Virus record (IMG/VR): IMGVR_UViG_3300048762_000476
Direction: 5' to 3' (one strand)
Length of the DNA: 64,000 bases
Source of the DNA: an uncultured virus (IMG/VR IMGVR_UViG_3300048762_000476)
Taxonomy: Duplodnaviria > Heunggongvirae > Uroviricota > Caudoviricetes
Program-made: the position numbers and the translations under genes
Notes under the pieces: model-generated
What the model was told of the DNA's origin: nothing
Seen by the model: only the letters and a program-made list of their open reading frames with translations
The model's database searches: none
Shown: positions 1-64,000 of the stretch, piece by piece
Position numbering within the stretch: position 1 is the stretch's first letter
How the letters are laid out: each line of letters starts with the position of its first letter

Positions 1-3000
1 ATGTCTGGCACGCCACCGTATGTCGAGCTGCACGCTCATTCCGCTTACTCCTTCCTGGACGGTGCCAGCCTGCCCGAGGAGCTCGTCAACCGGGCCGGCG
101 AGCTCGGGCACACCGCGCTTGCGCTCACCGATCACGATTCGCTCGCCGGCGCGATGGAGCACGCGGTGGCAGCGCGGGAGTCCCCCGTCCGGGCGATCTT
201 CGGCGCCGAGCTCACAATCAACACCGACGCCGGCGGTGGATTTCGACACGTCACGCTGCTGGTCCGTGACAGTCAGGGCTGGCGAAACCTCTGCCGCCTG
301 ATCACACTCGCGCACGCCCACACACGCGATCGTCCCGACCGCCGCGCCGCGCAAGCCAGCGTTCCCCTACAGCAGCTGCTCGAGCACGTCGAGGGGCTGG
401 TCTGTCTCACCGGCTGCGCGAGCCACGGCGTCGATGACGAGCCGACGGCGAGAGCGCTGCTCGATGCGTTCGGCCCGGACGCGCTGCGCGTCGAGCTTCA
501 GCGGCTTTATGAGCGCGGGGACCGGCGTCGCAACGCTGCGCTGGAGCGGCTCGCGCGAAGACTCGGGGTGCCGGCCGTCGCGACCGGGGACGTCCACGCG
601 CACACCCCTGCGCGGGCTCTGTTGCAGGACGCGTTCGTGGCCCTGCGCAACGGGATGTCGCTGGACGCGTCGGAGGCAGAGCGCCGTCCCAATCACGCCC
701 ACGTGCTCGCGCGCCCGGAGGCGATGGCCGCCCGGCTGCAGGCCTATCCCGACGCGGTCGCGGAGAGTGTTCGGCTCGCCGAGACGCTGCGCTTCACGTT
801 GACGGGCGACCTCGGCTACCGCTACCCAATGTCAGAGTCGACCAGCGCGACATGCGAGCTCGCCGAGGTCTGCCACGCTCAATTCGCAGACCGCTACCCG
901 TCGAGTCATCCTCGCCACGGTGAGGCTGAGGCGCGGCTCGAGCAGGAGCTTCGGATCATCCATTCGCTCGGGCTTGCCGGGTTCTTCCTGCTGCACCACG
1001 AGATCCTCGAGCTCGCACGCGAGGTCGCCGTGGAGGTCCGCGGCCCGGACAGCGCCAGGGCACTGCTGCCGCCGGGTCGCGGCCGTGGGTCCTCCGTCTC
1101 CTCGATCGTCTGCTACCTCACCGGGCTCTCGCACATCGATCCGGTCGAGAACGAGCTTGCGATCGGCCGGTTCCTGCACGATGAAATCGAGTCGCTGCCA
1201 GACATCGACATCGACTTTCCGCGCGACATCCGCGCCAAGCTGATCCCCCGCATCACCGAGCACTACGGCACCGATCGTGCCGCGCTGGTCGCGACCTTCC
1301 CCACCTTCCGTGTCAGAGGCGCGATCCGGGAGCTCGGTAAGGCACTCGGCCTGCCGTCCGGGGAGATCGAGCGGGTCGCCCGCGGCTCGGAGGGCTGGGG
1401 CGGGCACGGAACCGTCGCCGAGGACATCACCACAGCGCTCGGCCAGCAGGCCCTCCAGGGCGGGCGGTGGGCGTGGCTCGCGCAGCTGGCGGACGAGGCC
1501 TACGGACTGCCGCGCCACCAAGGCCAGCACCCCGGAGGGATGGTCATCTCCACGCGCCCGCTGATCGACTGCGTGCCGATCGTCCCGGCTGCGATGGAGG
1601 GCCGCCAGATGGTGCAGTGGGACAAGGACTCCTCTGCTGACGCGGGGTTTCTAAAGATCGACCTGCTCGGCCTCGGGATGCTCTCCGCCGTCGAGCGCTG
1701 CGTCGAGACGATCGCCGCCAGGCACAACGAGCGCGTCGACCTTTCGCGGATCCCCTTTGATGACAAGCAGACATTCGCGGCGATCCGCAAGGCCGACGTC
1801 GTCGGTGTCTTTCAGATCGAGAGCCGCGCTCAGATCCAATCGCTGCTGCGGACCCGCCCGCAAGACCTCAAAGACCTCACGATCCAGGTCGCGCTGGTGC
1901 GACCGGGGCCGATCCACGGCGGCGCGGTGAACCCCTACATCGAACGCCGCCAAGCGCTGCTACGCAACCCCGACTTCCAAGTCCGCTACCTGCACCCCTC
2001 GCTCGAGGAGCCTCTGAAAGAGACGCTCGGGACGATCATCTTCCAGGACCAGGTGATCGCGGTCGCCAGGGCGTTCGCGGGGTTCAGCGCCGGTGAGGCG
2101 GAGGGCCTGCGCCGTGCGATGAGCCGCAAGCGCTCCCAAGAGGCGATGCAAAGCCACCGCGACCAGTTCATCCACGGCGCCCGCCGCACACACCCCGACG
2201 CCGGCGACGAGACGATCCAGCGCGTCTGGGGGATGGTCGAGGGATTCGCCGGGTTTGGGTTCCCCAAGGCACACGGCGCCGCGTTCGGACTGCTCGCCTA
2301 CCAGTCGACGTGGCTACGCGTCCACTACCCATGCGAGTTCCTCTGCGCGCTACTGAACGAGCAGCCCATGGGGTTCTACCCCCCAGACTCGCTGATCCAC
2401 GAGGCACAGCACCAACAGATCAAGATCCTGCCACCCGACGTGACCCAATCCGACGCGGAGTGCACGGTCCCCCACGACGGCGCGATCCGCGTCGGACTCT
2501 CCTACATCAAGGGGATCCGCATCGAAGACATCGAGCGGCTGGTGCGATCCCGCGGCCGGGATGGGCCGTTCCGCAGCCTGGGGGGTCTCGCGGCTCGTGG
2601 TGGGGTGAGCCGCACGACGCTCAGCCGCCTGGCATGGTCGGGCGCGTGCGACGTGCTCGCCGGCGGCGATCAGTACGCGCGGCGCAGCGCGCTGTGGCAG
2701 CTGGGGATCGCCACGCCCAGCATCGAGATGGACACCGGGCAACAGCTCGCGCTCGAGCTACCCAGCACCCATCCGCCCGCACTGCCAGCACTCAGCGAGT
2801 GGGACGCGATGGTCGCCGACTACAGCACGTCCGGGATCTCGATCGACCGGCACCCGATTGAGCTGCTCCGCGGCTCGCTCACGGCGACAGGCGCACGCTC
2901 GATCGCCGAGCTCGCCACGACCCGCCACGGCGCCCACGTGAGTGTCGGCGGTCTGGTGATCGCCCGCCAGCGGCCAGGAACCGCCAACGGCATCACGTTC

Positions 3001-3306
3001 CTGCTGCTCGAGGACGAGCACGGCACCCTCAACGTGATCGTGCCAAGCAAGCTCTATGACGCCAACAGGGCGATCGTCCGCACACAGCCGCTGGTGGTGG
3101 TCGCGGGGCGCCTCGAGCGACACCCCGACGGAGGGGGAGCAGTGAACCTGCTCGCAGCCTCGATCACGGCGCTTGCCGAGTCGCCTGGCGGGCAAGGCGC
3201 GGCCGTCCGGAACCTCCGCGAGCCGCCCAAGCCCGCAGCCGCCGGCGATAAGTTTGCGGTCGTCGCGCCTGCCGTCATGAGCTTCGGGCAAGGACGGCGA
3301 CGCTGA
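1..3306 (+). CDS. dnaE2: Error-prone DNA polymerase III alpha subunit DnaE2 (ImuC)
   Basis: PHP motif ELHAHSAYSFLDGAS, ALTDHD, GRGSSVSS, catalytic PDIDIDF, FLKIDLLGLGML, GFPKAH, NEQPMGFY, and OB-fold RQRPGTANGITFLLLEDE typical of DnaE2; 1101 aa. Confidence 0.93.
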   Translation: MSGTPPYVELHAHSAYSFLDGASLPEELVNRAGELGHTALALTDHDSLAGAMEHAVAARESPVRAIFGAELTINTDAGGGFRHVTLLVRDSQGWRNLCRLITLAHAHTRDRPDRRAAQASVPLQQLLEHVEGLVCLTGCASHGVDDEPTARALLDAFGPDALRVELQRLYERGDRRRNAALERLARRLGVPAVATGDVHAHTPARALLQDAFVALRNGMSLDASEAERRPNHAHVLARPEAMAARLQAYPDAVAESVRLAETLRFTLTGDLGYRYPMSESTSATCELAEVCHAQFADRYPSSHPRHGEAEARLEQELRIIHSLGLAGFFLLHHEILELAREVAVEVRGPDSARALLPPGRGRGSSVSSIVCYLTGLSHIDPVENELAIGRFLHDEIESLPDIDIDFPRDIRAKLIPRITEHYGTDRAALVATFPTFRVRGAIRELGKALGLPSGEIERVARGSEGWGGHGTVAEDITTALGQQALQGGRWAWLAQLADEAYGLPRHQGQHPGGMVISTRPLIDCVPIVPAAMEGRQMVQWDKDSSADAGFLKIDLLGLGMLSAVERCVETIAARHNERVDLSRIPFDDKQTFAAIRKADVVGVFQIESRAQIQSLLRTRPQDLKDLTIQVALVRPGPIHGGAVNPYIERRQALLRNPDFQVRYLHPSLEEPLKETLGTIIFQDQVIAVARAFAGFSAGEAEGLRRAMSRKRSQEAMQSHRDQFIHGARRTHPDAGDETIQRVWGMVEGFAGFGFPKAHGAAFGLLAYQSTWLRVHYPCEFLCALLNEQPMGFYPPDSLIHEAQHQQIKILPPDVTQSDAECTVPHDGAIRVGLSYIKGIRIEDIERLVRSRGRDGPFRSLGGLAARGGVSRTTLSRLAWSGACDVLAGGDQYARRSALWQLGIATPSIEMDTGQQLALELPSTHPPALPALSEWDAMVADYSTSGISIDRHPIELLRGSLTATGARSIAELATTRHGAHVSVGGLVIARQRPGTANGITFLLLEDEHGTLNVIVPSKLYDANRAIVRTQPLVVVAGRLERHPDGGGAVNLLAASITALAESPGGQGAAVRNLREPPKPAAAGDKFAVVAPAVMSFGQGRRR

Positions 3307-3448
3307 AGCGCCACCAGCTTGCTTTACCGCCGCCACCCGCATATGTCCCGGGGCCGTCGGCGAGCGACCGCGAGGAGTGCGCTCAGGAAGCTGGCGCGAG
3401 CCGGCTCACTTGCCTTCTGAAGGGACAACGCCGCGTTCGCGGTTCCGG

Positions 3449-3586
3449 TCAGCGCGCGAGCGCGCGCATCGCCGCCGGGCTTCCGCGACGACGGTTCTGG
3501 CCTCCTGAGCGGGGAGATTGCTGACCCTGTACCCGCAATACTCCCCGCCGAGGCGACATTTCGGTCAATGCTAATCTGGCTTTCAT
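3449..3586 (-). CDS. Possible small basic protein (45 aa, MKARLALTEMS...)
   Basis: Purine-rich RBS AAAGGAAAGAAACG before ATG; no recognisable family; overlaps a hairpin at about 3509-3549. Confidence 0.25.
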   Translation of the reverse strand: MKARLALTEMSPRRGVLRVQGQQSPRSGGQNRRRGSPAAMRALAR

Positions 3587-3745
3587 CGTTTCTTTCCTTT
3601 GCGCTGAGCTTTGATTGAGGTCACGACCGCGGCAACAAGCAAATGGCTTGTCCCTTGCATGCCTAGCCGCCGTGTATGACAGGGGCCTAAGCGTGCTTAC
3701 AAGTAGCAATCGGACCTGTCTGAGTTATTGACCTGGTGCTTAGCG

Positions 3746-3782
3746 TCGGGTTGGGGGAATCGGGGTGAATCCCCCAACCCGA
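3746..3782 (-). terminator. Stem-loop, likely terminator downstream of 3815-4552
   Basis: Perfect 13-bp inverted repeat TCGGGTTGGGGGA...TCCCCCAACCCGA about 30 nt past the stop codon. Confidence 0.6.
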
Positions 3783-3814
3783 GCTTCCGCATTCCGGCGT
3801 CTTAATCGCCTCGC

Positions 3815-4552
3815 CTAGTAGGCGCCGGGGCCGGTCTGGCGCTCGACGGTTTCCAGCGTCGCTTCCCGGCCTTCTTCTTCCTGGGTGTAGAGGTTGTAAG
3901 GGCCGTATTTCACCCCGGATTCTTCGAGGAATCGCTGTTCCTGCTGGCCCGCAACGACACCGAAGGTGATTTCCTCGCCTTTGTTGGTGTTTTCAACGTG
4001 GCCGATCACGCTGCCTTCCAGCACGATCGGTTCCGTACCGCAGGTAAAGGTCGCGATCGGACCGCCGAAGTGCGCAAGACGCACCCCGATTTCTTTTTCG
4101 CCCGGGAGATAGACGAGTTCGGTCCCGAGCGTTTCTGTTTGGATGGTGCCCGATGCGACGTTTCCGCACAAGTCCGTTTTTTTGCCGCCGCTACCGGCGC
4201 ATCTCGTGAATGTGAGCGTCTCTTCGCCGTACTGAGAGCTGGTGATCGTACCCGCCGCGCTGTCTTTTTTGCAGACGATCGTCTGGACGACTTCGTCAAC
4301 GGCGTTCTTGATCGTGATCGTGCTCGCTTTGCTTTTCGAGGTGTATGTGGTGCCTGGAGCCACCGCTTCGCGTTCGTACTTGCCTTTGCCGGGTTCGCTT
4401 TTGGTGGTACAGCCTTTTTCGTAGTTGCCGCCAGTTTGCCTGACGCAATTCTTGTATTCCGGTGGCGCGGCACTGGCGCTCGCCGCTGCGACCGCCATAA
4501 ACGCCATGATGGCCACGATCGGCAAGATAGCCGTGTATCGCTTCTCAAACAT
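3815..4552 (-). CDS. Small secreted Cys-containing beta-rich protein, copy B (245 aa)
   Basis: Start reassigned to MFEKRY (RBS GGAAGGA); Sec signal ending ASA|APPEY; similar to 15672-16352. Confidence 0.82.
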   Translation of the reverse strand: MFEKRYTAILPIVAIMAFMAVAAASASAAPPEYKNCVRQTGGNYEKGCTTKSEPGKGKYEREAVAPGTTYTSKSKASTITIKNAVDEVVQTIVCKKDSAAGTITSSQYGEETLTFTRCAGSGGKKTDLCGNVASGTIQTETLGTELVYLPGEKEIGVRLAHFGGPIATFTCGTEPIVLEGSVIGHVENTNKGEEITFGVVAGQQEQRFLEESGVKYGPYNLYTQEEEGREATLETVERQTGPGAY

Positions 4553-4565
4553 CGTGATTCCTTCC

Positions 4566-4620
4566 GTCGTATTGATGGATAGGGCCTCGGAGTGCTCGTC
4601 TTTGCGAGAGGACACACCCG
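4566..4620 (-). promoter_or_regulatory. Conserved structured 5' leader, copy B
   Basis: Aligns with 16369-16423; identical 16-nt core at 4597-4612; directly upstream of the RBS. Confidence 0.6.
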
Positions 4621-4994
4621 TCGACCGCATGTACCTATGTCTGCTCCCTGGTCTGGCACGCAGGCGGGCCACCGTGCGGTCAAGCTCGGGACCCTGGAGG
4701 GGAACCGGATCCGCGTGCTGCGGGCGGTCTGCCATGGTCTTTCAGTTCAGCTCGTCTAAGCGCAGCCCTCCGTTCGATCGTTTCTTAGAGGCCCCGAGCG
4801 GCAAAGGCCACGCTGCATGCCCCAGCGATCGGGACAACCAGCACAAATGAAAGCACAGCCGGCCGGATTGTGTCGTGTCACGCGAATCGCTTAGAACCGT
4901 GTGGCAGGCAGACGCGCCCGGCCTCTTGGAGAACCCACGTCGAGGAGCATGTTGTGGCCGGAGACGTAGCGGCGGACCACGTGACCGTCTCCGA

Positions 4995-7523
4995 TCACCT
5001 TTTCGTTTTGCGTTTCGGCTTCGCCTGAGGACCGTACTGCTTTCTTGCCGTGGCTTCGCATCTCTCACGCTTCGACTTGGACTTATCTCTCCTACAAAGC
5101 TTCAACGCTTTCGAGAGATCCTCAGCTTTGGTCAAAGGCTTGGGTTTCGCCTTGGCGGATTCCGTGGGAAACACGAGCGGGCCGGCGGGAAGGTTTCCCA
5201 ACGATGGCGCTCCAGTGCTTCCTGGACCAAGAACTTGCGGACTGGCCCCCACGGCCGTTTTGCACGCTTCGCCCGTGCATTCTGGAGTTACGGCCGGCGC
5301 TGGGAATCCGCCCCCTAGCCGAGCGTCGAATAGAGAGGTCTGTGTGCTAGTGGCCCGCGAAACATATTGTGTGGGGTTCACTACGAAGACGTCTTCACCC
5401 GAAGCGACGGTCCCTCGAAATACCGGTTCTGGCGCTTCTCGTCCCGCTTCCACGAGGTGACGGAACCCGTTCGCGACAAGGCTAGTGTTGCCACTTTCCG
5501 GCAGCGTCCTCCAGTGATACTCATACGCATCTTCCTGCCCTGTCGCTGCCTGTGGCGCGAGCTGGTCGGAGCTTGAGAAAAACACCTCGGTTCCGCTGTC
5601 GGATATCGCCAAGCCCTTGACCAGGCCGAGCGGCGAGACTTGCCCTTCGAATTCCGGCGCGACGATGTGTGCGGCGTTCACCGAAGTGTTACCGTCATTG
5701 TCGAAGCGTTCACTCGGGGCACATGTTGCCAGCGAAACGGGGCATTGCCCGCTCGATACACGTATGAGCGTCTGCGTCGTTGCGTCATACTCAAAGATCT
5801 GTGCCACGCTGCTGGTGTCGTCGGAGGTGAGGTCCGCCGTACTCTGGAATACAAGGAATTCGCCGTCGGGCGTGGCCTGCACGGGCCTGTCGTCGTTTCT
5901 CGCCCAGTCCGCAGCATCAGACGGCGATAGACTTGCCACGAACGTAAGCGCGCCTGACGGGTTCGCCGTATCGCGTTGGTAGACGTAGAGATTGTCCGCG
6001 CCCAGGGCGGGTGACTCGCCTCCCCCATTTTTGCCGGTGAGCACGCCCCTGGCGACAAAATATACGTGTGAACCGTCCTCCGATACTCGGGCGACACCTT
6101 GCACTTCAGCCGCCTGCCCCGGGTTCGGATCGCGGGATACCTGGATGACTGCCGCGACCTTGGCGGCGGTGCCCGTCCCTTCAATTTCCTCCTCGTAGAG
6201 GTCCGTCGCAGTGTCCATGTCGCTGTTGACAAGCGGCTGATTCGTCAGAAAGAAAAGCTTCGAGCCATCTTCAGAGGCGCCCTGGAATTCGCCCGCGCTA
6301 CGTTTGTGGCCGTTTTCTTCGTTCTCGTCTTCACGACACGTCCCACTGCATTCGCGGCCCGGGGTCAATAGCGTGGGCTCCGAGATCGCAAGTGTGCGTT
6401 CGCCATTCTCGCGCACGTATAGTTCGTTCACTTCCGGGGCACGTACCACAGACGTACACGTGGCACCGGCTTCGTCGTGACTGAATACAGTAAAAGCAAC
6501 GGTTGCGCCCGAGGTCGAGACGGCGTTGTACTTGTCTCCAGTCGACGAACCCGCGAAGGTCCCTCCGCCGACGTCGTCACCACAATTGCCGATCAAGTGC
6601 GCGTCAGTGTCCGACGTCAACGTGCCTTCGTTGCTCACCCCGATTAGCTTGGGTTCGATCTGGTCCGTCCCATTGTACTCGTAGATGGAAGGCGCTCCCC
6701 GAACCACGGTTGTGTCGCCTGGCCAAAGATAGCTCTGCCGTTCCTGATTGGTGTTGAGGCGGAACACGATGTGCGAAAGATTCGCCGACGCCCCGACGTA
6801 CGGGGTGGAACCGCCGCCGATTGTCCCGTTTTCGAGGCCGGTTTCGCCGACAAAGAGCTCGCCCGACGTGCCGTTCGCGGGTCCTTGCGTTAGGGCGGGC
6901 GAGACAACTGGCCCAACTTCAACAAAGCAGCCGCCGCCGCTCGCAACGCCATCAGCAGGGCACGCGCCATTGGCGGCCGCTGATTCGCGAAGATAGAAAG
7001 AGCCCGCGTGGATCGATTGGCTTGATTCTCTGAGCTCCCACACCGTCTTACTGAAGTCACGACTCACGTCTGCGATACCGCCGGCTGGGAACTGACTTGC
7101 TGATGGCGCAAGCGCGCTTGGTTCCCATCCCTCCGCGTCGCGAGTGAACTGGTACGGCGCGCCAGGAAGACCGAGCGAGTTGGCGGAGCCTACGAACGTG
7201 CCCGAGGTGGATGCGACGACGTTTGATTCGCCATAGGCAGCGAAGCCGAGACTAGGAACCACGTCACCCTCAGTGTACGGCGGCGTGACGAGCTCGTAAG
7301 CGCGGCACTCAGGCAGTTCTATGGAGAATGGCAGGCCCGTGTTGGGGTTAAGCTTGCTTTCTAGGCGTACCTGTTCGTTGGGACACGGTGCGCCTTCCGA
7401 CGCCAGCGCGGGCGTGGCCGGAGCTAGCGCAAGCGCGACGAGCGTCAGCAGCAGGGAAAGGAGGTGGCGAGATCGCGGGACGGGACGCCCGCGAACGTCG
7501 GTGGGGTTGCCTGGACTTTTCAT
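4995..7523 (-). CDS. Secreted TolB/WD40-like beta-propeller protein with basic two-Cys C-terminal tail (842 aa)
   Basis: Signal peptide, LPECRAYELVTP, repeated S.DG..V.F blades (SEDGSKLFF, SEDGSHVYF, TPDGEFLVF, SDSGTEVFF), tail KPLTKAEDLSKALKLC...CEATARKQYG. Confidence 0.85.
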   Translation of the reverse strand: MKSPGNPTDVRGRPVPRSRHLLSLLLTLVALALAPATPALASEGAPCPNEQVRLESKLNPNTGLPFSIELPECRAYELVTPPYTEGDVVPSLGFAAYGESNVVASTSGTFVGSANSLGLPGAPYQFTRDAEGWEPSALAPSASQFPAGGIADVSRDFSKTVWELRESSQSIHAGSFYLRESAAANGACPADGVASGGGCFVEVGPVVSPALTQGPANGTSGELFVGETGLENGTIGGGSTPYVGASANLSHIVFRLNTNQERQSYLWPGDTTVVRGAPSIYEYNGTDQIEPKLIGVSNEGTLTSDTDAHLIGNCGDDVGGGTFAGSSTGDKYNAVSTSGATVAFTVFSHDEAGATCTSVVRAPEVNELYVRENGERTLAISEPTLLTPGRECSGTCREDENEENGHKRSAGEFQGASEDGSKLFFLTNQPLVNSDMDTATDLYEEEIEGTGTAAKVAAVIQVSRDPNPGQAAEVQGVARVSEDGSHVYFVARGVLTGKNGGGESPALGADNLYVYQRDTANPSGALTFVASLSPSDAADWARNDDRPVQATPDGEFLVFQSTADLTSDDTSSVAQIFEYDATTQTLIRVSSGQCPVSLATCAPSERFDNDGNTSVNAAHIVAPEFEGQVSPLGLVKGLAISDSGTEVFFSSSDQLAPQAATGQEDAYEYHWRTLPESGNTSLVANGFRHLVEAGREAPEPVFRGTVASGEDVFVVNPTQYVSRATSTQTSLFDARLGGGFPAPAVTPECTGEACKTAVGASPQVLGPGSTGAPSLGNLPAGPLVFPTESAKAKPKPLTKAEDLSKALKLCRRDKSKSKRERCEATARKQYGPQAKPKRKTKR

Positions 7524-7536
7524 AATCCCGTTCCTC

Positions 7537-10500
7537 CTAGAGCTTCACGGCTGTCGTCTTGGATGCCGCCTGCCTGCCTGCCGTCAGGCGAACCGTCAAC
7601 GGCACCTTCGTGCGTTTACGGGCCTTCGCCCGCCCACTCCTGGTCAAAAACACCCGGACAGTTTGCGTACCCGCCTTCACGCTCCGCGTCGTGGTTTTCA
7701 GGCCCGCGCCGCTGATCCTGACGCGCCCAGCAGCCGATGCCTGCAGCGTTACCACCAGGATGGAGCCCTCGATTTTCGTCTTGGCCACCGACACAGTGAG
7801 AGGACAGCCGCTCGGGGCGATCCTCGTGTTCTGGGTGCGCTGCGCGCCGTTCTGGCCGACGATGATCGTCGGCATCACGAGGTTCACGCGGCATGTGCTC
7901 TCGTTTGCGCTCGCGGGGAAGTTCGTGCCAAGGATGGAGTACGGGCCCTCGGGAAGCGACGTTTCGAAGCTCGAGATCGGGGCGTCGGGCACCGTTTCAA
8001 ATCGCGAGTAAGTAACGCCGTCCTTGATCTGCGTCTTGCCGTCGAGGATGATCGTGACGCCCTGGCCTTGGAGGACGTACTCGACGTCGGGGAAGGCCGC
8101 GCCGCCGTGCGAGACGAGGATCGCAGGCCCTGTCAGGGGAACATCGAGTGCAGGCGTGACGGCCTTTGCGGTCCCGATCACCGAACCGTGGGGACAGCCG
8201 GCGGGGTCCGCGTTGAACTGCGCTTCCAGGCACGCCTTGTTGAGCGTGGAGTCGCGGGTCGGGAGCGCCATGGGGATCTCGAGCTCGACCTTCTGGATGT
8301 TCGCTTCGCCGGGCTTCTGTGCGATCTTGACGTCGAGGCTCGCGCCGTACGCTTTGCTGGTGGTCGGGGCCGTCGACGCGGAGAGGCTCGGATCGAACGG
8401 CAGCGCAGCGCAACCGCTCGGGGTGTAGGGGCTCGCAGCGGCGCTCGAGCCGCCGCCGGATCCGCTGATCGTCGCCTGGATCTGCTGCGCCGAGCAGTTG
8501 GTGGCGTTGAACGTGAATTCGGGCCGGTTGACGGCCACGTTCACCGTGCGCAGCCGTGTCGGCACGCCGTCGATGATCTGCGGCAGGGGGCCGCTCGTGA
8601 TCGTCAGCGCCGCGGTCTGCGGGTCGATGTCGATCGCGGCTCGAACGATCACGTTTCCGAGGCTGAACGGGCCCGCGACCGCGGGCACGACGACGCTCAA
8701 GCCGAACGGAGCGCCGTTGTAGGGACCGGTCAGATATACGCGCCCACTGAGGTAGAAGGGGTGTTCGCCGGCCCCCGCGCTCACCGTGGTCGTGCCGATC
8801 TGGCTTGCCGATTCGCAGCTCCCGGCATTGGCCTGCGCTTCGCCGCAAAGGCTGACGTGCGAGAGCATCCCGAGCAGGCCGGGCGGAGTCTTGACCTGGA
8901 TGCCGGTGAGGTCCTGTTCGCGGTCCTGACGGGAAAACGTGACGGTCAGGGGGCTGTAGGCGCCCGCGCTCGCAGTGACGGTTCCGGCGCTGAACGCCGG
9001 CGCAAACGGGAGGCTTGACGGACATGCGCCACCCTGCCCGTTCCAGTCGATCGAGAAGGCCGGGGAGGTTTCGCTGACTTCCTGTCCGCTCCATGCGGAC
9101 AGAATGGATGTAGTCGCGTAGGAGCCGCAGGTCTGGGGGTTGGCCAGCGGCGCACGCGGTCCGCCGTCGAAGTGGAGCTTCAGTTCTTCAAACGGGAGTT
9201 GGGGGTTTTCGTCGAAGCTCGCCGTCAGCCGGCCCGTCGCAGGATCGGCCGCTACCTTCCCCGGCAGCTTGATCACGACGCCTTCGCCGGCCGCTTCGAT
9301 GTAGAGGCCGTACAGTTCGCCGTTCGTGGCGCTCGATTCGGTGCAGGCCGACTGCCCTGCCGCGCCGCATTTCGGCTCGGCGAGGTAGACGTGCCCGAGG
9401 AGAGGGTGCGGCAGTAGGGGTGTCGATACTTCAGCGGTGCCAAGTGTCGAGCCGGCCGGGCAGTGCCCGGCCGCCAAGTGCGCTAGGCCGTCGGCTGCGA
9501 TTTCTTCGCCTTCGCCGGCTTCGTCGGGGTGCAAGGCGGATACCGGCATGTCGATGCCTTCCGGTCCCGTTTCGCGACAGCCCTCGAGACCTTCAGCGGC
9601 CGAGGGAGAAACGGAGACCCCCGCAGGCAGCGTGACCGTCGCGTCGCGTAGGGCCGGGGTCGCGGTTTCCGTAAAGCCCGTTGTCTGGGGAACCCGCAAA
9701 TCGACCGTATAGGCTGAGGGCTCGTCGGCCTGGGTCGTGCCTTCTTCGGACGTCGGACTCGGGGCCATCGCGAGTGTTGGGTTGAACTGCAACAAAGAGC
9801 AACCGGTGAGACTCGGATACGTGATCGATTCAGCGCTCGTCCATTCTTCCGGGTGTTGCCACGAGTTCGCTTCGATTCGCGCCGTCAATGGACCCGATGC
9901 GCAGTCTGCAGGATTCGTAACAAACGCTGTTTCGGGTATATCCGGGCTGGCGACTTCATCGACTTGAGCAGGGTCGCCGAAAAACGTAAGGGACGCGAAG
10001 TGAAGTTCATCTGCTTTGAGCAGCCCAGGCACCGAGACACGTAGCTGGTAGCCGAGCGATGTATGGGCCACATTCGCATAAAGCAGTACCGACTTGCTTA
10101 GTTGTTCGATCCCGAACTCCGCGGGGTACCCCCGCTCAGGTATCATATTGAAAATCGGCGTAGTCGATGCGATAGCGTATCGCGAGCCGACAACTTCGCC
10201 TCCCGCTGCGGCTTCGCCTTCTATCACTACGTAGCCAAGAATGCTGCTTTTTGGGCAGGGAGCGAGGCCTTTGCTGGTGTTCAGATCGCTGAGCGCGCAT
10301 CTCGTGGCGGTTGCCAGCGGATTGCCGATAAGTCCAAGTGGCAGGTCAACAACGATATTCTTCGGACTCGCAACCACCTCATAGGGTTTATCGTTGCTTT
10401 TTTCCAATTCGCGAGGCACTGTATTTGTGTCGTAACTGAACGTCAGCGAATAAGGGTGCCCAGCAGCGGACGAGCTGCCGCCGCCATCTTCATCGGTGGT

Positions 10501-11367
10501 CTGGAGGCTAAAATCGTTGAGCCCGAACGGGGTTGCAGTAGTGGAGTTGACGGTATTGGGCGTTGCGTTGGTAGACGCGTTGGAGCCACTGCCAGCTTCG
10601 GCAGTCGCCATGTTTGTTACGGTCGCCGCCGCACCGGACTTGGGGACGACGCTTATGTCGAGAGCCACTGTTTCAAACGAGGGTATCGATGACACGGTAC
10701 AAGTGAGGGTGGCGACCGCGCAGGAACGGGAATGTTCGCTGCCGCCAGACACGAGGTAGTAAGAGATCGCGGTGGCGACCAAATCCGATGGAAGCGTGTC
10801 ACGAATGTTGACTTCGGTCGCCGTTTGTGGACCGGTGTTCGTTGCCACCACCTTATATCTGTCTAGTGTAGGCATAGCTTTTGTTACTTCGGCCATCACT
10901 GCTGTCTTCGTGGAGTTGCCAGTCAGCGCGGTGTTGTCGCTCCGGAATTCCTGAATCTCCACGCCAGAGAGGCTGCCGTCGAACGTCACCACGTACGGCG
11001 TGGTGTTCGTTTCGCTGCATCCAGTTGCACCGCCGGTCACCGTTACGTTACCGGCGCCGATCTTTTCAAGTGCTTCGAGCGCCGCCTGCACCGTCGCGGC
11101 AGGTGCGTCGCACGCAAGGCTCGTGGTTGTTTCACCGTGGGCGGCCAGCGTAAACGTGCCGCCCGCGGCGTCGACGGTCACGCCGTCCACCTCGTCGACG
11201 TGATCGTTCGAAGAAAAGTTCGTTGGCGTCGCGATGGAAGTTACCGACCATCCCGGTGTCGGCGCTTCGGCCGCCGAGGCCGCAGCGGGCACGGCGAGGG
11301 AAGTGACCAGGAGGACCAGTGCGGCACGGGATGAGCGAGCATGCGTGCGGAGTGCTCGGCGAATCAT
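7537..11367 (-). CDS. Large secreted Cys-patterned repeat protein with DUF11-like N-terminal domain (1276 aa)
   Basis: Signal peptide; YKVVATNTGP..NIRDTLP (DUF11-like); four repeats with P..(G)...C...C..S..G pattern; basic beta-rich C-terminus; ATGA overlap with the upstream gene. Confidence 0.87.
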   Translation of the reverse strand: MIRRALRTHARSSRAALVLLVTSLAVPAAASAAEAPTPGWSVTSIATPTNFSSNDHVDEVDGVTVDAAGGTFTLAAHGETTTSLACDAPAATVQAALEALEKIGAGNVTVTGGATGCSETNTTPYVVTFDGSLSGVEIQEFRSDNTALTGNSTKTAVMAEVTKAMPTLDRYKVVATNTGPQTATEVNIRDTLPSDLVATAISYYLVSGGSEHSRSCAVATLTCTVSSIPSFETVALDISVVPKSGAAATVTNMATAEAGSGSNASTNATPNTVNSTTATPFGLNDFSLQTTDEDGGGSSSAAGHPYSLTFSYDTNTVPRELEKSNDKPYEVVASPKNIVVDLPLGLIGNPLATATRCALSDLNTSKGLAPCPKSSILGYVVIEGEAAAGGEVVGSRYAIASTTPIFNMIPERGYPAEFGIEQLSKSVLLYANVAHTSLGYQLRVSVPGLLKADELHFASLTFFGDPAQVDEVASPDIPETAFVTNPADCASGPLTARIEANSWQHPEEWTSAESITYPSLTGCSLLQFNPTLAMAPSPTSEEGTTQADEPSAYTVDLRVPQTTGFTETATPALRDATVTLPAGVSVSPSAAEGLEGCRETGPEGIDMPVSALHPDEAGEGEEIAADGLAHLAAGHCPAGSTLGTAEVSTPLLPHPLLGHVYLAEPKCGAAGQSACTESSATNGELYGLYIEAAGEGVVIKLPGKVAADPATGRLTASFDENPQLPFEELKLHFDGGPRAPLANPQTCGSYATTSILSAWSGQEVSETSPAFSIDWNGQGGACPSSLPFAPAFSAGTVTASAGAYSPLTVTFSRQDREQDLTGIQVKTPPGLLGMLSHVSLCGEAQANAGSCESASQIGTTTVSAGAGEHPFYLSGRVYLTGPYNGAPFGLSVVVPAVAGPFSLGNVIVRAAIDIDPQTAALTITSGPLPQIIDGVPTRLRTVNVAVNRPEFTFNATNCSAQQIQATISGSGGGSSAAASPYTPSGCAALPFDPSLSASTAPTTSKAYGASLDVKIAQKPGEANIQKVELEIPMALPTRDSTLNKACLEAQFNADPAGCPHGSVIGTAKAVTPALDVPLTGPAILVSHGGAAFPDVEYVLQGQGVTIILDGKTQIKDGVTYSRFETVPDAPISSFETSLPEGPYSILGTNFPASANESTCRVNLVMPTIIVGQNGAQRTQNTRIAPSGCPLTVSVAKTKIEGSILVVTLQASAAGRVRISGAGLKTTTRSVKAGTQTVRVFLTRSGRAKARKRTKVPLTVRLTAGRQAASKTTAVKL

Positions 11368-14300
11368 TTCTTTCCCTTCTTCCTGGGCTTCGGTTTGCCT
11401 GCGTACTTGCTCCGCGCCTGCTTTGCGCAGCTCTCGCGCTTGCTCTTCTTCTTCTCGCTCCTACAGCTCTTCAGCGCTTTCGCGAGCTTCTGCGCCTTGG
11501 TTAGCGGTTTTGCCGGCGTGGGGTGCGTCGCGGGCTTCGGAACCGGCACGGGCGCGAGCACGGGGAGCAGGGCCGCGCTCGCGGGCTGGGAGAGACCGGT
11601 CGAGGTGCTCGGCGCGGTGCCTGGCGCGGGCTGTGCCACCGCCGGCGGTTCCGCTGCGGTAGTGAACGACTGGTGGGCCCCTTCGACCTTGCCCGACGCG
11701 TTTTCGGCCACCAGCCAGTAGGCGTATTCGCTGTCCGGGACGAGGCCCGCGACCCTCTCTGGCGTGATCGCGACCGTTCGGTTGCCGGCGGACACCGCGG
11801 CCGGCGCGACCATCTCGGTGTCCCCGAGGCCGGGGCGTTGGTACTCGAAGTAGTAGCTCGTCGGGTAGCTCGAGCTGGTGCTGTTGCCGGGGTCGATCGT
11901 CGCGCTCAGCAACGCCCCGTTGGCCGTGATTTCGCCGACCTGCTCAGACTCGACGACCGGCGCCGCCGGGCCTGTGGTGAAGGTGCGTGGCGCAGAGGAC
12001 GTCGTGACAGTGGGGTTGCGCGCGCTGAGACGATAGCCGTAGCTCGTGCCTGGTTGGAGGCCCGTCAGCGTGATCTGGACGCCGACGCCGGTGTCGTTGC
12101 TCCCGGTTTCGGCCTGTTCGATCTGTGCCTTGGTGAGCGTCACTTCGGCGGTACGTGCCGTGTATGGCGTGCAGGTGAAGTTGCCGAAGGTGACGTGGCA
12201 CGGCGCATATTCGAGCCAGTAGACCGTTTCGCTCTCGCCAGTCGACTTGAACTCGCCGGGCAGCATCGCGGCTACTGAGGTCACGGCGGTTGCTTCGCCG
12301 ATCGTCAGGAAGGCGAACGTCGGCTGCGTCGTGAAGGTCTTTTCGCTTCCATAGGTGGTTCCCGTGGAGTTGTGCGCGGCGAGCCTGTAGTGGTAGGTCG
12401 TCGCTTCGGTGGAGTTAGCGAATCTCGCGACGCCGCTCACTTCGCGGGATCCCGGGTGCGCTTCTACTTCCGCGCGGCCGATGGTCGCGGGCGTCGTCTT
12501 CGCGTCCGATCCGGTCAGCGTCGCGGCGGCGTATTCGAAGTAGTATTCGGTTTCCTCGTATTCGGGTTTTTGTTCGTTCGGGGTCAGCGAGCCGGCGAGT
12601 GTGGCGCTGGTAGCTGTGACTTCGCTGGCTTCGCCGGTGATGACTGCTGGGACCGACGGCAGCGTCGTGAAGGCTTCTTCTTCGCCTGAGACGAGCTGGC
12701 TGTAGAGCTTGTTCTTGGCGACGAGCTTGTAGTGGTAGGTCGTTCCCCCGCTCAGGCCGGTCAGGGTGGCGGTCACGGTCTTCTTTTCGCCTTCCGCTCC
12801 GGTCACCGTCGCCGTCGCCGTCTTTGTACCGGACGCGGTCGTGGTGCCGTATTCGAAGTAGTATTCGATTTCGGCGCCGTCCGGTTCGATCGAGCCTTCC
12901 ACGGTGGCTTCGGTGATCTTGACTGCCGAGGGCGGCCCGGTTTTGACGCCCTGCACGGCATTGGCGGTCGAAAACGTCTGGTCTGAGCCGTGACCGGGAC
13001 CCTTGGTGTTGGTGCCGGCGATGCGGTAGTGGTAGCTGGTGCCGGGTTCCAGGCCGGTTAGTTCGGCGCTCACGGCCGTGGGTCTCGTGCCTTCGCCGAT
13101 TTCTGTCGCGCTCTGCTTGCACGGTGCGGAATGGCCATAGGAGTCGGCGGTGCCGTATTCGAATTCGCAGACGCTGACCGCGTGGCCTTCGGGGTTGACG
13201 GTGCCGTTGAGGGTCGCGGTCGTCACGCCGATAGCGGTGGCGGTGCCGGTGACCCAGGTCGCGCCTTCGCTTGCGGGCGCGAACACCTCGAGGTTGCCGG
13301 CGGCGGGGTTGGTGACGTAGGCGTCGTGCGTTTCGTCGTTGACGGCGACACCCTCGGAGCCGTTGAATTCTCCGGCGCCGAATTCTTCTACCTTGCTTCC
13401 CGTTGAGCTATAGACAGTGACGTGCGTGCCTTCGTCGACGAGCACGTTCTCCGTCGCGGCTTCGACCGAAACGGCGCCGCCTTTCGCCGCAAGCATTTCT
13501 TCGTGTTGAACTTCGGCTTTGGCGTTGACTTCCAGCTTGGCCACGCCGACAGGTTCTTCGCCAACCGGGACGTAGGCGCCGAGATACACGACACCTGGCG
13601 CGCCCACCGCGATATATGCCGGAGTGTTAATTTCTGTCGGATGAAACTTCCCGACTTCCTGGCCGGCCGGGTCGAACTCGATGACTTCGTCGTAGTAGTT
13701 CGCCACATATACGTTGCCATCGGTGTCGACCGCCACGCCGTTCGGTGCGAATTCTTCTTCAACATGAACGAGCGTTTCCTTTTCGTATTTACCCGTTCCC
13801 GTGTTCAGCTTCAGCTTGACGACCTGGTGTTCGCCGCCCTCTTCGGCGACGTACACGTCGCCGTTTGACGGGTCAAACGATTCGCACGCGGAACCCGTCA
13901 GGCGTGGATTGTGGAAGTAGCACGCGTTATCGACCGCTACTCCCGCCGCTTCGCTCGCCCCGAAGCCTTCAAAGCCTTTGATGTGTTCCGTGACTCCTCC
14001 GGCTGGCGCGCCGCCTTCGGCGCCATAGACGTCCACTTCTTCTTTCGCGCTGTCGGCGACGTAGACGTTCCCCGTTTCCTCATCGACAGCGGCTCCGGTC
14101 GGGAAGCTGAAGCTTTCGCGCGCGCTGAACGGCGCTGATTCAAGGATTCGAGAACGGGGCCCAGACGTGTGGCTTTCGCTGCCGAACGCCTCGAGGTCTT
14201 TGCCCGCGGGGTTGGTGACGTAGGCGTCGTGCATTTCGTCGTTGACGGCGACACCGCGGGATTCTTCGAATTCCGCGGCGCCGAATTCTTCGGTGATTGC

Positions 14301-15353
14301 CCCGGTTGAGCTGTAGACGACGATCCGGGAGGTTTCGTCGACGAGCACGTTGCCTTCAGAGTCGACCGCAACCGCGCGCCCTTCCGGTTCAGCGGGGCCA
14401 CCCGGGCGGGTCGCCAGCATCGCTTCGTGCTGCACCGCGAAGCTACCGTTGACTTCGACCTTCGCGACACCCCCGCCGTAGTTGCCGACGTAGAGCACGC
14501 CGGGTTCGCCGATCGCGAGATAGGCCGGGTGTTCGATCAGCGTCTGCGCGACTTCGCCGACTTTCGCCCCGGCCGGGTCGTAGACCGTGATCGTGCGCGC
14601 TTTGTAGTTGGCGATGTAGACGTCGCCGTGGGAGTCGACCGCGACGCCGTTCGGTTCGATCGGGAGGTCTTCGTGTTCTTCGGTTTCCTGGAGCGGTTCG
14701 ACGAAGGTTTCTTTTTCGTATTCGTGGGTGCTCGTGTTCAGCTTGAGGCGGACGATCGCGTGGCCCGGCGCCTCGGAGACGTACACGTCGCCGTTGGCGG
14801 GGTCCGCCGATTCGCAGGCGCTACCGGACAGCTTCTGCAGGTAGCAGGAGTTGTCGACCGCGACCTCCTCCGGTTCGTTGACGCTCCCGAATTCAAAGCC
14901 CGCGACCGGCGAGACCACGCCGCCGGCCGGGGCGCCGCCTTCGGCGCCCACGACCTCGAGCGTGCCCGCTTCGCTGTCGGCGACGAACACGTTGCCCGTC
15001 GCCTGCTCGACCGCCACGCCCGTCGGATCGTGGAACGCTCCCGCCGGGAAGGCCGATTCGAAGATGCGCGCGCGTCCCGCGGCCGCATCCGCAGAAGCGC
15101 TCGACAGGAGAAGCGCGAGCATCACGAGCACGGCGGAGGCAAACGCCACCACCGGTGGCTTGACGGCGAATGCACGTCGTGTGGCTGCGGCGCTGAGGGA
15201 CACACGTGGATGATACGGCATCGCTGGCGTCGTCCGCCAGTGCGTGTCTATGCAGACTGGGCCGCCTGCGGGAACAGGGTCGCCGCGGTGTGCGCGCGCG
15301 GCCACGCCGAGGTCGGCGCGATGACCGCGATATGAGGTGCTGCTGTGCCGCAT
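11364..15353 (-). CDS. Secreted NHL-repeat / fibronectin type III protein with basic two-Cys C-terminal tail; true start may be 15221 or later
   Basis: Two NHL propeller units (PTGVAV...GNVYVAD, PNGVAVD), five Fn3-like repeats (YYFEYG...GL..GT.YHYRL...FTT), tail KPLTKAQKLAKALKSC...CAKQARSKYAG. Confidence 0.87.
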   Translation of the reverse strand: MRHSSTSYRGHRADLGVAARAHRGDPVPAGGPVCIDTHWRTTPAMPYHPRVSLSAAATRRAFAVKPPVVAFASAVLVMLALLLSSASADAAAGRARIFESAFPAGAFHDPTGVAVEQATGNVFVADSEAGTLEVVGAEGGAPAGGVVSPVAGFEFGSVNEPEEVAVDNSCYLQKLSGSACESADPANGDVYVSEAPGHAIVRLKLNTSTHEYEKETFVEPLQETEEHEDLPIEPNGVAVDSHGDVYIANYKARTITVYDPAGAKVGEVAQTLIEHPAYLAIGEPGVLYVGNYGGGVAKVEVNGSFAVQHEAMLATRPGGPAEPEGRAVAVDSEGNVLVDETSRIVVYSSTGAITEEFGAAEFEESRGVAVNDEMHDAYVTNPAGKDLEAFGSESHTSGPRSRILESAPFSARESFSFPTGAAVDEETGNVYVADSAKEEVDVYGAEGGAPAGGVTEHIKGFEGFGASEAAGVAVDNACYFHNPRLTGSACESFDPSNGDVYVAEEGGEHQVVKLKLNTGTGKYEKETLVHVEEEFAPNGVAVDTDGNVYVANYYDEVIEFDPAGQEVGKFHPTEINTPAYIAVGAPGVVYLGAYVPVGEEPVGVAKLEVNAKAEVQHEEMLAAKGGAVSVEAATENVLVDEGTHVTVYSSTGSKVEEFGAGEFNGSEGVAVNDETHDAYVTNPAAGNLEVFAPASEGATWVTGTATAIGVTTATLNGTVNPEGHAVSVCEFEYGTADSYGHSAPCKQSATEIGEGTRPTAVSAELTGLEPGTSYHYRIAGTNTKGPGHGSDQTFSTANAVQGVKTGPPSAVKITEATVEGSIEPDGAEIEYYFEYGTTTASGTKTATATVTGAEGEKKTVTATLTGLSGGTTYHYKLVAKNKLYSQLVSGEEEAFTTLPSVPAVITGEASEVTATSATLAGSLTPNEQKPEYEETEYYFEYAAATLTGSDAKTTPATIGRAEVEAHPGSREVSGVARFANSTEATTYHYRLAAHNSTGTTYGSEKTFTTQPTFAFLTIGEATAVTSVAAMLPGEFKSTGESETVYWLEYAPCHVTFGNFTCTPYTARTAEVTLTKAQIEQAETGSNDTGVGVQITLTGLQPGTSYGYRLSARNPTVTTSSAPRTFTTGPAAPVVESEQVGEITANGALLSATIDPGNSTSSSYPTSYYFEYQRPGLGDTEMVAPAAVSAGNRTVAITPERVAGLVPDSEYAYWLVAENASGKVEGAHQSFTTAAEPPAVAQPAPGTAPSTSTGLSQPASAALLPVLAPVPVPKPATHPTPAKPLTKAQKLAKALKSCRSEKKKSKRESCAKQARSKYAGKPKPRKKGKK

Positions 15354-15584
15354 CTCCTTTGCCCCTTAACCTGATTCTTCTGATACTTCTAACACGCGGT
15401 GTAACTGGAAGTCGCGGCGTCCCAGGCGTGCGACCGCCGTTTCCTGAGCGGCAGTTGCGGCGGGCCGCGCTATGTGGTCCCAAGAGCACAGAGAATGGAC
15501 GGGAGGCCCGTGGCGATCAGCTCGCGGCGCGGCCTAGTCGCCGCTGATACTCATCCTCCCAGCACTGGAGGCGGGCGAAGCGCC

Positions 15585-15659
15585 GGGGCCGCGGGCGTGT
15601 CCGCGGCCCCTGGCACTTCGTCGGTCCTTCAGATGCCTGTGCCTACCGGCTGCACAGGC
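15585..15659 (-). terminator. Two stem-loops downstream of 15672-16352
   Basis: GGGGCCGCGG/CCGCGGCCCC (15585-15610) and GCCTGTGC/GCACAGGC (15635-15659). Confidence 0.5.
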
Positions 15660-15671
15660 ACCGGTCTCCTG

Positions 15672-16352
15672 CTAGCTGAGGAAGATGCCGGCGCCTTTCG
15701 GGCCTTCATTTTCGATTTCGGCTTCGAATTCAGCAGCGGTCGTACCGAATTTCAGTTCGCCGCCTTTGAATTTCTCGATTTTGCCGCTTTTACCGGTGAA
15801 TTCGCCTTTCACCGTTCCCGTCACCGGGACTTTCCCGGGGCAGCCGGTGCCCGTGAGGTCTACTTCGGTGAAGGGCTCACCCGTCGGGGGCGTGAGTTTG
15901 TTGAAGATAACTCCACCTGTTTCTTCCAGAATGGTGTTCGCTTCGACTTCGATCGGTTCCGCGACCGTGCAGCTCGCGAGGGCCCCAGTGGCTTTGCATT
16001 TCGTGAAGGAGATTTCGTCGAGGTTCCGTCCGACTCCGGCCCGGTTGAAGATGTAGGCCTCATCCGCGACCACGGTGCATTCGATGCCGCTTTCTCCAGC
16101 TTTCAGCACAGCGACGGTTCCCGATTTGTTTTTCGAGGTCGTCACGACTCCGTTGCTGAGGTTACCGACGAGCTCCTTTTCGAAGTTGCTTTTCGCTTTT
16201 TCGGTCGTGCAGCCGATCGTCGTGAATTTCCCGGTTTCTTTCGTGACTTCTTTACAGAGTTCATACTCGGGGGCTGCTGATGCCGCGGCTGTGACGGACG
16301 CAAACGCCACGAGCGCGAGCACCGGCAGGAGTAGTGCGTAGAGCTTCCTCAT
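15672..16352 (-). CDS. Small secreted Cys-containing beta-rich protein, copy A (226 aa)
   Basis: Start MRKLYALL (RBS AAAGGA); signal ending ASA|APEYELC; same Cys pattern as 3815-4552. Confidence 0.82.
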   Translation of the reverse strand: MRKLYALLLPVLALVAFASVTAAASAAPEYELCKEVTKETGKFTTIGCTTEKAKSNFEKELVGNLSNGVVTTSKNKSGTVAVLKAGESGIECTVVADEAYIFNRAGVGRNLDEISFTKCKATGALASCTVAEPIEVEANTILEETGGVIFNKLTPPTGEPFTEVDLTGTGCPGKVPVTGTVKGEFTGKSGKIEKFKGGELKFGTTAAEFEAEIENEGPKGAGIFLS

Positions 16353-16368
16353 TGCTATCATCCTTTGG

Positions 16369-16423
16369 GTCGTATTGCTGGAGAGCCTCGGGGCGCCCGT
16401 CTTTGCGAGAGGAGGCGCTCCGG
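16369..16423 (-). promoter_or_regulatory. Conserved structured 5' leader, copy A
   Basis: Aligns with 4566-4620; identical core at 16398-16413 enclosed by a GC-rich stem. Confidence 0.6.
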
Positions 16424-16884
16424 GGCCTTATCTTGTCGGTTCTCCCCGCTCCCAGCGTCGGCACACGGAAAGGGCTGGTTCGGTCCCTGTTCTCTGCCAG
16501 CGCCATCGCTACGAAGCCGGCGCCGGCTGTGAAGGACCGTGGGAGCTCATTGGTCCGCCCCGGAGGGCAGTGAGCCTGCCAATGACGTTGGTCTTTCTCC
16601 CTGGTTACTCCTCCTCGGTACGGACCTGCTGGATCTTTCGATCCTGGGAGCACGCTGCTGGCCCCCAGCAATCGGACATTGCGGATCAAAGCACACCCGC
16701 CGAGCGTTTTGGGCCGTCTTTGGACACTTGCCTCGATCACCTCTCATGTAGGTGTCGCTGGGAGTTCAGCTCGTCTTGGGGCTTTGTCCCGTAGTCAAGG
16801 GAGATCCACCTACTGGAAGTTCTGAAGATGACGGGCTTTAGGTGTCACAGGTTGTAAAGCAAGATTTAGGTTCGAGGCCGTGGT

Positions 16885-17817
16885 TCAGGCGAGCAGAGCG
16901 GAGCTGAGCCCTTCGAGGACGGCCGCGACGAGCGCATGGTCGCCGGTTGTGTCGAGCTTGGCCGGGTCGCAGTGCAGGAGTGCCTCGCACCAGCGCTCGG
17001 GGGTCGCGCGGCTGCACGCTTGCGGAGGCTCGAGCGCTGGCGTGGTCACGACGGCGATCCGGCCCGCGGCGGCGACAAGGTCGAGGTCCGGTTCGGTGAT
17101 CTGAGAGTCCAGACGCCAGCGGCAGGTCCCATTGACGCTGTGCGGTACGTGGGCCACCGGTGCGAGTAGGTGCATGCGGCCTAGGAGATCGCTGGGGAGG
17201 GCCTCGGGGTTGCCGCGCTGCAGCTCGCAGTGGGCCGCGCGCAAGGCAATGACGGTCATATGCCGGGCATTGTCGCTCAGGACGTAGCGGACCTCTCCGT
17301 TCGTCCCTTCACGGGAGAGGACCCCGTAGCCGGGTAGAGCTTTCAGGCGTCGTAGGAGCACGGAGCGCGTGAGATTAGGCACGCGCACCTGTAGATCGCT
17401 GAAGCGCTGGGGGCCGTCGGCGAGGGCGCGCACGATCGCGCGGGTACGGCGGTCGGAGACAAGCTTGATCGCCCAGAGGCCCGCCACTATGGGCTGCTCG
17501 GCCGGCGTGCACCAAGCTCGCTCGCAGTGCCCGGCGCTGGAGAGGACCGCGAGTAGGCAGTCGCGGCCGAGCTCGGTGAGCGAGTACAACACCCCGGGTC
17601 GTCCATTGCTCGTCGGTGACTCCTCTGCGCTCACGAATCCGTTAGAGGTGAGTGTGCGCAGACGCCGCCGGACCGTCCAGCCCGCGATTCCCTCACGTGG
17701 AGCCTCGACGTCGCTGACGCGCGTCGGACCCTTGCTCAACCGTTGGAGGACGATGAGCGTGCACTCGTCGATCAGGAGATCCAAGGTGGCGTCCCCGAGG
17801 CGGTCTCGATGGCTCAT
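16885..17817 (-). CDS. Tandem HxlR-family winged-helix regulator with possible SCP2-like C-terminus
   Basis: Two HxlR-like units (GPTRVSDV...RRLRTL...YSLTELG; GPQRFSDL...RRLKAL...YVLS). Confidence 0.75.
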   Translation of the reverse strand: MSHRDRLGDATLDLLIDECTLIVLQRLSKGPTRVSDVEAPREGIAGWTVRRRLRTLTSNGFVSAEESPTSNGRPGVLYSLTELGRDCLLAVLSSAGHCERAWCTPAEQPIVAGLWAIKLVSDRRTRAIVRALADGPQRFSDLQVRVPNLTRSVLLRRLKALPGYGVLSREGTNGEVRYVLSDNARHMTVIALRAAHCELQRGNPEALPSDLLGRMHLLAPVAHVPHSVNGTCRWRLDSQITEPDLDLVAAAGRIAVVTTPALEPPQACSRATPERWCEALLHCDPAKLDTTGDHALVAAVLEGLSSALLA

Positions 17818-17925
17818 CTCGCTCTGGCTCCCCAGCCCTTTCCTCGGATACGTGCGCCCGCCTGGCTGCGGACAGAATCTGGTTCCAGAGCATAGGACGA
17901 ATCGACACCGGCGGCAAACGCCGGG

Positions 17926-18663
17926 CTATGTTGGACGGATGTATGACTCGGTCGCGGCTTCGCTCAAGCCGAGGTCCGGCTGGGTGCTCTCGGATTGCGG
18001 AAGGACACAGGTGATCGCCGCGGCGCCGAGGTGAGTCTGCCCGTCCCAGCGCAGTGCGGGGGCGCTGGTGATGCCGATCCGCCGAAGCTCGGCGGCAATC
18101 GCCTGCAGCTCTCGATCACAACTCGATCCCGCTTCAGCAGCAAGCACTGCCTCGTCGGGATCGAGGCCCATGCCCGCGTCAATCGCCAGCAGGTACTGCT
18201 CGGGATGGTCGGGGTCAACGTTCTCCCACTCCACGGATCCGGTGATCTGGTCGACATCCAGTGCCGAGCCAAATGCGAGCCGAGTCATTTGGAACATGAA
18301 CGAGGCGGCTCGGCCTTGCCGCGACGCGAGCATCGCCAAGCGCATTGCCTTCGGCACCGGGGCGGGATGACGCTGGGGCCAATTCAGCGGCAGCCGCGCG
18401 CGCTCAGCGCAACTCCGTGCGGCGTCACGCTCGAGGTCCAGCGGCGCCGGCGCGCTCGCCAAGGGACACCAGAGCGTCCCCTCGGACTGCCGGGCAAGCC
18501 AACTCAAGGGCTGCACGAGCAGATAGGTCTCAACCGAGGCGAGGTCGAGGATGACCAGGGGCACGTCCGGATTGCCCCATACGTCGTTAGCGTCTTGGGA
18601 GCGAATGTCGCTAGGCGGGGCCACGCGGATTACTAATGCGCACATGCCGTGTCCACGGATCAA
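17926..18663 (-). CDS. DsbA/2-hydroxychromene-2-carboxylate isomerase-like thioredoxin-fold protein, divergent; start uncertain
   Basis: DLASVETYL (degenerate D..SPY.YL), LPLNWP, AMRLA..A...GR...F...RLAFG, C-terminal GI...PAL..DG..H.G. Confidence 0.6.
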   Translation of the reverse strand: MIRGHGMCALVIRVAPPSDIRSQDANDVWGNPDVPLVILDLASVETYLLVQPLSWLARQSEGTLWCPLASAPAPLDLERDAARSCAERARLPLNWPQRHPAPVPKAMRLAMLASRQGRAASFMFQMTRLAFGSALDVDQITGSVEWENVDPDHPEQYLLAIDAGMGLDPDEAVLAAEAGSSCDRELQAIAAELRRIGITSAPALRWDGQTHLGAAAITCVLPQSESTQPDLGLSEAATESYIRPT

Positions 18664-18677
18664 CGCAAGAGCTTGGA

Positions 18678-19994
18678 TTAGCCAGCGAGGATCGCCTCGA
18701 TCGCGGCCTCGCTGCCGATGATCGGGGTGAGCGCGAGATAGCTGGCGTCCTCGGCGAGGTCACGGAGCAGGTGGACCCGGCCACGCGCGACGTAGTCGTG
18801 GATCACTGCCCAGACTGCGCCCACGATCGCCTCGGCCAACAACTCGGAGGGACGTTGCTCTTCGGGTATGCGCCTGATGAACACGTTCGCGAAGCGTCGC
18901 AAGAGCTTCGAACGCGGCTCGACCGCTACGGGGCCCACGGCGAAGATCTCGACAAACACCACCTGACCGACAAAGGGATTGGACGCGATGTGATCCAACA
19001 GCGCGGCGATCCCGTCGCGCACTTCCTGCGGCCACTCTGCCCCACGCCGCGCGGCCTTGGCGGCGCACACGAGGGCTTCGACACCGAGCAGATCGAAGGC
19101 TGTCAGAAAGCACTTCTCAACAGCCCGGGAACCGTCGTACATGCTCGCGAACGTCTCTTCGCTGACCTCGGCCACCCGGCTGATGCGGGGGGCGCTCAGC
19201 GCCGAGTAGCCCTCGCTCGCGGCGATCGTCGCGGCCGCGCGAAGGATCCGCAATCCCTCGTCGTTGCCACGCACGGCGGGTGGGCGGGCTCGCCACGCGC
19301 GGGCGGTGAGCGCCGGCGCCGGACGCGACCACGGGCGATAGCTCGATACCCAAGCGGATAGCTCGTCAGCTGTCGCGGAGAGCCGATCGATCCTTCCCTC
19401 GAGCAGGTACACGCGCGCGATCCGCTCGACGCCGCCCGCGATGCCCTTGGCGATCCTCGGCGAGAGCGTCGCACCACCGGAGCGGTTGTTGACGCTTGCT
19501 TCGATCAGCCCCTCGAAGATCGCGCGTCCTTCGCCCATGCGTTGCAGCGCCACGGGGCCCGCACCGAACGCCTCGATGAGCGCGAATCGAGCGGCCTGCG
19601 GCTCACCTGCGGCCTCGATCGCGAACTGCTCGAAGGCCCGGCACAGGCGGCGGTCCGGATCTCGCTCCCCGCGATAGGCCTCGCTGATGCGAGTGACAGC
19701 TCGGTCGACCACGAAGTCATAGGCCTCTAGGAAGCAAATCTCTTTCGGGTTCCGTTGCCCGAAAGCGAACAGGTCGTAGAAGGTTTGGCGCGAGACTCCG
19801 GCGAGCGCGCAAACGGACTTGATCGTCGTCGCCTGATACCCGCGATGCGAGACGATCTCGACCATCGCCCGATAGATTCGGTGGCGCTGATCCTCGGTGA
19901 TCTGCTCTTTGCTCAGCCCACACCAGCGAGGCTGCAGCTTCCGGTACGGCGACGCTGCTCCAACAGCGCTGGACGAGTCTAGGACGCTGCTCAT
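18678..19994 (-). CDS. Double-domain TetR/AcrR family regulator
   Basis: QRHRIYRAMVEIVSHRGYQATTI..VCALAGVSRQTFY; second HTH RILRAAATIAASEGYSALS...VAEVSEETF. Confidence 0.85.
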   Translation of the reverse strand: MSSVLDSSSAVGAASPYRKLQPRWCGLSKEQITEDQRHRIYRAMVEIVSHRGYQATTIKSVCALAGVSRQTFYDLFAFGQRNPKEICFLEAYDFVVDRAVTRISEAYRGERDPDRRLCRAFEQFAIEAAGEPQAARFALIEAFGAGPVALQRMGEGRAIFEGLIEASVNNRSGGATLSPRIAKGIAGGVERIARVYLLEGRIDRLSATADELSAWVSSYRPWSRPAPALTARAWRARPPAVRGNDEGLRILRAAATIAASEGYSALSAPRISRVAEVSEETFASMYDGSRAVEKCFLTAFDLLGVEALVCAAKAARRGAEWPQEVRDGIAALLDHIASNPFVGQVVFVEIFAVGPVAVEPRSKLLRRFANVFIRRIPEEQRPSELLAEAIVGAVWAVIHDYVARGRVHLLRDLAEDASYLALTPIIGSEAAIEAILAG

Positions 19995-20058
19995 GGCCGG
20001 GGAGCCCGATCCAGATCAGGACGCGTCGCTGTAGAGATCGTGCTTGCGGCCCTGCCTA

Positions 20059-20072
20059 TGGTGTATGCACCA
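20059..20072. promoter_or_regulatory. Inverted repeat between divergent TetR and XRE-1
   Basis: TGGTG-TATG-CACCA about 35 nt upstream of XRE-1. Confidence 0.35.
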
Positions 20073-20107
20073 CAGGTCCAGGTGAGGCAAGCCGGAAAAC
20101 GTCCCGT

Positions 20108-20329
20108 GTGGCGTCCCACGAGCCTTTGCCTCAGCTTGCAGCCAACCTGCGCGCGTCACGCGAGGCTGCCGGCATCTCGCAAGTAGTCCTCGCCCGCCGC
20201 AGCGGCGTGGATCTCTCGCACATCAACAAACTCGAGAACGCGCGCCGCGACCCAAGCACGACCGTGCTCCTGCGTCTCGCGCGAGCACTTGGCACCACCC
20301 CGGCGGATCTCCTACGCGACATCGAGTAA
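20108..20329 (+). CDS. XRE-family HTH regulator 1
   Basis: NLRASREAAGISQVVLA..SGVDLSHINKLENARRDPS..VLLRLARALG. Confidence 0.88.
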   Translation: MASHEPLPQLAANLRASREAAGISQVVLARRSGVDLSHINKLENARRDPSTTVLLRLARALGTTPADLLRDIE

Positions 20330-20412
20330 CCGCCCTCAAGCCGGGGGAGGGCCAACTGGAATCGCGTATGAGGAACGGCATAAGGGCGATATACGCCAAA
20401 CCCGCTCATACC

Positions 20413-20426
20413 GGAACTATAGTTCC
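20413..20426. promoter_or_regulatory. Perfect 14-bp palindrome, putative XRE-2 operator
   Basis: GGAACTATAGTTCC about 35 nt upstream of the XRE-2 GTG. Confidence 0.55.
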
Positions 20427-20461
20427 TGGCGTTCTGCGCGTGGGACGCCGAGTCTTCGGGG

Positions 20462-20740
20462 GTGCCACGAAGCTCAAGGCCCCAACCTGCCATCGGCCGC
20501 GCGGTCGGCCTGCGCCGCCTAGAACGACACCTCAGCCAGGAGGATCTCGCCCATGCCGCTGGTATGAGCGACCGCCGGTTGCGCGAGATCGAAGCGGGCA
20601 CGGCCAACCCCACGTTGCACGCGATCGACTCGATCGCGCGGGCGCTCGGCTTGGCCCACTGGGAGCTCGCCATGCGCGCCGACGAACTCGAGACGGACGA
20701 CCGCCGACCCACCAACCAACCACTGCGGCCCCACGACTGA
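20462..20740 (+). CDS. XRE-family HTH regulator 2 (controller-protein-like)
   Basis: LSQEDLAHAAGMS...LREIEAGTANPTL..I..IARALG. Confidence 0.85.
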   Translation: MPRSSRPQPAIGRAVGLRRLERHLSQEDLAHAAGMSDRRLREIEAGTANPTLHAIDSIARALGLAHWELAMRADELETDDRRPTNQPLRPHD

Positions 20741-20998
20741 CGCCTCACGAGTGCCGCGCGCCGCGCGGCCGGCTCATCAGCCGGCATCCGTTCTCCCTCC
20801 TCCCTGCACCCTGCCTCCCAAGCCGCTGCGAATTCAATCTGGTGAGCATATACCGGCGACGTGCCATCCGCGCCATCGGTCCTCGCAAGCTTCGCTGCTC
20901 GGCGCATAGCCCCACACAGACTACGCCATAACAACTGTTACTTGCGCGGTTGCTCAACCACGCGCCTCGCTGGCAGGCTCCACGTAAAGGAACCTGCC

Positions 20999-21301
20999 AT
21001 GAACATCGGCCGACATATCCGCCTCAAGCGCAACGCACTCGGGCTCAAGCAGAACGAGCTCGCCCATGAGGTCGACGTCACGCCCCAGCACATCTCCCAA
21101 CTCGAGCGCGAAGATGCCAGGCCATCGCTGGAGACGCTGCTCGCGCTCAGCCGCACGCTCGGCGTCACCGCCGACTACCTACTGACAGGACGCGAAGCCG
21201 CGCCCGTGGACATCCGCGGAGCGATCCGCTCGCAAGCGCTCAGCCCGGCGAGCAAGCGCAGCCTGATCCAGCTCGTCGGTGAGCTGAGCGCACGCGACTG
21301 A
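20999..21301 (+). CDS. XRE-family HTH regulator 3 (100 aa)
   Basis: Start MNIGRHI (RBS AAAGGAA); GLKQNELAHEVDVTPQHISQLERE..RPSLETL..LS..LGVTADYLLTG. Confidence 0.88.
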   Translation: MNIGRHIRLKRNALGLKQNELAHEVDVTPQHISQLEREDARPSLETLLALSRTLGVTADYLLTGREAAPVDIRGAIRSQALSPASKRSLIQLVGELSARD

Positions 21302-21351
21302 GCAGCCCGGGACGCGCGAAGCTTGCGCTGTGAGCGCTCCCGCGGGTCCCG

Positions 21352-22143
21352 CTAGCCAGGTGGCCGGGGCGCCGCGTCCAGTACCCGCTGTGCGCAGGCC
21401 GTGAGCTCGGTGAGTACGCGGTCACGATCGTCGGAGCCGTCGGATGTGAGGATCAGGTCGAGTCGATCCGACGCGTGGTCCCATTCGGCCTCGGCCCATG
21501 CCGTGGGACCGCCCGCGGCAGCGATCCTCTCCGCCTGCCCCGTCGCGTCGGCCGGGTTGGCGGAGAGCAGTTGGGAGGCGAACACGAAGGCTGTATAGCG
21601 CTGCAAGTCCGTCAGCTGCTCGCGGACGCGGCCGAGCTGCTCCGGTGACGGCAGCCAGTGCTCGACCTGATAGTCCGAATACCAGTCGTGCAACCATTTG
21701 CGCGTCCCCGATTCGCAGAGCCATTCCCTCGGATCAAAGCCGACGCCCACATCGAACGCGATCTCCTCGTCGGTCCCGGTCAGCGGCAACTCGTCGGCCG
21801 CGCCCATCGCCACGTCGACGGTCCAGTCCGTTCTTCCAAGGCAGAACACGAGCCGCGCGCGGCCGGAGTCCCCGTCCGTGCGGGGCATCAGACGCACCGC
21901 GCTGACATCGACCTCGACCAGCGCATGGTCCAGCACCAACTCGGTGCCGACCAGGACCAACAGCCTGCCCACGGTGCGAGGCTGGTCTTCGCCGAGAAGC
22001 TCCGCGACCAAGCCCTGATCGACCGGCGCTCGCGGCTTGAGTTCGTTCTGCGCGACCGCCGGCAGCAGATCGCGGATTTCACGCCGCACTACCGGGTCCT
22101 CGAGGTCGAGGCCCTCAAGCAGGGTGTCCTTCGTTAGCTCCAC
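21352..22143 (-). CDS. Hypothetical protein (263 aa, acidic)
   Basis: GTG start with RBS GAAGGA; codon usage typical of the region. Confidence 0.7.
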   Translation of the reverse strand: MELTKDTLLEGLDLEDPVVRREIRDLLPAVAQNELKPRAPVDQGLVAELLGEDQPRTVGRLLVLVGTELVLDHALVEVDVSAVRLMPRTDGDSGRARLVFCLGRTDWTVDVAMGAADELPLTGTDEEIAFDVGVGFDPREWLCESGTRKWLHDWYSDYQVEHWLPSPEQLGRVREQLTDLQRYTAFVFASQLLSANPADATGQAERIAAAGGPTAWAEAEWDHASDRLDLILTSDGSDDRDRVLTELTACAQRVLDAAPRPPG

Positions 22144-22299
22144 GATTGCCCATCCTTCCGCCGCCCGGCGGCGGCGCGTTTACTGTCCCCCCTGACTTTT
22201 AGAGCAGGGGGACGCGCGGCACAAGTGTCCTGTGGGTTAGGCGAGAGAGTTTGACAGGGAACCTTCGAGGCTTAGGCGTCGGACCACCGGACCATCGCG

Positions 22300-22827
22300 T
22301 CACGCGGGTGGGAAGGAATGGAGTGCGGCGCGGTTGGCTGCCCTGACGCTTCCGAAGTGGTATTCCACGACGCTTCGCGGCGGCCATCGTCCCTGCTCCC
22401 AGCCGGCTTCAAGGCGTCGCAGGCGGACGCCGCCGTCCCGCGCGGCCTGCTGGGTCGCGTAGCTGAGCGACAGGTCGGTGGTCTTCGGCGGCCCACCGTA
22501 CGTGGCCGTCCACGCCCGTAGGGCCGCTTCGATCAGGCTCTTGTTCCACTTGGCGCTGTCGCGGCCGTTGCAGTCGGCGCACAGCGGTCTGGCTCGTCCG
22601 GGTCCTGCTCCGGTGGTCTGCGCTCCGCACGAGCCGCAGACCCCGCGGTAGCGGTCCTTGACGCGGCGTGCCTTTGACCCGTCGGGGTCGTAGATGTAAG
22701 CGCGGACGGTCGCCGGGGTGCGTCCGAGGCGGCACGCGATCTCCTTGACCGAGAGTCGCTCCTGCTCTCGGTAGTGCTTGGTCAGCGCGACGGCGCGCTG
22801 GCGCTCCAACACGCGCCGATAGGCCAC
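22300..22827 (-). CDS. HTH + Zn-finger + homing-endonuclease-associated-repeat-like protein
   Basis: LSVKEIACRLGRTPATVRAY; CGSC...CADC; W.KSLIEAAL.AW....GGPP...WP..SVV...FGS..AA. Confidence 0.65.
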   Translation of the reverse strand: MAYRRVLERQRAVALTKHYREQERLSVKEIACRLGRTPATVRAYIYDPDGSKARRVKDRYRGVCGSCGAQTTGAGPGRARPLCADCNGRDSAKWNKSLIEAALRAWTATYGGPPKTTDLSLSYATQQAARDGGVRLRRLEAGWEQGRWPPRSVVEYHFGSVRAANRAALHSFPPA

Positions 22828-22894
22828 AGGTGGGTCTCACCGGGCCTTGGCCGCGACGCCGCATGCTGCGCGCGAGTCTTCGCCCGCTCGTGGT

Positions 22895-23395
22895 TCAGAG
22901 ATCCTGGAAGTCGCGGGGCGCGTAGCCGATGGCGTCAACGATGCGCCCAGCTGCCCCGACGTCGATCTCCGTACGGTATTTGCCTGGGTAGCGCTTGCCT
23001 TTGCGCACGAACGAGGCGGTTCGCACGAAGCCCATGATCCGTAGGAATTCGTCGCGGTTCTTGTATTTGGCGAGCTTCGTGGCGCGGGTCTTGCTGAGGC
23101 TCGGGTCTTCTTCCTGGCGGCGTGCGAATAGGGCCTGGATCGGCGCCAGGGGGATCCGGTCGCGCTTGTACTGCTGCAGGTCACGAAGCTGGCGCTCCTC
23201 CTCGGCGAGACGTTGCATCCTTGCGACCTCGAGCCCGAGCATCTCCGCGACCTGCTCGGGGCTCAGGCGGCCCGTGTCGAGTAGACGCGTCGCTGCGCGG
23301 CCGAGGCGGGCGCATGCACGGCACACGTCGAAGGGGTGCTCTGCGCACCACTGGCAGCTGTTCTGTGTCTGCTCGCACTTGCTGCTCCTGCTCAT
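22895..23395 (-). CDS. Hypothetical Cys-cluster/HTH protein (166 aa)
   Basis: Start MSRSSKC (RBS AAGGAG); CQWC..H...C..C; LSPEQVAEMLGL HTH. Confidence 0.6.
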   Translation of the reverse strand: MSRSSKCEQTQNSCQWCAEHPFDVCRACARLGRAATRLLDTGRLSPEQVAEMLGLEVARMQRLAEEERQLRDLQQYKRDRIPLAPIQALFARRQEEDPSLSKTRATKLAKYKNRDEFLRIMGFVRTASFVRKGKRYPGKYRTEIDVGAAGRIVDAIGYAPRDFQDL

Positions 23396-23526
23396 CCTCG
23401 CTCCTTGCCCGCCCGACGGCCTGCCGTGCTGGCCCTGTATAGATGTCGGCGTTCGAGCGTCGCTTCCCCCACGCGACTTTTCGGACGCACGGGCCGCCTG
23501 CCGCGATCGTGCTTGCGTTGAGCGGG

Positions 23527-24738
23527 TCACGAGCCGCGCCTAGCTTTCCTCGCACTCGGCTTTGACGCCTCGAGCGGGTAGCGTCGGCGCATGAACGAGG
23601 AGAAGTGCGGCACCGTGAAGTCGACCTCGCCGTGGTCGGGGCTGAAGATCAGGCCCTTTTTGATGAGCGCGTCGCGGTGCACTGAGATGGAGGACACGCC
23701 GCTTCCCAGGCGCTTGGCGACATCGCCGGTCCGTTGCGGCCCATCGCCGAGCTCCGCCATCGCGGCCATGTAGCGTCGCTCCGCCGGGGTCGCCTTCTCG
23801 AAGCGGACATGGAAGAACTCCTCGTCGAGCTTCGCCTGCACAATCGGCCCGGCGGCCTGTACGTCGGCGAGCGTGATCGGCGTGCCCGGCGCCATGTTCC
23901 ACGTCTCCTTGCCGTAGGCCTGCACGAATGTGGCGTAGCCGCCCGAGAGCTCCCCGATCCGCGCCAACGCGTCGTCGTCGTAGCTGACCCCCTCGGCATG
24001 CGCCGGGTCGACCAGCGCCTGGCGGGCGGCCCGTTCGCTCAGCGGCCCGATCTGTGGGTAGCTGAACAGGCGCTCGGCGTAGGACTTCGCGTCGACCATC
24101 AGGCCGGGCAGCTGCGGCAGACCGGTTCCGGCGAGCGCTACGGGCAGCTGCTTCTGGGACATGCGGTGCATCGCCGCCGCGATCGCCTCGAGCTCCTCGC
24201 GCTTTAGAAACTGCATCTCGTCGATCAGGAAGACCACGCCGGTGCTGTGCTCTCGCGCCGTCTCTCCGAGCTCCACGAACAGGTGGGTGAGGTCACGCTC
24301 GAGGTTGCCCGTCGAACCGGAGACAGCGCCCGGGTCGAAGGAGAACTCGAGGTTGCCACCGCTCGACGCCCCGACCTTGAAGCCACGCAGCAGTCCTGTG
24401 AACGCCTTCAGCCGCTCGCCCAGCGCACGGCGGCGGTCCAGGCGCAGCAGCGCTTGGTAGACAGCGTCGGCGATCTCGGAGCGGAAGTCGGTGTCTGAGC
24501 GGATCTCGATTGGGTCCGCCGCGGTCCATCCGGAGGCGTCGGCGATACTCTCAAACTCCAGCAGTAGAACGGTCTTTCCTACGCCACAAAGGCCGAAGAC
24601 GATCATGCTCTGATCGTTCGTCGCGCGGCTCAGGCGACCTACCAGCGTTCTGAACTGCTCGGTCTGGGCCTCGCGGCCGGTCAGGGCCCGCGGCGGGTTG
24701 CCGGCACCCATTGAGTATGGATTGGCAAGCGGATCCAT
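23527..24738 (-). CDS. AAA-type ATPase with C-terminal winged helix
   Basis: NPY..GAG.PP..L.GR, Walker A GLCGVGKT, Walker B LIDEMQ, SYAERLF, wHTH RDALIKKGLIFSP.HG.VDFTVP.F. Confidence 0.88.
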   Translation of the reverse strand: MDPLANPYSMGAGNPPRALTGREAQTEQFRTLVGRLSRATNDQSMIVFGLCGVGKTVLLLEFESIADASGWTAADPIEIRSDTDFRSEIADAVYQALLRLDRRRALGERLKAFTGLLRGFKVGASSGGNLEFSFDPGAVSGSTGNLERDLTHLFVELGETAREHSTGVVFLIDEMQFLKREELEAIAAAMHRMSQKQLPVALAGTGLPQLPGLMVDAKSYAERLFSYPQIGPLSERAARQALVDPAHAEGVSYDDDALARIGELSGGYATFVQAYGKETWNMAPGTPITLADVQAAGPIVQAKLDEEFFHVRFEKATPAERRYMAAMAELGDGPQRTGDVAKRLGSGVSSISVHRDALIKKGLIFSPDHGEVDFTVPHFSSFMRRRYPLEASKPSARKARRGS

Positions 24739-24756
24739 CGGCCTAAGCTAGCACTA

Positions 24757-24816
24757 CTATCAGTGTCTATAAGGGAGTATCAGGAAAAGCTGATAGCGCC
24801 TTATAGGTCTTGATAG
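24757..24816. promoter_or_regulatory. Extended inverted repeat with 10-bp-phased half-sites, putative operator/promoter of the ATPase gene
   Basis: CTATCA, CTATAA, GTATCA at 24757/24767/24777 mirrored by TGATAG, TTATAG, TGATAG at 24791/24801/24811. Confidence 0.7.
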
Positions 24817-24913
24817 ATGAAGCGCGATGGCCACCGCCCCATGCGTGCCTGCCTCGGACGGGTGAGAACATCTTGACATCGGATGCGATCCAATCCGCTT
24901 GGCAGACATCAGC

Positions 24914-24957
24914 TAAAAAAGGGCGGTCACAGCCAACGCAGGTGGGCTGACCTGCCT
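24914..24957 (-). terminator. Possible intrinsic terminator ending the long minus-strand unit
   Basis: Imperfect stem GGCAGGTCAGCC...GGCTGTGACCGCC followed by a T6 tract on the minus strand. Confidence 0.4.
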
Positions 24958-25120
24958 GCACAGGAATCAGTCACGTCCGGCATCGCGTGGGAGCGGCTGC
25001 GATCGGATGCGGTTGGCAACCAGCGCGCCAAAAAAGGGGTTGGCCTTCCGCCCGGGTGATGCCGAGGGCCCGATCCGTGCCCTGGGGGGCGGACGTTCTC
25101 TTTGGAGCGGCGCTCCGGCG

Positions 25121-25151
25121 CCCAGGCCTCCGTGGAACTTGGAGGCCTGGG
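25121..25151 (-). terminator. Stem-loop downstream of ssb
   Basis: Perfect 11-bp inverted repeat CCCAGGCCTCC...GGAGGCCTGGG. Confidence 0.5.
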
Positions 25152-25198
25152 GCCGAGACGTCGGGGATCTGGGGTAGTGGTCGCGGCTGGGTGTCTGC

Positions 25199-25639
25199 CT
25201 AGAACGGGATGTCGTCGTCGCCGGCTGCACCGGCGGCGACACCGGCGGGGACGGGCACGAAGTCCTGCTCTGCGCCGGAGGGTTCCCCGCCGTTGCCGTC
25301 GTTTCGTGCGCCGAGGAACTGCACGGTGTCGGCGATGATGTCGATGTCCTGGCGTTTTGCCCCCTCCTGGGTCTCCCACTCGCGCCACTCGAGGCGTCCG
25401 TCGATCGCCACCGGGCGTCCCTTGGACAGATAACGCGCCGCGTTCTCGCCCTGAGCACCCCATACGGTGATGTTGAAGTAGTTCGGCTTGTCCTCCCATT
25501 CGCCGCTGCTTGCCTTGCGGCGGGTGTTGCAGGCGACCCGCAGCTTGCACACCGATGTGCCGCTCGGGAGCGAGCGCAGCTCGGGGTCGGCGGTGAGGTT
25601 TCCGGTCAGCACTACCCGGTTGATGTTGGTTGCGGCCAT
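25199..25639 (-). CDS. ssb: Single-stranded DNA-binding protein
   Basis: NRVVLTGNLTADPELR, YLSKG..VAIDGRL, acidic tail DDDIPF. Confidence 0.97.
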   Translation of the reverse strand: MAATNINRVVLTGNLTADPELRSLPSGTSVCKLRVACNTRRKASSGEWEDKPNYFNITVWGAQGENAARYLSKGRPVAIDGRLEWREWETQEGAKRQDIDIIADTVQFLGARNDGNGGEPSGAEQDFVPVPAGVAAGAAGDDDIPF

Positions 25640-25879
25640 GGTTCTTTCTCCTTTTGGTTTGTGGGCGGCATTCAGCTAGAGCCGGCCACTGATTGGATTG
25701 CTGTTCGGTTGGCTGTGACGATGCGGGGCCACGAGCCGGTGGTGTCCCCGGCGGCCCGCGAGCTCGCCGGCGTTGCGTGAGAGTTGGGAGCGGGATGGCG
25801 AACTGCGAGGCGGGGAATGCGCCACATCTTTCTGTCGATGGCGGTGAGCGTCTCCCCCCGGGCGAAGGCGCCGGCGTGC

Positions 25880-27430
25880 TCACGCCGCTTGCGCGGTGCG
25901 GGTCTCGGCGGCGTTCATCAGGTGGTTCGCGAACGCGGCGAAGCGCCCCGCCGGGGTCGCCTGCTGGGTTCGCTCGTGTGCCTTGAGGACTTCCTTGTTG
26001 AGGGTCTCAGTGCTCCACTCGAGCGACGCGGCGGCCTCCAGGAGTTCGGAGATGATCTCCAGCACATCCGCGGAGACCTGTGCCCAGTCGACGTGGCCGC
26101 GTGGCCCGGCGCCCACCGCGAGGGCTGCGAGCAGGGTTACGGCGCGGTCGTCGTAGGAATGCGCAGCCATCGCACGGTGGATCCGAACGTAGGCACGGGC
26201 AGTCGCAAGGTCCTCCTTTTCGTGCTCGGATCCGGCATTCGCGTCTTGGCCGGTGTTCTGCGAGGAGGCACTTTCGGTTCCTTGCGTAGGTGTGTTGTCG
26301 GTGGCACCCGCTGCCTGTTCGGATGAGGGCGCGTCGGCGGCGGCGCTCCCAACTTCCGGTGGTGAGCGGTGGTTCTGTTCTGCCTTGGCGGCAAGCCACC
26401 TCGCGAGTCTCGCCTGGCGCGCTTCTTGGTCGTCGCACTCTCTTGCTGCCAACGCAACAACGTCGAGGATCTTCGCCTCGGGCACTTTGAAGTGCGCCAG
26501 CGCGGTCAGCCAGTTGCGCACGACCCGCTCCTGTGAGTCGCGCAGCGGGCCTGACTGCTCCTGACTTGCCGCGAGATTGCTCAGCGCCTTCGCCACAGCC
26601 TCGCCGTAGCCGCTGCTTTCGGCGGCATGGATTGCGGACGCTGACGCGGGCCCGTCGGGCATCGCGCGGTGTTGCTGAGCGGGCAGCGAAGCGGCGGCGT
26701 GCGGTTCCGACGCGTTTGACGGCCCCGTCATGTCTTCTGGCTCGCCCGATGTGGGAGCCTCCGGGTTGCCGTGTGGATCGTTTGTCCTGGCTCGAACTAG
26801 GCGCGGCCCGCGTGAGCGGATTGCCTCTGCGATTTTGAGGTGATCAAGCGGGGGGCCGTAGATGTTTTCCCCCGTGTTTGTGACCCATCGGTCGTACTGA
26901 TTGCGGCAGTATTCCTGGCCCTTTCCCTCTTTGTCGAAGTACGGTTTCAGGTGCCGCTTGGGATCATCGCCCTTGGGTAGACGCAGCTCGTGCGGCTCGC
27001 CGCCGCGGAACATGACGATCGGGTCGCAGGCGTACAGGCACTGGCCAGGGCCGAACTTGCGCCCCGCGCGCTTGCTCGCCTGCGCCCTCGCGTTCATCTC
27101 GGAGCCCGCGCGGGTCGGCGCCCAGCCCTCGCCGATGTCGGTATGGGTGACGCCGAACACCGTGAACGATGCGGCGACCATGCAGTACCAACCCGCACCA
27201 GCCTTCTGCTCGACGAGCTTGGTGAACTCATGGCCCCATTGGCCGCCGCAAGTGAGCGTGAATCGGTCCATCTGCGTCTCACCGATCGCGTACAGGGCGA
27301 TCGTGCACGGCCAATCTGGGTTGTCGGGCGTGGTCAGGATCTTCGCTTGAACCTGACTGGCCATATAGGGGGCGCGCAGGTATGGGATGGCCTCCTCGAA
27401 GCTCTGCGCTGGGAGGTGTGGGTCTGTCAT
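25880..27430 (-). CDS. Rad52/Rad22 (Sak)-like single-strand annealing protein with long C-terminal extension (516 aa)
   Basis: Start MTDPHL (RBS GAAAGGA); LRAPY, MDRF...GGQW, FGVTHTDIGEG, ASKRAGRKFGPGQCLY match the Rad52-family pattern D.G...A.KRA...FG.G..LY. Confidence 0.68.
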   Translation of the reverse strand: MTDPHLPAQSFEEAIPYLRAPYMASQVQAKILTTPDNPDWPCTIALYAIGETQMDRFTLTCGGQWGHEFTKLVEQKAGAGWYCMVAASFTVFGVTHTDIGEGWAPTRAGSEMNARAQASKRAGRKFGPGQCLYACDPIVMFRGGEPHELRLPKGDDPKRHLKPYFDKEGKGQEYCRNQYDRWVTNTGENIYGPPLDHLKIAEAIRSRGPRLVRARTNDPHGNPEAPTSGEPEDMTGPSNASEPHAAASLPAQQHRAMPDGPASASAIHAAESSGYGEAVAKALSNLAASQEQSGPLRDSQERVVRNWLTALAHFKVPEAKILDVVALAARECDDQEARQARLARWLAAKAEQNHRSPPEVGSAAADAPSSEQAAGATDNTPTQGTESASSQNTGQDANAGSEHEKEDLATARAYVRIHRAMAAHSYDDRAVTLLAALAVGAGPRGHVDWAQVSADVLEIISELLEAAASLEWSTETLNKEVLKAHERTQQATPAGRFAAFANHLMNAAETRTAQAA

Positions 27431-27462
27431 GTGGGGTCCTTTCAGGTGCGGGTGAACGGCCG

Positions 27463-27495
27463 GAGCTCGTGTCTCGGGAGCCGAGACACGGGCTC
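27463..27495. other. Strong intergenic hairpin between uvrD-like and rad52-like genes
   Basis: GAGCTCGTGTCTCGG-GAG-CCGAGACACGGGCTC, 15-bp stem with one mismatch. Confidence 0.5.
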
Positions 27496-27533
27496 GCCTG
27501 GCCTGCTGTGCGCCGTCATCGCTCGCAGGCGGG

Positions 27534-29657
27534 CTACGCGGCAGCGCTCGCCAGCGTGGTGGCGTCGGCGGGCTGGGTCCCCTCGGCACTGTCGTGGCTG
27601 GGTGCGCTGAGGGTCTCTGCGATGAAGCGGCTGGGCCCGGTGCTGCGGCCTTCGCGGCGCAGTGCGTAGGAGAGAACGAGGACCCGGATGGCGCGCGTCT
27701 CTAGGACGTACCCCATGCGTCTCTCTTCTTCGAGCTCCTCTTGACTGTTTGCGTGGTAGGACGGCATTACGCCTTTCTCAAAGCCCGCACCGATCACGAC
27801 TGGCCGCTCGAGGCCCTTGAACCCGTGGACCGTGCCGATGGTGACCCGGCCTTTCTCGCTGTCGGGGCCCGAGAGGTCATCGCGGCCGGCCAGCATCACG
27901 TCCGCCAGCCAACCCGCGAGCGTCGGCTCGTCGGTCAGGCTTTCATATGTACGGGCGGCGTCACACAGTGCGTCGAGCCGCTCGAAGCGCTGCTCACTGT
28001 CCTCGTCGTCGCTGAGGGTGTCGGCGACACCTTGCGCCATCCGGATCACCTCGTGCGTCAGCGAGCTGACCGTCCGCGAGCTTACTTGCGCGGTGAACGT
28101 GAGCATGTTGCAGGCGAAGCGCCTGATGTTCTCCCGTGCTTGGCTGCTGCGAACGTCGTTGATCAGGTCGATCGCGCTCGCGGCCTCCAGCAGCGTTAGG
28201 CGGTTGCGCTCGGCGTAGGCGACGATCTTCGCGATCGTGCCCGTCCCGACCTTCGGCCGTATCCCGAGCGCCCTCCCGAAGGCCGCCTCGTCGCGCGGGT
28301 TGCACAGCACCCGAAGGTGAGCGAGCGTCGTGCGGATCTCCTTACGCTTGAAGAAGCCGTGGGAGCCGATCACCTGATAGCTGATTCCCGCCGCCGCCAG
28401 CGCGTGCTCAATACCGTCGACGATATTTCCCCACCGTGCGAGGACGGCGATGTCCCGCTCGGGAATTCCCTGCTCGATCGCGCGCTGGATCTGGAACGCG
28501 ATCCATCTCCCCTCCTCAGTGCCGGTGGCACAGCAGTGCACCATGACCTCTGGGCCGTCCTTGGTTTTCCAGTCCGCCTCGAGGATCATCGGGCGCTGAA
28601 GTAGGTTGTGAGCGATCAGGGCGTTCGCGGCCGCGAGAATCTGCGGGGAGTTGCGGTAGTTGCGCTTTAGCGTCAGCACAGTCGCGCCGGGGTATTCCTC
28701 CTCGAATCCCAGGATCAGCCGCACGTCGGCGAGACGGAAGCCATAGATGACCTGCTTGTCATCGCCGACGAACATCAGGTTGCGCTGCGGAGGACCTGCG
28801 CACCCCGACTGCCAACGCGCGCGAAGTTCCGGCTCGGGCTCCGCAGGGCCGGCGAGCTGCGCCAGCAGGCGCGCCTGCGCCGGGTTCGTGTCCTGAAACT
28901 CATCGACGAGGACGCTCGTCCAAATCCGTTGGTAGGCGGCCCGCAGATCGGAGTGGTCCTTCAGTAGCTGCACGGTGCGCAGCAGCAGGTCGTCGAAGTC
29001 CAGCGCGTCGGCGCGCCTGAGCTCGAGCTCGTACTCCTGCCAGACACGCGCGACGATCAAGCTCGTCTGGTCGATCGCGAGCGACGCGTAGCGTTCGAGC
29101 GGAACCGCATGGTTCTTGTTGACGGAGATCTCCTTCAGCACTGCCGCTGGGCCGATCTGAGCCGCCTCGGCGTTGCTCAAAAGCCGCCTGATGGCTCGTT
29201 GTGTGTCGTCTTCGTCGTAGATGCTGAACCGTGCCGTGCGATTCACGCGTTGTGCGTGGCTGCGCAGCACCCTGGCGCAGATCGAGTGAAAAGTCCCTGC
29301 TTGGATTCGCTCGGCGTCTGCTCCGCACAGCCACTTCAGGCGGCCGATCATCTCCCGGGCCGCCTTGTTCGTGAGGGTGAGCGCGAGGATCGACTCTGGC
29401 TGAACACCGCGGTCTTCAAGCAGGAACGCGGCGCGGTGGATCAGCACGCGGGTCTTGCCGCAACCCGCGCCTGCCATTACGAGCACCTGCGGGTCCGGGC
29501 AGCTGACGGCGACGCGTTGTTCGCGGTTCAGTTCTTTGAGCGCATTGACCGGTTTGCGGGAGGGGTTGAGGGAGTTGCCCTCGATCAGGTTCAGACGCCT
29601 GGGGGACGACGGGGTCTGTGCGAGATCAGAGACGGGCTCGCTGGGAATCGGGGGCAT
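27534..29657 (-). CDS. UvrD/PcrA-family ATP-dependent DNA helicase
   Basis: LN.EQ, AGAGCGKT, GTFHS, VDEFQDTN, VGDDKQ.IY, RNYRN, TVHGFKGLE, EEERR..YV..TRA. Confidence 0.92.
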   Translation of the reverse strand: MPPIPSEPVSDLAQTPSSPRRLNLIEGNSLNPSRKPVNALKELNREQRVAVSCPDPQVLVMAGAGCGKTRVLIHRAAFLLEDRGVQPESILALTLTNKAAREMIGRLKWLCGADAERIQAGTFHSICARVLRSHAQRVNRTARFSIYDEDDTQRAIRRLLSNAEAAQIGPAAVLKEISVNKNHAVPLERYASLAIDQTSLIVARVWQEYELELRRADALDFDDLLLRTVQLLKDHSDLRAAYQRIWTSVLVDEFQDTNPAQARLLAQLAGPAEPEPELRARWQSGCAGPPQRNLMFVGDDKQVIYGFRLADVRLILGFEEEYPGATVLTLKRNYRNSPQILAAANALIAHNLLQRPMILEADWKTKDGPEVMVHCCATGTEEGRWIAFQIQRAIEQGIPERDIAVLARWGNIVDGIEHALAAAGISYQVIGSHGFFKRKEIRTTLAHLRVLCNPRDEAAFGRALGIRPKVGTGTIAKIVAYAERNRLTLLEAASAIDLINDVRSSQARENIRRFACNMLTFTAQVSSRTVSSLTHEVIRMAQGVADTLSDDEDSEQRFERLDALCDAARTYESLTDEPTLAGWLADVMLAGRDDLSGPDSEKGRVTIGTVHGFKGLERPVVIGAGFEKGVMPSYHANSQEELEEERRMGYVLETRAIRVLVLSYALRREGRSTGPSRFIAETLSAPSHDSAEGTQPADATTLASAAA

Positions 29658-29746
29658 CGCTCACGCTCCTTTCGAGGGTCGAGCTGCAGAGGTCCCGAAG
29701 CGTGCGGTGGCGCTCGGGCGCCCGCCGCACCGGTCGGCCGCGGGCA

Positions 29747-30793
29747 CTAGAAGCCGGATTCCGGTGCTGGCCACGGCACGCGAGGCGACTCGGCGATCGC
29801 GACCGCGTCCGCTGCCCGGGCGGGCGGGAGCGATGCCAGACTGGTTTGCTCGCGTGCGCCTTCCTCGACATCGAGCTCGATCGACTCGTCGATCACGACG
29901 ACCCGCCTGACGCGCCGCTGCTCGAGGTCGACCAGCACCTCGACGCCCATCAGGTAGGCGACCCGCACGGTGGTGGCCTGACCGGCGTCTTGGTGCGATG
30001 CGGGGGCACGGCGCGCGGCGATCAGCCGCCGCGTGTTCTCGGCGATGCCGTCGCGCAGCTCCCGCGTCTGGCTGTCCTGGCCCTCGGCGGCGTGGTTGAG
30101 GGCGGCAATCCGTTCGAGCTGCGCGACGCTCCAGCGCACGCGCCGTCTGAACTGCAGACGCGGAAGCTCGCGCATGATCCGCTCACGGATCTCCTGCGCG
30201 CTCGGCGGCTGCCACGGCTGGTCGCGGTCTGTGTCCGGTTCGCGCTCGGCGAGCGATCCCGTGGGCGTGTCGGGGTCCTGTTCACCAGCGTGGATGAGCG
30301 CCACGTTCAGGAGACCCTCAAGCTCCCAGCGAATCTCCCGCGGCAAGCTCTCGGGGAGCGCGAGCGCAGCGGCGCTGATGTCTTTGACGTTGATGTCGTG
30401 CTTGGCGACGAGGCGCCGGATCCGCTCTTGTGCGAGCGTGGCGCGCTGGCGCGAGAGCGCGCGCGTCAACTCGCCAACCTCGGCGAGCGCGCTCGCGAGC
30501 TGCACATCCTCGAGCAGCTCTACGCCAGCGACCGCGTCGAGCTCGGTCTGCGAGCGGTCGCAGTACTCCTCGTGGACGGCGGCGAAATAGTCGGTGATTG
30601 TCTGCTCGTCATCGATGGGTGGCTCCTTGCTCACCGCGGGGTCGTCGCGCTGCGCCTCGCTCCAGTTGGCGCGGCAGTACGAGGCGAGCGCGGCGGCGCC
30701 GGCGGTTGCGGTAGCGGCCGCGTGGATGCGGCATCCGTTTTCGTTGGTGACGAGCGCGGTGAAAACCGTCCCGTCGAGTGTTGTCTCAGACAT
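29747..30793 (-). CDS. Hypothetical protein (348 aa)
   Basis: Start MSETTL with RBS GAAAAGGGG; upstream part of the called ORF overlaps the ligase gene. Confidence 0.7.
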   Translation of the reverse strand: MSETTLDGTVFTALVTNENGCRIHAAATATAGAAALASYCRANWSEAQRDDPAVSKEPPIDDEQTITDYFAAVHEEYCDRSQTELDAVAGVELLEDVQLASALAEVGELTRALSRQRATLAQERIRRLVAKHDINVKDISAAALALPESLPREIRWELEGLLNVALIHAGEQDPDTPTGSLAEREPDTDRDQPWQPPSAQEIRERIMRELPRLQFRRRVRWSVAQLERIAALNHAAEGQDSQTRELRDGIAENTRRLIAARRAPASHQDAGQATTVRVAYLMGVEVLVDLEQRRVRRVVVIDESIELDVEEGAREQTSLASLPPARAADAVAIAESPRVPWPAPESGF

Positions 30794-30938
30794 GGGTGAG
30801 CCCCTTTTCTTTGGTGGTGGACGGGTGGATCCGGCGAGCGGCCGCGCGCCAGGGCGGTTGGGGCGCGCGGGTGTGAGCACGCCCCGGCGAGCGGGCCGGA
30901 GCTGTTCGCAGGGCTTGTTGTCGGCCGGCTGCGGGGAG

Positions 30939-32090
30939 CTAGATGCGCAGGCCGCGACGGTGGATCTCGGCGCGGACGATCTGCAGATCGCCGTCGGGGT
31001 CCTGGGAGTGCTTCTCGATGCAGCGTTCGTAGGCGTCCCCAGTTCGCGTCTCGAGCGAGCGCTCCGCGTCCAGGAGCTTCGGGTCGCCCATCTGGCGGTA
31101 GTTGCGTGGCTTGCCCGGGCCCTTGCTCGGCCCAGCAGCGACCTTCGCGGGGTCGATCGTCCGCGGCGCCTTCGCCGGGCGTGATGCGGGCGCCTTCTCC
31201 GCCGGGTGGCGGACACTGAGGAATACCGGGTGGCGCAGCGCGCCGGAGCGCTCAACGCCGTGGTGGGCGAGTTCGAGGATCCGCCCGAGATATGCGCGGG
31301 GCTGCTGGTCGATGTGGTGCAGATCCCGCTCACGCAGGCCGCTGGCGACGCGGCCGCCGCCTTTGCCCTCTAGCTGGAAGCCGAGCGAGGTGACGTTGCC
31401 GGTGCCGTCGCGGACGATCTCGTTGCAGACGGCGTCGATCGTTTCCTGCGGCTTGTAGCGCTGCCAGTCGGCGCGGCCGCCGTGGCGGTAGAGCGAGTCG
31501 CGGTGCTTGACGACGACGCCCTCCTTGCCGCGGTCGAGTGCTTCTTGCGCGTACTCAGGGGTTGCGGGAACATGCTCGAGGAGCACCGCGGGCAACGCTG
31601 CGTCGGGCTCGACCGAGAGCACCGGCCCAAGCAGGTTCGCGAGCTGGGTGAGGCGCTCGTGCAGCGGAAGGTCGCGCAGGTCCTCGAAGGCGATGAACAG
31701 CACGTCGAAGATCGCGAAGGTGAGCGCGGGGTCCTCGACGGTCGGGGTGTGCGCGCTGGCCGACTCGAGGATCGTGCCGGTGCGGCGCAGAACGCGTGGA
31801 CGGACGCGGTCGACGAGCTCACCGTCGAGGACGGTGCCCTCCGGCACACCGCTCCCCCAGAGGTAGCTCGGGATGTAGGGGACCTGGCTGATCAGGTGCC
31901 CGTTGCGTGAGCGCAGCATCCCGTCGGTCGCCGTCATGGCGCAGAGCGCGCGCCACCCATCTTCCTTCCATGAGGCGAGCAGCGTGGGGTCGTCGGGAAC
32001 GCGGTCGAGCGATCCGGGTCGACAGAGCATTGGTATGCCGATCGGCCGATCCGAAATGTCGAACGCGGGCAGTAGGGCGGGATTCGCCAT
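30939..32090 (-). CDS. Minimal ATP-dependent DNA ligase
   Basis: Motif I KEDGWR, III LDGELV, IIIa FAIFDVL, IV EGVVVK, V WQRYK, OB-fold GRVASGL and LRHPVF. Confidence 0.88.
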   Translation of the reverse strand: MANPALLPAFDISDRPIGIPMLCRPGSLDRVPDDPTLLASWKEDGWRALCAMTATDGMLRSRNGHLISQVPYIPSYLWGSGVPEGTVLDGELVDRVRPRVLRRTGTILESASAHTPTVEDPALTFAIFDVLFIAFEDLRDLPLHERLTQLANLLGPVLSVEPDAALPAVLLEHVPATPEYAQEALDRGKEGVVVKHRDSLYRHGGRADWQRYKPQETIDAVCNEIVRDGTGNVTSLGFQLEGKGGGRVASGLRERDLHHIDQQPRAYLGRILELAHHGVERSGALRHPVFLSVRHPAEKAPASRPAKAPRTIDPAKVAAGPSKGPGKPRNYRQMGDPKLLDAERSLETRTGDAYERCIEKHSQDPDGDLQIVRAEIHRRGLRI

Positions 32091-32226
32091 GAACGTCTCC
32101 TTCGTTTGAGTTGGGGCGCGCCCGGCGTCCGGTGTGGGACGCGGACGCGCATCGGTGGGCAGCCCGGAGCAGTTCGGCCCCGGGATGCCCGTACGGGCGC
32201 GGTCGACGCTCAGGGGTGTCGCCGGT

Positions 32227-33198
32227 TCAGGCGGCGGCGCGGTGCGAGCGCGCGTCGTCGAGCACGCTCCAGTCGGCGGTATCGATCAGCCGGCTCTCGC
32301 CCGAGCGCGAGTCGGTCACGCGGACCGCCCATGTCGCTCCCAAGTCCTTGAGGTCACCGTCGAACTCTTCTGCGACCCTCGTGAACGGGTCGCCGTCACG
32401 GTCTGGGTCGGGGTCGTAGGCGATGTCGAGCGTCGCCGTGAACTGCGCCGCTGTGACGGCGCCTGGCGCAGCGTCGCTCGCGTCCGTGTCTTCGCATTCG
32501 CGGCAGAGGGTCTGCCCGTCGCCTTCGAGTTCGTGCTCGCAGCGTGCGCAGGCGCCGGGGAGAACTCGGTAGCGCGCGAGCCCGGTGAGCGTGAACGTGT
32601 CGTCGCCGTGGAACTCGATCTCGGCGACCTTCGGCCAATACAGCCAGGAGATGACGTCGGGGTCGAACTCGTCGCCGCCGTGGGGGTGGCAGCCGCGCAC
32701 GGCAATCGCGTTCGTCTGCGCCTTCTCGATCCGTCGTGGTGCCTGTGCTCGGGTGAGGTTGAGATGCTCGAGGTCGGTCGAGACGATCTCAAGGCGCGCG
32801 CCGGGCTGGCAGGCACGCTTGATCGCCGCGAGGGTGCTCAAACACACCGTGTCCTCGCCGGTCTCGGGTGCAGGTGGCTGTGATGCCGCTGCCGGGGTGG
32901 CGGGCTGGGGGCTCACTGCGACCGTGCCGAACGGGATATGCGGCGTTTGTTCGCGGGTGAGGATCCGTACGAGCTCGGCGGCGCGCTGCGCGGCGTCTGC
33001 GATGTCGCGGGTATGGGTGATCGTGAAGCGCAGCTCGATGCGCTCCCCCTGTCGGGTGACGAGGAGGTTGCGGGCGGCGAGCCGCGGAAACTCGCCGCAG
33101 CCGACGAGCCGCGCCGGGTTTGCGAAATCGGCGCGCAGGCGCCTCAACGTCAGCGTGCCGCGGTCGATGAGCGCGACGCAGGCGTAGTCGGTGCTCAT
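32227..33198 (-). CDS. Hypothetical multidomain protein with Zn finger
   Basis: CARC...CREC; coupled to the upstream gene; RBS GGAGGAG. Confidence 0.7.
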   Translation of the reverse strand: MSTDYACVALIDRGTLTLRRLRADFANPARLVGCGEFPRLAARNLLVTRQGERIELRFTITHTRDIADAAQRAAELVRILTREQTPHIPFGTVAVSPQPATPAAASQPPAPETGEDTVCLSTLAAIKRACQPGARLEIVSTDLEHLNLTRAQAPRRIEKAQTNAIAVRGCHPHGGDEFDPDVISWLYWPKVAEIEFHGDDTFTLTGLARYRVLPGACARCEHELEGDGQTLCRECEDTDASDAAPGAVTAAQFTATLDIAYDPDPDRDGDPFTRVAEEFDGDLKDLGATWAVRVTDSRSGESRLIDTADWSVLDDARSHRAAA

Positions 33199-33662
33199 GG
33201 CCGCTCCTCCGTCGATCCGAGCGCTCCGATCGCCGCGCCGAGAACCTCGAATGGATCCTCCTCGAACTCGGTCGAGCTCCAGTAGGCGACTTCCTCGCCG
33301 TCGCCGTCGCTGACGCGAAGCGAGTCGACCGGATTGGGGGCCAGGTCAAAGCGGATCGTCCGCCCACTGAGCGGCGCGGCGACGGCGCACTCCTCCCAGT
33401 CCCAGGGATCCTGGTCTGCGGGCTGCGGCAGATCGGGGTTTTCGGCGCGTCCGGGGATCAGCGCGTCGGCGAGCCGCGTGAGCTCGGCGAACGCGTCGGC
33501 CCGGAACGCCTCGGCGTTGGTGCGGTAGATCTCAAGGACGTCGAGCGTGATCGACGCCCACGTGCAGTCCGCGGGGTAGGCAGGGCAGCTGAGCGTGTGC
33601 CCGTTCTCGAGCGGCACGCTGTAGATCGCAGGCGCCTCGGGCGCCCTGTTGGGTGAACTCAT
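33195..33662 (-). CDS. Hypothetical protein with internal duplication (155 aa)
   Basis: Start MSSPNR (RBS GAAGGAG); two similar halves. Confidence 0.7.
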   Translation of the reverse strand: MSSPNRAPEAPAIYSVPLENGHTLSCPAYPADCTWASITLDVLEIYRTNAEAFRADAFAELTRLADALIPGRAENPDLPQPADQDPWDWEECAVAAPLSGRTIRFDLAPNPVDSLRVSDGDGEEVAYWSSTEFEEDPFEVLGAAIGALGSTEERP

Positions 33663-33853
33663 CAGTTCTCCTTCACGGGTATTGGCGGCTGTGCCGCCAC
33701 CTGGGTTTCCTTGCAAGCGCGTCAGCGGTGGTGCGGTGGATCTGCACTCCGGCGAGGCTGACCGCAGCCCAAGTGCAGTCCTCGGGATGCGCCGGGCAGG
33801 TGAGCGTGCGTCGGAAGCCGCGCGCTCGGCTCGGGCCCCGAGATCGGTCCGCG

Positions 33854-35488
33854 TCAGTCGGTGGGCTTGGTGAGCGCGATCGTCACGGTGTTCACGCTTG
33901 TGCCGGACTCCTTGAAGGCGTCGGGCGGGTTCTCGGTGATCGACCCGTCGTCGTTTCGCTCGATGAGCTCGCGCAGGCCGCAGGTCGCTGCGTCGCTGCG
34001 AAACGCGACGCCGGCGGAGGTGATCGCGGCGAGTCGTCCGCCGGGGGCCAGCAGGCGGTAGGCGTGCATCACGTGTGCGACGTCCTGGCGTTGCTCGAAC
34101 GGCGGGTTCATCACGATCCGCTCGAAGCGTCCGGGAAGCGCGGTCGTTGTGAGGAAGTCCCCGCAGATGAGCTGCGGCGGGCGGTAGCCGGCGCGATCGA
34201 GCGCCTGGTGGTGGGCTGGGTCGCGCTCGAGGAGGTAGAGCCGCTCGGCGGGCACGATCTCTGCGAGCAGGTCGGCGATCGCGCCGCGGCCCGCGGACGG
34301 CTCGAGCACGAGGTGCTCGGCGCGCACGTCAGCGAGCGCGACCAGCTGCGCGGCGAGGGCGGGCGGTGTCGGGACGTACCCGGTCAGCGTGCGCTTGAGC
34401 ACCTTGCCGTCGATGATCGTCGCGACTTCGTCTGCGATCGGCTGGGCGGCCGGGAAGACGTGCCCGCCGCGGCGGCGGTTCCATTTGCCACCGAGCGCGG
34501 TCAGGACCTTGTTGACCGCGTCGTAGTGGAAGCGGTCGAGCTGTTCGGGGAGCACGACGAGACTGTCGGTGATCTCGCAGCGTGCGAGGACCGCGACGAC
34601 GTCCCGCTCGACCGTCGTGCGGCGTACCGGAGCGGTCCCGTTCACCGACAGGGCCGCGTGGGTCTCGGCGCTGAACAGCGTCTGCTGCGCCTGGGTGAGA
34701 GCGCGACGGGCGGTCGCTTTGGCGGCGGTGTTTGCCGTCGCACGGTGGGATGTGTGGCGTTCGAGTTGCGCTGCGGCCCGGCGCGCTTGTCCGCTGTCGC
34801 GTGGCGGCTCGACGTTGCGCTGTCCGCCTGGCAGGGTGCGGGTGACGCCGCCGAGCGCGTCGATGCTCGCTTTGATCCCGGTTCCCCGCTCGGCCGGTTC
34901 GACCTCGATCACGCCGTCCTGCAGGCGCCGTACGTATGGGCTGTGGCCGGCGTCGCGGAGCGCCCGGCAGAGCTCCTCCAATCGCTCGTCGCGCTGCGCG
35001 TACGGGTAGGGCGGGATCGTGTCGGCGTCGACGTAGGCGAGCCAGTGCCCGCCGACGATCTTCCCGTGACTGGCTATGACGAGCACCCGGCCTGTCTGCG
35101 CGTGGCCGATGAGCCTGAAGTGCAGCTGGTCATCGTCGGTGACGATCCGGCAGCGGAGCACGTCGAGCGTCGCATCGGTCGGGACGGCGGCGATCGCGCG
35201 GTGCTCGGGTCCGCCGAGCTCGCTGAGGTCGATCGTGCAGTACGGGCCGATCTCGTTGTCGGCGAGCGGGCGCCCGGCGATCGTGCGCTTCGCGCCACCA
35301 GCACCGGCGGCGGCGGCCACATCGACGATGTCCCACTCGCCGAGGTACTCGATCACCTCGGCGAGGTCGCGTGTCGCGAGCGCCACCGGGTGGTACAGCC
35401 CGTCTGCGGGGTCGTCGTGCTCGGCGAGCGACGGGTCCGCTCCGTTGGTGTCGTGCGTCCCGCACTTGCGTGGGGTCGTGTTGATCAT
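33854..35488 (-). CDS. Amino-type (NPPF) SAM-dependent DNA methyltransferase with N-terminal extension (544 aa)
   Basis: Start MINTTP (RBS GAAAGGAAG); YVPTP, VLEPSAGRGAI, IVMNPPF, LAPGGRLAAI, FKESGT.V.T. Confidence 0.82.
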   Translation of the reverse strand: MINTTPRKCGTHDTNGADPSLAEHDDPADGLYHPVALATRDLAEVIEYLGEWDIVDVAAAAGAGGAKRTIAGRPLADNEIGPYCTIDLSELGGPEHRAIAAVPTDATLDVLRCRIVTDDDQLHFRLIGHAQTGRVLVIASHGKIVGGHWLAYVDADTIPPYPYAQRDERLEELCRALRDAGHSPYVRRLQDGVIEVEPAERGTGIKASIDALGGVTRTLPGGQRNVEPPRDSGQARRAAAQLERHTSHRATANTAAKATARRALTQAQQTLFSAETHAALSVNGTAPVRRTTVERDVVAVLARCEITDSLVVLPEQLDRFHYDAVNKVLTALGGKWNRRRGGHVFPAAQPIADEVATIIDGKVLKRTLTGYVPTPPALAAQLVALADVRAEHLVLEPSAGRGAIADLLAEIVPAERLYLLERDPAHHQALDRAGYRPPQLICGDFLTTTALPGRFERIVMNPPFEQRQDVAHVMHAYRLLAPGGRLAAITSAGVAFRSDAATCGLRELIERNDDGSITENPPDAFKESGTSVNTVTIALTKPTD

Positions 35489-35517
35489 GCGCGCTTCCTT
35501 TCGGTCGTGGTCCACGC

Positions 35518-36123
35518 TCATGGAGTACGCGGCTCGGCCTTGGCGGCGGTGAACGTCCAGCCGTCGACGCTGACGCGCCGCCCCTCGCGCAGGGCGGTGA
35601 TCGCGTCCTCGTCGAAGTCGCGGCCGCAGAGCGCCATCTCCTGCCCGTGCGGGCCGCACGGCGTGTTGATCGTGTGGCGGGCGGTGAGATCGTTCAGGTC
35701 GGCGTCGGTGAGGGTGATCTGTGCACAGCGCAGCTGCTCGTAGTGCTCGATCAGCTCGTTGGCGTGCTCTACGAGGATTCGGACGGTCTCGATCGCGTGC
35801 GCGGCGCCACCCCCGCGGGCCTCGACGAGTTCTTTGATCTCGATTGGACGCATCGAGAGAAGCGGGTAGGCGTAATCGCCGGCGATCATCACGAGCACGC
35901 TCGAGCGGGAGGCGCGGACCTCGATCCGCAACTGGGGCGCGCACGCAGGGGCAGCGATCGCGTCAGCGTCGAGCGCGTCGGCGAACATCTCGTCGATCAC
36001 GGTGGCGGTCGCGTGCTCGTCGTGCGCGTTGACATCCCGGTAGAGCTCGGGGTCCTGGTGATCGCCGATCCAGGCGGCGTAGCCGCTGGTGTCGAGGGTG
36101 AACTGGTTCTCCTCTGCTGACAT
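35518..36123 (-). CDS. Hypothetical protein (201 aa)
   Basis: Start MSAEEN (RBS GAAAGGGA). Confidence 0.7.
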   Translation of the reverse strand: MSAEENQFTLDTSGYAAWIGDHQDPELYRDVNAHDEHATATVIDEMFADALDADAIAAPACAPQLRIEVRASRSSVLVMIAGDYAYPLLSMRPIEIKELVEARGGGAAHAIETVRILVEHANELIEHYEQLRCAQITLTDADLNDLTARHTINTPCGPHGQEMALCGRDFDEDAITALREGRRVSVDGWTFTAAKAEPRTP

Positions 36124-36327
36124 GTGTGTTCCCTTTCGCTTCGCGATAGTTGGGTTGCTCGCGCCGCCATGACGAGGCGTCACGCGGCGACTGGTTGTGC
36201 CGGCGGCGAGCGCACGGCGGAGGTGGCGGTGAACGTCCTCGTTCGAGCGCACGCCCGGCACCGGCCGGGCCGCGAGGGGCGCGGGCCCGGCACGGTGTGC
36301 TCGGGTGTCGTGGCGAGGGTGGCGCCG

Positions 36328-37176
36328 TCAGGCGGCTTGGTCGAAGAGCCGCGGGGTGAGCTCGCGCTCGGCGGCGACGCGCCGCCAGACGATCTCGAGC
36401 GTTGCGCGCCGTCCGACGCGCGCGGTGCGCACGTGATGGGGGATCTCGTGGCGGGTGAACCCGTTGCGCTCGAGCATGTGGTAGGAGTGGTGCTCGTAGC
36501 CTGAGAGCAACACGGACGCCGTGAGCTCGAGGACGCTTGTGATGAGTTCGTCGTGGTCGCGGGCGGTGAGCTCGAAGCGGTAGCCGTGGTTGCGCCCGAC
36601 GCGTGAGCGTGTCTCGGGGTGGTAGGGCGGGTCGAGGTAGAAGCACGCCCCGGGCGCGTCGTAGCGCGCGAGCAGCGTGCGCCAGTCGAGATGCTCGACC
36701 TGCACGCCCCGTAACCGGGCGGCGAAGCGCTCAAGCTCGTCGATCGTCGCCGCGAACGACGCGGCTCGGGTGCCGCCCGCAAGCGCACCGTTCAGTTCGT
36801 GGCCCCAGCTTTTGGAGGCTGAGCAGCCGAAGGCTTGGCGCATTCGGACGTACCAGCGACGCGCCCGCTCGAGGTCGTCCTCGACGCTCTCCCAGCTGTC
36901 ACGGCAGAGCGTGAACTCCTCGCGTGCGTACGGCGTGAGGCCCAGCAGGCGGGCAAGCGGCTGCGGCTGATCGCGAAGGCAGCGGAAGAACGTGACGAGA
37001 CCTGAGTCGATGTCGTTGTAGACCTCGAGCGTCGCGCGCTGCTTTGCGAACAGCAGCGACGCGGCGCCGCCGAATGCCTCCACATAGGTGTGGTGGGCCG
37101 GGAGCATTGCTGTGAGCCGATCGGCGAGGTGCGCCTTGCCGCCGTACCAGCTGATCGGCGCCTTCGGCGCGCTCAC
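36328..37176 (-). CDS. Dam-like (D12 class) DNA adenine methyltransferase
   Basis: WYGGK, YVEAFGGAAS, EVYNDID, FYLDPPY, LSGY. Confidence 0.92.
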   Translation of the reverse strand: MSAPKAPISWYGGKAHLADRLTAMLPAHHTYVEAFGGAASLLFAKQRATLEVYNDIDSGLVTFFRCLRDQPQPLARLLGLTPYAREEFTLCRDSWESVEDDLERARRWYVRMRQAFGCSASKSWGHELNGALAGGTRAASFAATIDELERFAARLRGVQVEHLDWRTLLARYDAPGACFYLDPPYHPETRSRVGRNHGYRFELTARDHDELITSVLELTASVLLSGYEHHSYHMLERNGFTRHEIPHHVRTARVGRRATLEIVWRRVAAERELTPRLFDQAA

Positions 37177-37835
37177 CGCGCGGCCTCCTCGATCATCCGG
37201 TTTGCGATCGTCGTGCTGTTGTTGGCGAGGAGGTGGCGGATCTGCGCATCGCGACCGTCGTTGTTGATCTGCGAGGCGTTTCTGGCGCAGCTGTCGTGGA
37301 CGGCTTCGTCGAGCTCGTCCTCATCGAGCGCGCCTTGCTCGGCGCGCTCGATCAGCTCGCGGGCGTATGCCTCGCGGCGCTGCGATGCCGCGATGTAGCC
37401 GCCGGTGCGCTCAGCGCCGAAGATGTCGTAGAGCGCTTCGACGGTGGCGCGCACGCGGGTGACGGGCGGCGCGCCGACCTCTGCGCGCAGCTCGCGGGCG
37501 AGATTCTCGAGCTCGCCGGGGAACGCAGGCGCACTGTCGATGCGGACGAGCAGCTCGTCGATCTCGCGTGCGCGGAGCGTGTCGGGGTCGTAGGTGACCA
37601 TCAGTTCGCCGTGGTGTGGCAGACGCTGCTCGCGGAGGTAGCCGCGCAGACGCTCGGCGTCGCGGCCGTTCGCGGGCTCGATCGAGATTCCCGCTCGATC
37701 GGGGTCATACGGTGGAGCGGGGATGCCGACGGCCTCGTAGCAGCTGCGGTGCTGCTGCTCGCTGAGCGTGGCTTCGATCAGTATCTCCTCGCCGTCGTAG
37801 TTGTAGGCTCGGCCGTAGGGGTCGGTGACGCGCAT
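37173..37835 (-). CDS. Hypothetical protein (220 aa)
   Basis: RBS GAGGAG; stop overlaps the start of the dam-like gene. Confidence 0.72.
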   Translation of the reverse strand: MRVTDPYGRAYNYDGEEILIEATLSEQQHRSCYEAVGIPAPPYDPDRAGISIEPANGRDAERLRGYLREQRLPHHGELMVTYDPDTLRAREIDELLVRIDSAPAFPGELENLARELRAEVGAPPVTRVRATVEALYDIFGAERTGGYIAASQRREAYARELIERAEQGALDEDELDEAVHDSCARNASQINNDGRDAQIRHLLANNSTTIANRMIEEAAR

Positions 37836-38021
37836 GTCGGTGCTCCTCTCTGTTCGGTGGCGGCTGTGCCGTTGGGCGTGTCGGGTCCTTTCGTCTCGGG
37901 TATCTGGTGTGGGTGTGGGTCAGGTGGCCCAGGAGGGTGCGATCCAGCTGAGGCGCTGGAGGAGCTTGCGGCTGGGTGGTTCGACTTCGCGGACGCTTGG
38001 CGCGGCGTCCGGTGTGGGGGC

Positions 38022-39152
38022 TCAGGCGGCGCGCGCGAACAGCGCGGGCGCGCGTGCTTCGGGCCAGATCTGCTCGCGCAACAGGCGCGCGGCGGTGAAC
38101 CGGATGGCGTTCGGGTTCAGATCGCCGGCGGTGATCCGCCGGTGCAGGAGATGGCAGGCGTTGACGATCTCGCCGCCGCCGGCCATCGGGTCGCACACGT
38201 GCTGGCCCGGGTTGGTGAACGTCGAGACCATCCGCTGGGTGAGCCGTGGCGGGAGCATCGTCGCGTAGCGGAGCAGGCCGGGCCGGTCCGCCCGGCCGTT
38301 GTCAACCCACATGTCGAGCGGGTACTGGCCGCCGGTTTTGGAGCGGCGCTGATCGGCGGGCGGGTTGAACACGCGGCGCGGGTGACGTAGCGAGCCGCGG
38401 CACATCACCGTGATCGTCCAGTGCGCTGGTGCGGGTCGCCGTTCGCTCTTGGCGACGAACTCTCGTTCGGCGACGATCGAACTGATCCAGGTGAGTCCTT
38501 GCTCCTCGGCGGCGATCTGGACGTGCGCTGCGGCCTGGGGGCCGGTGACGATTACGAGCTGCCCGCCGGGGCGAAGCACGCCGGCGGCGGCGGCGATCCA
38601 GTGGCGGGAGAACTGCAGGTAGCCTCCGCGCGGAACATCGATGTAGCCGCCGATGATCTTCGAGTGGTCGCGGGCGTAGTGGTGTTCGCGGGCGTCGATC
38701 GAGGCATCCCAGCGAAGCCCCCACGGCGGATCGGTGATCACCGCGTCGACTTCCTCCCCGAGGTCTTCGAGCAGTGAGACGGCGTCACGGACCTGCAGCT
38801 CGACCTCTTCCACCCGGCCATCCGCGGCGATGAGCACGAAGTGGCACGGCTGCCCGCCCTCCTGGTCGATCGCCCACACGGCGTAGTCGACCGGGCACGC
38901 GTTTCCGGCTAGGCGCTGGTTTGCCAGCCAGCAGCGGACCCGGTGCTTCCACTTCGGATCGTGCGGGTGGCGCGGCGAGGATGGCGCAAGGCCGTCGTTT
39001 CGCGCGATGTCCGCTTCATCGGCGACCTGCTCGTAGAGATCTTTGAGAGGGTGATCGCCGGCGCGCACCGTGCGAAGGACATCACCGATGCTGCGAAGCG
39101 GCCCGCTTTCAGGCTCGCGGGTGGGGAGCGCCGGTACGCGAGCGGTTTGCAT
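38022..39152 (-). CDS. Beta-class N4/N6 DNA methyltransferase with N-terminal winged-helix-like domain (376 aa)
   Basis: Start MQTARV (RBS GAGGAGG); ITDPPWG precedes VCDPMAGGG (beta order); VLRPGG. Confidence 0.85.
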   Translation of the reverse strand: MQTARVPALPTREPESGPLRSIGDVLRTVRAGDHPLKDLYEQVADEADIARNDGLAPSSPRHPHDPKWKHRVRCWLANQRLAGNACPVDYAVWAIDQEGGQPCHFVLIAADGRVEEVELQVRDAVSLLEDLGEEVDAVITDPPWGLRWDASIDAREHHYARDHSKIIGGYIDVPRGGYLQFSRHWIAAAAGVLRPGGQLVIVTGPQAAAHVQIAAEEQGLTWISSIVAEREFVAKSERRPAPAHWTITVMCRGSLRHPRRVFNPPADQRRSKTGGQYPLDMWVDNGRADRPGLLRYATMLPPRLTQRMVSTFTNPGQHVCDPMAGGGEIVNACHLLHRRITAGDLNPNAIRFTAARLLREQIWPEARAPALFARAA

Positions 39153-39262
39153 AAATGCCTCCTCGTCGGCGCAGGGGCCGCCACGCAACGGGACGGCCCG
39201 GGTTGGCAGGGTCTGGCTTCTGCGCTTGAAGGAGACGCGCCAAGTTCTCTCGCGCGATCCCC

Positions 39263-41275
39263 TCAGAAGTCGATCTGGTCCGAGGCATCGATCACGCAGC
39301 CGTCGCGGCCGTCCAGCACGGAGCCGACCGTCGCATCGGGTGAGGCGATCGCTGCCGCCTGCTCATCAACGCACGCCGGCTCACCGTTGGAGGTATCGGC
39401 GCCGGCCGTCTGGGTTGAGGGCTCGCCGCTCGACCCGCTCTCGGTGGCGAGCTCGTCTAGGCCTGCCGCAAGAGTGCCGGCGGGCGCTAGCTCGATCTCC
39501 CCGTTCGGTGCCGGCTCGCCGCTGGCGTCGGGTCCGCCCTGGTCGCCCACAGACGACGCTTTGGCTGGCGGGCGCTCAGCCTCGCTGGTGTCGTCCTGTC
39601 CTTCGATGATCTGGCGGCTGTCGGCGTCGTACTCTGCCTTGGCCTTCGCGATTGCTCGCTCGAGTGCCTTGAGCTGGGGGGCGATGTGCGGGCCGGCGAG
39701 TTTCTCCAGAACCTTGACCGAGGTGTCCTTGTGCGAGGGCCACCGCAGCGGCTTGTGCTGCTGGCTTGCTGGCAGCACCAGCCGGGAGGCGTAGTGCTCG
39801 GCGGCGATCACGACGAGCGCCCGCCCGTAGAGGTCCCCAGCGGTCCTGGCGCCATCGAGGTACTTCCACAGCCAGTGCGCCTGCTCGGTGTGCTCGCGCC
39901 CTTCCCCGTAGGTGATGCGCAGAACGCCGGCGCTGCCGTCCTGCTTGGTTTTGGTGACGTCCTCGCGGAAGTCGCTGATGACCAGCCGGATGCCGCGCAG
40001 CGCGATCGCCGATACGGGGTTGTCGAGGTTGTAGCTGTTGGTGGTGTCGGCACCGAGCAGGGCGTAGACGAAGAACCGCGCGACCTTGATGTCGGAGGGG
40101 TCGATGACCGACAGCCCGTGGCGCAGCGAGTCTCCGAGGTCGAGGTTGGCAGCGTGCGCGCTGGCGGCGAAGCTCCGCATCGCGGCGCGGTGCGCGCGTT
40201 CGAGCTCGCTCAGCTCGTCAGGTTCTGACTCTTGTGTGCCGGTCGGCGTGTTGGGCTGCTCGGCTTTGTCGGCAGCCGCTTCCTCCTCTCGTTCTGAGAT
40301 TCGATCTCTGAGTGCTTCGGTCCCGTGGGCGATTGCGGTGGCGCAAAGCTCCTGGTAGAGGGCGAAGTCTGTTACCAGCGGCGCCTCCTGGCCGTACTCG
40401 AGCAGCACCCCAGCTGCCCTGGCGCGGTCAACCTCGGCCTCGCTGAAGCGGAACTGTGGTGGCTGAAACCATCCGAGGAGCTGGTGATTGAGCTTTGTCG
40501 CCTCGTCGATGAGAGCGAGAGTCTGCTCGTCGAGCTGCAATGCGTCGATCTGTTGCACGGGCACCGCGGAGAGCGCAGCGAGAAACACCTCGTCGCTCTC
40601 AGAGTCCTCGACGGCGAGAGCAAGCAACTCCAGCGGGCGGGTTGCGAGATCGTCGACCTCCAGTTCGCCTTGGCCTTCGCGTTCGTATTCACGCATGAAG
40701 TCGAGCAGCGTCTCCAGCAGCGCCGGGTTCGCGTGCGTGATGGTGCGCATCGCCTCGACGGCCGACAGCGCGATCGTGCCGTTGCCGACGAGCTGCTGCG
40801 CACGCTCGGGCAATTCGAGTAGCTTCACGCGCGCCGTGACGCGCCGCTGGTCCCAATCGAGCACTTCCGCGATGCCGGCCACGGTTTTGCCGCTGTCGAG
40901 CATTTTCTTCACGGCTGTGGCCTCCTGGTAGGGGTTCAGCCGCTTCTTCATGATGTTCTCGATCGCGCGATCGGTGTCTTGTTCCTCGGGATCGCCGTAA
41001 GACCCGGGGATCATCTCGAGTCCCTCGAGCCGGGCCGCTCGCTCGCGGTGAAAGCCGACGATCAGAACGTGGTCGAAGCCATTTCCATGCACTGCCGGAT
41101 CAGCATCGATGACCTTGACCGCTTCGAGGACCTTCCCGCGCGCGCGGATCGAGCGGCGCAGGGATTGGACCCACTCCTCGTCGTACTCGCGAATGTTGTT
41201 GTCGGGAACGAACAGCCGGTCCAAGCGGATTTGCAGGCTGCCGGTGTCCGATATGGCTGATGTGGCTGCAGACAT
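39263..41275 (-). CDS. ParB/RepB/Spo0J-family protein with long C-terminus (670 aa)
   Basis: Start MSAATS (RBS GAGAGGA); N.R, L..SIRARG, LIVGFHRERAA, ENI.KKRLNPYQEA, HTH and LLELPE. Confidence 0.83.
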   Translation of the reverse strand: MSAATSAISDTGSLQIRLDRLFVPDNNIREYDEEWVQSLRRSIRARGKVLEAVKVIDADPAVHGNGFDHVLIVGFHRERAARLEGLEMIPGSYGDPEEQDTDRAIENIMKKRLNPYQEATAVKKMLDSGKTVAGIAEVLDWDQRRVTARVKLLELPERAQQLVGNGTIALSAVEAMRTITHANPALLETLLDFMREYEREGQGELEVDDLATRPLELLALAVEDSESDEVFLAALSAVPVQQIDALQLDEQTLALIDEATKLNHQLLGWFQPPQFRFSEAEVDRARAAGVLLEYGQEAPLVTDFALYQELCATAIAHGTEALRDRISEREEEAAADKAEQPNTPTGTQESEPDELSELERAHRAAMRSFAASAHAANLDLGDSLRHGLSVIDPSDIKVARFFVYALLGADTTNSYNLDNPVSAIALRGIRLVISDFREDVTKTKQDGSAGVLRITYGEGREHTEQAHWLWKYLDGARTAGDLYGRALVVIAAEHYASRLVLPASQQHKPLRWPSHKDTSVKVLEKLAGPHIAPQLKALERAIAKAKAEYDADSRQIIEGQDDTSEAERPPAKASSVGDQGGPDASGEPAPNGEIELAPAGTLAAGLDELATESGSSGEPSTQTAGADTSNGEPACVDEQAAAIASPDATVGSVLDGRDGCVIDASDQIDF

Positions 41276-41396
41276 GTGTGTGTCCTCTCTTCGTGGATAG
41301 GTGTCGCTGGCGACCGGCCCTCGCGGGTCGATCACCCTGGGGCTCACGCCCTACCGGGGTGGCGTGCGCGAGCGCGGTCTGCGCCTCGCGTTGGCG

Positions 41397-44300
41397 TTAG
41401 GCGGCGAGGGCGTCTGAGGCGAGCACGCCAACGGGTGCCGCGATCGCCTCCTCGGTCTCTGTGGTGCCCGCCGAGCCGGGTGTGGCTGCGAGCTCTAGTT
41501 CGTGGGCCTTCTTGGCGAGTTCAGCTTCGACCGCTGCGAGCCGCGCGCGTGCTTGCTCGAGGGCGTCGGCGTGCTTGAACGGGGCGCCGATCGCGCTTTC
41601 GGCGCGCTGGCGCTCTGCCTTAGCCGCGGCCTTGGCGGCTACGGTCTTCGTATGCAACGTGTCGAGGCCGTTCAGGCGAGCCTCAAGCTGGCGAATGAGC
41701 GTCAGCGGTTCGCTGCGCACGTCCTTGAGCGGGCCATGCGCGCGCGGGCACGGCAGCCCGTCGAAGCCGGCGAAGACCTCGGGACCAACATTGAAACTGC
41801 TGCCGTGGCGGACGAGGACGGAGATATCGAGCCCGCCGAGGCGCCCGATCTTTCGGGCTTCCTGCCCGCGGGGCTGTTTCCTTATGAGTTCGACGAGCGC
41901 GGCGGCGGCGTCGGCGCGCTTGGTGTACCTGCTGCCGTCGAGGGTCATCGAGAACTTCTCTGCGCGCGTGTCGGTCGCTCGCTCGATCACGCTGTCGATC
42001 GCGGCGACTTCACGCTCCAGGCGCGCCAGCGCTTCGGTGAGCCCGCTCACGTTCATCACCAACGCGGACTGGTTGTTGCGATGTGCGCGCTGCAGGCGCT
42101 GTAGCCGGGTGAGCTCAGCGCTCACCGTTGCCTGCTCGAGGATCAGCGTGTCGCCGGCGGCGAGCGCCTTGACCTCGGCGAACGACAGCGTGTTATCGCC
42201 GATGTCCTCGATCGAGCGCAGGTCCAAGCGGCCCCGCATCACCTGGCCTATGAACCGCGCCTTACGCTCGACGGTCTGCCAGCTGTAGGCATCGAATGAG
42301 CCCTCGACGACGTAGCGGTAGATCCGCACACCCGAGTTCTGGTTGCCTTGGCGCAGAATCCGTCCCTCGCGCTGTTGGATGTCGGCGGGCCGCCAGGGGC
42401 AGTCGATGTGGTGCAGCGCGATTGCACGGGTCTGGATGTTGGTCCCGACCCCCATCTTCTCGGTCGAGCCGAGCAGGACCGCCACTTGGCCTGAGCGGCA
42501 CGCCTCGAACAGCCGGGCCTTCTCGGTGTCGTTCTTGGCTTCGTGAACGAACCGCACCTTCTCCCTGGGCACGCCGCGGGCGACGAGCAGGCGTCGCAGC
42601 TCGTCGTAGGCGTTCCACTTGTTGCGGTCGGGGGTTGAGAGGTCGCAGAAGACGAACTGCAGCGACCCGAGTGTCGGGTGGTAGACGTCGGTTCCGGGGA
42701 TCCGGTAGGCGACGTTGCGGGTGATCCCGTAGATCCGCGCGATGTTCTCGGCGACAACGTCGAGCTTGCACACGCCTTTGACGGGCACTCCTGCGCCGAC
42801 GAGCCGCATGTCCAGCGCGGCCTTGCGGCCGTCGGTGGAGATCAGCAGCATGTTGTCCTCGTGCGGGTCGACTCCGCCTTCCTTGACCTTCTCGGCCCGC
42901 TCGGCGAGCTCCTGTAGGTATGCGGTGACCTCCGGTGGCGCGGGGATCACGATGGGTTCGGCGAGCCGCTCCCCGTCGGGGCGAGGCTTCAGCGGTGGTG
43001 CTGGCAGCTGGAGATCCTCGGCGGTCTTGACGTCCGCTGCGAGGTGCCAGGCGCGCAACATCTCCGGCACGTTCTGAAAGCGTGCGAAGCGTGTCTTGAG
43101 CTGGTAGGTGCCGCCGGCGGTGACGGCCATCTCCATTTGGGTGGTCGTTTCGGCGAATGTGGCTGCCCACGTGTCGAAGTGCTCGACACCTGCGGCCTCG
43201 AGCAGATCGGGGCGCAGATAGCGGCACATGACGTGCGCCTCGGTGACGCTGTTGGCGATCGGTGTGGCTGTGGCGAACGTGGTCACCCGCTCGCCGCGTT
43301 CGCGGCGCAGATATTCGATCTTCATGTGCAGGTCGGTCGCGCGCTTTGAACCGGCGATCGCGGCGCCGGGGATGTTGCTGGGCGTCGCGAGGTTCTTGTA
43401 GGCGTGCGCCTCGTCGAGGAACAGATAGTCGCTCGCCGTCTCCTCGAAGGTGAGTCCTGTGTCAACGACGCTGTCGAGTCGCCGCTTGAGGGCTGCCTCG
43501 GCCCGGGCGACCATCCGCTCCAGTTTCTTGACGGTCAGTTTCGCGCCGCGGTTGCTCTGCTCGTCGAGTTGAGCGCGGATCGCATCGAGCTCGCGCTGCA
43601 GGTAGGCGCGCTGAACGGTCGCGCTGACACCGAGCCGCTCGAACGCGCTGCGCGTCATGATGATCCCGTCCCAGTCGTTGGCGAGGGCTCGCGCGATGAA
43701 CTGGCGGCGGTTGTCTTTCGCCAGATCTTCTGTGCTTGCGGCGAGTACCTTGGCGAGCGGGTAGAGCTGTAGCCACTCGCGGGCGAACTGCTCGAGCATG
43801 TGGTTGGGGACAACCACCACGGGCTTGTTCACCAGCACCAGCCGGCGCAGCTCGTGGGCGGCGATGACCATCGCCGCGGTCTTGCCGGCGCCAACTTCGT
43901 GAAAGAGCCCGACCGCGGGCTCGCTGATGATCCGCGCGATGGCGGTGCGCTGGTGGGTGCTGGGGAGGAATGACTCCGCCAGTCCGGGCAGGCTGAGCGC
44001 CTTGCCGAGCACGGAGTAGTCGCGCAACACGAGGCTGTTGAAGCGAGTGTTGTACTCGGCCAGCAGCGCGCTGGCGCGCTCGGGGTCCTCCCAGCACCAC
44101 TCGCCAAAGCGCCGCTGCATCGCGGCTGCCTTCTCTTGGGCACCAGCTGTCTCATCGGGGTTGACGATGTAGCGATCGCTGTCCGGGACGGGGTCCTTCA
44201 CGACGATCGGCTTCTGCTGAAGCAGCGCCAGTGCGATCTCCGGGGCGGGCATCCGCTGCGTCCCCCACTCCGACTGTGCGAGGGTGCCGTAGCCGCGGGC

Positions 44301-46445
44301 CTGTACGCCCCAGAGGTTGCCGCCGCCGTACTCGACGATGGCGTTGGGGTCGTCCAGTAGCTCAGAGAGGAACTGCTGGTGAACGGTGTCTGAGATCCAG
44401 ACTGCGCCCATTTTTGCGTCGACCTCGTCGGCGCCGAGCGGGAGCGGGAGGACCTGCTCGAGGGCCGCGGCGTTGACCTCAAAGCGCGGGTCAACGGCGG
44501 TAGCCTCGCGTGCGCGGGCGAGCTTGACGGCGACGTTGCCTGACAGGTACTCGGCGGCTGCGAGGAGTTCCTCGCTGCCGGGGTCTTCATAGACGAGGTC
44601 GCCGAGCGCGCAGCGGGCGTCCTGCGGGGTGAGGCCGAGCAGCTGTGCGACTGTGTTCAGATCGACCCGTCCGAGCTGGTCGTAGCAGACGGCCAGCGCA
44701 TCCTCGGGAGTCGTGACCGAGCGAGTACGCGGGCGATCGCGCAGGACGCGCCGGCGCAGAAGGTCTGCCTGCGTGGCGGTCTGGGTGTCGTCGTCGAAGA
44801 CCTCGAGGCTGAGCACCAGCGGCCCAAGCGGGTCGCGCATCAGCAGGCGCACCGTGCGGGGATAGCTGCGGCGGACGATCGGCTCGCCCGTGTCGGGGTC
44901 CGCGCGCCCGGTGGGATGTGTCGCATAGCGATTGATCGGGCCATAGGTGCGCCGGTAGCGCTCATAGCTCTCACGCAGTCGCGCTCGCAGCTGGTCAAGG
45001 TGTGCCGGGTCGGCGAGGTGCGCCGCTTCCTCTGCCAACAGAGCGCTGGCCTGATCGCGTAGCGTCAACAGCAGGCGCATCTCGCGCGCAGCGCTCTTGG
45101 GGACCGCGAGCGGCTGCAGGGTTGAGTCGATCACCTCGGCGAACCCCCCGCCGGTGAGGGTGAGGATGTGCCCGTCCCACTGCTCGCAGAGGTCCACTAC
45201 GACCGGCTCGCTCCCGGCCGCCCAGTCGGGCGCTGTAGCTTCGCCGTCCACGGGTCCGGTTGCTGTGCTGGGAAGATCGGGCGAGTGCTCGGGCCCCACG
45301 TTCTCCTTTGCGAGGGCCGTGATCGCGGCGTAGAGCGCCTCGGGGGAGCTGTCGCCGCTGACGTCGAGGGTTGGGCCGTAGCCGCTGGAGGTCACGGCGA
45401 GCGCTCCCGTGACGTGCTCGGGGTGCTCGACGAAGTAACGGTTGACCAGTAGCTCCTCACCATCGATCACCGTCGCGACGACGTCAGCCCAGGACACCCG
45501 GGCTGGTGGCTCCTCGGTGCCGCGGCGACGCAGGACCACGAGATCGGTGATCACGTCGGTGCCTGCAACGCGGCGGTGAGCGCGGCTTGGCAGGCGCACG
45601 GCGGCGATGAGGTCGGCCATCTCCGCCATCTCCCGCCGCGCCTCGCTGCCGCGCGAGTCCAGGGTGAAGCGGCTGGTGAGCGCCACGAGCAGTCCGCCGG
45701 GTGCGAGCAGCGCGAGGCTCTTCAGGAGGAAGTGGTTGTGGATCGAGTGGCGGCCCTTGTTGTGGACGGGGTCATAGAGCGCGACGTCACCGAAGGGCAT
45801 GTTGCCGATCACCAAATCGAAGCTCCCCTCCGCCAGGTGAACGTCGGCGAAAGAGCCGGTGCGGATCGTCGCGTTGGGGTGAAGCGCCCGGGCGACAGTG
45901 GCCGTGGTTGGGTCAAGCTCGACACCGACGACGCTCACACCCTCTGGCGCTCGAGCGATGAACACTCCGGCGCCGCAGCCCGGCTCAAGCACGCGCCCGC
46001 CGGGAAACAACAGTCGCCGCGCGAGCTCCCACATCGCGTCGGCGATCAGCGGATGGGTGTAGTGCGCATTCAGCGTCGAGCGTCGCGCCGCCGAATAGCC
46101 GCCCTCACCGAGCAATGCGAGCAGCTGCTTGCGCTGCGCGCTAAAGCGGACGTCGTTGTCGTCGAAGAACTCGGGGACCGCTCCCCAGCCCGCCCAGCGC
46201 GAGAGCACCGTGCGCTCCTGCGCGCTCGCCGTGCGGTCCTCGCGGGCCAGCTCCTCGAGCAGCCCAATGACGGCGAGGTTGTGGTTGATGCGAGCGACGG
46301 GTGACGCCGGCGGCAGCGGCGGGTCGCTGCCGTTGACCGCCTTCGGTGACGCTGCTGGTCCAGGTGGGATCGGGGCTACGGACTCCCCGACGAACGAAAA
46401 CAGGCTCTCTTGAGGCAAGTGTGACTCCTTTGTGACGAAGGCCAA
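41397..46445 (-). CDS. DarB-like DNA methyltransferase / SF2 (SNF2-type) helicase fusion (1682 aa); start uncertain
   Basis: STLNAHYT, VLEPGCGAG, IGNMPF, HEVGAGKT, DEAH.YKN, ATATPIANS, G.GTNIQ, PWRP.D..QREGR..RQGN. Confidence 0.9.
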   Translation of the reverse strand: MAFVTKESHLPQESLFSFVGESVAPIPPGPAASPKAVNGSDPPLPPASPVARINHNLAVIGLLEELAREDRTASAQERTVLSRWAGWGAVPEFFDDNDVRFSAQRKQLLALLGEGGYSAARRSTLNAHYTHPLIADAMWELARRLLFPGGRVLEPGCGAGVFIARAPEGVSVVGVELDPTTATVARALHPNATIRTGSFADVHLAEGSFDLVIGNMPFGDVALYDPVHNKGRHSIHNHFLLKSLALLAPGGLLVALTSRFTLDSRGSEARREMAEMADLIAAVRLPSRAHRRVAGTDVITDLVVLRRRGTEEPPARVSWADVVATVIDGEELLVNRYFVEHPEHVTGALAVTSSGYGPTLDVSGDSSPEALYAAITALAKENVGPEHSPDLPSTATGPVDGEATAPDWAAGSEPVVVDLCEQWDGHILTLTGGGFAEVIDSTLQPLAVPKSAAREMRLLLTLRDQASALLAEEAAHLADPAHLDQLRARLRESYERYRRTYGPINRYATHPTGRADPDTGEPIVRRSYPRTVRLLMRDPLGPLVLSLEVFDDDTQTATQADLLRRRVLRDRPRTRSVTTPEDALAVCYDQLGRVDLNTVAQLLGLTPQDARCALGDLVYEDPGSEELLAAAEYLSGNVAVKLARAREATAVDPRFEVNAAALEQVLPLPLGADEVDAKMGAVWISDTVHQQFLSELLDDPNAIVEYGGGNLWGVQARGYGTLAQSEWGTQRMPAPEIALALLQQKPIVVKDPVPDSDRYIVNPDETAGAQEKAAAMQRRFGEWCWEDPERASALLAEYNTRFNSLVLRDYSVLGKALSLPGLAESFLPSTHQRTAIARIISEPAVGLFHEVGAGKTAAMVIAAHELRRLVLVNKPVVVVPNHMLEQFAREWLQLYPLAKVLAASTEDLAKDNRRQFIARALANDWDGIIMTRSAFERLGVSATVQRAYLQRELDAIRAQLDEQSNRGAKLTVKKLERMVARAEAALKRRLDSVVDTGLTFEETASDYLFLDEAHAYKNLATPSNIPGAAIAGSKRATDLHMKIEYLRRERGERVTTFATATPIANSVTEAHVMCRYLRPDLLEAAGVEHFDTWAATFAETTTQMEMAVTAGGTYQLKTRFARFQNVPEMLRAWHLAADVKTAEDLQLPAPPLKPRPDGERLAEPIVIPAPPEVTAYLQELAERAEKVKEGGVDPHEDNMLLISTDGRKAALDMRLVGAGVPVKGVCKLDVVAENIARIYGITRNVAYRIPGTDVYHPTLGSLQFVFCDLSTPDRNKWNAYDELRRLLVARGVPREKVRFVHEAKNDTEKARLFEACRSGQVAVLLGSTEKMGVGTNIQTRAIALHHIDCPWRPADIQQREGRILRQGNQNSGVRIYRYVVEGSFDAYSWQTVERKARFIGQVMRGRLDLRSIEDIGDNTLSFAEVKALAAGDTLILEQATVSAELTRLQRLQRAHRNNQSALVMNVSGLTEALARLEREVAAIDSVIERATDTRAEKFSMTLDGSRYTKRADAAAALVELIRKQPRGQEARKIGRLGGLDISVLVRHGSSFNVGPEVFAGFDGLPCPRAHGPLKDVRSEPLTLIRQLEARLNGLDTLHTKTVAAKAAAKAERQRAESAIGAPFKHADALEQARARLAAVEAELAKKAHELELAATPGSAGTTETEEAIAAPVGVLASDALAA

Positions 46446-46560
46446 AGACCCGCGCGCGAGGGGTGACCGGGCGGGTCACCTCCGAGGCGTGCGCTGGGTC
46501 GGGCCCGTGCCCGCCAGGGGGCAGGCACGCGCCGGTGCTGCGAGAAGCCGCGCGTGCGGC

Positions 46561-47139
46561 TTAGGTGTGTGCGGGGTGAAGCGAGCGCCAGATGAGCACG
46601 GGGCGCGTGTGGTTCATTCCCCGGCGTGAGCGCTGGTGACGGCCGCTGCTCGTGATGAGTCCTTGGGACTCCGCGCGCTTGAACGCGTGCCCGACGAGCC
46701 GCGACTCGCGCGGCGGGTGCTCCATGTACTCCCACAGATCATCAGCGGTGATCTCCACCTTGCGTTCGACGAGCCAGGCAATCTTCTCCACCGCTGCTTC
46801 GCGCCAGATCCGGTCGGCCTCGCGCGCGGCGCGCGTGAGCTCCTCGGGATCCACGTAGGCGCTCGCGCGCGCGGCAGGGATCGTCAGCGCCTCGCACACC
46901 AAACCGGCCGGGGTTCGCCACACGTCCTCGCAGTCAAGCTCGGCGAGCAGCGCTCTGTCAGGCGCGAGCAACTGGCGGCCAACGAGCGCGACAAGCGTTT
47001 GGTTCCCGGCGCCCGGCTCAGCTACGACGATCCTGGATGCCGCGCAGGGCCGATGCTCGTCGGCGTTGGCCGCAGGCTCCTCGATCGCCGCGACCGGGGC
47101 GACGGTTGCGGCGGATGGGTCAGTGTCAAAGAGGCGCAT
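46561..47139 (-). CDS. Hypothetical protein with C-terminal wHTH-like T.DD...W.S domain, paralogue 1 (192 aa)
   Basis: Start MRLFD; W..AA.....EITADDLW...GLI...PVLIWRSL; similar to 52025 and 52519. Confidence 0.72.
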   Translation of the reverse strand: MRLFDTDPSAATVAPVAAIEEPAANADEHRPCAASRIVVAEPGAGNQTLVALVGRQLLAPDRALLAELDCEDVWRTPAGLVCEALTIPAARASAYVDPEELTRAAREADRIWREAAVEKIAWLVERKVEITADDLWEYMEHPPRESRLVGHAFKRAESQGLITSSGRHQRSRRGMNHTRPVLIWRSLHPAHT

Positions 47140-47200
47140 CAGCTCGCCCCGCCTTCGACCGCGGCCCGTTGGCGCCGACGATGGGGTGCGGTGCTCGCGC

Positions 47201-48022
47201 TCATGCTGCCCGCCTCGCGGGTTGCGCCGCACCGCGGCCGGCGCGCCGCTCGGCGAGCTCGTCGCGTTCACGGCGCCGGCGGGCGAGGATCTCCTTGAGG
47301 TTCGCTGGCCGGTGGCCCGGGAGGAAGTACGCCCACACTCCGTCAGGGTGGCTCCCGGTGCGCGAACCGTTCTGCCACGTGCCCGGGCCACCCCACGGCT
47401 TGCAGTCGCGCAGGCGGACCCATCCGTCTGTCCGGTAGATGTGGCCTTCGCTGCCCGGGAGCTGATAGGTGACGAGCGCGACCTTCGTCGTCTCGGGGTA
47501 GTACGGCCAGTAGGTGGCCGCGAGGAACTCGCGCCACAGGCGCAGCATCACGCGCAGGGACCCCGCGGCAGCGGGGCCGTCTGAGCGGCACAGACGAGTG
47601 AGCTCGATGACGTTGCGGCGGTGAAGGCCGAGCTCCGCATCGACGCTCGCCGAGACGGTGCTGCCGGCGGTCGCCAGCGCGATTGGCTCGCCTTTGACGA
47701 AAAGCGCGAACGCGTGGTAGCCGAACGGACGCGACTCCCGCCCAAGCGGGCTCCAAGCGCCGGCGAGGACGTTCGCCTCCTTTCGCGTGAGCTGACGGAT
47801 CTCGATCGCCGGCGAGCGGCCATCGCGGGTGCGCCGGTCGCTCTCAGCCCAAAGGTCACGCTGAGGCCAAAGCACTCCAGGGATCTGCGCCTGACCACCA
47901 TCGGGAAGCGCGACCGTGATCATCGCCGGTGCGGTCGCGACGAGCAACGGGATCGCCCGTGGGTCGAACAGGGGTGGTGCGTCGCCGGTCGGCGGCACGA
48001 CCGAAAGTGTCGGTCGAGTCAT
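47201..48022 (-). CDS. Mom/XF1762-like GNAT-fold DNA-modifying protein
   Basis: LT.KEAN, IELTRLC, LVTY....EGHIYRTDGW, matching the Mom-family pattern E(L/V).RL...TY...E.G..Y.A.GW. Confidence 0.68.
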   Translation of the reverse strand: MTRPTLSVVPPTGDAPPLFDPRAIPLLVATAPAMITVALPDGGQAQIPGVLWPQRDLWAESDRRTRDGRSPAIEIRQLTRKEANVLAGAWSPLGRESRPFGYHAFALFVKGEPIALATAGSTVSASVDAELGLHRRNVIELTRLCRSDGPAAAGSLRVMLRLWREFLAATYWPYYPETTKVALVTYQLPGSEGHIYRTDGWVRLRDCKPWGGPGTWQNGSRTGSHPDGVWAYFLPGHRPANLKEILARRRRERDELAERRAGRGAAQPARRAA

Positions 48023-48133
48023 GTGAAGGTCTCCTTGTTTGAGAGGGGTGGCCGCCGCCCAGGCGGGCGGTGTGGCCGCGGGTTCGGCTGCGGGCGGGAG
48101 CGCGGCGGGCCGTCTCCGTCTTCTGGCGGCGCG

Positions 48134-48727
48134 TCATGGCGTGCACACCTCGCCATCACGGACGCAATCGGTCGCTGGACCCGTTGGTTCCTCTTGGATC
48201 GTGGGTTGGCTGTCACTGGGCGCTGTGCCCGCGGCGATGCGCGGGCGAATCAGCGAGCGCAGGACAACTTCGCTGGCGGCGAGGCGGGCAAGCAGCGAGA
48301 CCGGGTCGGTGTGCAGTTGGGCGTGCGCGATCTCCGCACGGAACTGCTTGACGATGTGTGGGAGCAGTTCAAGCTCGCCGGTGTCGTAGTTGCGGTGGCA
48401 GCGCCAGCACGCCGGCAGCACGCACAACGGGTCGTCGCAGCCGCCCTGGCCGCGCGGCCACAGGTGCATCGGTGTGGTCGCCGGCGCACCACAGACCACG
48501 CATGGCTTGCCGTGGGTCTTTGCGCGCTGCCCCGGGCTGGCCGGGCTGATCGCCTGGCGTTTCGGGGTGGTTTTTCGCGCGAGTGGAGCAGTGCGCGTCG
48601 GGCCGCTGGTGCGCTCGAGCGACGTGTGCCGCTCAAGGGGAGTCGTGCGCTTTAGCTCGCCGCCTCGGTTGATCGGTGCGCTTCGGCGAGGCGATGAGCC
48701 GTGGGCTGGTGTCGGCTTCTCAGACAC
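48134..48727 (-). CDS. Phage-type HNH/Zn-binding nuclease with N-terminal (L.R.T.)n repeats
   Basis: LKRTTPLERHTSLERT; CVVC...H...R.QGG.DD..VLPACWRCH; RBS GAAAGGAGG. Confidence 0.72.
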   Translation of the reverse strand: MSEKPTPAHGSSPRRSAPINRGGELKRTTPLERHTSLERTSGPTRTAPLARKTTPKRQAISPASPGQRAKTHGKPCVVCGAPATTPMHLWPRGQGGCDDPLCVLPACWRCHRNYDTGELELLPHIVKQFRAEIAHAQLHTDPVSLLARLAASEVVLRSLIRPRIAAGTAPSDSQPTIQEEPTGPATDCVRDGEVCTP

Positions 48728-48750
48728 GGCAGCCTCCTTTCGCGCTCGCG

Positions 48751-49308
48751 CTACCGTCGTTCGGTGAGCACGAGGTAGGGAGCCTGGACGGCCGTGAGCG
48801 CGGACTGGAAGAGCGCTGTCAGCGTTTCGTTGGTTATCTCGTGTTCGTCGAGGAAGTGCTGGTCGACGACTGAGACCACGGGCGGCTGGGCTATTGCGAT
48901 GTCGCTGGCGGAAGCGATCAGGCGGCCGGCGGCGTGAAAGAGCCAGCGATGCTGGGCGTCGCTTGAGTCGTGCCGTTCGGTGAGCGTTCCGATGAACCCG
49001 CCCGGCCCGCCGGCGTCGACGTGGAAGCGCACCATCTGGCCGCTCAGCGCCACCGTGGTCTCCACGTCGCCCGCTTTGGGCTCGTAGCCGTTGGCGGTGT
49101 AGAGGACGGTGATGCCCTTTCCCCCCTCCGGGTCGTTTTCTCGACAGCGCGCCTTGATCGCGGCGTCGATCTCGTCACCGGTGAGCGTGTCGTCGATTTC
49201 GATGATCTTTGAGCCCCTCAGTGGTTCCCAGGTCTCGCCGTCGCTGAGGACCATGTAGCGGCCGGGGACGCCGGGGTCGGGGGTGCGGTCGGTTGGTGTG
49301 TCGGCCAT
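48751..49308 (-). CDS. Hypothetical protein (185 aa)
   Basis: Start MADTPT (RBS AAGGAGG); contains MVLSDGETW. Confidence 0.7.
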   Translation of the reverse strand: MADTPTDRTPDPGVPGRYMVLSDGETWEPLRGSKIIEIDDTLTGDEIDAAIKARCRENDPEGGKGITVLYTANGYEPKAGDVETTVALSGQMVRFHVDAGGPGGFIGTLTERHDSSDAQHRWLFHAAGRLIASASDIAIAQPPVVSVVDQHFLDEHEITNETLTALFQSALTAVQAPYLVLTERR

Positions 49309-49538
49309 GACGGGCCTCCTTGGTCGTGTTGTTTGCGCCGAGGCGAACGGCCGCCCGGCGCGTGCTCGGTGTGGTTGGGGCGAGTGCTTCTCGCCAGATG
49401 GGCCGTACGGCCCCCTGGTGAGCTCAACCGGCAGGCTGGGCACCGCCGAGCTTGGTCAGGCGGCGGGCGCGCGTGAGAGCGCGCGGCGAGGCCCTCGCGC
49501 GACCGCCGGCGCCGCGCTCCGCGCCGGCTGGCGGGTGG

Positions 49539-49768
49539 TCAGCTGGCGGGCGGCTGTGCGCTGCAGGTGTAGAGCGCAAACGGGGCGTCGAACTCGACGG
49601 CTAACGAGTCTTGCGGGGTGACGAGGGTGTGGGTTCGCCAAACCCAATCGGTGAGCCAGTCGCGCTGGGTTGAAAATGCGGGAAGCGCTCAACGAGCTCG
49701 GTGAGTTGGAAGCGAGCACCGAGACTGGGGAGATCAGGTTGTCGTGGAGCGTGTGGCGGAGTGCGCAT
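49539..49768 (-). pseudogene. Probable frameshifted small gene
   Basis: RBS AAGGA + ATG gives MRTPP...LGARFQLTELVERFPHF; protein-like sequence continues in another frame (QRDWLTDWVWRTHTLV...PPAS*). Confidence 0.4.
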
Positions 49769-49834
49769 GTGAGGTGTCCTTGGTTGCTTGCAGGAAATCC
49801 CGGCGCCGGTCCCCGGTGCGGGTCGCGGCTGGGG

Positions 49835-51703
49835 TTAGGCGAGTGAGTTGCGCAGCGAGGTGACGAGCCACGCCATCACCGGCGGGGTGACGGCGTTGCC
49901 GTACTGGTTGACTTGCTGGCGGCGGGTGCCGTGCACGATGTACGGGTTGCCGTGCGCGTTGATGTGCATGACCATGCCCCTCGCGATCTCGCTCGGCTCG
50001 AACATGCGGAATGTGCAGTTCTCCACCGCGACCGAGTCGGGGACACCGACGAGCGTGTGCTGCTCGACCGTCGCGCACGTCGGCATCTGCTCGGTGGCCG
50101 TGTGGCGGACTTGCCCTTCGCCGCGCAGGGTGACAACGGCGTGGCTGTCGGCGGTCGTGATCGACCCCAGCGGCCGCTCGTCGGCGGGGCGAAGCCAGCC
50201 TTGCTTGCCGGCGGGCCCGCCCGGGGAGCCGTAGTTGGCCATGATGAAGCGCTGCTGGCCGTCGGGGTGATCGAGGAGGTAGTGCTGGTTTCCCTCGGCG
50301 GTGATCGTGTGCAGCTGATCGCTGCCTGCGCGCGCGATCTTGGTGTTCGCGCGGTACGGTACGACGAGCGGCGAGTCGAACTGGACGATCCCGGAGCTTT
50401 CGCGGGTGAGGATCGTGTTCAACGGCTCACTTGGTGTGCGTGCCTTGCGCGCGGGGCCGCCTGCGGGGACGATGATCCCCGGCACGCCCTCCGCGCAAGC
50501 GGTCGCTTCGCTGCCGGGTTGGGCGGTGACGAGGGCACGGTCGAGCGTGGTGCTGATCGTGCGTAGCTGCTCGTCGATGTGCCACGCCTTCAGCGGGCTG
50601 TGACGCTCGATCGATCCGTCCGGGTGCATGCGCCCGAGGTTGCCGGCGACTTGGACGACGAGCGCGGAGCGGTGCTGCGCGGTGATCGTTGGAAGCGGAT
50701 CGATCACGTCACGCGCCGTGCGCGACTCCGGCGAGGTGAGGTAGTCGAGTGGCACCACCATCGGACGCTGCGGCAGCCGTTCGACACCGCGGCGAATCCG
50801 TGCGAGGGTGCTCGCTTCAAGCGGGCGCATGCCGTGCTGTTCGCGCTCGCCGATCGGGACCGCTTCACGCCACCACTCGATCGCCGTGCCGGCCGGGATG
50901 AACGCGGGGTTCGCGCGCCCAGCGCACTCGATGCAGGCGTAGATGTACTGCTCGCCATAGCGGCCCCACACCGTGTCGTGAGGCCCCCAGGCAAGCCGCA
51001 CCGGGTCGGGCTTCTTCAGATGCGCCTTGGACGCCTGCACGCCTGGCACGACGTGCCCGCAGCTCTCACACCAGCACGCCGGGTGGTAGTCGAGTTCCGG
51101 GATGCGTTGCCCGCGGCGCCAGAAGACGATGTAGATGCGGTCGCGCGACTGCGGCACCGGCGGGAAAAAGCCGCTGTTGAGGTAGACCTTTCGGTGTTCG
51201 TAGCCGAGGTTGGTCATGTCGCGAAGCCAGCTGCGGAAGCTCACGCCGCAGCGGCATTCGCGCCGGTGTCCAGAGCGGCGTGGCTCACACCAGTGCACGA
51301 TCTGGGGGACGTTCTCGACGATCACGGCCTGGTAGCGCTTGATTTCTGCCCAGCGTGGGACCTCGTCCATCGTTGAGCGCGATCGCTCTGCGGTCTGGTC
51401 GCCGGTCGGGTCAAACAGCGACGGGTCGTCCTTCTCGCGGCCTTTGGCGTAGGAGTGCTCTTTGCACTCGGGGCTTGTGATGAGGACGTCGGCCGGTGGT
51501 GAGTGCCGGCGTGGGTCGAGCGTCGGGATGTCGCCGAGGGTGTGCTCGACTTCGGGGTAGTTCGTTGAGTGCGTCGCGATCGCGACGCGGCTGTGGTTGG
51601 CGGCGTGGACGACTTCGACGCCTTCCACCGTTTTCGCGCCGGTGGTGTTCCCGCCGGCGCCGCAGAAGTGGTCTTCGATGCGCAGCAGGGTGTCCGCGTT
51701 CAT
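49835..51703 (-). CDS. DNA (cytosine-5) methyltransferase, phage/plasmid type with repeated variable region (622 aa)
   Basis: DHFCGAGG, AANH, SPEC..HS, IVENV, PQSRDRIY, RMFEP.E, QYGNAVTPP. Confidence 0.92.
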   Translation of the reverse strand: MNADTLLRIEDHFCGAGGNTTGAKTVEGVEVVHAANHSRVAIATHSTNYPEVEHTLGDIPTLDPRRHSPPADVLITSPECKEHSYAKGREKDDPSLFDPTGDQTAERSRSTMDEVPRWAEIKRYQAVIVENVPQIVHWCEPRRSGHRRECRCGVSFRSWLRDMTNLGYEHRKVYLNSGFFPPVPQSRDRIYIVFWRRGQRIPELDYHPACWCESCGHVVPGVQASKAHLKKPDPVRLAWGPHDTVWGRYGEQYIYACIECAGRANPAFIPAGTAIEWWREAVPIGEREQHGMRPLEASTLARIRRGVERLPQRPMVVPLDYLTSPESRTARDVIDPLPTITAQHRSALVVQVAGNLGRMHPDGSIERHSPLKAWHIDEQLRTISTTLDRALVTAQPGSEATACAEGVPGIIVPAGGPARKARTPSEPLNTILTRESSGIVQFDSPLVVPYRANTKIARAGSDQLHTITAEGNQHYLLDHPDGQQRFIMANYGSPGGPAGKQGWLRPADERPLGSITTADSHAVVTLRGEGQVRHTATEQMPTCATVEQHTLVGVPDSVAVENCTFRMFEPSEIARGMVMHINAHGNPYIVHGTRRQQVNQYGNAVTPPVMAWLVTSLRNSLA

Positions 51704-52024
51704 TGCCGCGGCCCCCGGCTGTAGGGGTTGGTCTGCATATCTGCTCCTCTCGGAAAAGGCCACGCGCGCGTCGCGAGGGCGGCGCAGCACTGCGCGCTTG
51801 GACGCGGGTGGTTCACTAGTGGCAGGCGACGAGCTCGCCAGGGCGGGTCAGCGCCACCTCGAGGCCGCTCCACGGCGTGCCGCGGTGCTCTGCGACGGGC
51901 GCGTTACGCGCTCGCCACGGCAGCGAGAGCCGCTTGGATGTGTGCGCAGCGGAGTGCAGTGAGCGCGAGGTAGCGCGCGCCGCGCGGCGACGGTGGCCGC
52001 TGGGCTCAATGTGGCGAGCACAGC

Positions 52025-52522
52025 TCACCCCGGGGGCTCGTAGATCAGTGATCGCCAGACACGTACGGGGCGGCGGATGCGCCGTAAAGGGCGTGTGTCT
52101 TCGGTGCGGCTCATCACGCCACGTCGCTCGCCGGCGGCCATCAATGCGGCCATTTGGGCGCGCGCGTCCAGCGGCTCGAGGGTGATCTCCGCAGTGACGT
52201 CATCGACGGTGAACTCGCCAAGCCGGGTGGCGACGGCTTCCAGGCTCGCGATCGCGTGCTGCTGCCAGACCGTGCGGTGGCGCTCGAGCTCAGCTGGATC
52301 GATGACCGCTGCCGGCGCGCTCAGCGCGACGCGGATACAGGCGGTCGGCAGGCCCTCGTCGGTGATCCAGCCCTGCGGGGTGTGCCGCGCGATTTCAAGG
52401 CCGTCGGCGCGGCGCAGCACGAGGTCGTCGAGGTGGATGTCGACCGTCGTCGGCGCTGCGCCGAACAGCGTGAACGGTTCAGCGGGCACGCTCATGGCCT
52501 CATCCCGCTGTGGTGGATTCAT
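52025..52522 (-). CDS. T.DD...W.S wHTH-like protein, paralogue 2; start 52522 or 52495
   Basis: W..HAI..LE...FTVDDV...RPVRVWRSL; ATGA overlap with 52519-53037. Confidence 0.72.
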   Translation of the reverse strand: MNPPQRDEAMSVPAEPFTLFGAAPTTVDIHLDDLVLRRADGLEIARHTPQGWITDEGLPTACIRVALSAPAAVIDPAELERHRTVWQQHAIASLEAVATRLGEFTVDDVTAEITLEPLDARAQMAALMAAGERRGVMSRTEDTRPLRRIRRPVRVWRSLIYEPPG

Positions 52523-53037
52523 GAGCGCCAGACCCGGACGCGGCGCCCGCCGTTGTTGCGGGTGCACCGCACCGTCTCGGTGGTGAGCTCGATCAGCGCC
52601 TCGCGCTGACCGGCTCGCATCAGGCGGCTCATCTGGTTGCGCGGGTCGCGCGGGGGCATCTCGATCCGCTCCCACACGTCATCGACCGTGAGGCTCGCGC
52701 GCGCTCGGGCGAGCGCTTCGAGCTGGCGCATCGCCTGCTTGAGCCACGCGTGGTCTTCCTCGCGGTGCTGACGTTCGAGCGCATTGGGGTCGATCACGGC
52801 ACGCGGCGCGCCGATCGGCACACGGACGCGGCTGGTCGCCAGACCGTCGGGGCTGATCCAGCCGGCCGCGGTGAGCGTCGCGATCTCCTCGCCGGCGCTG
52901 TCGCGGATCGTCATGCCGTCGAGGATCAGTTCGACGTCACGACCGGGCTTCGGTGCTGCGGCGAGCTCGAGCTGCTGGTGTGGGCCGGCGCTCATCGCCG
53001 CGACCATTCGCAGCTTCGGGGTGTGGTGCTCGTGCAC
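52519..53037 (-). CDS. T.DD...W.S wHTH-like protein, paralogue 3
   Basis: W..QAM..LE...LTVDDVW...RRVRVWRS; full-length similarity to 52025; RBS GAAAGGAG. Confidence 0.75.
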   Translation of the reverse strand: MHEHHTPKLRMVAAMSAGPHQQLELAAAPKPGRDVELILDGMTIRDSAGEEIATLTAAGWISPDGLATSRVRVPIGAPRAVIDPNALERQHREEDHAWLKQAMRQLEALARARASLTVDDVWERIEMPPRDPRNQMSRLMRAGQREALIELTTETVRCTRNNGGRRVRVWRS

Positions 53038-53052
53038 ACGGGCACGCTCCTT

Positions 53053-53304
53053 TCATTCGTCGGGGTGCCAGGACTCGCCGGCGTCCAGCGGGTCGAAGCC
53101 GGCGGGCGGGCCATGCTCCGGGTAGCGGCGAATTGCTGCCTGCTCGCGGCGGACGCGCTCGTCGCCGTGCCCGCAGCGCGGCCAGCTGCGCCCGCCGTAG
53201 CCAGGCCAGCGCAGCAGGACAGCTCCGCGGCAACCCGCGGGGCCCTCGATGCACGCAAGCGGCGCCGCGGGCGCCCGGGCGGGGTCGCTGTCGCTGTGCG
53301 ACAT
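53053..53304 (-). CDS. Small Cys-containing protein resembling actinophage hypotheticals (83 aa)
   Basis: Start MSHSDS (RBS GAAAGGAG); C.EGP.GC.G...PRC...YP...P..FDP..AGE.W. Confidence 0.7.
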   Translation of the reverse strand: MSHSDSDPARAPAAPLACIEGPAGCRGAVLLRWPGYGGRSWPRCGHGDERVRREQAAIRRYPEHGPPAGFDPLDAGESWHPDE

Positions 53305-53428
53305 GGCGGTGATCTCCTTTCGGTGGGACCATCTGCTGGACCGAGACCGGCGGCAGCAACGCTGTGATCGCTGTGGCGTGCCACGGCCGGGGCGCGGTCG
53401 GTCTGGCTTGTGGTGCGGTGTTCGGCGC

Positions 53429-54364
53429 CTATCGCGGGATCGCGGTGGCAGCCGCGCTGTCGCCCTCATCCAGCAAGATGCAGTCGCGGGCGGTGTAGAT
53501 GACGACGCGGTCGGCGTAGCGGCGAGCGATGTACACGTTGCCCTCGGTCTCGTTGAGCACCCGGATCTGGCGGGCGCAGGCGACCTCCATCAGGCGGCGA
53601 GAGCTCTCATAGGCGCTTGCCGGGTACAGGCGGCTCGCTACGTCGATCTTGCCGGCTGCCTGCAGGGTGATCAGTCGCGCGCCCTCTTCGTCGAGCACGG
53701 TGCGCGCGAAGTTCAAAAGCGCCAGCCGCCAGTCGCCTCGCGCGATGTACGCGCGGGTGCCGCAGGCCACGCGCAGCGCGGCGGCGCTGGCGAGCTCGAT
53801 GCCCGCTTCGACGCCGGCGTCGTAGGCTTCGATCGAGCCGAGCGCTTCGAGGTTCGGCATCATTCCGGCGCCGTTTTCGTAGTCGACCGCGTCGCGGGGT
53901 GGGCGCTCCTGTTCTTGTTGGGCGAGCTGTTGGCGCGCGTGCGCGAGGCGTAGGCGGAGCGCGTCGGGGTCGGGCCGCTCGAACGGGTCGGCTGCGAGTG
54001 TCTGCACGCACGTTTCGCACTCGGCGCACTTGAACGCGATCGTGTGGTAGTCCTCGCCGCGGCTCACGGCGCCCGCGTGGGCGAACTGGATGCCGGCGCC
54101 GTCGACTGATGCCACCCCGCGGGCGCGGTAGTCGACGTAGCCGACCTCATCGAACTGCTCGCTGCCGCAGTTCGGGCAGCTGAGCGGTTGCGGGGATGCC
54201 GGGTCGGGACGGCGCGTGAGTGGTTTCCACTCCTCGACAGTGCCGGCGGTGTTCGCTTCGAGGTGGGCGATAACGTAGTCGTCCTCGACATCGTCGGGGA
54301 CCTCGAACTCGGCGGGCAAAGCGGCTCGCGTGCCGCTCTGCCGCCATCTGACTGAAACGAGCAT
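53429..54364 (-). CDS. Hypothetical protein with Zn ribbon (311 aa)
   Basis: CPNCGS...CAEC; RBS GAAAGGAG. Confidence 0.72.
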   Translation of the reverse strand: MLVSVRWRQSGTRAALPAEFEVPDDVEDDYVIAHLEANTAGTVEEWKPLTRRPDPASPQPLSCPNCGSEQFDEVGYVDYRARGVASVDGAGIQFAHAGAVSRGEDYHTIAFKCAECETCVQTLAADPFERPDPDALRLRLAHARQQLAQQEQERPPRDAVDYENGAGMMPNLEALGSIEAYDAGVEAGIELASAAALRVACGTRAYIARGDWRLALLNFARTVLDEEGARLITLQAAGKIDVASRLYPASAYESSRRLMEVACARQIRVLNETEGNVYIARRYADRVVIYTARDCILLDEGDSAAATAIPR

Positions 54365-54665
54365 GGCGCTCCTTTCTCGGAAATGACAGGTGTGTACGCG
54401 CGGCGCGAGGGTCGTTGTCGGGCCCGCCGCGCGCGTGCTGTGGGTCGGCGGCGCTGTGCTGCGGCGTGGGACCGGCTCCGCACGTGCGGGCCGGCGTTGG
54501 CTGCGATGCCGGGCGGAGCCGAACCCCGCCCGTTGGGGCTGTCGGCGGCCCGTTGGCGATGCCGGGCGACTGGCGCGCCGCCGTCATCGATGTCCTTTCA
54601 GGGGGTGTGGGTGCGCCGGCCGCCGTCGCGGCGGCCGGCGTGCGTGCGTCGAGTTGCCGGGCGGG

Positions 54666-55193
54666 TTAGGCGCGGCCGTGCGGCGCGTAGTCCTTGAGGT
54701 CGCGCATCGGCACCCGCCCGTTCGGCAGGCTGCGGGCGCGCGCGATGCGCAGGTCGTCGGCGTAGACGTCGGCCATCTGGCGGCCGAGTTCCTGGTCTGT
54801 GTCGCCGAGGAACTCGACGACGTCACTGTGCTCGTCTGCGCTGAGCGGTATGACGACGGCTTCGATGTGCGCGATCTCGCCGGCGCCGCGGTCGATCATT
54901 CGCTCGAGTACCACTGTGGCGGGCTGCTCGCGGCTGACGTAGTTGCGCAGCTCGTCGCCGAGCAGCTCGCGCTCGGCGTCTGTGAGTGAGCCGGGCATGA
55001 GCCATGCGAGCGGGCGAGGGCCGCTGGTGAGCTCGATTGCGCGGGCGCTCTGAATGATCGCAACGTCCTGCCCGGCGCGGTCCTGCGTGATCGTGGTGTG
55101 CAGTGTCACGACGCTTTCCGGCGAGGCCGGTGTGATCGCCACCGTTGCCTGTACGGACTTCGCGGCTGGGGTGGTCATGGTCATGGTGGTCAT
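54666..55193 (-). CDS. Hypothetical protein (175 aa)
   Basis: RBS GGAGGA; typical codon usage. Confidence 0.7.
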   Translation of the reverse strand: MTTMTMTTPAAKSVQATVAITPASPESVVTLHTTITQDRAGQDVAIIQSARAIELTSGPRPLAWLMPGSLTDAERELLGDELRNYVSREQPATVVLERMIDRGAGEIAHIEAVVIPLSADEHSDVVEFLGDTDQELGRQMADVYADDLRIARARSLPNGRVPMRDLKDYAPHGRA

Positions 55194-55325
55194 CTGGTCC
55201 TCCGTAACGTGGTTTGAAATGGGTTGGGTATGCGGCAGCGGCCCCGCAGCCGGTGTGGCTGCAAGGCTGGTCTGGGCTCGCCCCGCTTGTTGCGCGGCGA
55301 GCGGTGTGCGTGCCCGGGTTGCGGG

Positions 55326-55565
55326 CTAGATGCGCGGCGGGCGGACTAGGTCGCGCAGACGCTCGAGCGCCTGTCCACGCGGGACGGTGCTCGCGCCGTC
55401 GCGGGAGCACAGCGTGAGAGTGCCGGTCGCGAGCTCTTGCTCGCCCGTGGTGAGCCCGCCGCGGTCGAGGACCTACTGCTCGACGATGACGACACTGCCG
55501 CTGCTCCCGAGGTGGGTGCGCAGCGCGGTGAGCTCGTGGTCGGCGAGCACGATGAGGCGTGCCAC
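55326..55565 (-). pseudogene. Small gene interrupted by an in-frame TAG at codon 31
   Basis: RBS GAAGGAG + GTG: MARLIVLADHELTALRTHLGSSGSVVIVEQ*VLDRGGLTTGEQELATGTLTLCSRDG...PPRI*; internal stop at 55473-55475. Confidence 0.55.
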
Positions 55566-55601
55566 TGCTGCTCCTTCGTGAGTGAGTGGGTGGGTGGTGG
55601 T

Positions 55602-55964
55602 TCAGTCGCGCGGGTCCTCGTCGACGGGGTAGTGCGTGCCGGGGTCGCCGAGGTTGGCGTAGGAGATCGTTGAGCAGAGGTCGGGCGCGTCGAGGTACAC
55701 GCTGCCGCTCGCTTGGAGGGCGAGGAGCTCATCGACAGCGGCGTGCAGCGTGTGGTGGCGCTTGCACGCGACGAGCTCAACGATCTCGCCGCCGTCGTGG
55801 AGTGTGATCTGCCAGGTCGCCGCGGCAAGACGGTCTGAAAGCGCAGCGGCTTCGCTGAGCTGCTCGCGCGCGAGCAGCATGAACTCCGGCCACTCCTGCT
55901 CCCCATCGCCCGAGATTCGGTGAACTAGCCGTGCCCGTGGCAGCTCCTTGACGGGGGCGCTCAT
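55602..55964 (-). CDS. Hypothetical protein (120 aa)
   Basis: ATGA overlap with the upstream gene. Confidence 0.7.
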   Translation of the reverse strand: MSAPVKELPRARLVHRISGDGEQEWPEFMLLAREQLSEAAALSDRLAAATWQITLHDGGEIVELVACKRHHTLHAAVDELLALQASGSVYLDAPDLCSTISYANLGDPGTHYPVDEDPRD

Positions 55965-56479
55965 TGCGTCTCACCGCCGGTGCGCTTCCCGGTCGGGTAG
56001 GCGCGGGCGAGCAGCGCGTCGGCGATCGCGATCGCCTCAGCGAGCTCGACGTTGCCGTCCGCGTGCTCCTCGGCCACCTCGCAAAGCAGGCGAAGCGCGG
56101 AGCGCTCGCCACCGATGAAGCGCACAAAGCACTCTTGCTCACGGCCGGGAAGCTGCGGCGTGAACGTGATGACGACCGTGTTGGTCGCCTCGTGGCGGGT
56201 CTCGGTGTCGAGGTCGACGATCGCCTCGGGGCGCTCGCGAACCTCGGCGAACGCGAGCTCGGTCAGCGTCGCGATGAGCTCGTCGAGACTGTCATCGCAG
56301 AACAGTGTCCGTTCGTTGCTGAACTCGCTGATCGCGACGAAGCGGGGGCACTCGATGTCGTCGGGATCGGCAGGGTCCTGGTTGAGGATGTCTTCGATGT
56401 CGCCGCGACCTCCGCCGGGCGAGGCGTGTTTGTCGGCGAGCTCGCGCAGTCGCGCGAACCGCCGCTGCCTGTCAGGCAT
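55961..56479 (-). CDS. Hypothetical protein, RLRELA family paralogue (172 aa)
   Basis: Start MPDRQR (RBS AAGGAG); similar to 58128-58739. Confidence 0.72.
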   Translation of the reverse strand: MPDRQRRFARLRELADKHASPGGGRGDIEDILNQDPADPDDIECPRFVAISEFSNERTLFCDDSLDELIATLTELAFAEVRERPEAIVDLDTETRHEATNTVVITFTPQLPGREQECFVRFIGGERSALRLLCEVAEEHADGNVELAEAIAIADALLARAYPTGKRTGGETQ

Positions 56480-56642
56480 GCTGTTCTCCTTGATGTTGGA
56501 TTGGTGGGTCTGCGGGCGCGGGTCAGCGCTGCTCGCCGAGCAGGTCCTCGTGGACGTGGCGGCGAGCGAACTACCGCACGGCGGGTTGAGGACGCCCGCC
56601 TGAAGCGAGTGGATGCGAGCGGGGTTCGCTCGTTGGGCGTGC

Positions 56643-56780
56643 CTAGAACGGAATGTCGGGCAGCTCGTCGCGGCGGCGCAGACGCGTGCGCTTGAGCAGG
56701 CGAGCGACTTCACGCTTGCGGCTGGTGAGAACGGCACGGGCGATGTCCAGTGCGGCCGTAGGACATCGCTCCCCTTGCAT
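56643..56780 (-). CDS. Small basic peptide ending in an SSB-like tail DELPDIPF (45 aa; not in ORF track)
   Basis: MQGERCPTAALDIARAVLTSRKREVARLLKRTRLRRRDELPDIPF*; fills the intergenic gap; start uncertain. Confidence 0.5.
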   Translation of the reverse strand: MQGERCPTAALDIARAVLTSRKREVARLLKRTRLRRRDELPDIPF

Positions 56781-56855
56781 CGGGTGTGGACGTGTTGCCG
56801 TCTGTCGCCGCGATGGTGTAATCGCCTTCCGGCCGCTGGGTGCTGCGAGCGCCGG

Positions 56856-57950
56856 CTACGCCGCGGGCGGTGAGATCAATGAGCGCAGGTCGTGTGTCGC
56901 GAGCGTGAGCTCACCGCCGGCATGCTCGAGGCGCACCGCTACGTGTCGGCCGTCAGCGGTCGGCACGAGGATGATGCGGGCGCCCCCCGCCGGAGTCTCG
57001 ATCGCGAGAGCGGCGCAATCACCATTCCCGGAGGCCGGGAAGCGGGCCGTTGGCGCACCGTACGCCGGGGCGGACAGCGCCGGCGCGGGCGCGGCGGACT
57101 GGCCTTCTGGCGACAGAGGGGCTGTGCCGCTGATGACGCGCAGTGCCGGCCGGTCGGGGCTGCCGGCGCGTTTGCTGCGACGCGTTGGCTTCGGTCGTGG
57201 CTCGTATGCTGGAGCTTCCTCGGTCAGCGATTCGCCACGAGCCTCCCCGTCGCTGCCGCCGTCGCGGGTGCGAAGCATGCGGCGGGCGGTTTGTGCGGGC
57301 ATCTCGATCGTTTGGTCGGCGAGCTCGCGCAGCCGTGCCGCCGGTCTGTGGCGCTCGGGTGCGATGACGGTGATCAGGACGCCGGCGTCGCGCGCCAGTT
57401 CGACCGCCGGGGCGAAGTCGGAGTCGCCGGCGAGCAGCAGCGCTTGACTGAGCGCGCCGCGCTCGGCGAGGCGCACAAGGTCGAGCGCAAGCATGATGTC
57501 GACGCCCTTCTGGCGGCGGATCGGCGCGAGCGGATAGCGCGCTTCGAACTCACCGAGATCGACGTCCATGCCGATTAGCGTGGCGCGAACGTCACGATGC
57601 CAGTCGGGGATCACGTCGGCGAGGTGGCCGAGGCGCGGCTGGATCAGGTCGAGCTTGCCGATCGCTTGCAGGAAGCGCTGCTGGGCCTGCGCGTAGGGGT
57701 GCCCCGTGTCGTAGGCGCCGTCGTACCAGTAGACGCGCCGGCATGCACGCGGGGTGAGAACTTCGGCCCACCCTCCGAGTAGCCAGTCACGTACGGCGCA
57801 GACGTCGAGCCGCTTGTCGTGCGGGCTTGTGCCAGCGGCGACGCAGACGGCGCGCTGAAAGTAGTGCGCGTCGACGAACGCCATCGCCGGCGGATGCGCT
57901 GTGCTGCGGCGCGACGCGAGCGCCGACGCCGCGGTGAGCGCGGTTGCCAT
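56856..57950 (-). CDS. NYN (LabA/DUF88, PIN-like) domain protein with C-terminal extension
   Basis: FVDAHY, RVYWYDG, RQKGVD..LALDL, LLAGDSDF.PAV...RDAG, LRELAD. Confidence 0.9.
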   Translation of the reverse strand: MATALTAASALASRRSTAHPPAMAFVDAHYFQRAVCVAAGTSPHDKRLDVCAVRDWLLGGWAEVLTPRACRRVYWYDGAYDTGHPYAQAQQRFLQAIGKLDLIQPRLGHLADVIPDWHRDVRATLIGMDVDLGEFEARYPLAPIRRQKGVDIMLALDLVRLAERGALSQALLLAGDSDFAPAVELARDAGVLITVIAPERHRPAARLRELADQTIEMPAQTARRMLRTRDGGSDGEARGESLTEEAPAYEPRPKPTRRSKRAGSPDRPALRVISGTAPLSPEGQSAAPAPALSAPAYGAPTARFPASGNGDCAALAIETPAGGARIILVPTADGRHVAVRLEHAGGELTLATHDLRSLISPPAA

Positions 57951-58127
57951 GTGGACACTCCTTTCGGGTCGAGAGAATGGTGCGGATCGCCGTCCCGGCG
58001 ATTGCCTTGGCGGCCGTGCGAGAGTCTGCTCGCGGAGCCCCTTTCCATGCAGGAACTGCGGCGTTAGCCACTCGTGGCGGCATCATCGGCCTCCCTTGCA
58101 GTTGGTTATCAGGGTGCAGGCCGCGCG

Positions 58128-58739
58128 TTATGCGCGGGCTGGCACGCTCGGTGCGCGCCCGAGCAGCTGGTCGTGGAGCGCGCCGAGCAGCCGCTCCCTT
58201 TGCGGGTTGCGCTGCTCGTCGTCTTCGCTGTCACCGATGTCCAGTTCGATGACGTCGGCGACCGCGGTATAGAGCTCTTCGGGGAGCGGCTCGCCGCCGT
58301 GGATTAGGTCGCGGGCGCGCTCCAGTTCGGACTCACGTTCGGGGTTTCGCGCGTGGTCACCTTCACGGCCGGCGAGATCGCGTTCGAGGAGGTCACCGAC
58401 GAGCGGTGGCAGCGTCAGCGCGGCGGCCATGAAGAACACCGGCATCCGTGCCCGTCGCTGCTCACCGCTGTTGAGACAGACGAGCACCTTCGGGCTGTAG
58501 CTTGGGTCGCGCTCGAGTTCGTCCTGGGCGATCGCGGCAAGTATGTCGCTGGTCGGGCTCAGCAGTAGCTCGCTGGTTTCGGCGTGCTCGTAGAGGAGCG
58601 CGAACGCGGGGATCTCGCCGCCGCGACCGGCGAGGATATGAGCGTAGGTTTGGTTGGTGTACTCGCCGCAGGTCGCGGCGAGCTCGCGCAAGCGGTGAAG
58701 ACGAGAGTCGTTCGTGCCCGCGCTGGTGGCGTTGCTCAT
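58128..58739 (-). CDS. Hypothetical protein, RLRELA family paralogue (203 aa)
   Basis: RBS GAAAGGA; similar to 55961-56479. Confidence 0.72.
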   Translation of the reverse strand: MSNATSAGTNDSRLHRLRELAATCGEYTNQTYAHILAGRGGEIPAFALLYEHAETSELLLSPTSDILAAIAQDELERDPSYSPKVLVCLNSGEQRRARMPVFFMAAALTLPPLVGDLLERDLAGREGDHARNPERESELERARDLIHGGEPLPEELYTAVADVIELDIGDSEDDEQRNPQRERLLGALHDQLLGRAPSVPARA

Positions 58740-58799
58740 GCGATGTCCTTTCGCTTGCGCGCGCTCGAGGCCACGGGGCCCGGCGAGCGCTCGGCGGAT

Positions 58800-59441
58800 T
58801 CAGTGGCCGGTGCGGGCGCTCAGTCGCCCCATTGAATTCTCCTCAGCTGCTGAGAACTCGAGCGCGGCGATGAGCGCCTGATCGGCGGCGAGTCCGTCGT
58901 CGGTCTGCTCGAAGTAGACGCGCTGCGCGGAGGTCGTGACAACGCCCTGTTCTTCGAGCCAGGCGACCGTCTCGTTGCGCTTGGCCTGCTCCACGCAGGC
59001 GCCGGCGATGTCGAGCAGCCCGTCAGGCAGCGTGGGCTCGCTGAAGCGCTCGAGCAGCGCCTGGGCGTGCGCGCCGTCGCGGACGGCGGCCTCGAGCTCG
59101 GCGAGGCGGATCAGCCGCTCGCGGGTGAGCGGGTTGATCAGCCAGCGCAGAGCCTCCCCGCCCGCCGCCCAGAGCTCGCGGCGGGCGACGATCGCCGTGT
59201 CCTCGGCGAGGTTCTCGGAGAACACGTTGAGGCCAAGCCCGTGCAACGCGGCGATCAGCAGGTCGTAGGAGTGGATGCCGTCGGCGGCTTCCTCTGAGTC
59301 GATGGCGAGCACACGCCCGACGCCGCTGAGGGTGAACACCTCGCCGTCGGCGTCGGCGATCAGCTCGCGCACCTCGTCGGTGAGCTCGTCGAGCGCGGGC
59401 ATCGGGTATGCGCGAACGCGCGTTTCGGCACGGTCACTCAT
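58800..59441 (-). CDS. Hypothetical protein (213 aa)
   Basis: ATGA-coupled to the upstream gene; RBS GAGGAGAG. Confidence 0.72.
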   Translation of the reverse strand: MSDRAETRVRAYPMPALDELTDEVRELIADADGEVFTLSGVGRVLAIDSEEAADGIHSYDLLIAALHGLGLNVFSENLAEDTAIVARRELWAAGGEALRWLINPLTRERLIRLAELEAAVRDGAHAQALLERFSEPTLPDGLLDIAGACVEQAKRNETVAWLEEQGVVTTSAQRVYFEQTDDGLAADQALIAALEFSAAEENSMGRLSARTGH

Positions 59442-59815
59442 CGTCCGCTCTCCTCGCCGGCGCCACCCTCGGCCGTGGACTCCTCGGCTGCCCGCGTGAC
59501 GAGCTCGATCACGCTGGTCGGCACGTGAACGGTGCCGTCCTCTTGCAGGTAGCGCGGGTTGACTGCCTCCGGGTGGTCGAGGCGTATCTGCACACGCTGT
59601 CCGGTGGCGGGTGCTGCGACGACGCCGGTCTGGCCTTCGATGTAGCGAGGCTTGATGCGTCCGATGCGCACGCGGTCGCCGATGCGAAGCGACGCAGCGA
59701 GCTCGGCGGCGAGCTGCTCGCGGCGTACGCCAGCCGTTCGGACGACGCGGTCGAGGTCGCCGCCGGTCTTGATGTCGAGGATTGCGTTGAGGGTCTCGTT
59801 GATGGTGGTGGACAT
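59438..59815 (-). CDS. Hypothetical protein with SH3/KOW-like barrel (125 aa)
   Basis: LRIGDRVRI..IKPRYI.GQTG.V......VQIRLD; RBS GAAAGG. Confidence 0.7.
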   Translation of the reverse strand: MSTTINETLNAILDIKTGGDLDRVVRTAGVRREQLAAELAASLRIGDRVRIGRIKPRYIEGQTGVVAAPATGQRVQIRLDHPEAVNPRYLQEDGTVHVPTSVIELVTRAAEESTAEGGAGEESGR

Positions 59816-60061
59816 TGGAAGCCTTTCTGGCCCGATAGCGGACCGTCTATTTGGTGTCGTTAGGAGTGCTGCGCGGCCGCCGGTGCTGGCCCGCGTGGGT
59901 TTAGTGGCGCGGCGCGAGCAGGTCGAGTGGGCAGACGGAATCGCGGCGCGCGGCGTCGAGCAGGGCGGCGTTGCCGATGCCGCGGTTGTAGGTGGCGAGC
60001 GCGAACTCGCCGGCGGGCATCACGATGGACGCCAGCGAGCCGATCAGGATGATGTCGCGCG

Positions 60062-60520
60062 CTATGCCGCTTGCTGATGGGTGAGGCGGACGCGCTCCTC
60101 GAGCGCGGCGTAGAGGTCTGTCACCTGGGCGCGGCCGAGCTGCGCCGCTTTGCCGGTCTCGGCACCGAATACGCGGCGGAGCACCGAATCCTCGACGGGC
60201 CCGAGTACGTCCATCCAGTCGTTGCCGGCGTCCTCGCGTTCGAGGTCGTCGAACTGCGGGTATTCGCCGTCCTGCTCGGGCGGCGGGATCTTCACGCGTC
60301 CGATACGGCGCGCCTGGCCGGCGACAGTCCTCGGCTCGTAGCCGAGGCTGAGGAGCCGCGGGTGCGACGCGAAGATCCCGGCGATCCGGGCGAGCAGGTA
60401 GTCGGTCCCAGCACGCAGCGCGAGCTCGCCCTCGGGCGCGAGGCGTGCGATCTCGCGCAACTCGAGCGCGAGCGGTGTGTGAGTTTCTTCCTCAGCGGCG
60501 CTAAGGGGCAGGTACCGCAT
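60062..60520 (-). CDS. Hypothetical protein (152 aa)
   Basis: RBS GAAAGGA; ends QQAA. Confidence 0.72.
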   Translation of the reverse strand: MRYLPLSAAEEETHTPLALELREIARLAPEGELALRAGTDYLLARIAGIFASHPRLLSLGYEPRTVAGQARRIGRVKIPPPEQDGEYPQFDDLEREDAGNDWMDVLGPVEDSVLRRVFGAETGKAAQLGRAQVTDLYAALEERVRLTHQQAA

Positions 60521-60830
60521 GAATTCGTCCTTTCGTTCGTGTTGGCTCAGCCGCAGGCGGTGCCCGCGAACTCAGCGTTGGCAGGCGAGCGGACGAGCAC
60601 GCCGGCTCGCCCGCCTGCTTCTAGCTTGGAAGCGTCGGGTCATCTGCGGGGTGGGGCGCTCCGAGTTCGACGCGCGGCGGCGTCGAGGCAGAGCCCGGCG
60701 GCGGCGAGGTGAGACCCGCCGCGGGAGCGCGCCGATCAAGAACGCGCTCAAGCGGCTGGATCGGGGTCTCTCTCAACTCGCCCGGCAGCTTCTGCGGCCC
60801 GCGCGGGCGCAGAGCCTCGCGGGCGCAGGG

Positions 60831-61499
60831 TCAGCCGCCGAGCAGCAGTCGCTCGGCGTCGCTTGGATCGAGCGGGCGCCGCGTCCAGCGCGCGAGGCGC
60901 GCGGGCACGATCGCGCCGCGTGGTGCTGAGAGCGGGCCGTGGCGATCGGCCCACCAGACACCGTCGAGATCGCGGTGCTCGTCTTCGACGAAACAGAGGA
61001 GCAGCGCGTCGAACGCGTCGAGCTCCGGTGGCTTCATCGCGATGCGCTTTTCGAGCGTCTCGGTGGCGAGGTAGGCGACGACGCGGCGAATCTTCTGCTC
61101 GCTGTCGCCGTCCGCCTGGGCGAGCGCTTCGGCGCGTGTGGCGTGGTGGGTGGTCAGCGTGTCTTCGAGTTCGCTGTCCCAGCAGCGGCGGGCGTGCAGG
61201 AAGCGGCGCTCGACGAGGCCGCGGCCGAGACCCCACAGCGCGACCCGGAGCCGGGACTTTTCACGGAGCGCCCAGTAGTCGAGGAACGCGCCGCCTGCCC
61301 GCTCGAGCAGATGCCACGGGCGGCCGCCGAGGCGGCCGATCGCCTCCCACTCCTCGGGATGACGCGACACCGAGAGGGCGTGCGCCTCCCAGGAGAAGGC
61401 GCCCTTCTCGGCGGGGTCGAGGGTGCCGATGTGGCAGACGCGCGAGAGCCGCACGATCGGCGGGCGCAGAAGCGGCGCGCCCACATATCCGGTGCCCAT
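60831..61499 (-). CDS. Hypothetical protein, possible ADP-ribosyltransferase-like fold
   Basis: V.HIGTL and LSVS..P..W..I..LG near the N-terminus; DGVWW...SAPRG near the C-terminus. Confidence 0.6.
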   Translation of the reverse strand: MGTGYVGAPLLRPPIVRLSRVCHIGTLDPAEKGAFSWEAHALSVSRHPEEWEAIGRLGGRPWHLLERAGGAFLDYWALREKSRLRVALWGLGRGLVERRFLHARRCWDSELEDTLTTHHATRAEALAQADGDSEQKIRRVVAYLATETLEKRIAMKPPELDAFDALLLCFVEDEHRDLDGVWWADRHGPLSAPRGAIVPARLARWTRRPLDPSDAERLLLGG

Positions 61500-61503
61500 A
61501 CGG

Positions 61504-62097
61504 CTAGGGCTGATTGGAGCGCACGACGCTTTCGAGATGCTCTTTGATCAGCGTCGAGGCCCGCTCAGCGATGTGCTTGCTCCACGCGTGCGCGCGCGCG
61601 AGCGCGACGTCGAACGGCACGGCTTCTCTCTCGGCGATCCCGCCGACGTCCTCCTCGGTGAACACGCACCGGATGAGTTCCGCCGGGGGGCTGGCGAGGA
61701 TCTGGAAATCGACGAGCACGCGGGCGACGCGACCGACAAGGAAGTCCTCGCCGTCGACGTCGCTCGGCTCGCTGATCTCGGCGTAGACGGGGTAGAGGCC
61801 GTCGCCGACGCCGGTGGATACGGCGACGGCGGTGCCGAAGCGCTCGTCGGGTGCGCCGCGTTGCGGTCCGAGGATTCCCGCGCGCTCGCGCGAGCTTTTC
61901 GCGACCCAACATGCCTCGCGCGAGAACGGCAGCTCAGGAGCCGCGTGCTCGCGCATGTGGTTGAGGTCGGGGCACCCTGACGGCAAGAGGTCGTCGAGGT
62001 TTGTGGTGGTTGAGTCGAAGGTCGCGAGCACCGCGGGATCGGCGAGCACGACGCACGCGCTGTCGATCGCGAGATGCCCGATGAGGACTCGCTTCAT
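61504..62097 (-). CDS. DUF4241-like protein
   Basis: IG.LAIDS..VVLADP and AVSTGVGDGLYPVYA. Confidence 0.65.
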   Translation of the reverse strand: MKRVLIGHLAIDSACVVLADPAVLATFDSTTTNLDDLLPSGCPDLNHMREHAAPELPFSREACWVAKSSRERAGILGPQRGAPDERFGTAVAVSTGVGDGLYPVYAEISEPSDVDGEDFLVGRVARVLVDFQILASPPAELIRCVFTEEDVGGIAEREAVPFDVALARAHAWSKHIAERASTLIKEHLESVVRSNQP

Positions 62098-62329
62098 GGT
62101 TCTCTCCTGTCGGTAGGGGTGGATGCCCGTCCAGCGGCACGCAGCAGCACGGCGGCGGCGGCGGTCGTGTCCGGGGAGGGCGTTGGGCGGCCGGCGTGGA
62201 TCGCGTGCGCTCAGCGCAGCGCGATCGTGTCGTCCCAGGTGGTGGCGTGGACTCTGCGAGCGAGGTCGACGAACCCACGTGGCGCCCGAGCGTCGGCCGT
62301 GTGGGCGACGAGGTCAGTGGCGTGGGCGC

Positions 62330-63025
62330 TCAGCTGGATCTCTGCTCGCCGGATGCGCGGCTGGGAGCGCCGCCGACGGCGCTGGCGGCGATCAGGTAGA
62401 CGTCTTCGTCCCCGAGCTGGTAGTGGTACGGGATGCCGCTGCGCAGCGCGGCGGTGATCTCTGCTAGGTCAGCGCCGTCAACGTCCCCGAGCGCGTCAGC
62501 GATCTCCTCGTATGAGAGGAAGCCGGCGCGCACGGTGCGCTCGGGGGCAAGGTCCGCTTGGTGGTCGACGATCAGGCGAAGGATCGCGGGCTCGCTCGCT
62601 GTCGTAGCCGCAGCGCCGAGCCCTGCGTGCGCGAAGACGCTGCGTAGGCGGTCGAACTCTTCGTCGGTCTCGTGGTTCGCGCTCTGCTCGGTCTCGGCGT
62701 TCCATCCCTCGATGAGCGCGAGGAGGCAGCGCTCGACCTGGGCGCAGACGGCGAGCCCGATCGGCGCTTCAACCTGCACGTAGGACGCGCCTGCGTTTTT
62801 GGTGTGGAAGTCGACTTCGACGACGCGCACGCCGCACCACGGGCGCTCGTGTCGCGCGGAGCATTCGCGGTCGAAGTAGTCGATGATCGAGACGACGACG
62901 CCCTTGGCGCGTTCCTCTGTGGTGAGGATCTCGGCTTCGATCCAGCGCTCGAGGTACCGGATCGCCTCGCGGTAGTTCAGCGGTGCGGTTGGCTGCGCGC
63001 GGGTAGTTGATGGCATCTCAGCCAT
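62330..63025 (-). CDS. Hypothetical protein (231 aa)
   Basis: Start MAEMPS (RBS GAAAGGAG). Confidence 0.7.
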   Translation of the reverse strand: MAEMPSTTRAQPTAPLNYREAIRYLERWIEAEILTTEERAKGVVVSIIDYFDRECSARHERPWCGVRVVEVDFHTKNAGASYVQVEAPIGLAVCAQVERCLLALIEGWNAETEQSANHETDEEFDRLRSVFAHAGLGAAATTASEPAILRLIVDHQADLAPERTVRAGFLSYEEIADALGDVDGADLAEITAALRSGIPYHYQLGDEDVYLIAASAVGGAPSRASGEQRSS

Positions 63026-63110
63026 TTGTGCTCCTTTCCTTTGTAGTTGCGGTTGGGGTTGAGCGGACGCGCTCACGGCTCGGGTTCATGGCAGCGTGGG
63101 GCCGCGGAGC

Positions 63111-63380
63111 TCAGACTGCGTTGCTTGCGGCGCGCGCGACGAGCCGGCGTCTGCGGCCGAGACGCCGGCGGCGCCAGCCGGCGGCGCTCGGGTCCTGGGT
63201 GGCGGAGTGCCAGCGGTAGATGACGCGGCGTCAGGTTGCAGCCCTCCAGCCGATCTGCTCGCCTGGCGTGATGATCTCTGCGCAGTGCGCGCGGAGGACG
63301 AGATCGCTGGCGAGTGGTGTTGCGCGGGTGAGCGCGCGGCCGCAGTGGTAGCAATTGCCGCAGGTGATGGTGATGCGCAT
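63111..63380 (-). pseudogene. Small Cys-rich ORF of 49 aa, or 89-codon gene interrupted by TGA at 63231-63233
   Basis: RBS GAAAGGG; MRITITCGNCYHCGRAL...IGWRAAT*RRVIYRWH...AV*. Confidence 0.4.
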
Positions 63381-63422
63381 CGCGCCCTTTCTTTCCGTGG
63401 TTGGGTGTGCTCGCCGCGGCCG

Positions 63423-63998
63423 TTAGATGCCGAGGGTGAGCTGGACGTCGGGGGCAGGGGTGTCGCGTGCCTGTTCGGCGGCGAGTCGCGCGCGTTCGCG
63501 GCGATGAGCCGCGAGCAGCGCGTCAAGGTCAGCGACTTGCCACTCGCGCTCGGTGACGCGGCGGTGGATCTCTGCCGCGAGCCCGTGAGGGCCGCCAGCG
63601 TCTTTGACCGCCCACATGAACTGCCGCGCATGGTCGTCGACCTGCAGCAGCCCTTTTGCGTGCAGCACCAAGAGGGCCTGGTAGTCGGGGTTGGTGCGCG
63701 CGAGCAGCCAGAGCGTTTCGACGCCGCGTTCGCTCGCGGATTTCGGCTTGGGCCAATCGCGGCGCAGCGCCTCGGGGAGGTCCGCGAGCGTCGCCTTACG
63801 CGTGCCCGCCGGATTCCACTCGGTGGCGCCTGTCGGGATCCGAAGGACCTCGCCGGTGTGTACGTCGACTGCTTCGGTGCCGCCTTCGACGGATCCGCCG
63901 AGGTAGCAGACGAGTCGCTGGCCGCTGTCGCGCTGCTCAAGGCGCCAGATGCTGTAGAGCGCTCCGGGGCCTTCGTCGCCCCAGGGCAGGTGACGGTC
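63423..63998 (-). CDS. Hypothetical protein, 5' partial
   Basis: Frame open to the window edge (DRHLPWGDEG...); ends DVQLTLGI*. Confidence 0.7.
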   Translation of the reverse strand, partial: DRHLPWGDEGPGALYSIWRLEQRDSGQRLVCYLGGSVEGGTEAVDVHTGEVLRIPTGATEWNPAGTRKATLADLPEALRRDWPKPKSASERGVETLWLLARTNPDYQALLVLHAKGLLQVDDHARQFMWAVKDAGGPHGLAAEIHRRVTEREWQVADLDALLAAHRRERARLAAEQARDTPAPDVQLTLGI

Positions 63999-64000
63999 GC

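Follow-up and report, generated by a model that had tools for sequence, protein, structure and literature searches.

A regulator-linked cassette family of secreted barrel and giant multidomain proteins, present in tens of copies in genomes of soil Solirubrobacterales

The described systems closest to the locus analyzed here are the fibrillar adhesins of Gram-positive bacteria (antigen I/II, PrgB and Cna-type MSCRAMMs), sortase-assembled pili (SpaA, BcpA, RrgB), calycin-type binders and outer-membrane barrels, the non-covalent wall anchors of monoderm bacteria (SLH, CWB2, LysM, GW and the basic C-termini of Lactobacillus S-layer proteins) and, in logic only, polysaccharide utilisation loci. Fibrillar adhesins have in common with L2, one of the three giant proteins of the locus, an Ig-like array with a variable distal and a conserved proximal part, but the cassette has no LPXTG, sortase linkage or known adhesive domain, it occurs in tens of copies, in which L2 is accompanied by propeller giants, a barrel protein and a regulator, and the L2 model is compact. 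Regarding sortase-assembled pili, the N-terminal domain of L2 has a fold like that of pilin CnaB domains (Z 10-11.7), whereas the cassette carries no sorting signal and its small proteins (S) are barrels and not pilin folds. The small protein S2 resembles calycin-type binders and outer-membrane barrels in its predicted 8-stranded meander barrel, and S differs from both in having no sequence relation to them, an N-terminal disulfide-bonded extension and three invariant disulfides. A tail found on the giants resembles the monoderm wall anchors in being C-terminal, preceded by a Pro-rich spacer and strongly positive, as would suit binding to anionic wall polymers; unlike the known anchors, it has no Pfam, NCBIfam or PDB match, is only about 45-58 residues long and contains two invariant Cys. 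Similarly, the occurrence of tens of diverged cassettes under separate regulators recalls polysaccharide utilisation loci, but no SusC/SusD-type gene, transporter or glycoside hydrolase is conserved and the organism is a monoderm.

Solirubrobacterales are among the commoner Actinomycetota of soil and, to our knowledge, almost nothing is known about their cell surface. In the window, the whole stretch of 64,000 nucleotides, five co-oriented ORFs were confirmed on the minus strand at 3815-16352, in the 5' to 3' order S2, L1, L2, L3, S1, with the small paralogs S1 and S2 enclosing three translationally coupled giants:

15672-16352/16361, minus strand: S2, 226 aa counted from the conserved Met; small secreted protein, predicted 8-stranded beta-barrel
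11364-15353, minus strand: L1, 1329 aa; signal peptide, two NHL/SGL propeller modules, about five Fn3-like domains, Pro-rich linker, cationic tail
7537-11367, minus strand: L2, 1276 aa; signal peptide, CnaB/DUF11-like domain with an insert, then a predicted Ig-like array
4995-7523, minus strand: L3, 842 aa; signal peptide, PD40-like propeller region (by its relatives), Pro/Gly linker, cationic tail
3815-4555, minus strand: S1, 246 aa from MFEKRY (the ORF stays open to 4735); second small protein of the barrel family

By these coordinates, the L1 and L2 genes share 4 nt and a gap of 13 nt separates L2 from L3, in agreement with the close coupling of the three large genes described in an earlier note on this DNA. 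That note had also described five Sec-signal proteins encoded in the same direction without a sortase motif or transmembrane anchor, and this description was borne out: each of the five has a single hydrophobic stretch, located N-terminally as in Sec-type leaders, and the hydropathy scan detected no C-terminal transmembrane segment in any of them. A terminal LPXTG was likewise absent from all five in a regex scan (L3 has an internal LPESG at residue 674, with no transmembrane segment after it), so that anchoring looks sortase-independent. The numbers of Cys in mature S1, S2, L1, L2 and L3 are all even.

The locus belongs to a hitherto undescribed family of regulator-linked cassettes with tens of copies per genome in soil Solirubrobacterales, and its most likely function is the surface display of binding proteins as opposed to the building of a fibre. 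Based on sequence and predicted structure, we propose with a probability of roughly one half that the cassettes provide a repertoire of surface complexes for binding, either adhesin-like or ligand-capturing, that are regulated and anchored non-covalently. The exported proteins, disulfide-bonded in this reading, would be located together at the cell surface and act as one binding complex. The giants, which are very acidic, would be held non-covalently by their basic tails to anionic polymers of the wall or membrane, and the Pro-rich linker would span the wall. L1 carries its two NHL propellers on a stalk of Fn3 domains. The ligand would differ from cassette to cassette owing to the variable distal parts and the divergent S barrels, the adjacent regulator would set when its cassette is made, and S would be a separately transcribed accessory binding or docking subunit and not a subunit of a polymer. 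No known adhesive or anchor domain was detected in the cassette proteins and the terms binding and anchoring therefore rest on architecture; a literature search found no paper on the cassette system.

Regarding the small proteins, the paralogy of S1 and S2 is weak (BLASTP, 27% identity over 115 aa, E 8e-4), and they have six Cys positions in common, which are invariant in all 88 aligned family members, S1 included (alignment A3). Mean column identity among S paralogs in this alignment is only 20%, the invariant columns are Cys and Gly, and none of the 88 members has a Pfam match; representative clusters of the family number 682 at an E-value limit of 1e-3 and 122 at 1e-10. The AF2 model of S2 (pLDDT 92.7, pTM 0.83) is a closed 8-stranded up-and-down meander barrel with tight turns at one end and longer loops at the opposite end, and together with the BLASTP result and the shared Cys it agrees with the two small paralogous beta-rich Cys proteins that had been described. 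The S proteins make up a new family of 8-stranded beta-barrels not covered by Pfam; their six invariant Cys are predicted to form three invariant disulfides, and an N-terminal disulfide-bonded extension is likewise predicted.

Residues ~70-221 of the S2 model superimpose on membrane barrels (OmpA, OmpX, NspA, PagL) and on designed soluble barrels with VIA Z 10-11.4, and on soluble binders (avidins, YceI, BcnA/B and TbpB/fHbp barrels) with Z 7.4-9, the avidins, YceI and BcnA/B scoring 8-9. Foldseek of S2 against the PDB gave nothing at E<=1e-3, the S profile had no match among PDB sequences, and tblastn of S2 against 50,697 phage records had none. The gene for Omp85 (PF01103) was detected in none of four related genomes, the control being positive in seven diderm genomes, and a membrane-barrel role for S is therefore unlikely. 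Elsewhere, S is a C-terminal fusion module on secreted enzymes, which suggests that it behaves as a binding or anchoring module: it comes after Fn3 in two FG-GAP proteins (L026, L028) and two S8 subtilases (L025, L027), it is likewise C-terminal in a third subtilase in which Fn3 was not detected (L024), and it lies next to a GDSL lipase at one locus (L023).

These properties bear on the proposal of the earlier note that the locus encodes a sortase-independent filament, in which S is the polymerising major subunit and tip, scaffold or anchor roles fall to the giants. The monocistronic S genes, each with its own leader and hairpin, the tandem S arrays of up to seven genes before one giant pair and the pilin CnaB-like fold of the L2 N-terminal domain (Z ~11) would all fit a filament. 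S, however, does not look pilin-like or TasA-like: its model is a closed barrel with three invariant disulfides in which no donor-strand or pilin-like feature was seen, and there was no pilin or TasA chain among the Foldseek and VIA matches listed for S2. Its use as a terminal module on subtilases and FG-GAP propellers, and its position beside a lipase, argue in the same direction, as does the 20% identity of its paralogs, which would be unusual for a polymerising subunit, and a single structural fibre is hard to reconcile with tens of diverged copies under separate regulators. The proposed role of S as a major subunit was thus not upheld and a filament or fibre of this kind is very improbable.

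Regarding the propeller giants, L1 has matches above cut-off to NHL (PF01436, 72.5 bits, four stretches), a match to SGL (68.1 bits), SGL/arylesterase-type matches and Fn3-type Pfam matches, which confirms its earlier description as a large NHL/Fn3 protein. Its NHL module of ~300 aa is a tandem duplication (54% identity, E 1e-84) seen only by direct comparison of the modules, self-BLAST having detected no internal repeats in L1, L2 or L3. L3 has no Pfam match of its own, PD40 included, even at E<=1, and no match among PDB sequences; PD40 was nevertheless above its 20.9-bit cut-off in the L3-like part of three of 11 relatives (L021, 26.7 bits; L006, 24.2 bits; L005, 21.9 bits) and is present in 23-28% of the members of Atlas look-alike clusters, and L3 is probably related to PD40-propeller proteins. 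SGL/NHL and PD40 propeller domains also occur in enzymes, which counts against the surface-complex reading.

Both propeller giants end in the same kind of tail:

11367..11540, minus strand: cationic two-Cys tail of L1, the last 58 aa (alignment A5)
4998..5171, minus strand: cationic two-Cys tail of L3, C-terminal, charge +15

The tail is ~45-58 residues long and its two Cys, 10-13 residues apart, are invariant in all 26 aligned sequences (alignment A5). Tails of charge +15 to +19 are carried on giant bodies of -55 to -97, the last 50 aa of L1 having +19 against -97 for its body. A Pro-rich linker precedes the conserved basic tail in L1 and L3 and in the L2 of most other copies, whereas the L2 of the window copy has no Cys tail. 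No Pfam or NCBIfam model matched the tail, nor did its profile match any PDB chain, and this short cationic C-terminal segment may be a new non-covalent anchor.

A further possibility, which we regard as doubtful, is that S and the basic tail are a new docking pair, the S barrel being a wall-bound or ligand-bound dock: subtilases and lipases would carry S covalently behind an Fn3 spacer, and the giants would reach S via their cationic, disulfide-stapled tail. If true, the S/giant cassettes would be a cohesin-dockerin-like, regulator-switched display system taking up about one tenth of the genome in an abundant soil lineage. In a family sample, all four S-positive genomes carrying L2 also carry tails, an association that may merely reflect shared ancestry, since the genomes are non-independent samples. 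An obligatory pairing of S and tail is weakened by one genome with 11 tail matches and no S (G219), by another with an S match and no L2 or tail match (G285) and by two cassettes in which S is present and basic tails are absent (L018, L019).

The only Pfam match of L2 is DUF11 at residues 170-275 (PF01345, 35 bits, cut-off 24.6), where TIGR01451 also matches (25.4 bits, cut-off 24). Its AF2 model (pLDDT 82.3, pTM 0.68) is all-beta, and the strand list can be read as roughly ten sandwich-sized units, so that the four repeats ascribed to this Cys protein were not reproduced as such. Foldseek gave 158 matches at E<=1e-3, led by the Ig-like domains of PrgB (E 8.6e-11) and including antigen I/II C-terminal domains and the S-layer protein of the archaeon Nitrosopumilus (E ~1e-7); TM-scores were low (0.07-0.13), and a match therefore signifies only an array of Ig-like domains. 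Residues 1-242 of the model superimpose on CnaB domains of pilins (BcpA, SpaD, EbpB, RrgB and others) with VIA Z 10-11.7, and the N-terminal domain is CnaB/DUF11/CLIPPER-like (Z 11-12); this match to CnaA/CnaB-type Ig-like domains concerns L2 alone and not the small proteins. Pairwise identity is 0.27-0.41 over residues 36-485 and 0.44-0.75 over residues 486-1185, i.e., the N-terminal ~450 residues vary between copies and the C-terminal ~700 are conserved; invariant columns are chiefly Cys, Gly and Pro, among others. L2 is thus predicted to consist of arrayed Ig-like domains, its N-terminal part being variable, and the surface-structure-like character claimed for the large proteins stands, the folds being adhesin-like or surface-layer-like. 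The pTM of 0.68 suggests a compact body, not an extended stalk, and this speaks against the surface-complex reading.

The CnaB/DUF11-like domain comes with an insert:

10876..11199, minus strand: insert domain of L2, like a repeat of the mycobacteriophage Bxb1 tail-tip protein gp23 and the C-terminus of the Bxb1 capsid protein

The likeness is seen in both sequence (phmmer E 4e-15) and fold (VIA Z 13.1, 32% identity over 104 aligned residues). The occupancy of the insert is 0.22, i.e., it is present in about one fifth of aligned homologs, and tblastn of the insert against the 50,697 phage records gave no match.

These features of L2 could also belong to a surface layer or coat, a lattice of acidic giants with basic tails covering the cell, of which the cassettes would encode alternative variants, for instance for escape from phages or predators. 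Such a coat would be consistent with the Nitrosopumilus match and the compact model, and the variable N-terminal part of L2 and its phage-virion-type insert would fit exposure to phages. S-layer proteins typically have acidic bodies and non-covalent basic anchors, a combination also predicted for the giants. However, the five proteins have no match to SLH, CWB2 or any other S-layer anchor in Pfam or NCBIfam, the TM-scores of the Foldseek matches are low, and known S-layers rely on one or a few genes with high expression and not on ~35 separately regulated cassettes; a coat is quite unlikely.

Regarding conservation, tblastn searches and ORF maps of related loci, 14 of which were recovered with L2, showed S alongside both a propeller and a stalk giant. 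BLAST clusters over 23 sources contained the L2/stalk family in 22, the propeller in 20, S in 15 and the regulator in 14. On a related 4.1-Mb chromosome (G001), 33 of the 37 listed L2-like genes have S 4-9 kb upstream, the pairing criterion being a same-strand S within 12 kb upstream, for which the chance expectation is ~0.08 per gene. The earlier note had named a lack of co-occurrence of small and large genes as the finding that would speak against one system; the co-occurrence was found in these 23 sources and on this chromosome, and the genes form one conserved system. All named relatives of the locus are uncultured Solirubrobacterales from environmental metagenomes.

The cassettes are amplified. 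In five genomes (G001 to G005, in this order), the S profile had 62, 5, 9, 0 and 43 matches, L2 had 65, 31, 49, 6 and 48, and the tail had 70, 6, 14, 0 and 73, nearly all tail matches being at the ends of frames of 1150-1600 aa. For G001 we estimate ~70 tail-bearing giants and ~35 cassettes; these copy numbers are our estimates from match lists, whose counts are not themselves copy numbers. Among 8000 candidates scored, 7725 proteins belong to the L2 family at E<=1e-10. As many as seven S genes can precede one giant pair in tandem. Loci L018-L020 lack L1, and most copies have L1 and L3 fused; with gene order and content this variable, a complex may be a looser association than our surface-complex reading states. 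Clustering of neighbours showed propeller, stalk, S, regulator, lipoprotein and HxlR as the only conserved families. A sortase was not among the conserved neighbours of cassettes, the window being covered up to 22 kb, and related genomes have a single sortase gene each in three of four cases. Similarly, the conserved families of the cassettes include no transporter, hydrolase or catabolic gene; without a conserved transporter or hydrolase there is no pointer to a physiological role, which again weighs against the surface-complex reading.

TetR-like and HxlR-type regulator genes travel with the cassette, and in the window both lie upstream of S2:

16885..17817, minus strand: double HxlR-type winged-helix regulator, 310 aa (HxlR E 1.1e-18, two stretches)
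18678..19994, minus strand: TetR-like regulator, 438 aa (TetR_N E 6.8e-10)

The BLAST cluster of the TetR-like family has 17 members in 14 of the 23 sources and includes, in canonical cassettes, a gene of ~300 aa directly upstream of S. Homologs of the HxlR-type gene were detected upstream of window-type cassettes at three related loci (L002, L015, L020).

Regulators of the TetR-like family would also suit a scavenging system, released or loosely bound, in which the propellers are enzymes or capture proteins for particular soil substrates and S carries a small hydrophobic ligand. Each cassette would be induced by its substrate via its TetR-like repressor, a logic akin to that of polysaccharide utilisation loci. 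Their linkage to the cassettes, the tens of diverged copies per genome and the SGL/arylesterase-type matches of L1 are in keeping with such a system, as are the fold that S has in common with ligand-binding barrels (avidins, YceI, BcnA/B; Z 8-9) and the attachment of S domains to hydrolases. The lack of a conserved transporter, hydrolase or catabolic gene argues against it, no catalytic residues stand out among the invariant positions (Cys and Gly in S, chiefly Cys, Gly and Pro in L2), and the Pro-rich linker with its basic tail resembles an anchor; scavenging is rather unlikely.

For the surface-complex reading, knowledge of the cassette ligands would reveal how Solirubrobacterales attach to, sense or feed on their surroundings. 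Some genomes appear to devote about one tenth of their DNA to the cassette family (an estimate from ~35 cassettes of ~11 kb in 4.1 Mb), and the locus adds two unnamed modules, the three-disulfide 8-stranded barrel family and the cationic two-Cys tail.

Regarding noncoding DNA, the gaps upstream of the two small genes are 439 and 523 nt long, and three hairpins were found near gene ends:

16353..16884, minus strand: upstream region of S2, with blocks common to the S1 upstream region (alignment A1)
4556..4994, minus strand: upstream region of S1, with blocks common to the S2 upstream region
15633..15662, minus strand: hairpin after the S2 stop, terminator-like without a U tract, 11-bp stem in MFE and centroid folds
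4959..4993, minus strand: hairpin just past the L3 stop, 8-nt perfect arms 19 nt apart
3746..3783, minus strand: hairpin after the S1 stop, 12-bp G+C-rich stem, only part of which was recovered by folding

The leaders fold no better than shuffled sequences (z -0.03 for S1, -1.15 for S2) and no palindrome of at least 8 nt common to both was found, so that they gave no sign of an RNA element or an operator. A sigma-70 scan gave no promoter-like sites, and terminator-like sites of a consensus scan, which do not include the S2 hairpin, were no commoner than in shuffles. Rfam on 3000-18000 gave nothing at gathering score, the only E-value match being a weak one to PtaRNA1 (plus strand, 16728-16784, 23.3 bits, cut-off 47 bits, E 0.68). 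A 15-mer of the two leaders, at 16395-16409 and 4594-4608 and nowhere else in the window, was absent from the 22 related loci examined. With this 15-mer, the blocks of alignment A1 and the hairpins after S1 and S2, the small genes each have the long upstream region, shared leader and own hairpin that had been noted for them.

The cassette at 3815-16352 and its relatives are read here, at about even odds (a probability of roughly 0.5), as a regulated set of binding complexes displayed on the cell surface, in which propeller heads on Fn3 stalks and an Ig-like partner would be held to the envelope by basic tails, S would be a separately transcribed accessory barrel for binding or docking, and adjacent regulators would turn individual cassettes on. 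Five minus-strand open reading frames lie between 3815 and 16361 in the window, in the direction of transcription:

15672-16352, minus strand, S2, small secreted barrel-family protein; the Met conserved in the family is at position 4 of the longest ORF
11364-15353, minus strand, L1, giant protein
7537-11367, minus strand, L2, giant protein
4995-7523, minus strand, L3, giant protein
3815-4555, minus strand, S1, small secreted barrel-family protein

The L1 and L2 frames share 4 nt, and a 13-nt gap separates L2 from L3. Each of the five proteins has one hydrophobic stretch, at the N-terminus, and an even Cys count in its mature form, and none has a terminal LPXTG or a C-terminal transmembrane segment, in agreement with the earlier note, which saw no sortase motif or transmembrane anchor. 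Gaps of 439 nt and 523 nt precede S1 and S2, respectively, with conserved blocks common to both and a 15-mer found at only these two places within the window, and hairpins are located 3' of the S2, L3 and S1 stops. The description of five co-oriented secreted proteins with paired small paralogs is borne out by the reading frames, leaders, Cys and hairpins; the shared leader and own terminator ascribed to the small pair take the form of shared blocks and hairpins after the stops, the two being distant paralogs. A 14-nt identical string, AGACGAGCTGAACT, is present in both S leaders (4755-4770 and 16765-16780, minus strand), and its differing placement relative to the other shared blocks of the S1 and S2 upstream regions suggests that the leaders are rearranged copies of one upstream region.

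Regarding conservation, searching species-representative genomes with L2 located 14 loci, of which seven share one 4.08-Mb chromosome; every locus comes from Solirubrobacterales or an unnamed MAG. From tblastn and ORF maps, the cassette usually begins with a regulator of ~300 aa and at least one S gene; next come a gene for a 1270-1550-aa protein, in which an L1-like part (NHL, Fn3) is fused to an L3-like part, and then an L2-like gene, with a small lipoprotein-like gene often at the end. The window variant has individual genes for L1 and L3, on either side of L2, and the L1 part is missing altogether in variants L018-L020. Clustering of all predicted neighbours from 23 sources to find conserved families recovered L2 in 22, the propeller family in 20 and S in 15, so that small and large genes do co-occur elsewhere, which the earlier note had named as a test; one regulator family, including the TetR_N protein at 18678-19994 in the window, was detected in 14 sources and a double-HxlR protein in four. 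In G001, one of five related genomes (G001-G005), a same-strand S match lies 4.2-8.8 kb upstream of 33 of the 37 distinct L2-like genes among the matches listed, against a chance expectation of ~8% per gene. Chance adjacency of the cassette genes is ruled out by this conserved layout. A lipoprotein-like family of 228-280 aa is encoded 3' of L2 in five canonical cassettes, with none seen in the window:

L005, 13150-13950, lipoprotein-like gene following L2
L007, 13265-14086, lipoprotein-like gene following L2
L008, 2667-3404, lipoprotein-like gene following L2; the only member scanned, with no Pfam match
L012, 13328-14014, lipoprotein-like gene following L2
L013, 3181-4023, lipoprotein-like gene following L2

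Matches to the S profile, L2 and the tail profile number 62, 65 and 70 in G001, 43, 48 and 73 in G005, 9, 49 and 14 in G003, 5, 31 and 6 in G002, and 0, 6 and 0 in G004. Nearly all tail matches are the ends of 1150-1600-aa frames, from which ~35 cassettes are estimated, rather than counted, in G001, or ~9% of the genome at ~11 kb each. A wider sampling detected the L2 core in 9 of 201 class genomes and 44 of 121 family genomes, and the L2 family yielded 7725 proteins at E<=1e-10 among 8000 candidates scored, their names all hypothetical or TIGR01451-type.

L1 has NHL/SGL and Fn3-type Pfam matches and a tandemly duplicated propeller module of ~300 aa (54% identity, E 1e-84). DUF11 is the sole Pfam/NCBIfam domain match of L2, in which the four repeats proposed earlier are not visible; L3 has no match in either database, and its 'TolB-like' character holds through relatives but not in L3 itself. 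For L2 residues 36-1230, AF2 predicts an all-beta fold (pLDDT 82.3, pTM 0.68) with 158 Foldseek matches in the PDB at E<=1e-3, the best being PrgB's Ig-like domains (E 8.6e-11), followed by a thaumarchaeal S-layer protein, mastigonemes, complement/alpha-2-macroglobulin MG arrays and antigen I/II C-domains; since TM-scores are low, the predicted likeness is that of an Ig-like domain array alone. That the cassettes encode a coat or S-layer with variants is improbable, and by their defining tests the locus does not belong with the S-layer anchors. The N-terminal domain of L2 resembles CnaB/DUF11/CLIPPER and pilin domains (Z 10-12) and contains an inserted segment that resembles a repeat in gp23, the tail-tip protein of Bxb1 (Z 13.1, 32% identity; phmmer E 4e-15), and is present in about one fifth of the aligned homologs. 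Conservation is 0.27-0.41 at residues 36-485 versus 0.44-0.75 at residues 486-1185, which places the variable end of L2 far from the C-terminus.

The C-terminal segments of L1 and L3 are alike (E 3e-11), and an alignment of this tail from 26 giants reads LTxAQKLAKALKxC...KR..CE..ARK.Y followed by a polybasic run, both Cys being invariant. The last 50 residues have a charge of +15 to +19 compared with -55 to -97 for the bodies, a Pro-rich stretch precedes the tail, and no Pfam, NCBIfam or PDB sequence match was found for it. From its C-terminal position, charge and Pro-rich linker, we infer that the tail is a non-covalent envelope anchor. Gram-positive fibrillar adhesins and non-covalently anchored surface proteins are the nearest known kinds, and a literature search found no paper on this cassette system. 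A released scavenging system induced by its substrate is an unlikely reading of the cassettes, and the locus falls outside the PULs by their defining tests.

S1 and S2 are 27% identical (E 8e-4), with six Cys at matching positions and no Pfam or NCBIfam match. A profile built from both and three relatives matches 682 representative clusters at E<=1e-3, of which 122 reach E<=1e-10; in an alignment of 88 members the six Cys and a single Gly never vary, and none of the 88 has a Pfam match. The signal peptide (S2 residues 1-30) is conserved in this alignment at least as much as the barrel, at 2.5-2.7 versus 1.5-2.0 bits per column, a measure inflated by Ala/Leu-rich columns. The AF2 model of S2 (pLDDT 92.7, pTM 0.83) places an 8-stranded up-and-down barrel after a short, disulfide-bonded beta extension at the N-terminus. 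Foldseek returned nothing from the PDB at E<=1e-3, and an exhaustive structure aligner found likeness to membrane barrels of eight strands and to designed barrels (Z 10-11.4) and to avidins, YceI, BcnA/B and the TbpB and fHbp barrels (Z 7.4-9). Because Omp85 is missing from all four related genomes searched, with a control that detected it in seven diderms, S is probably a soluble or wall-associated barrel.

The strongest functional clue is the occurrence of S-domain fusions in G001 and G005:

L026 and L028, FG-GAP propeller proteins with the whole mature S domain C-terminal, after an L1-like Fn3
L025 and L027, S8 subtilases with the whole mature S domain C-terminal, after an L1-like Fn3
L024, third S8 subtilase, S domain C-terminal, with no Fn3 detected in front
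L023, S domain beside a GDSL lipase domain

Fn3 directly precedes S in four of the five C-terminal fusions, none of the six proteins has a basic tail, and by coordinates all are stand-alone secreted proteins that do not adjoin cassettes. As the domain is appended to unrelated secreted enzymes, S appears to behave as a binding or anchoring module. This is not the behaviour of a fibre subunit and speaks against S as the major subunit of a sortase-independent filament, as proposed earlier; the fibre is now very unlikely, and the defining tests of sortase pili likewise place the locus elsewhere.

Within the preferred reading of displayed binding complexes, an obligatory docking pair of S and tail is attractive but weakened. 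It is favoured by the shared position of S and tail behind Fn3 and by the family sample, in which all four S-positive, L2-positive genomes also have tails. It is weakened by G219, a genome of the wider family sample with 11 tails and no S, and by the L018 and L019 cassettes, which have S without basic tails; common descent of the genomes weakens the association further.

Among further variants, seven tandem S-family matches lie upstream of a single propeller/stalk pair in G001 (L021-L022, ~1819786-1829270). Several cassettes (L002, L014, L017, L020) have in-frame stops or are fragmented, being either decaying copies or MAG assembly errors. L004, in G004, encodes an L2-like protein of 1716 aa with four TIG domains, flanked by arrays of secreted proteins of 300-550 aa, one of them with collagen repeats, and has neither S nor the basic Cys tail; here the same stalk family is accompanied by another accessory set. 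In the window, G+C dips to 0.56-0.61 inside the cassette (3500-7000 and 9500-11000) versus 0.67-0.71 in the flanks, and a full-length DnaE-type DNA polymerase III alpha subunit (1-3306, plus strand) directly adjoins it. A minus-strand gene run at 23527-51790 resembles a mobile or defence island, with an AAA_16 ATPase, a UvrD helicase, a ParB-HTH protein, a C5 DNA methylase and a 1682-aa methyltransferase and helicase-C giant at 41397-46445.
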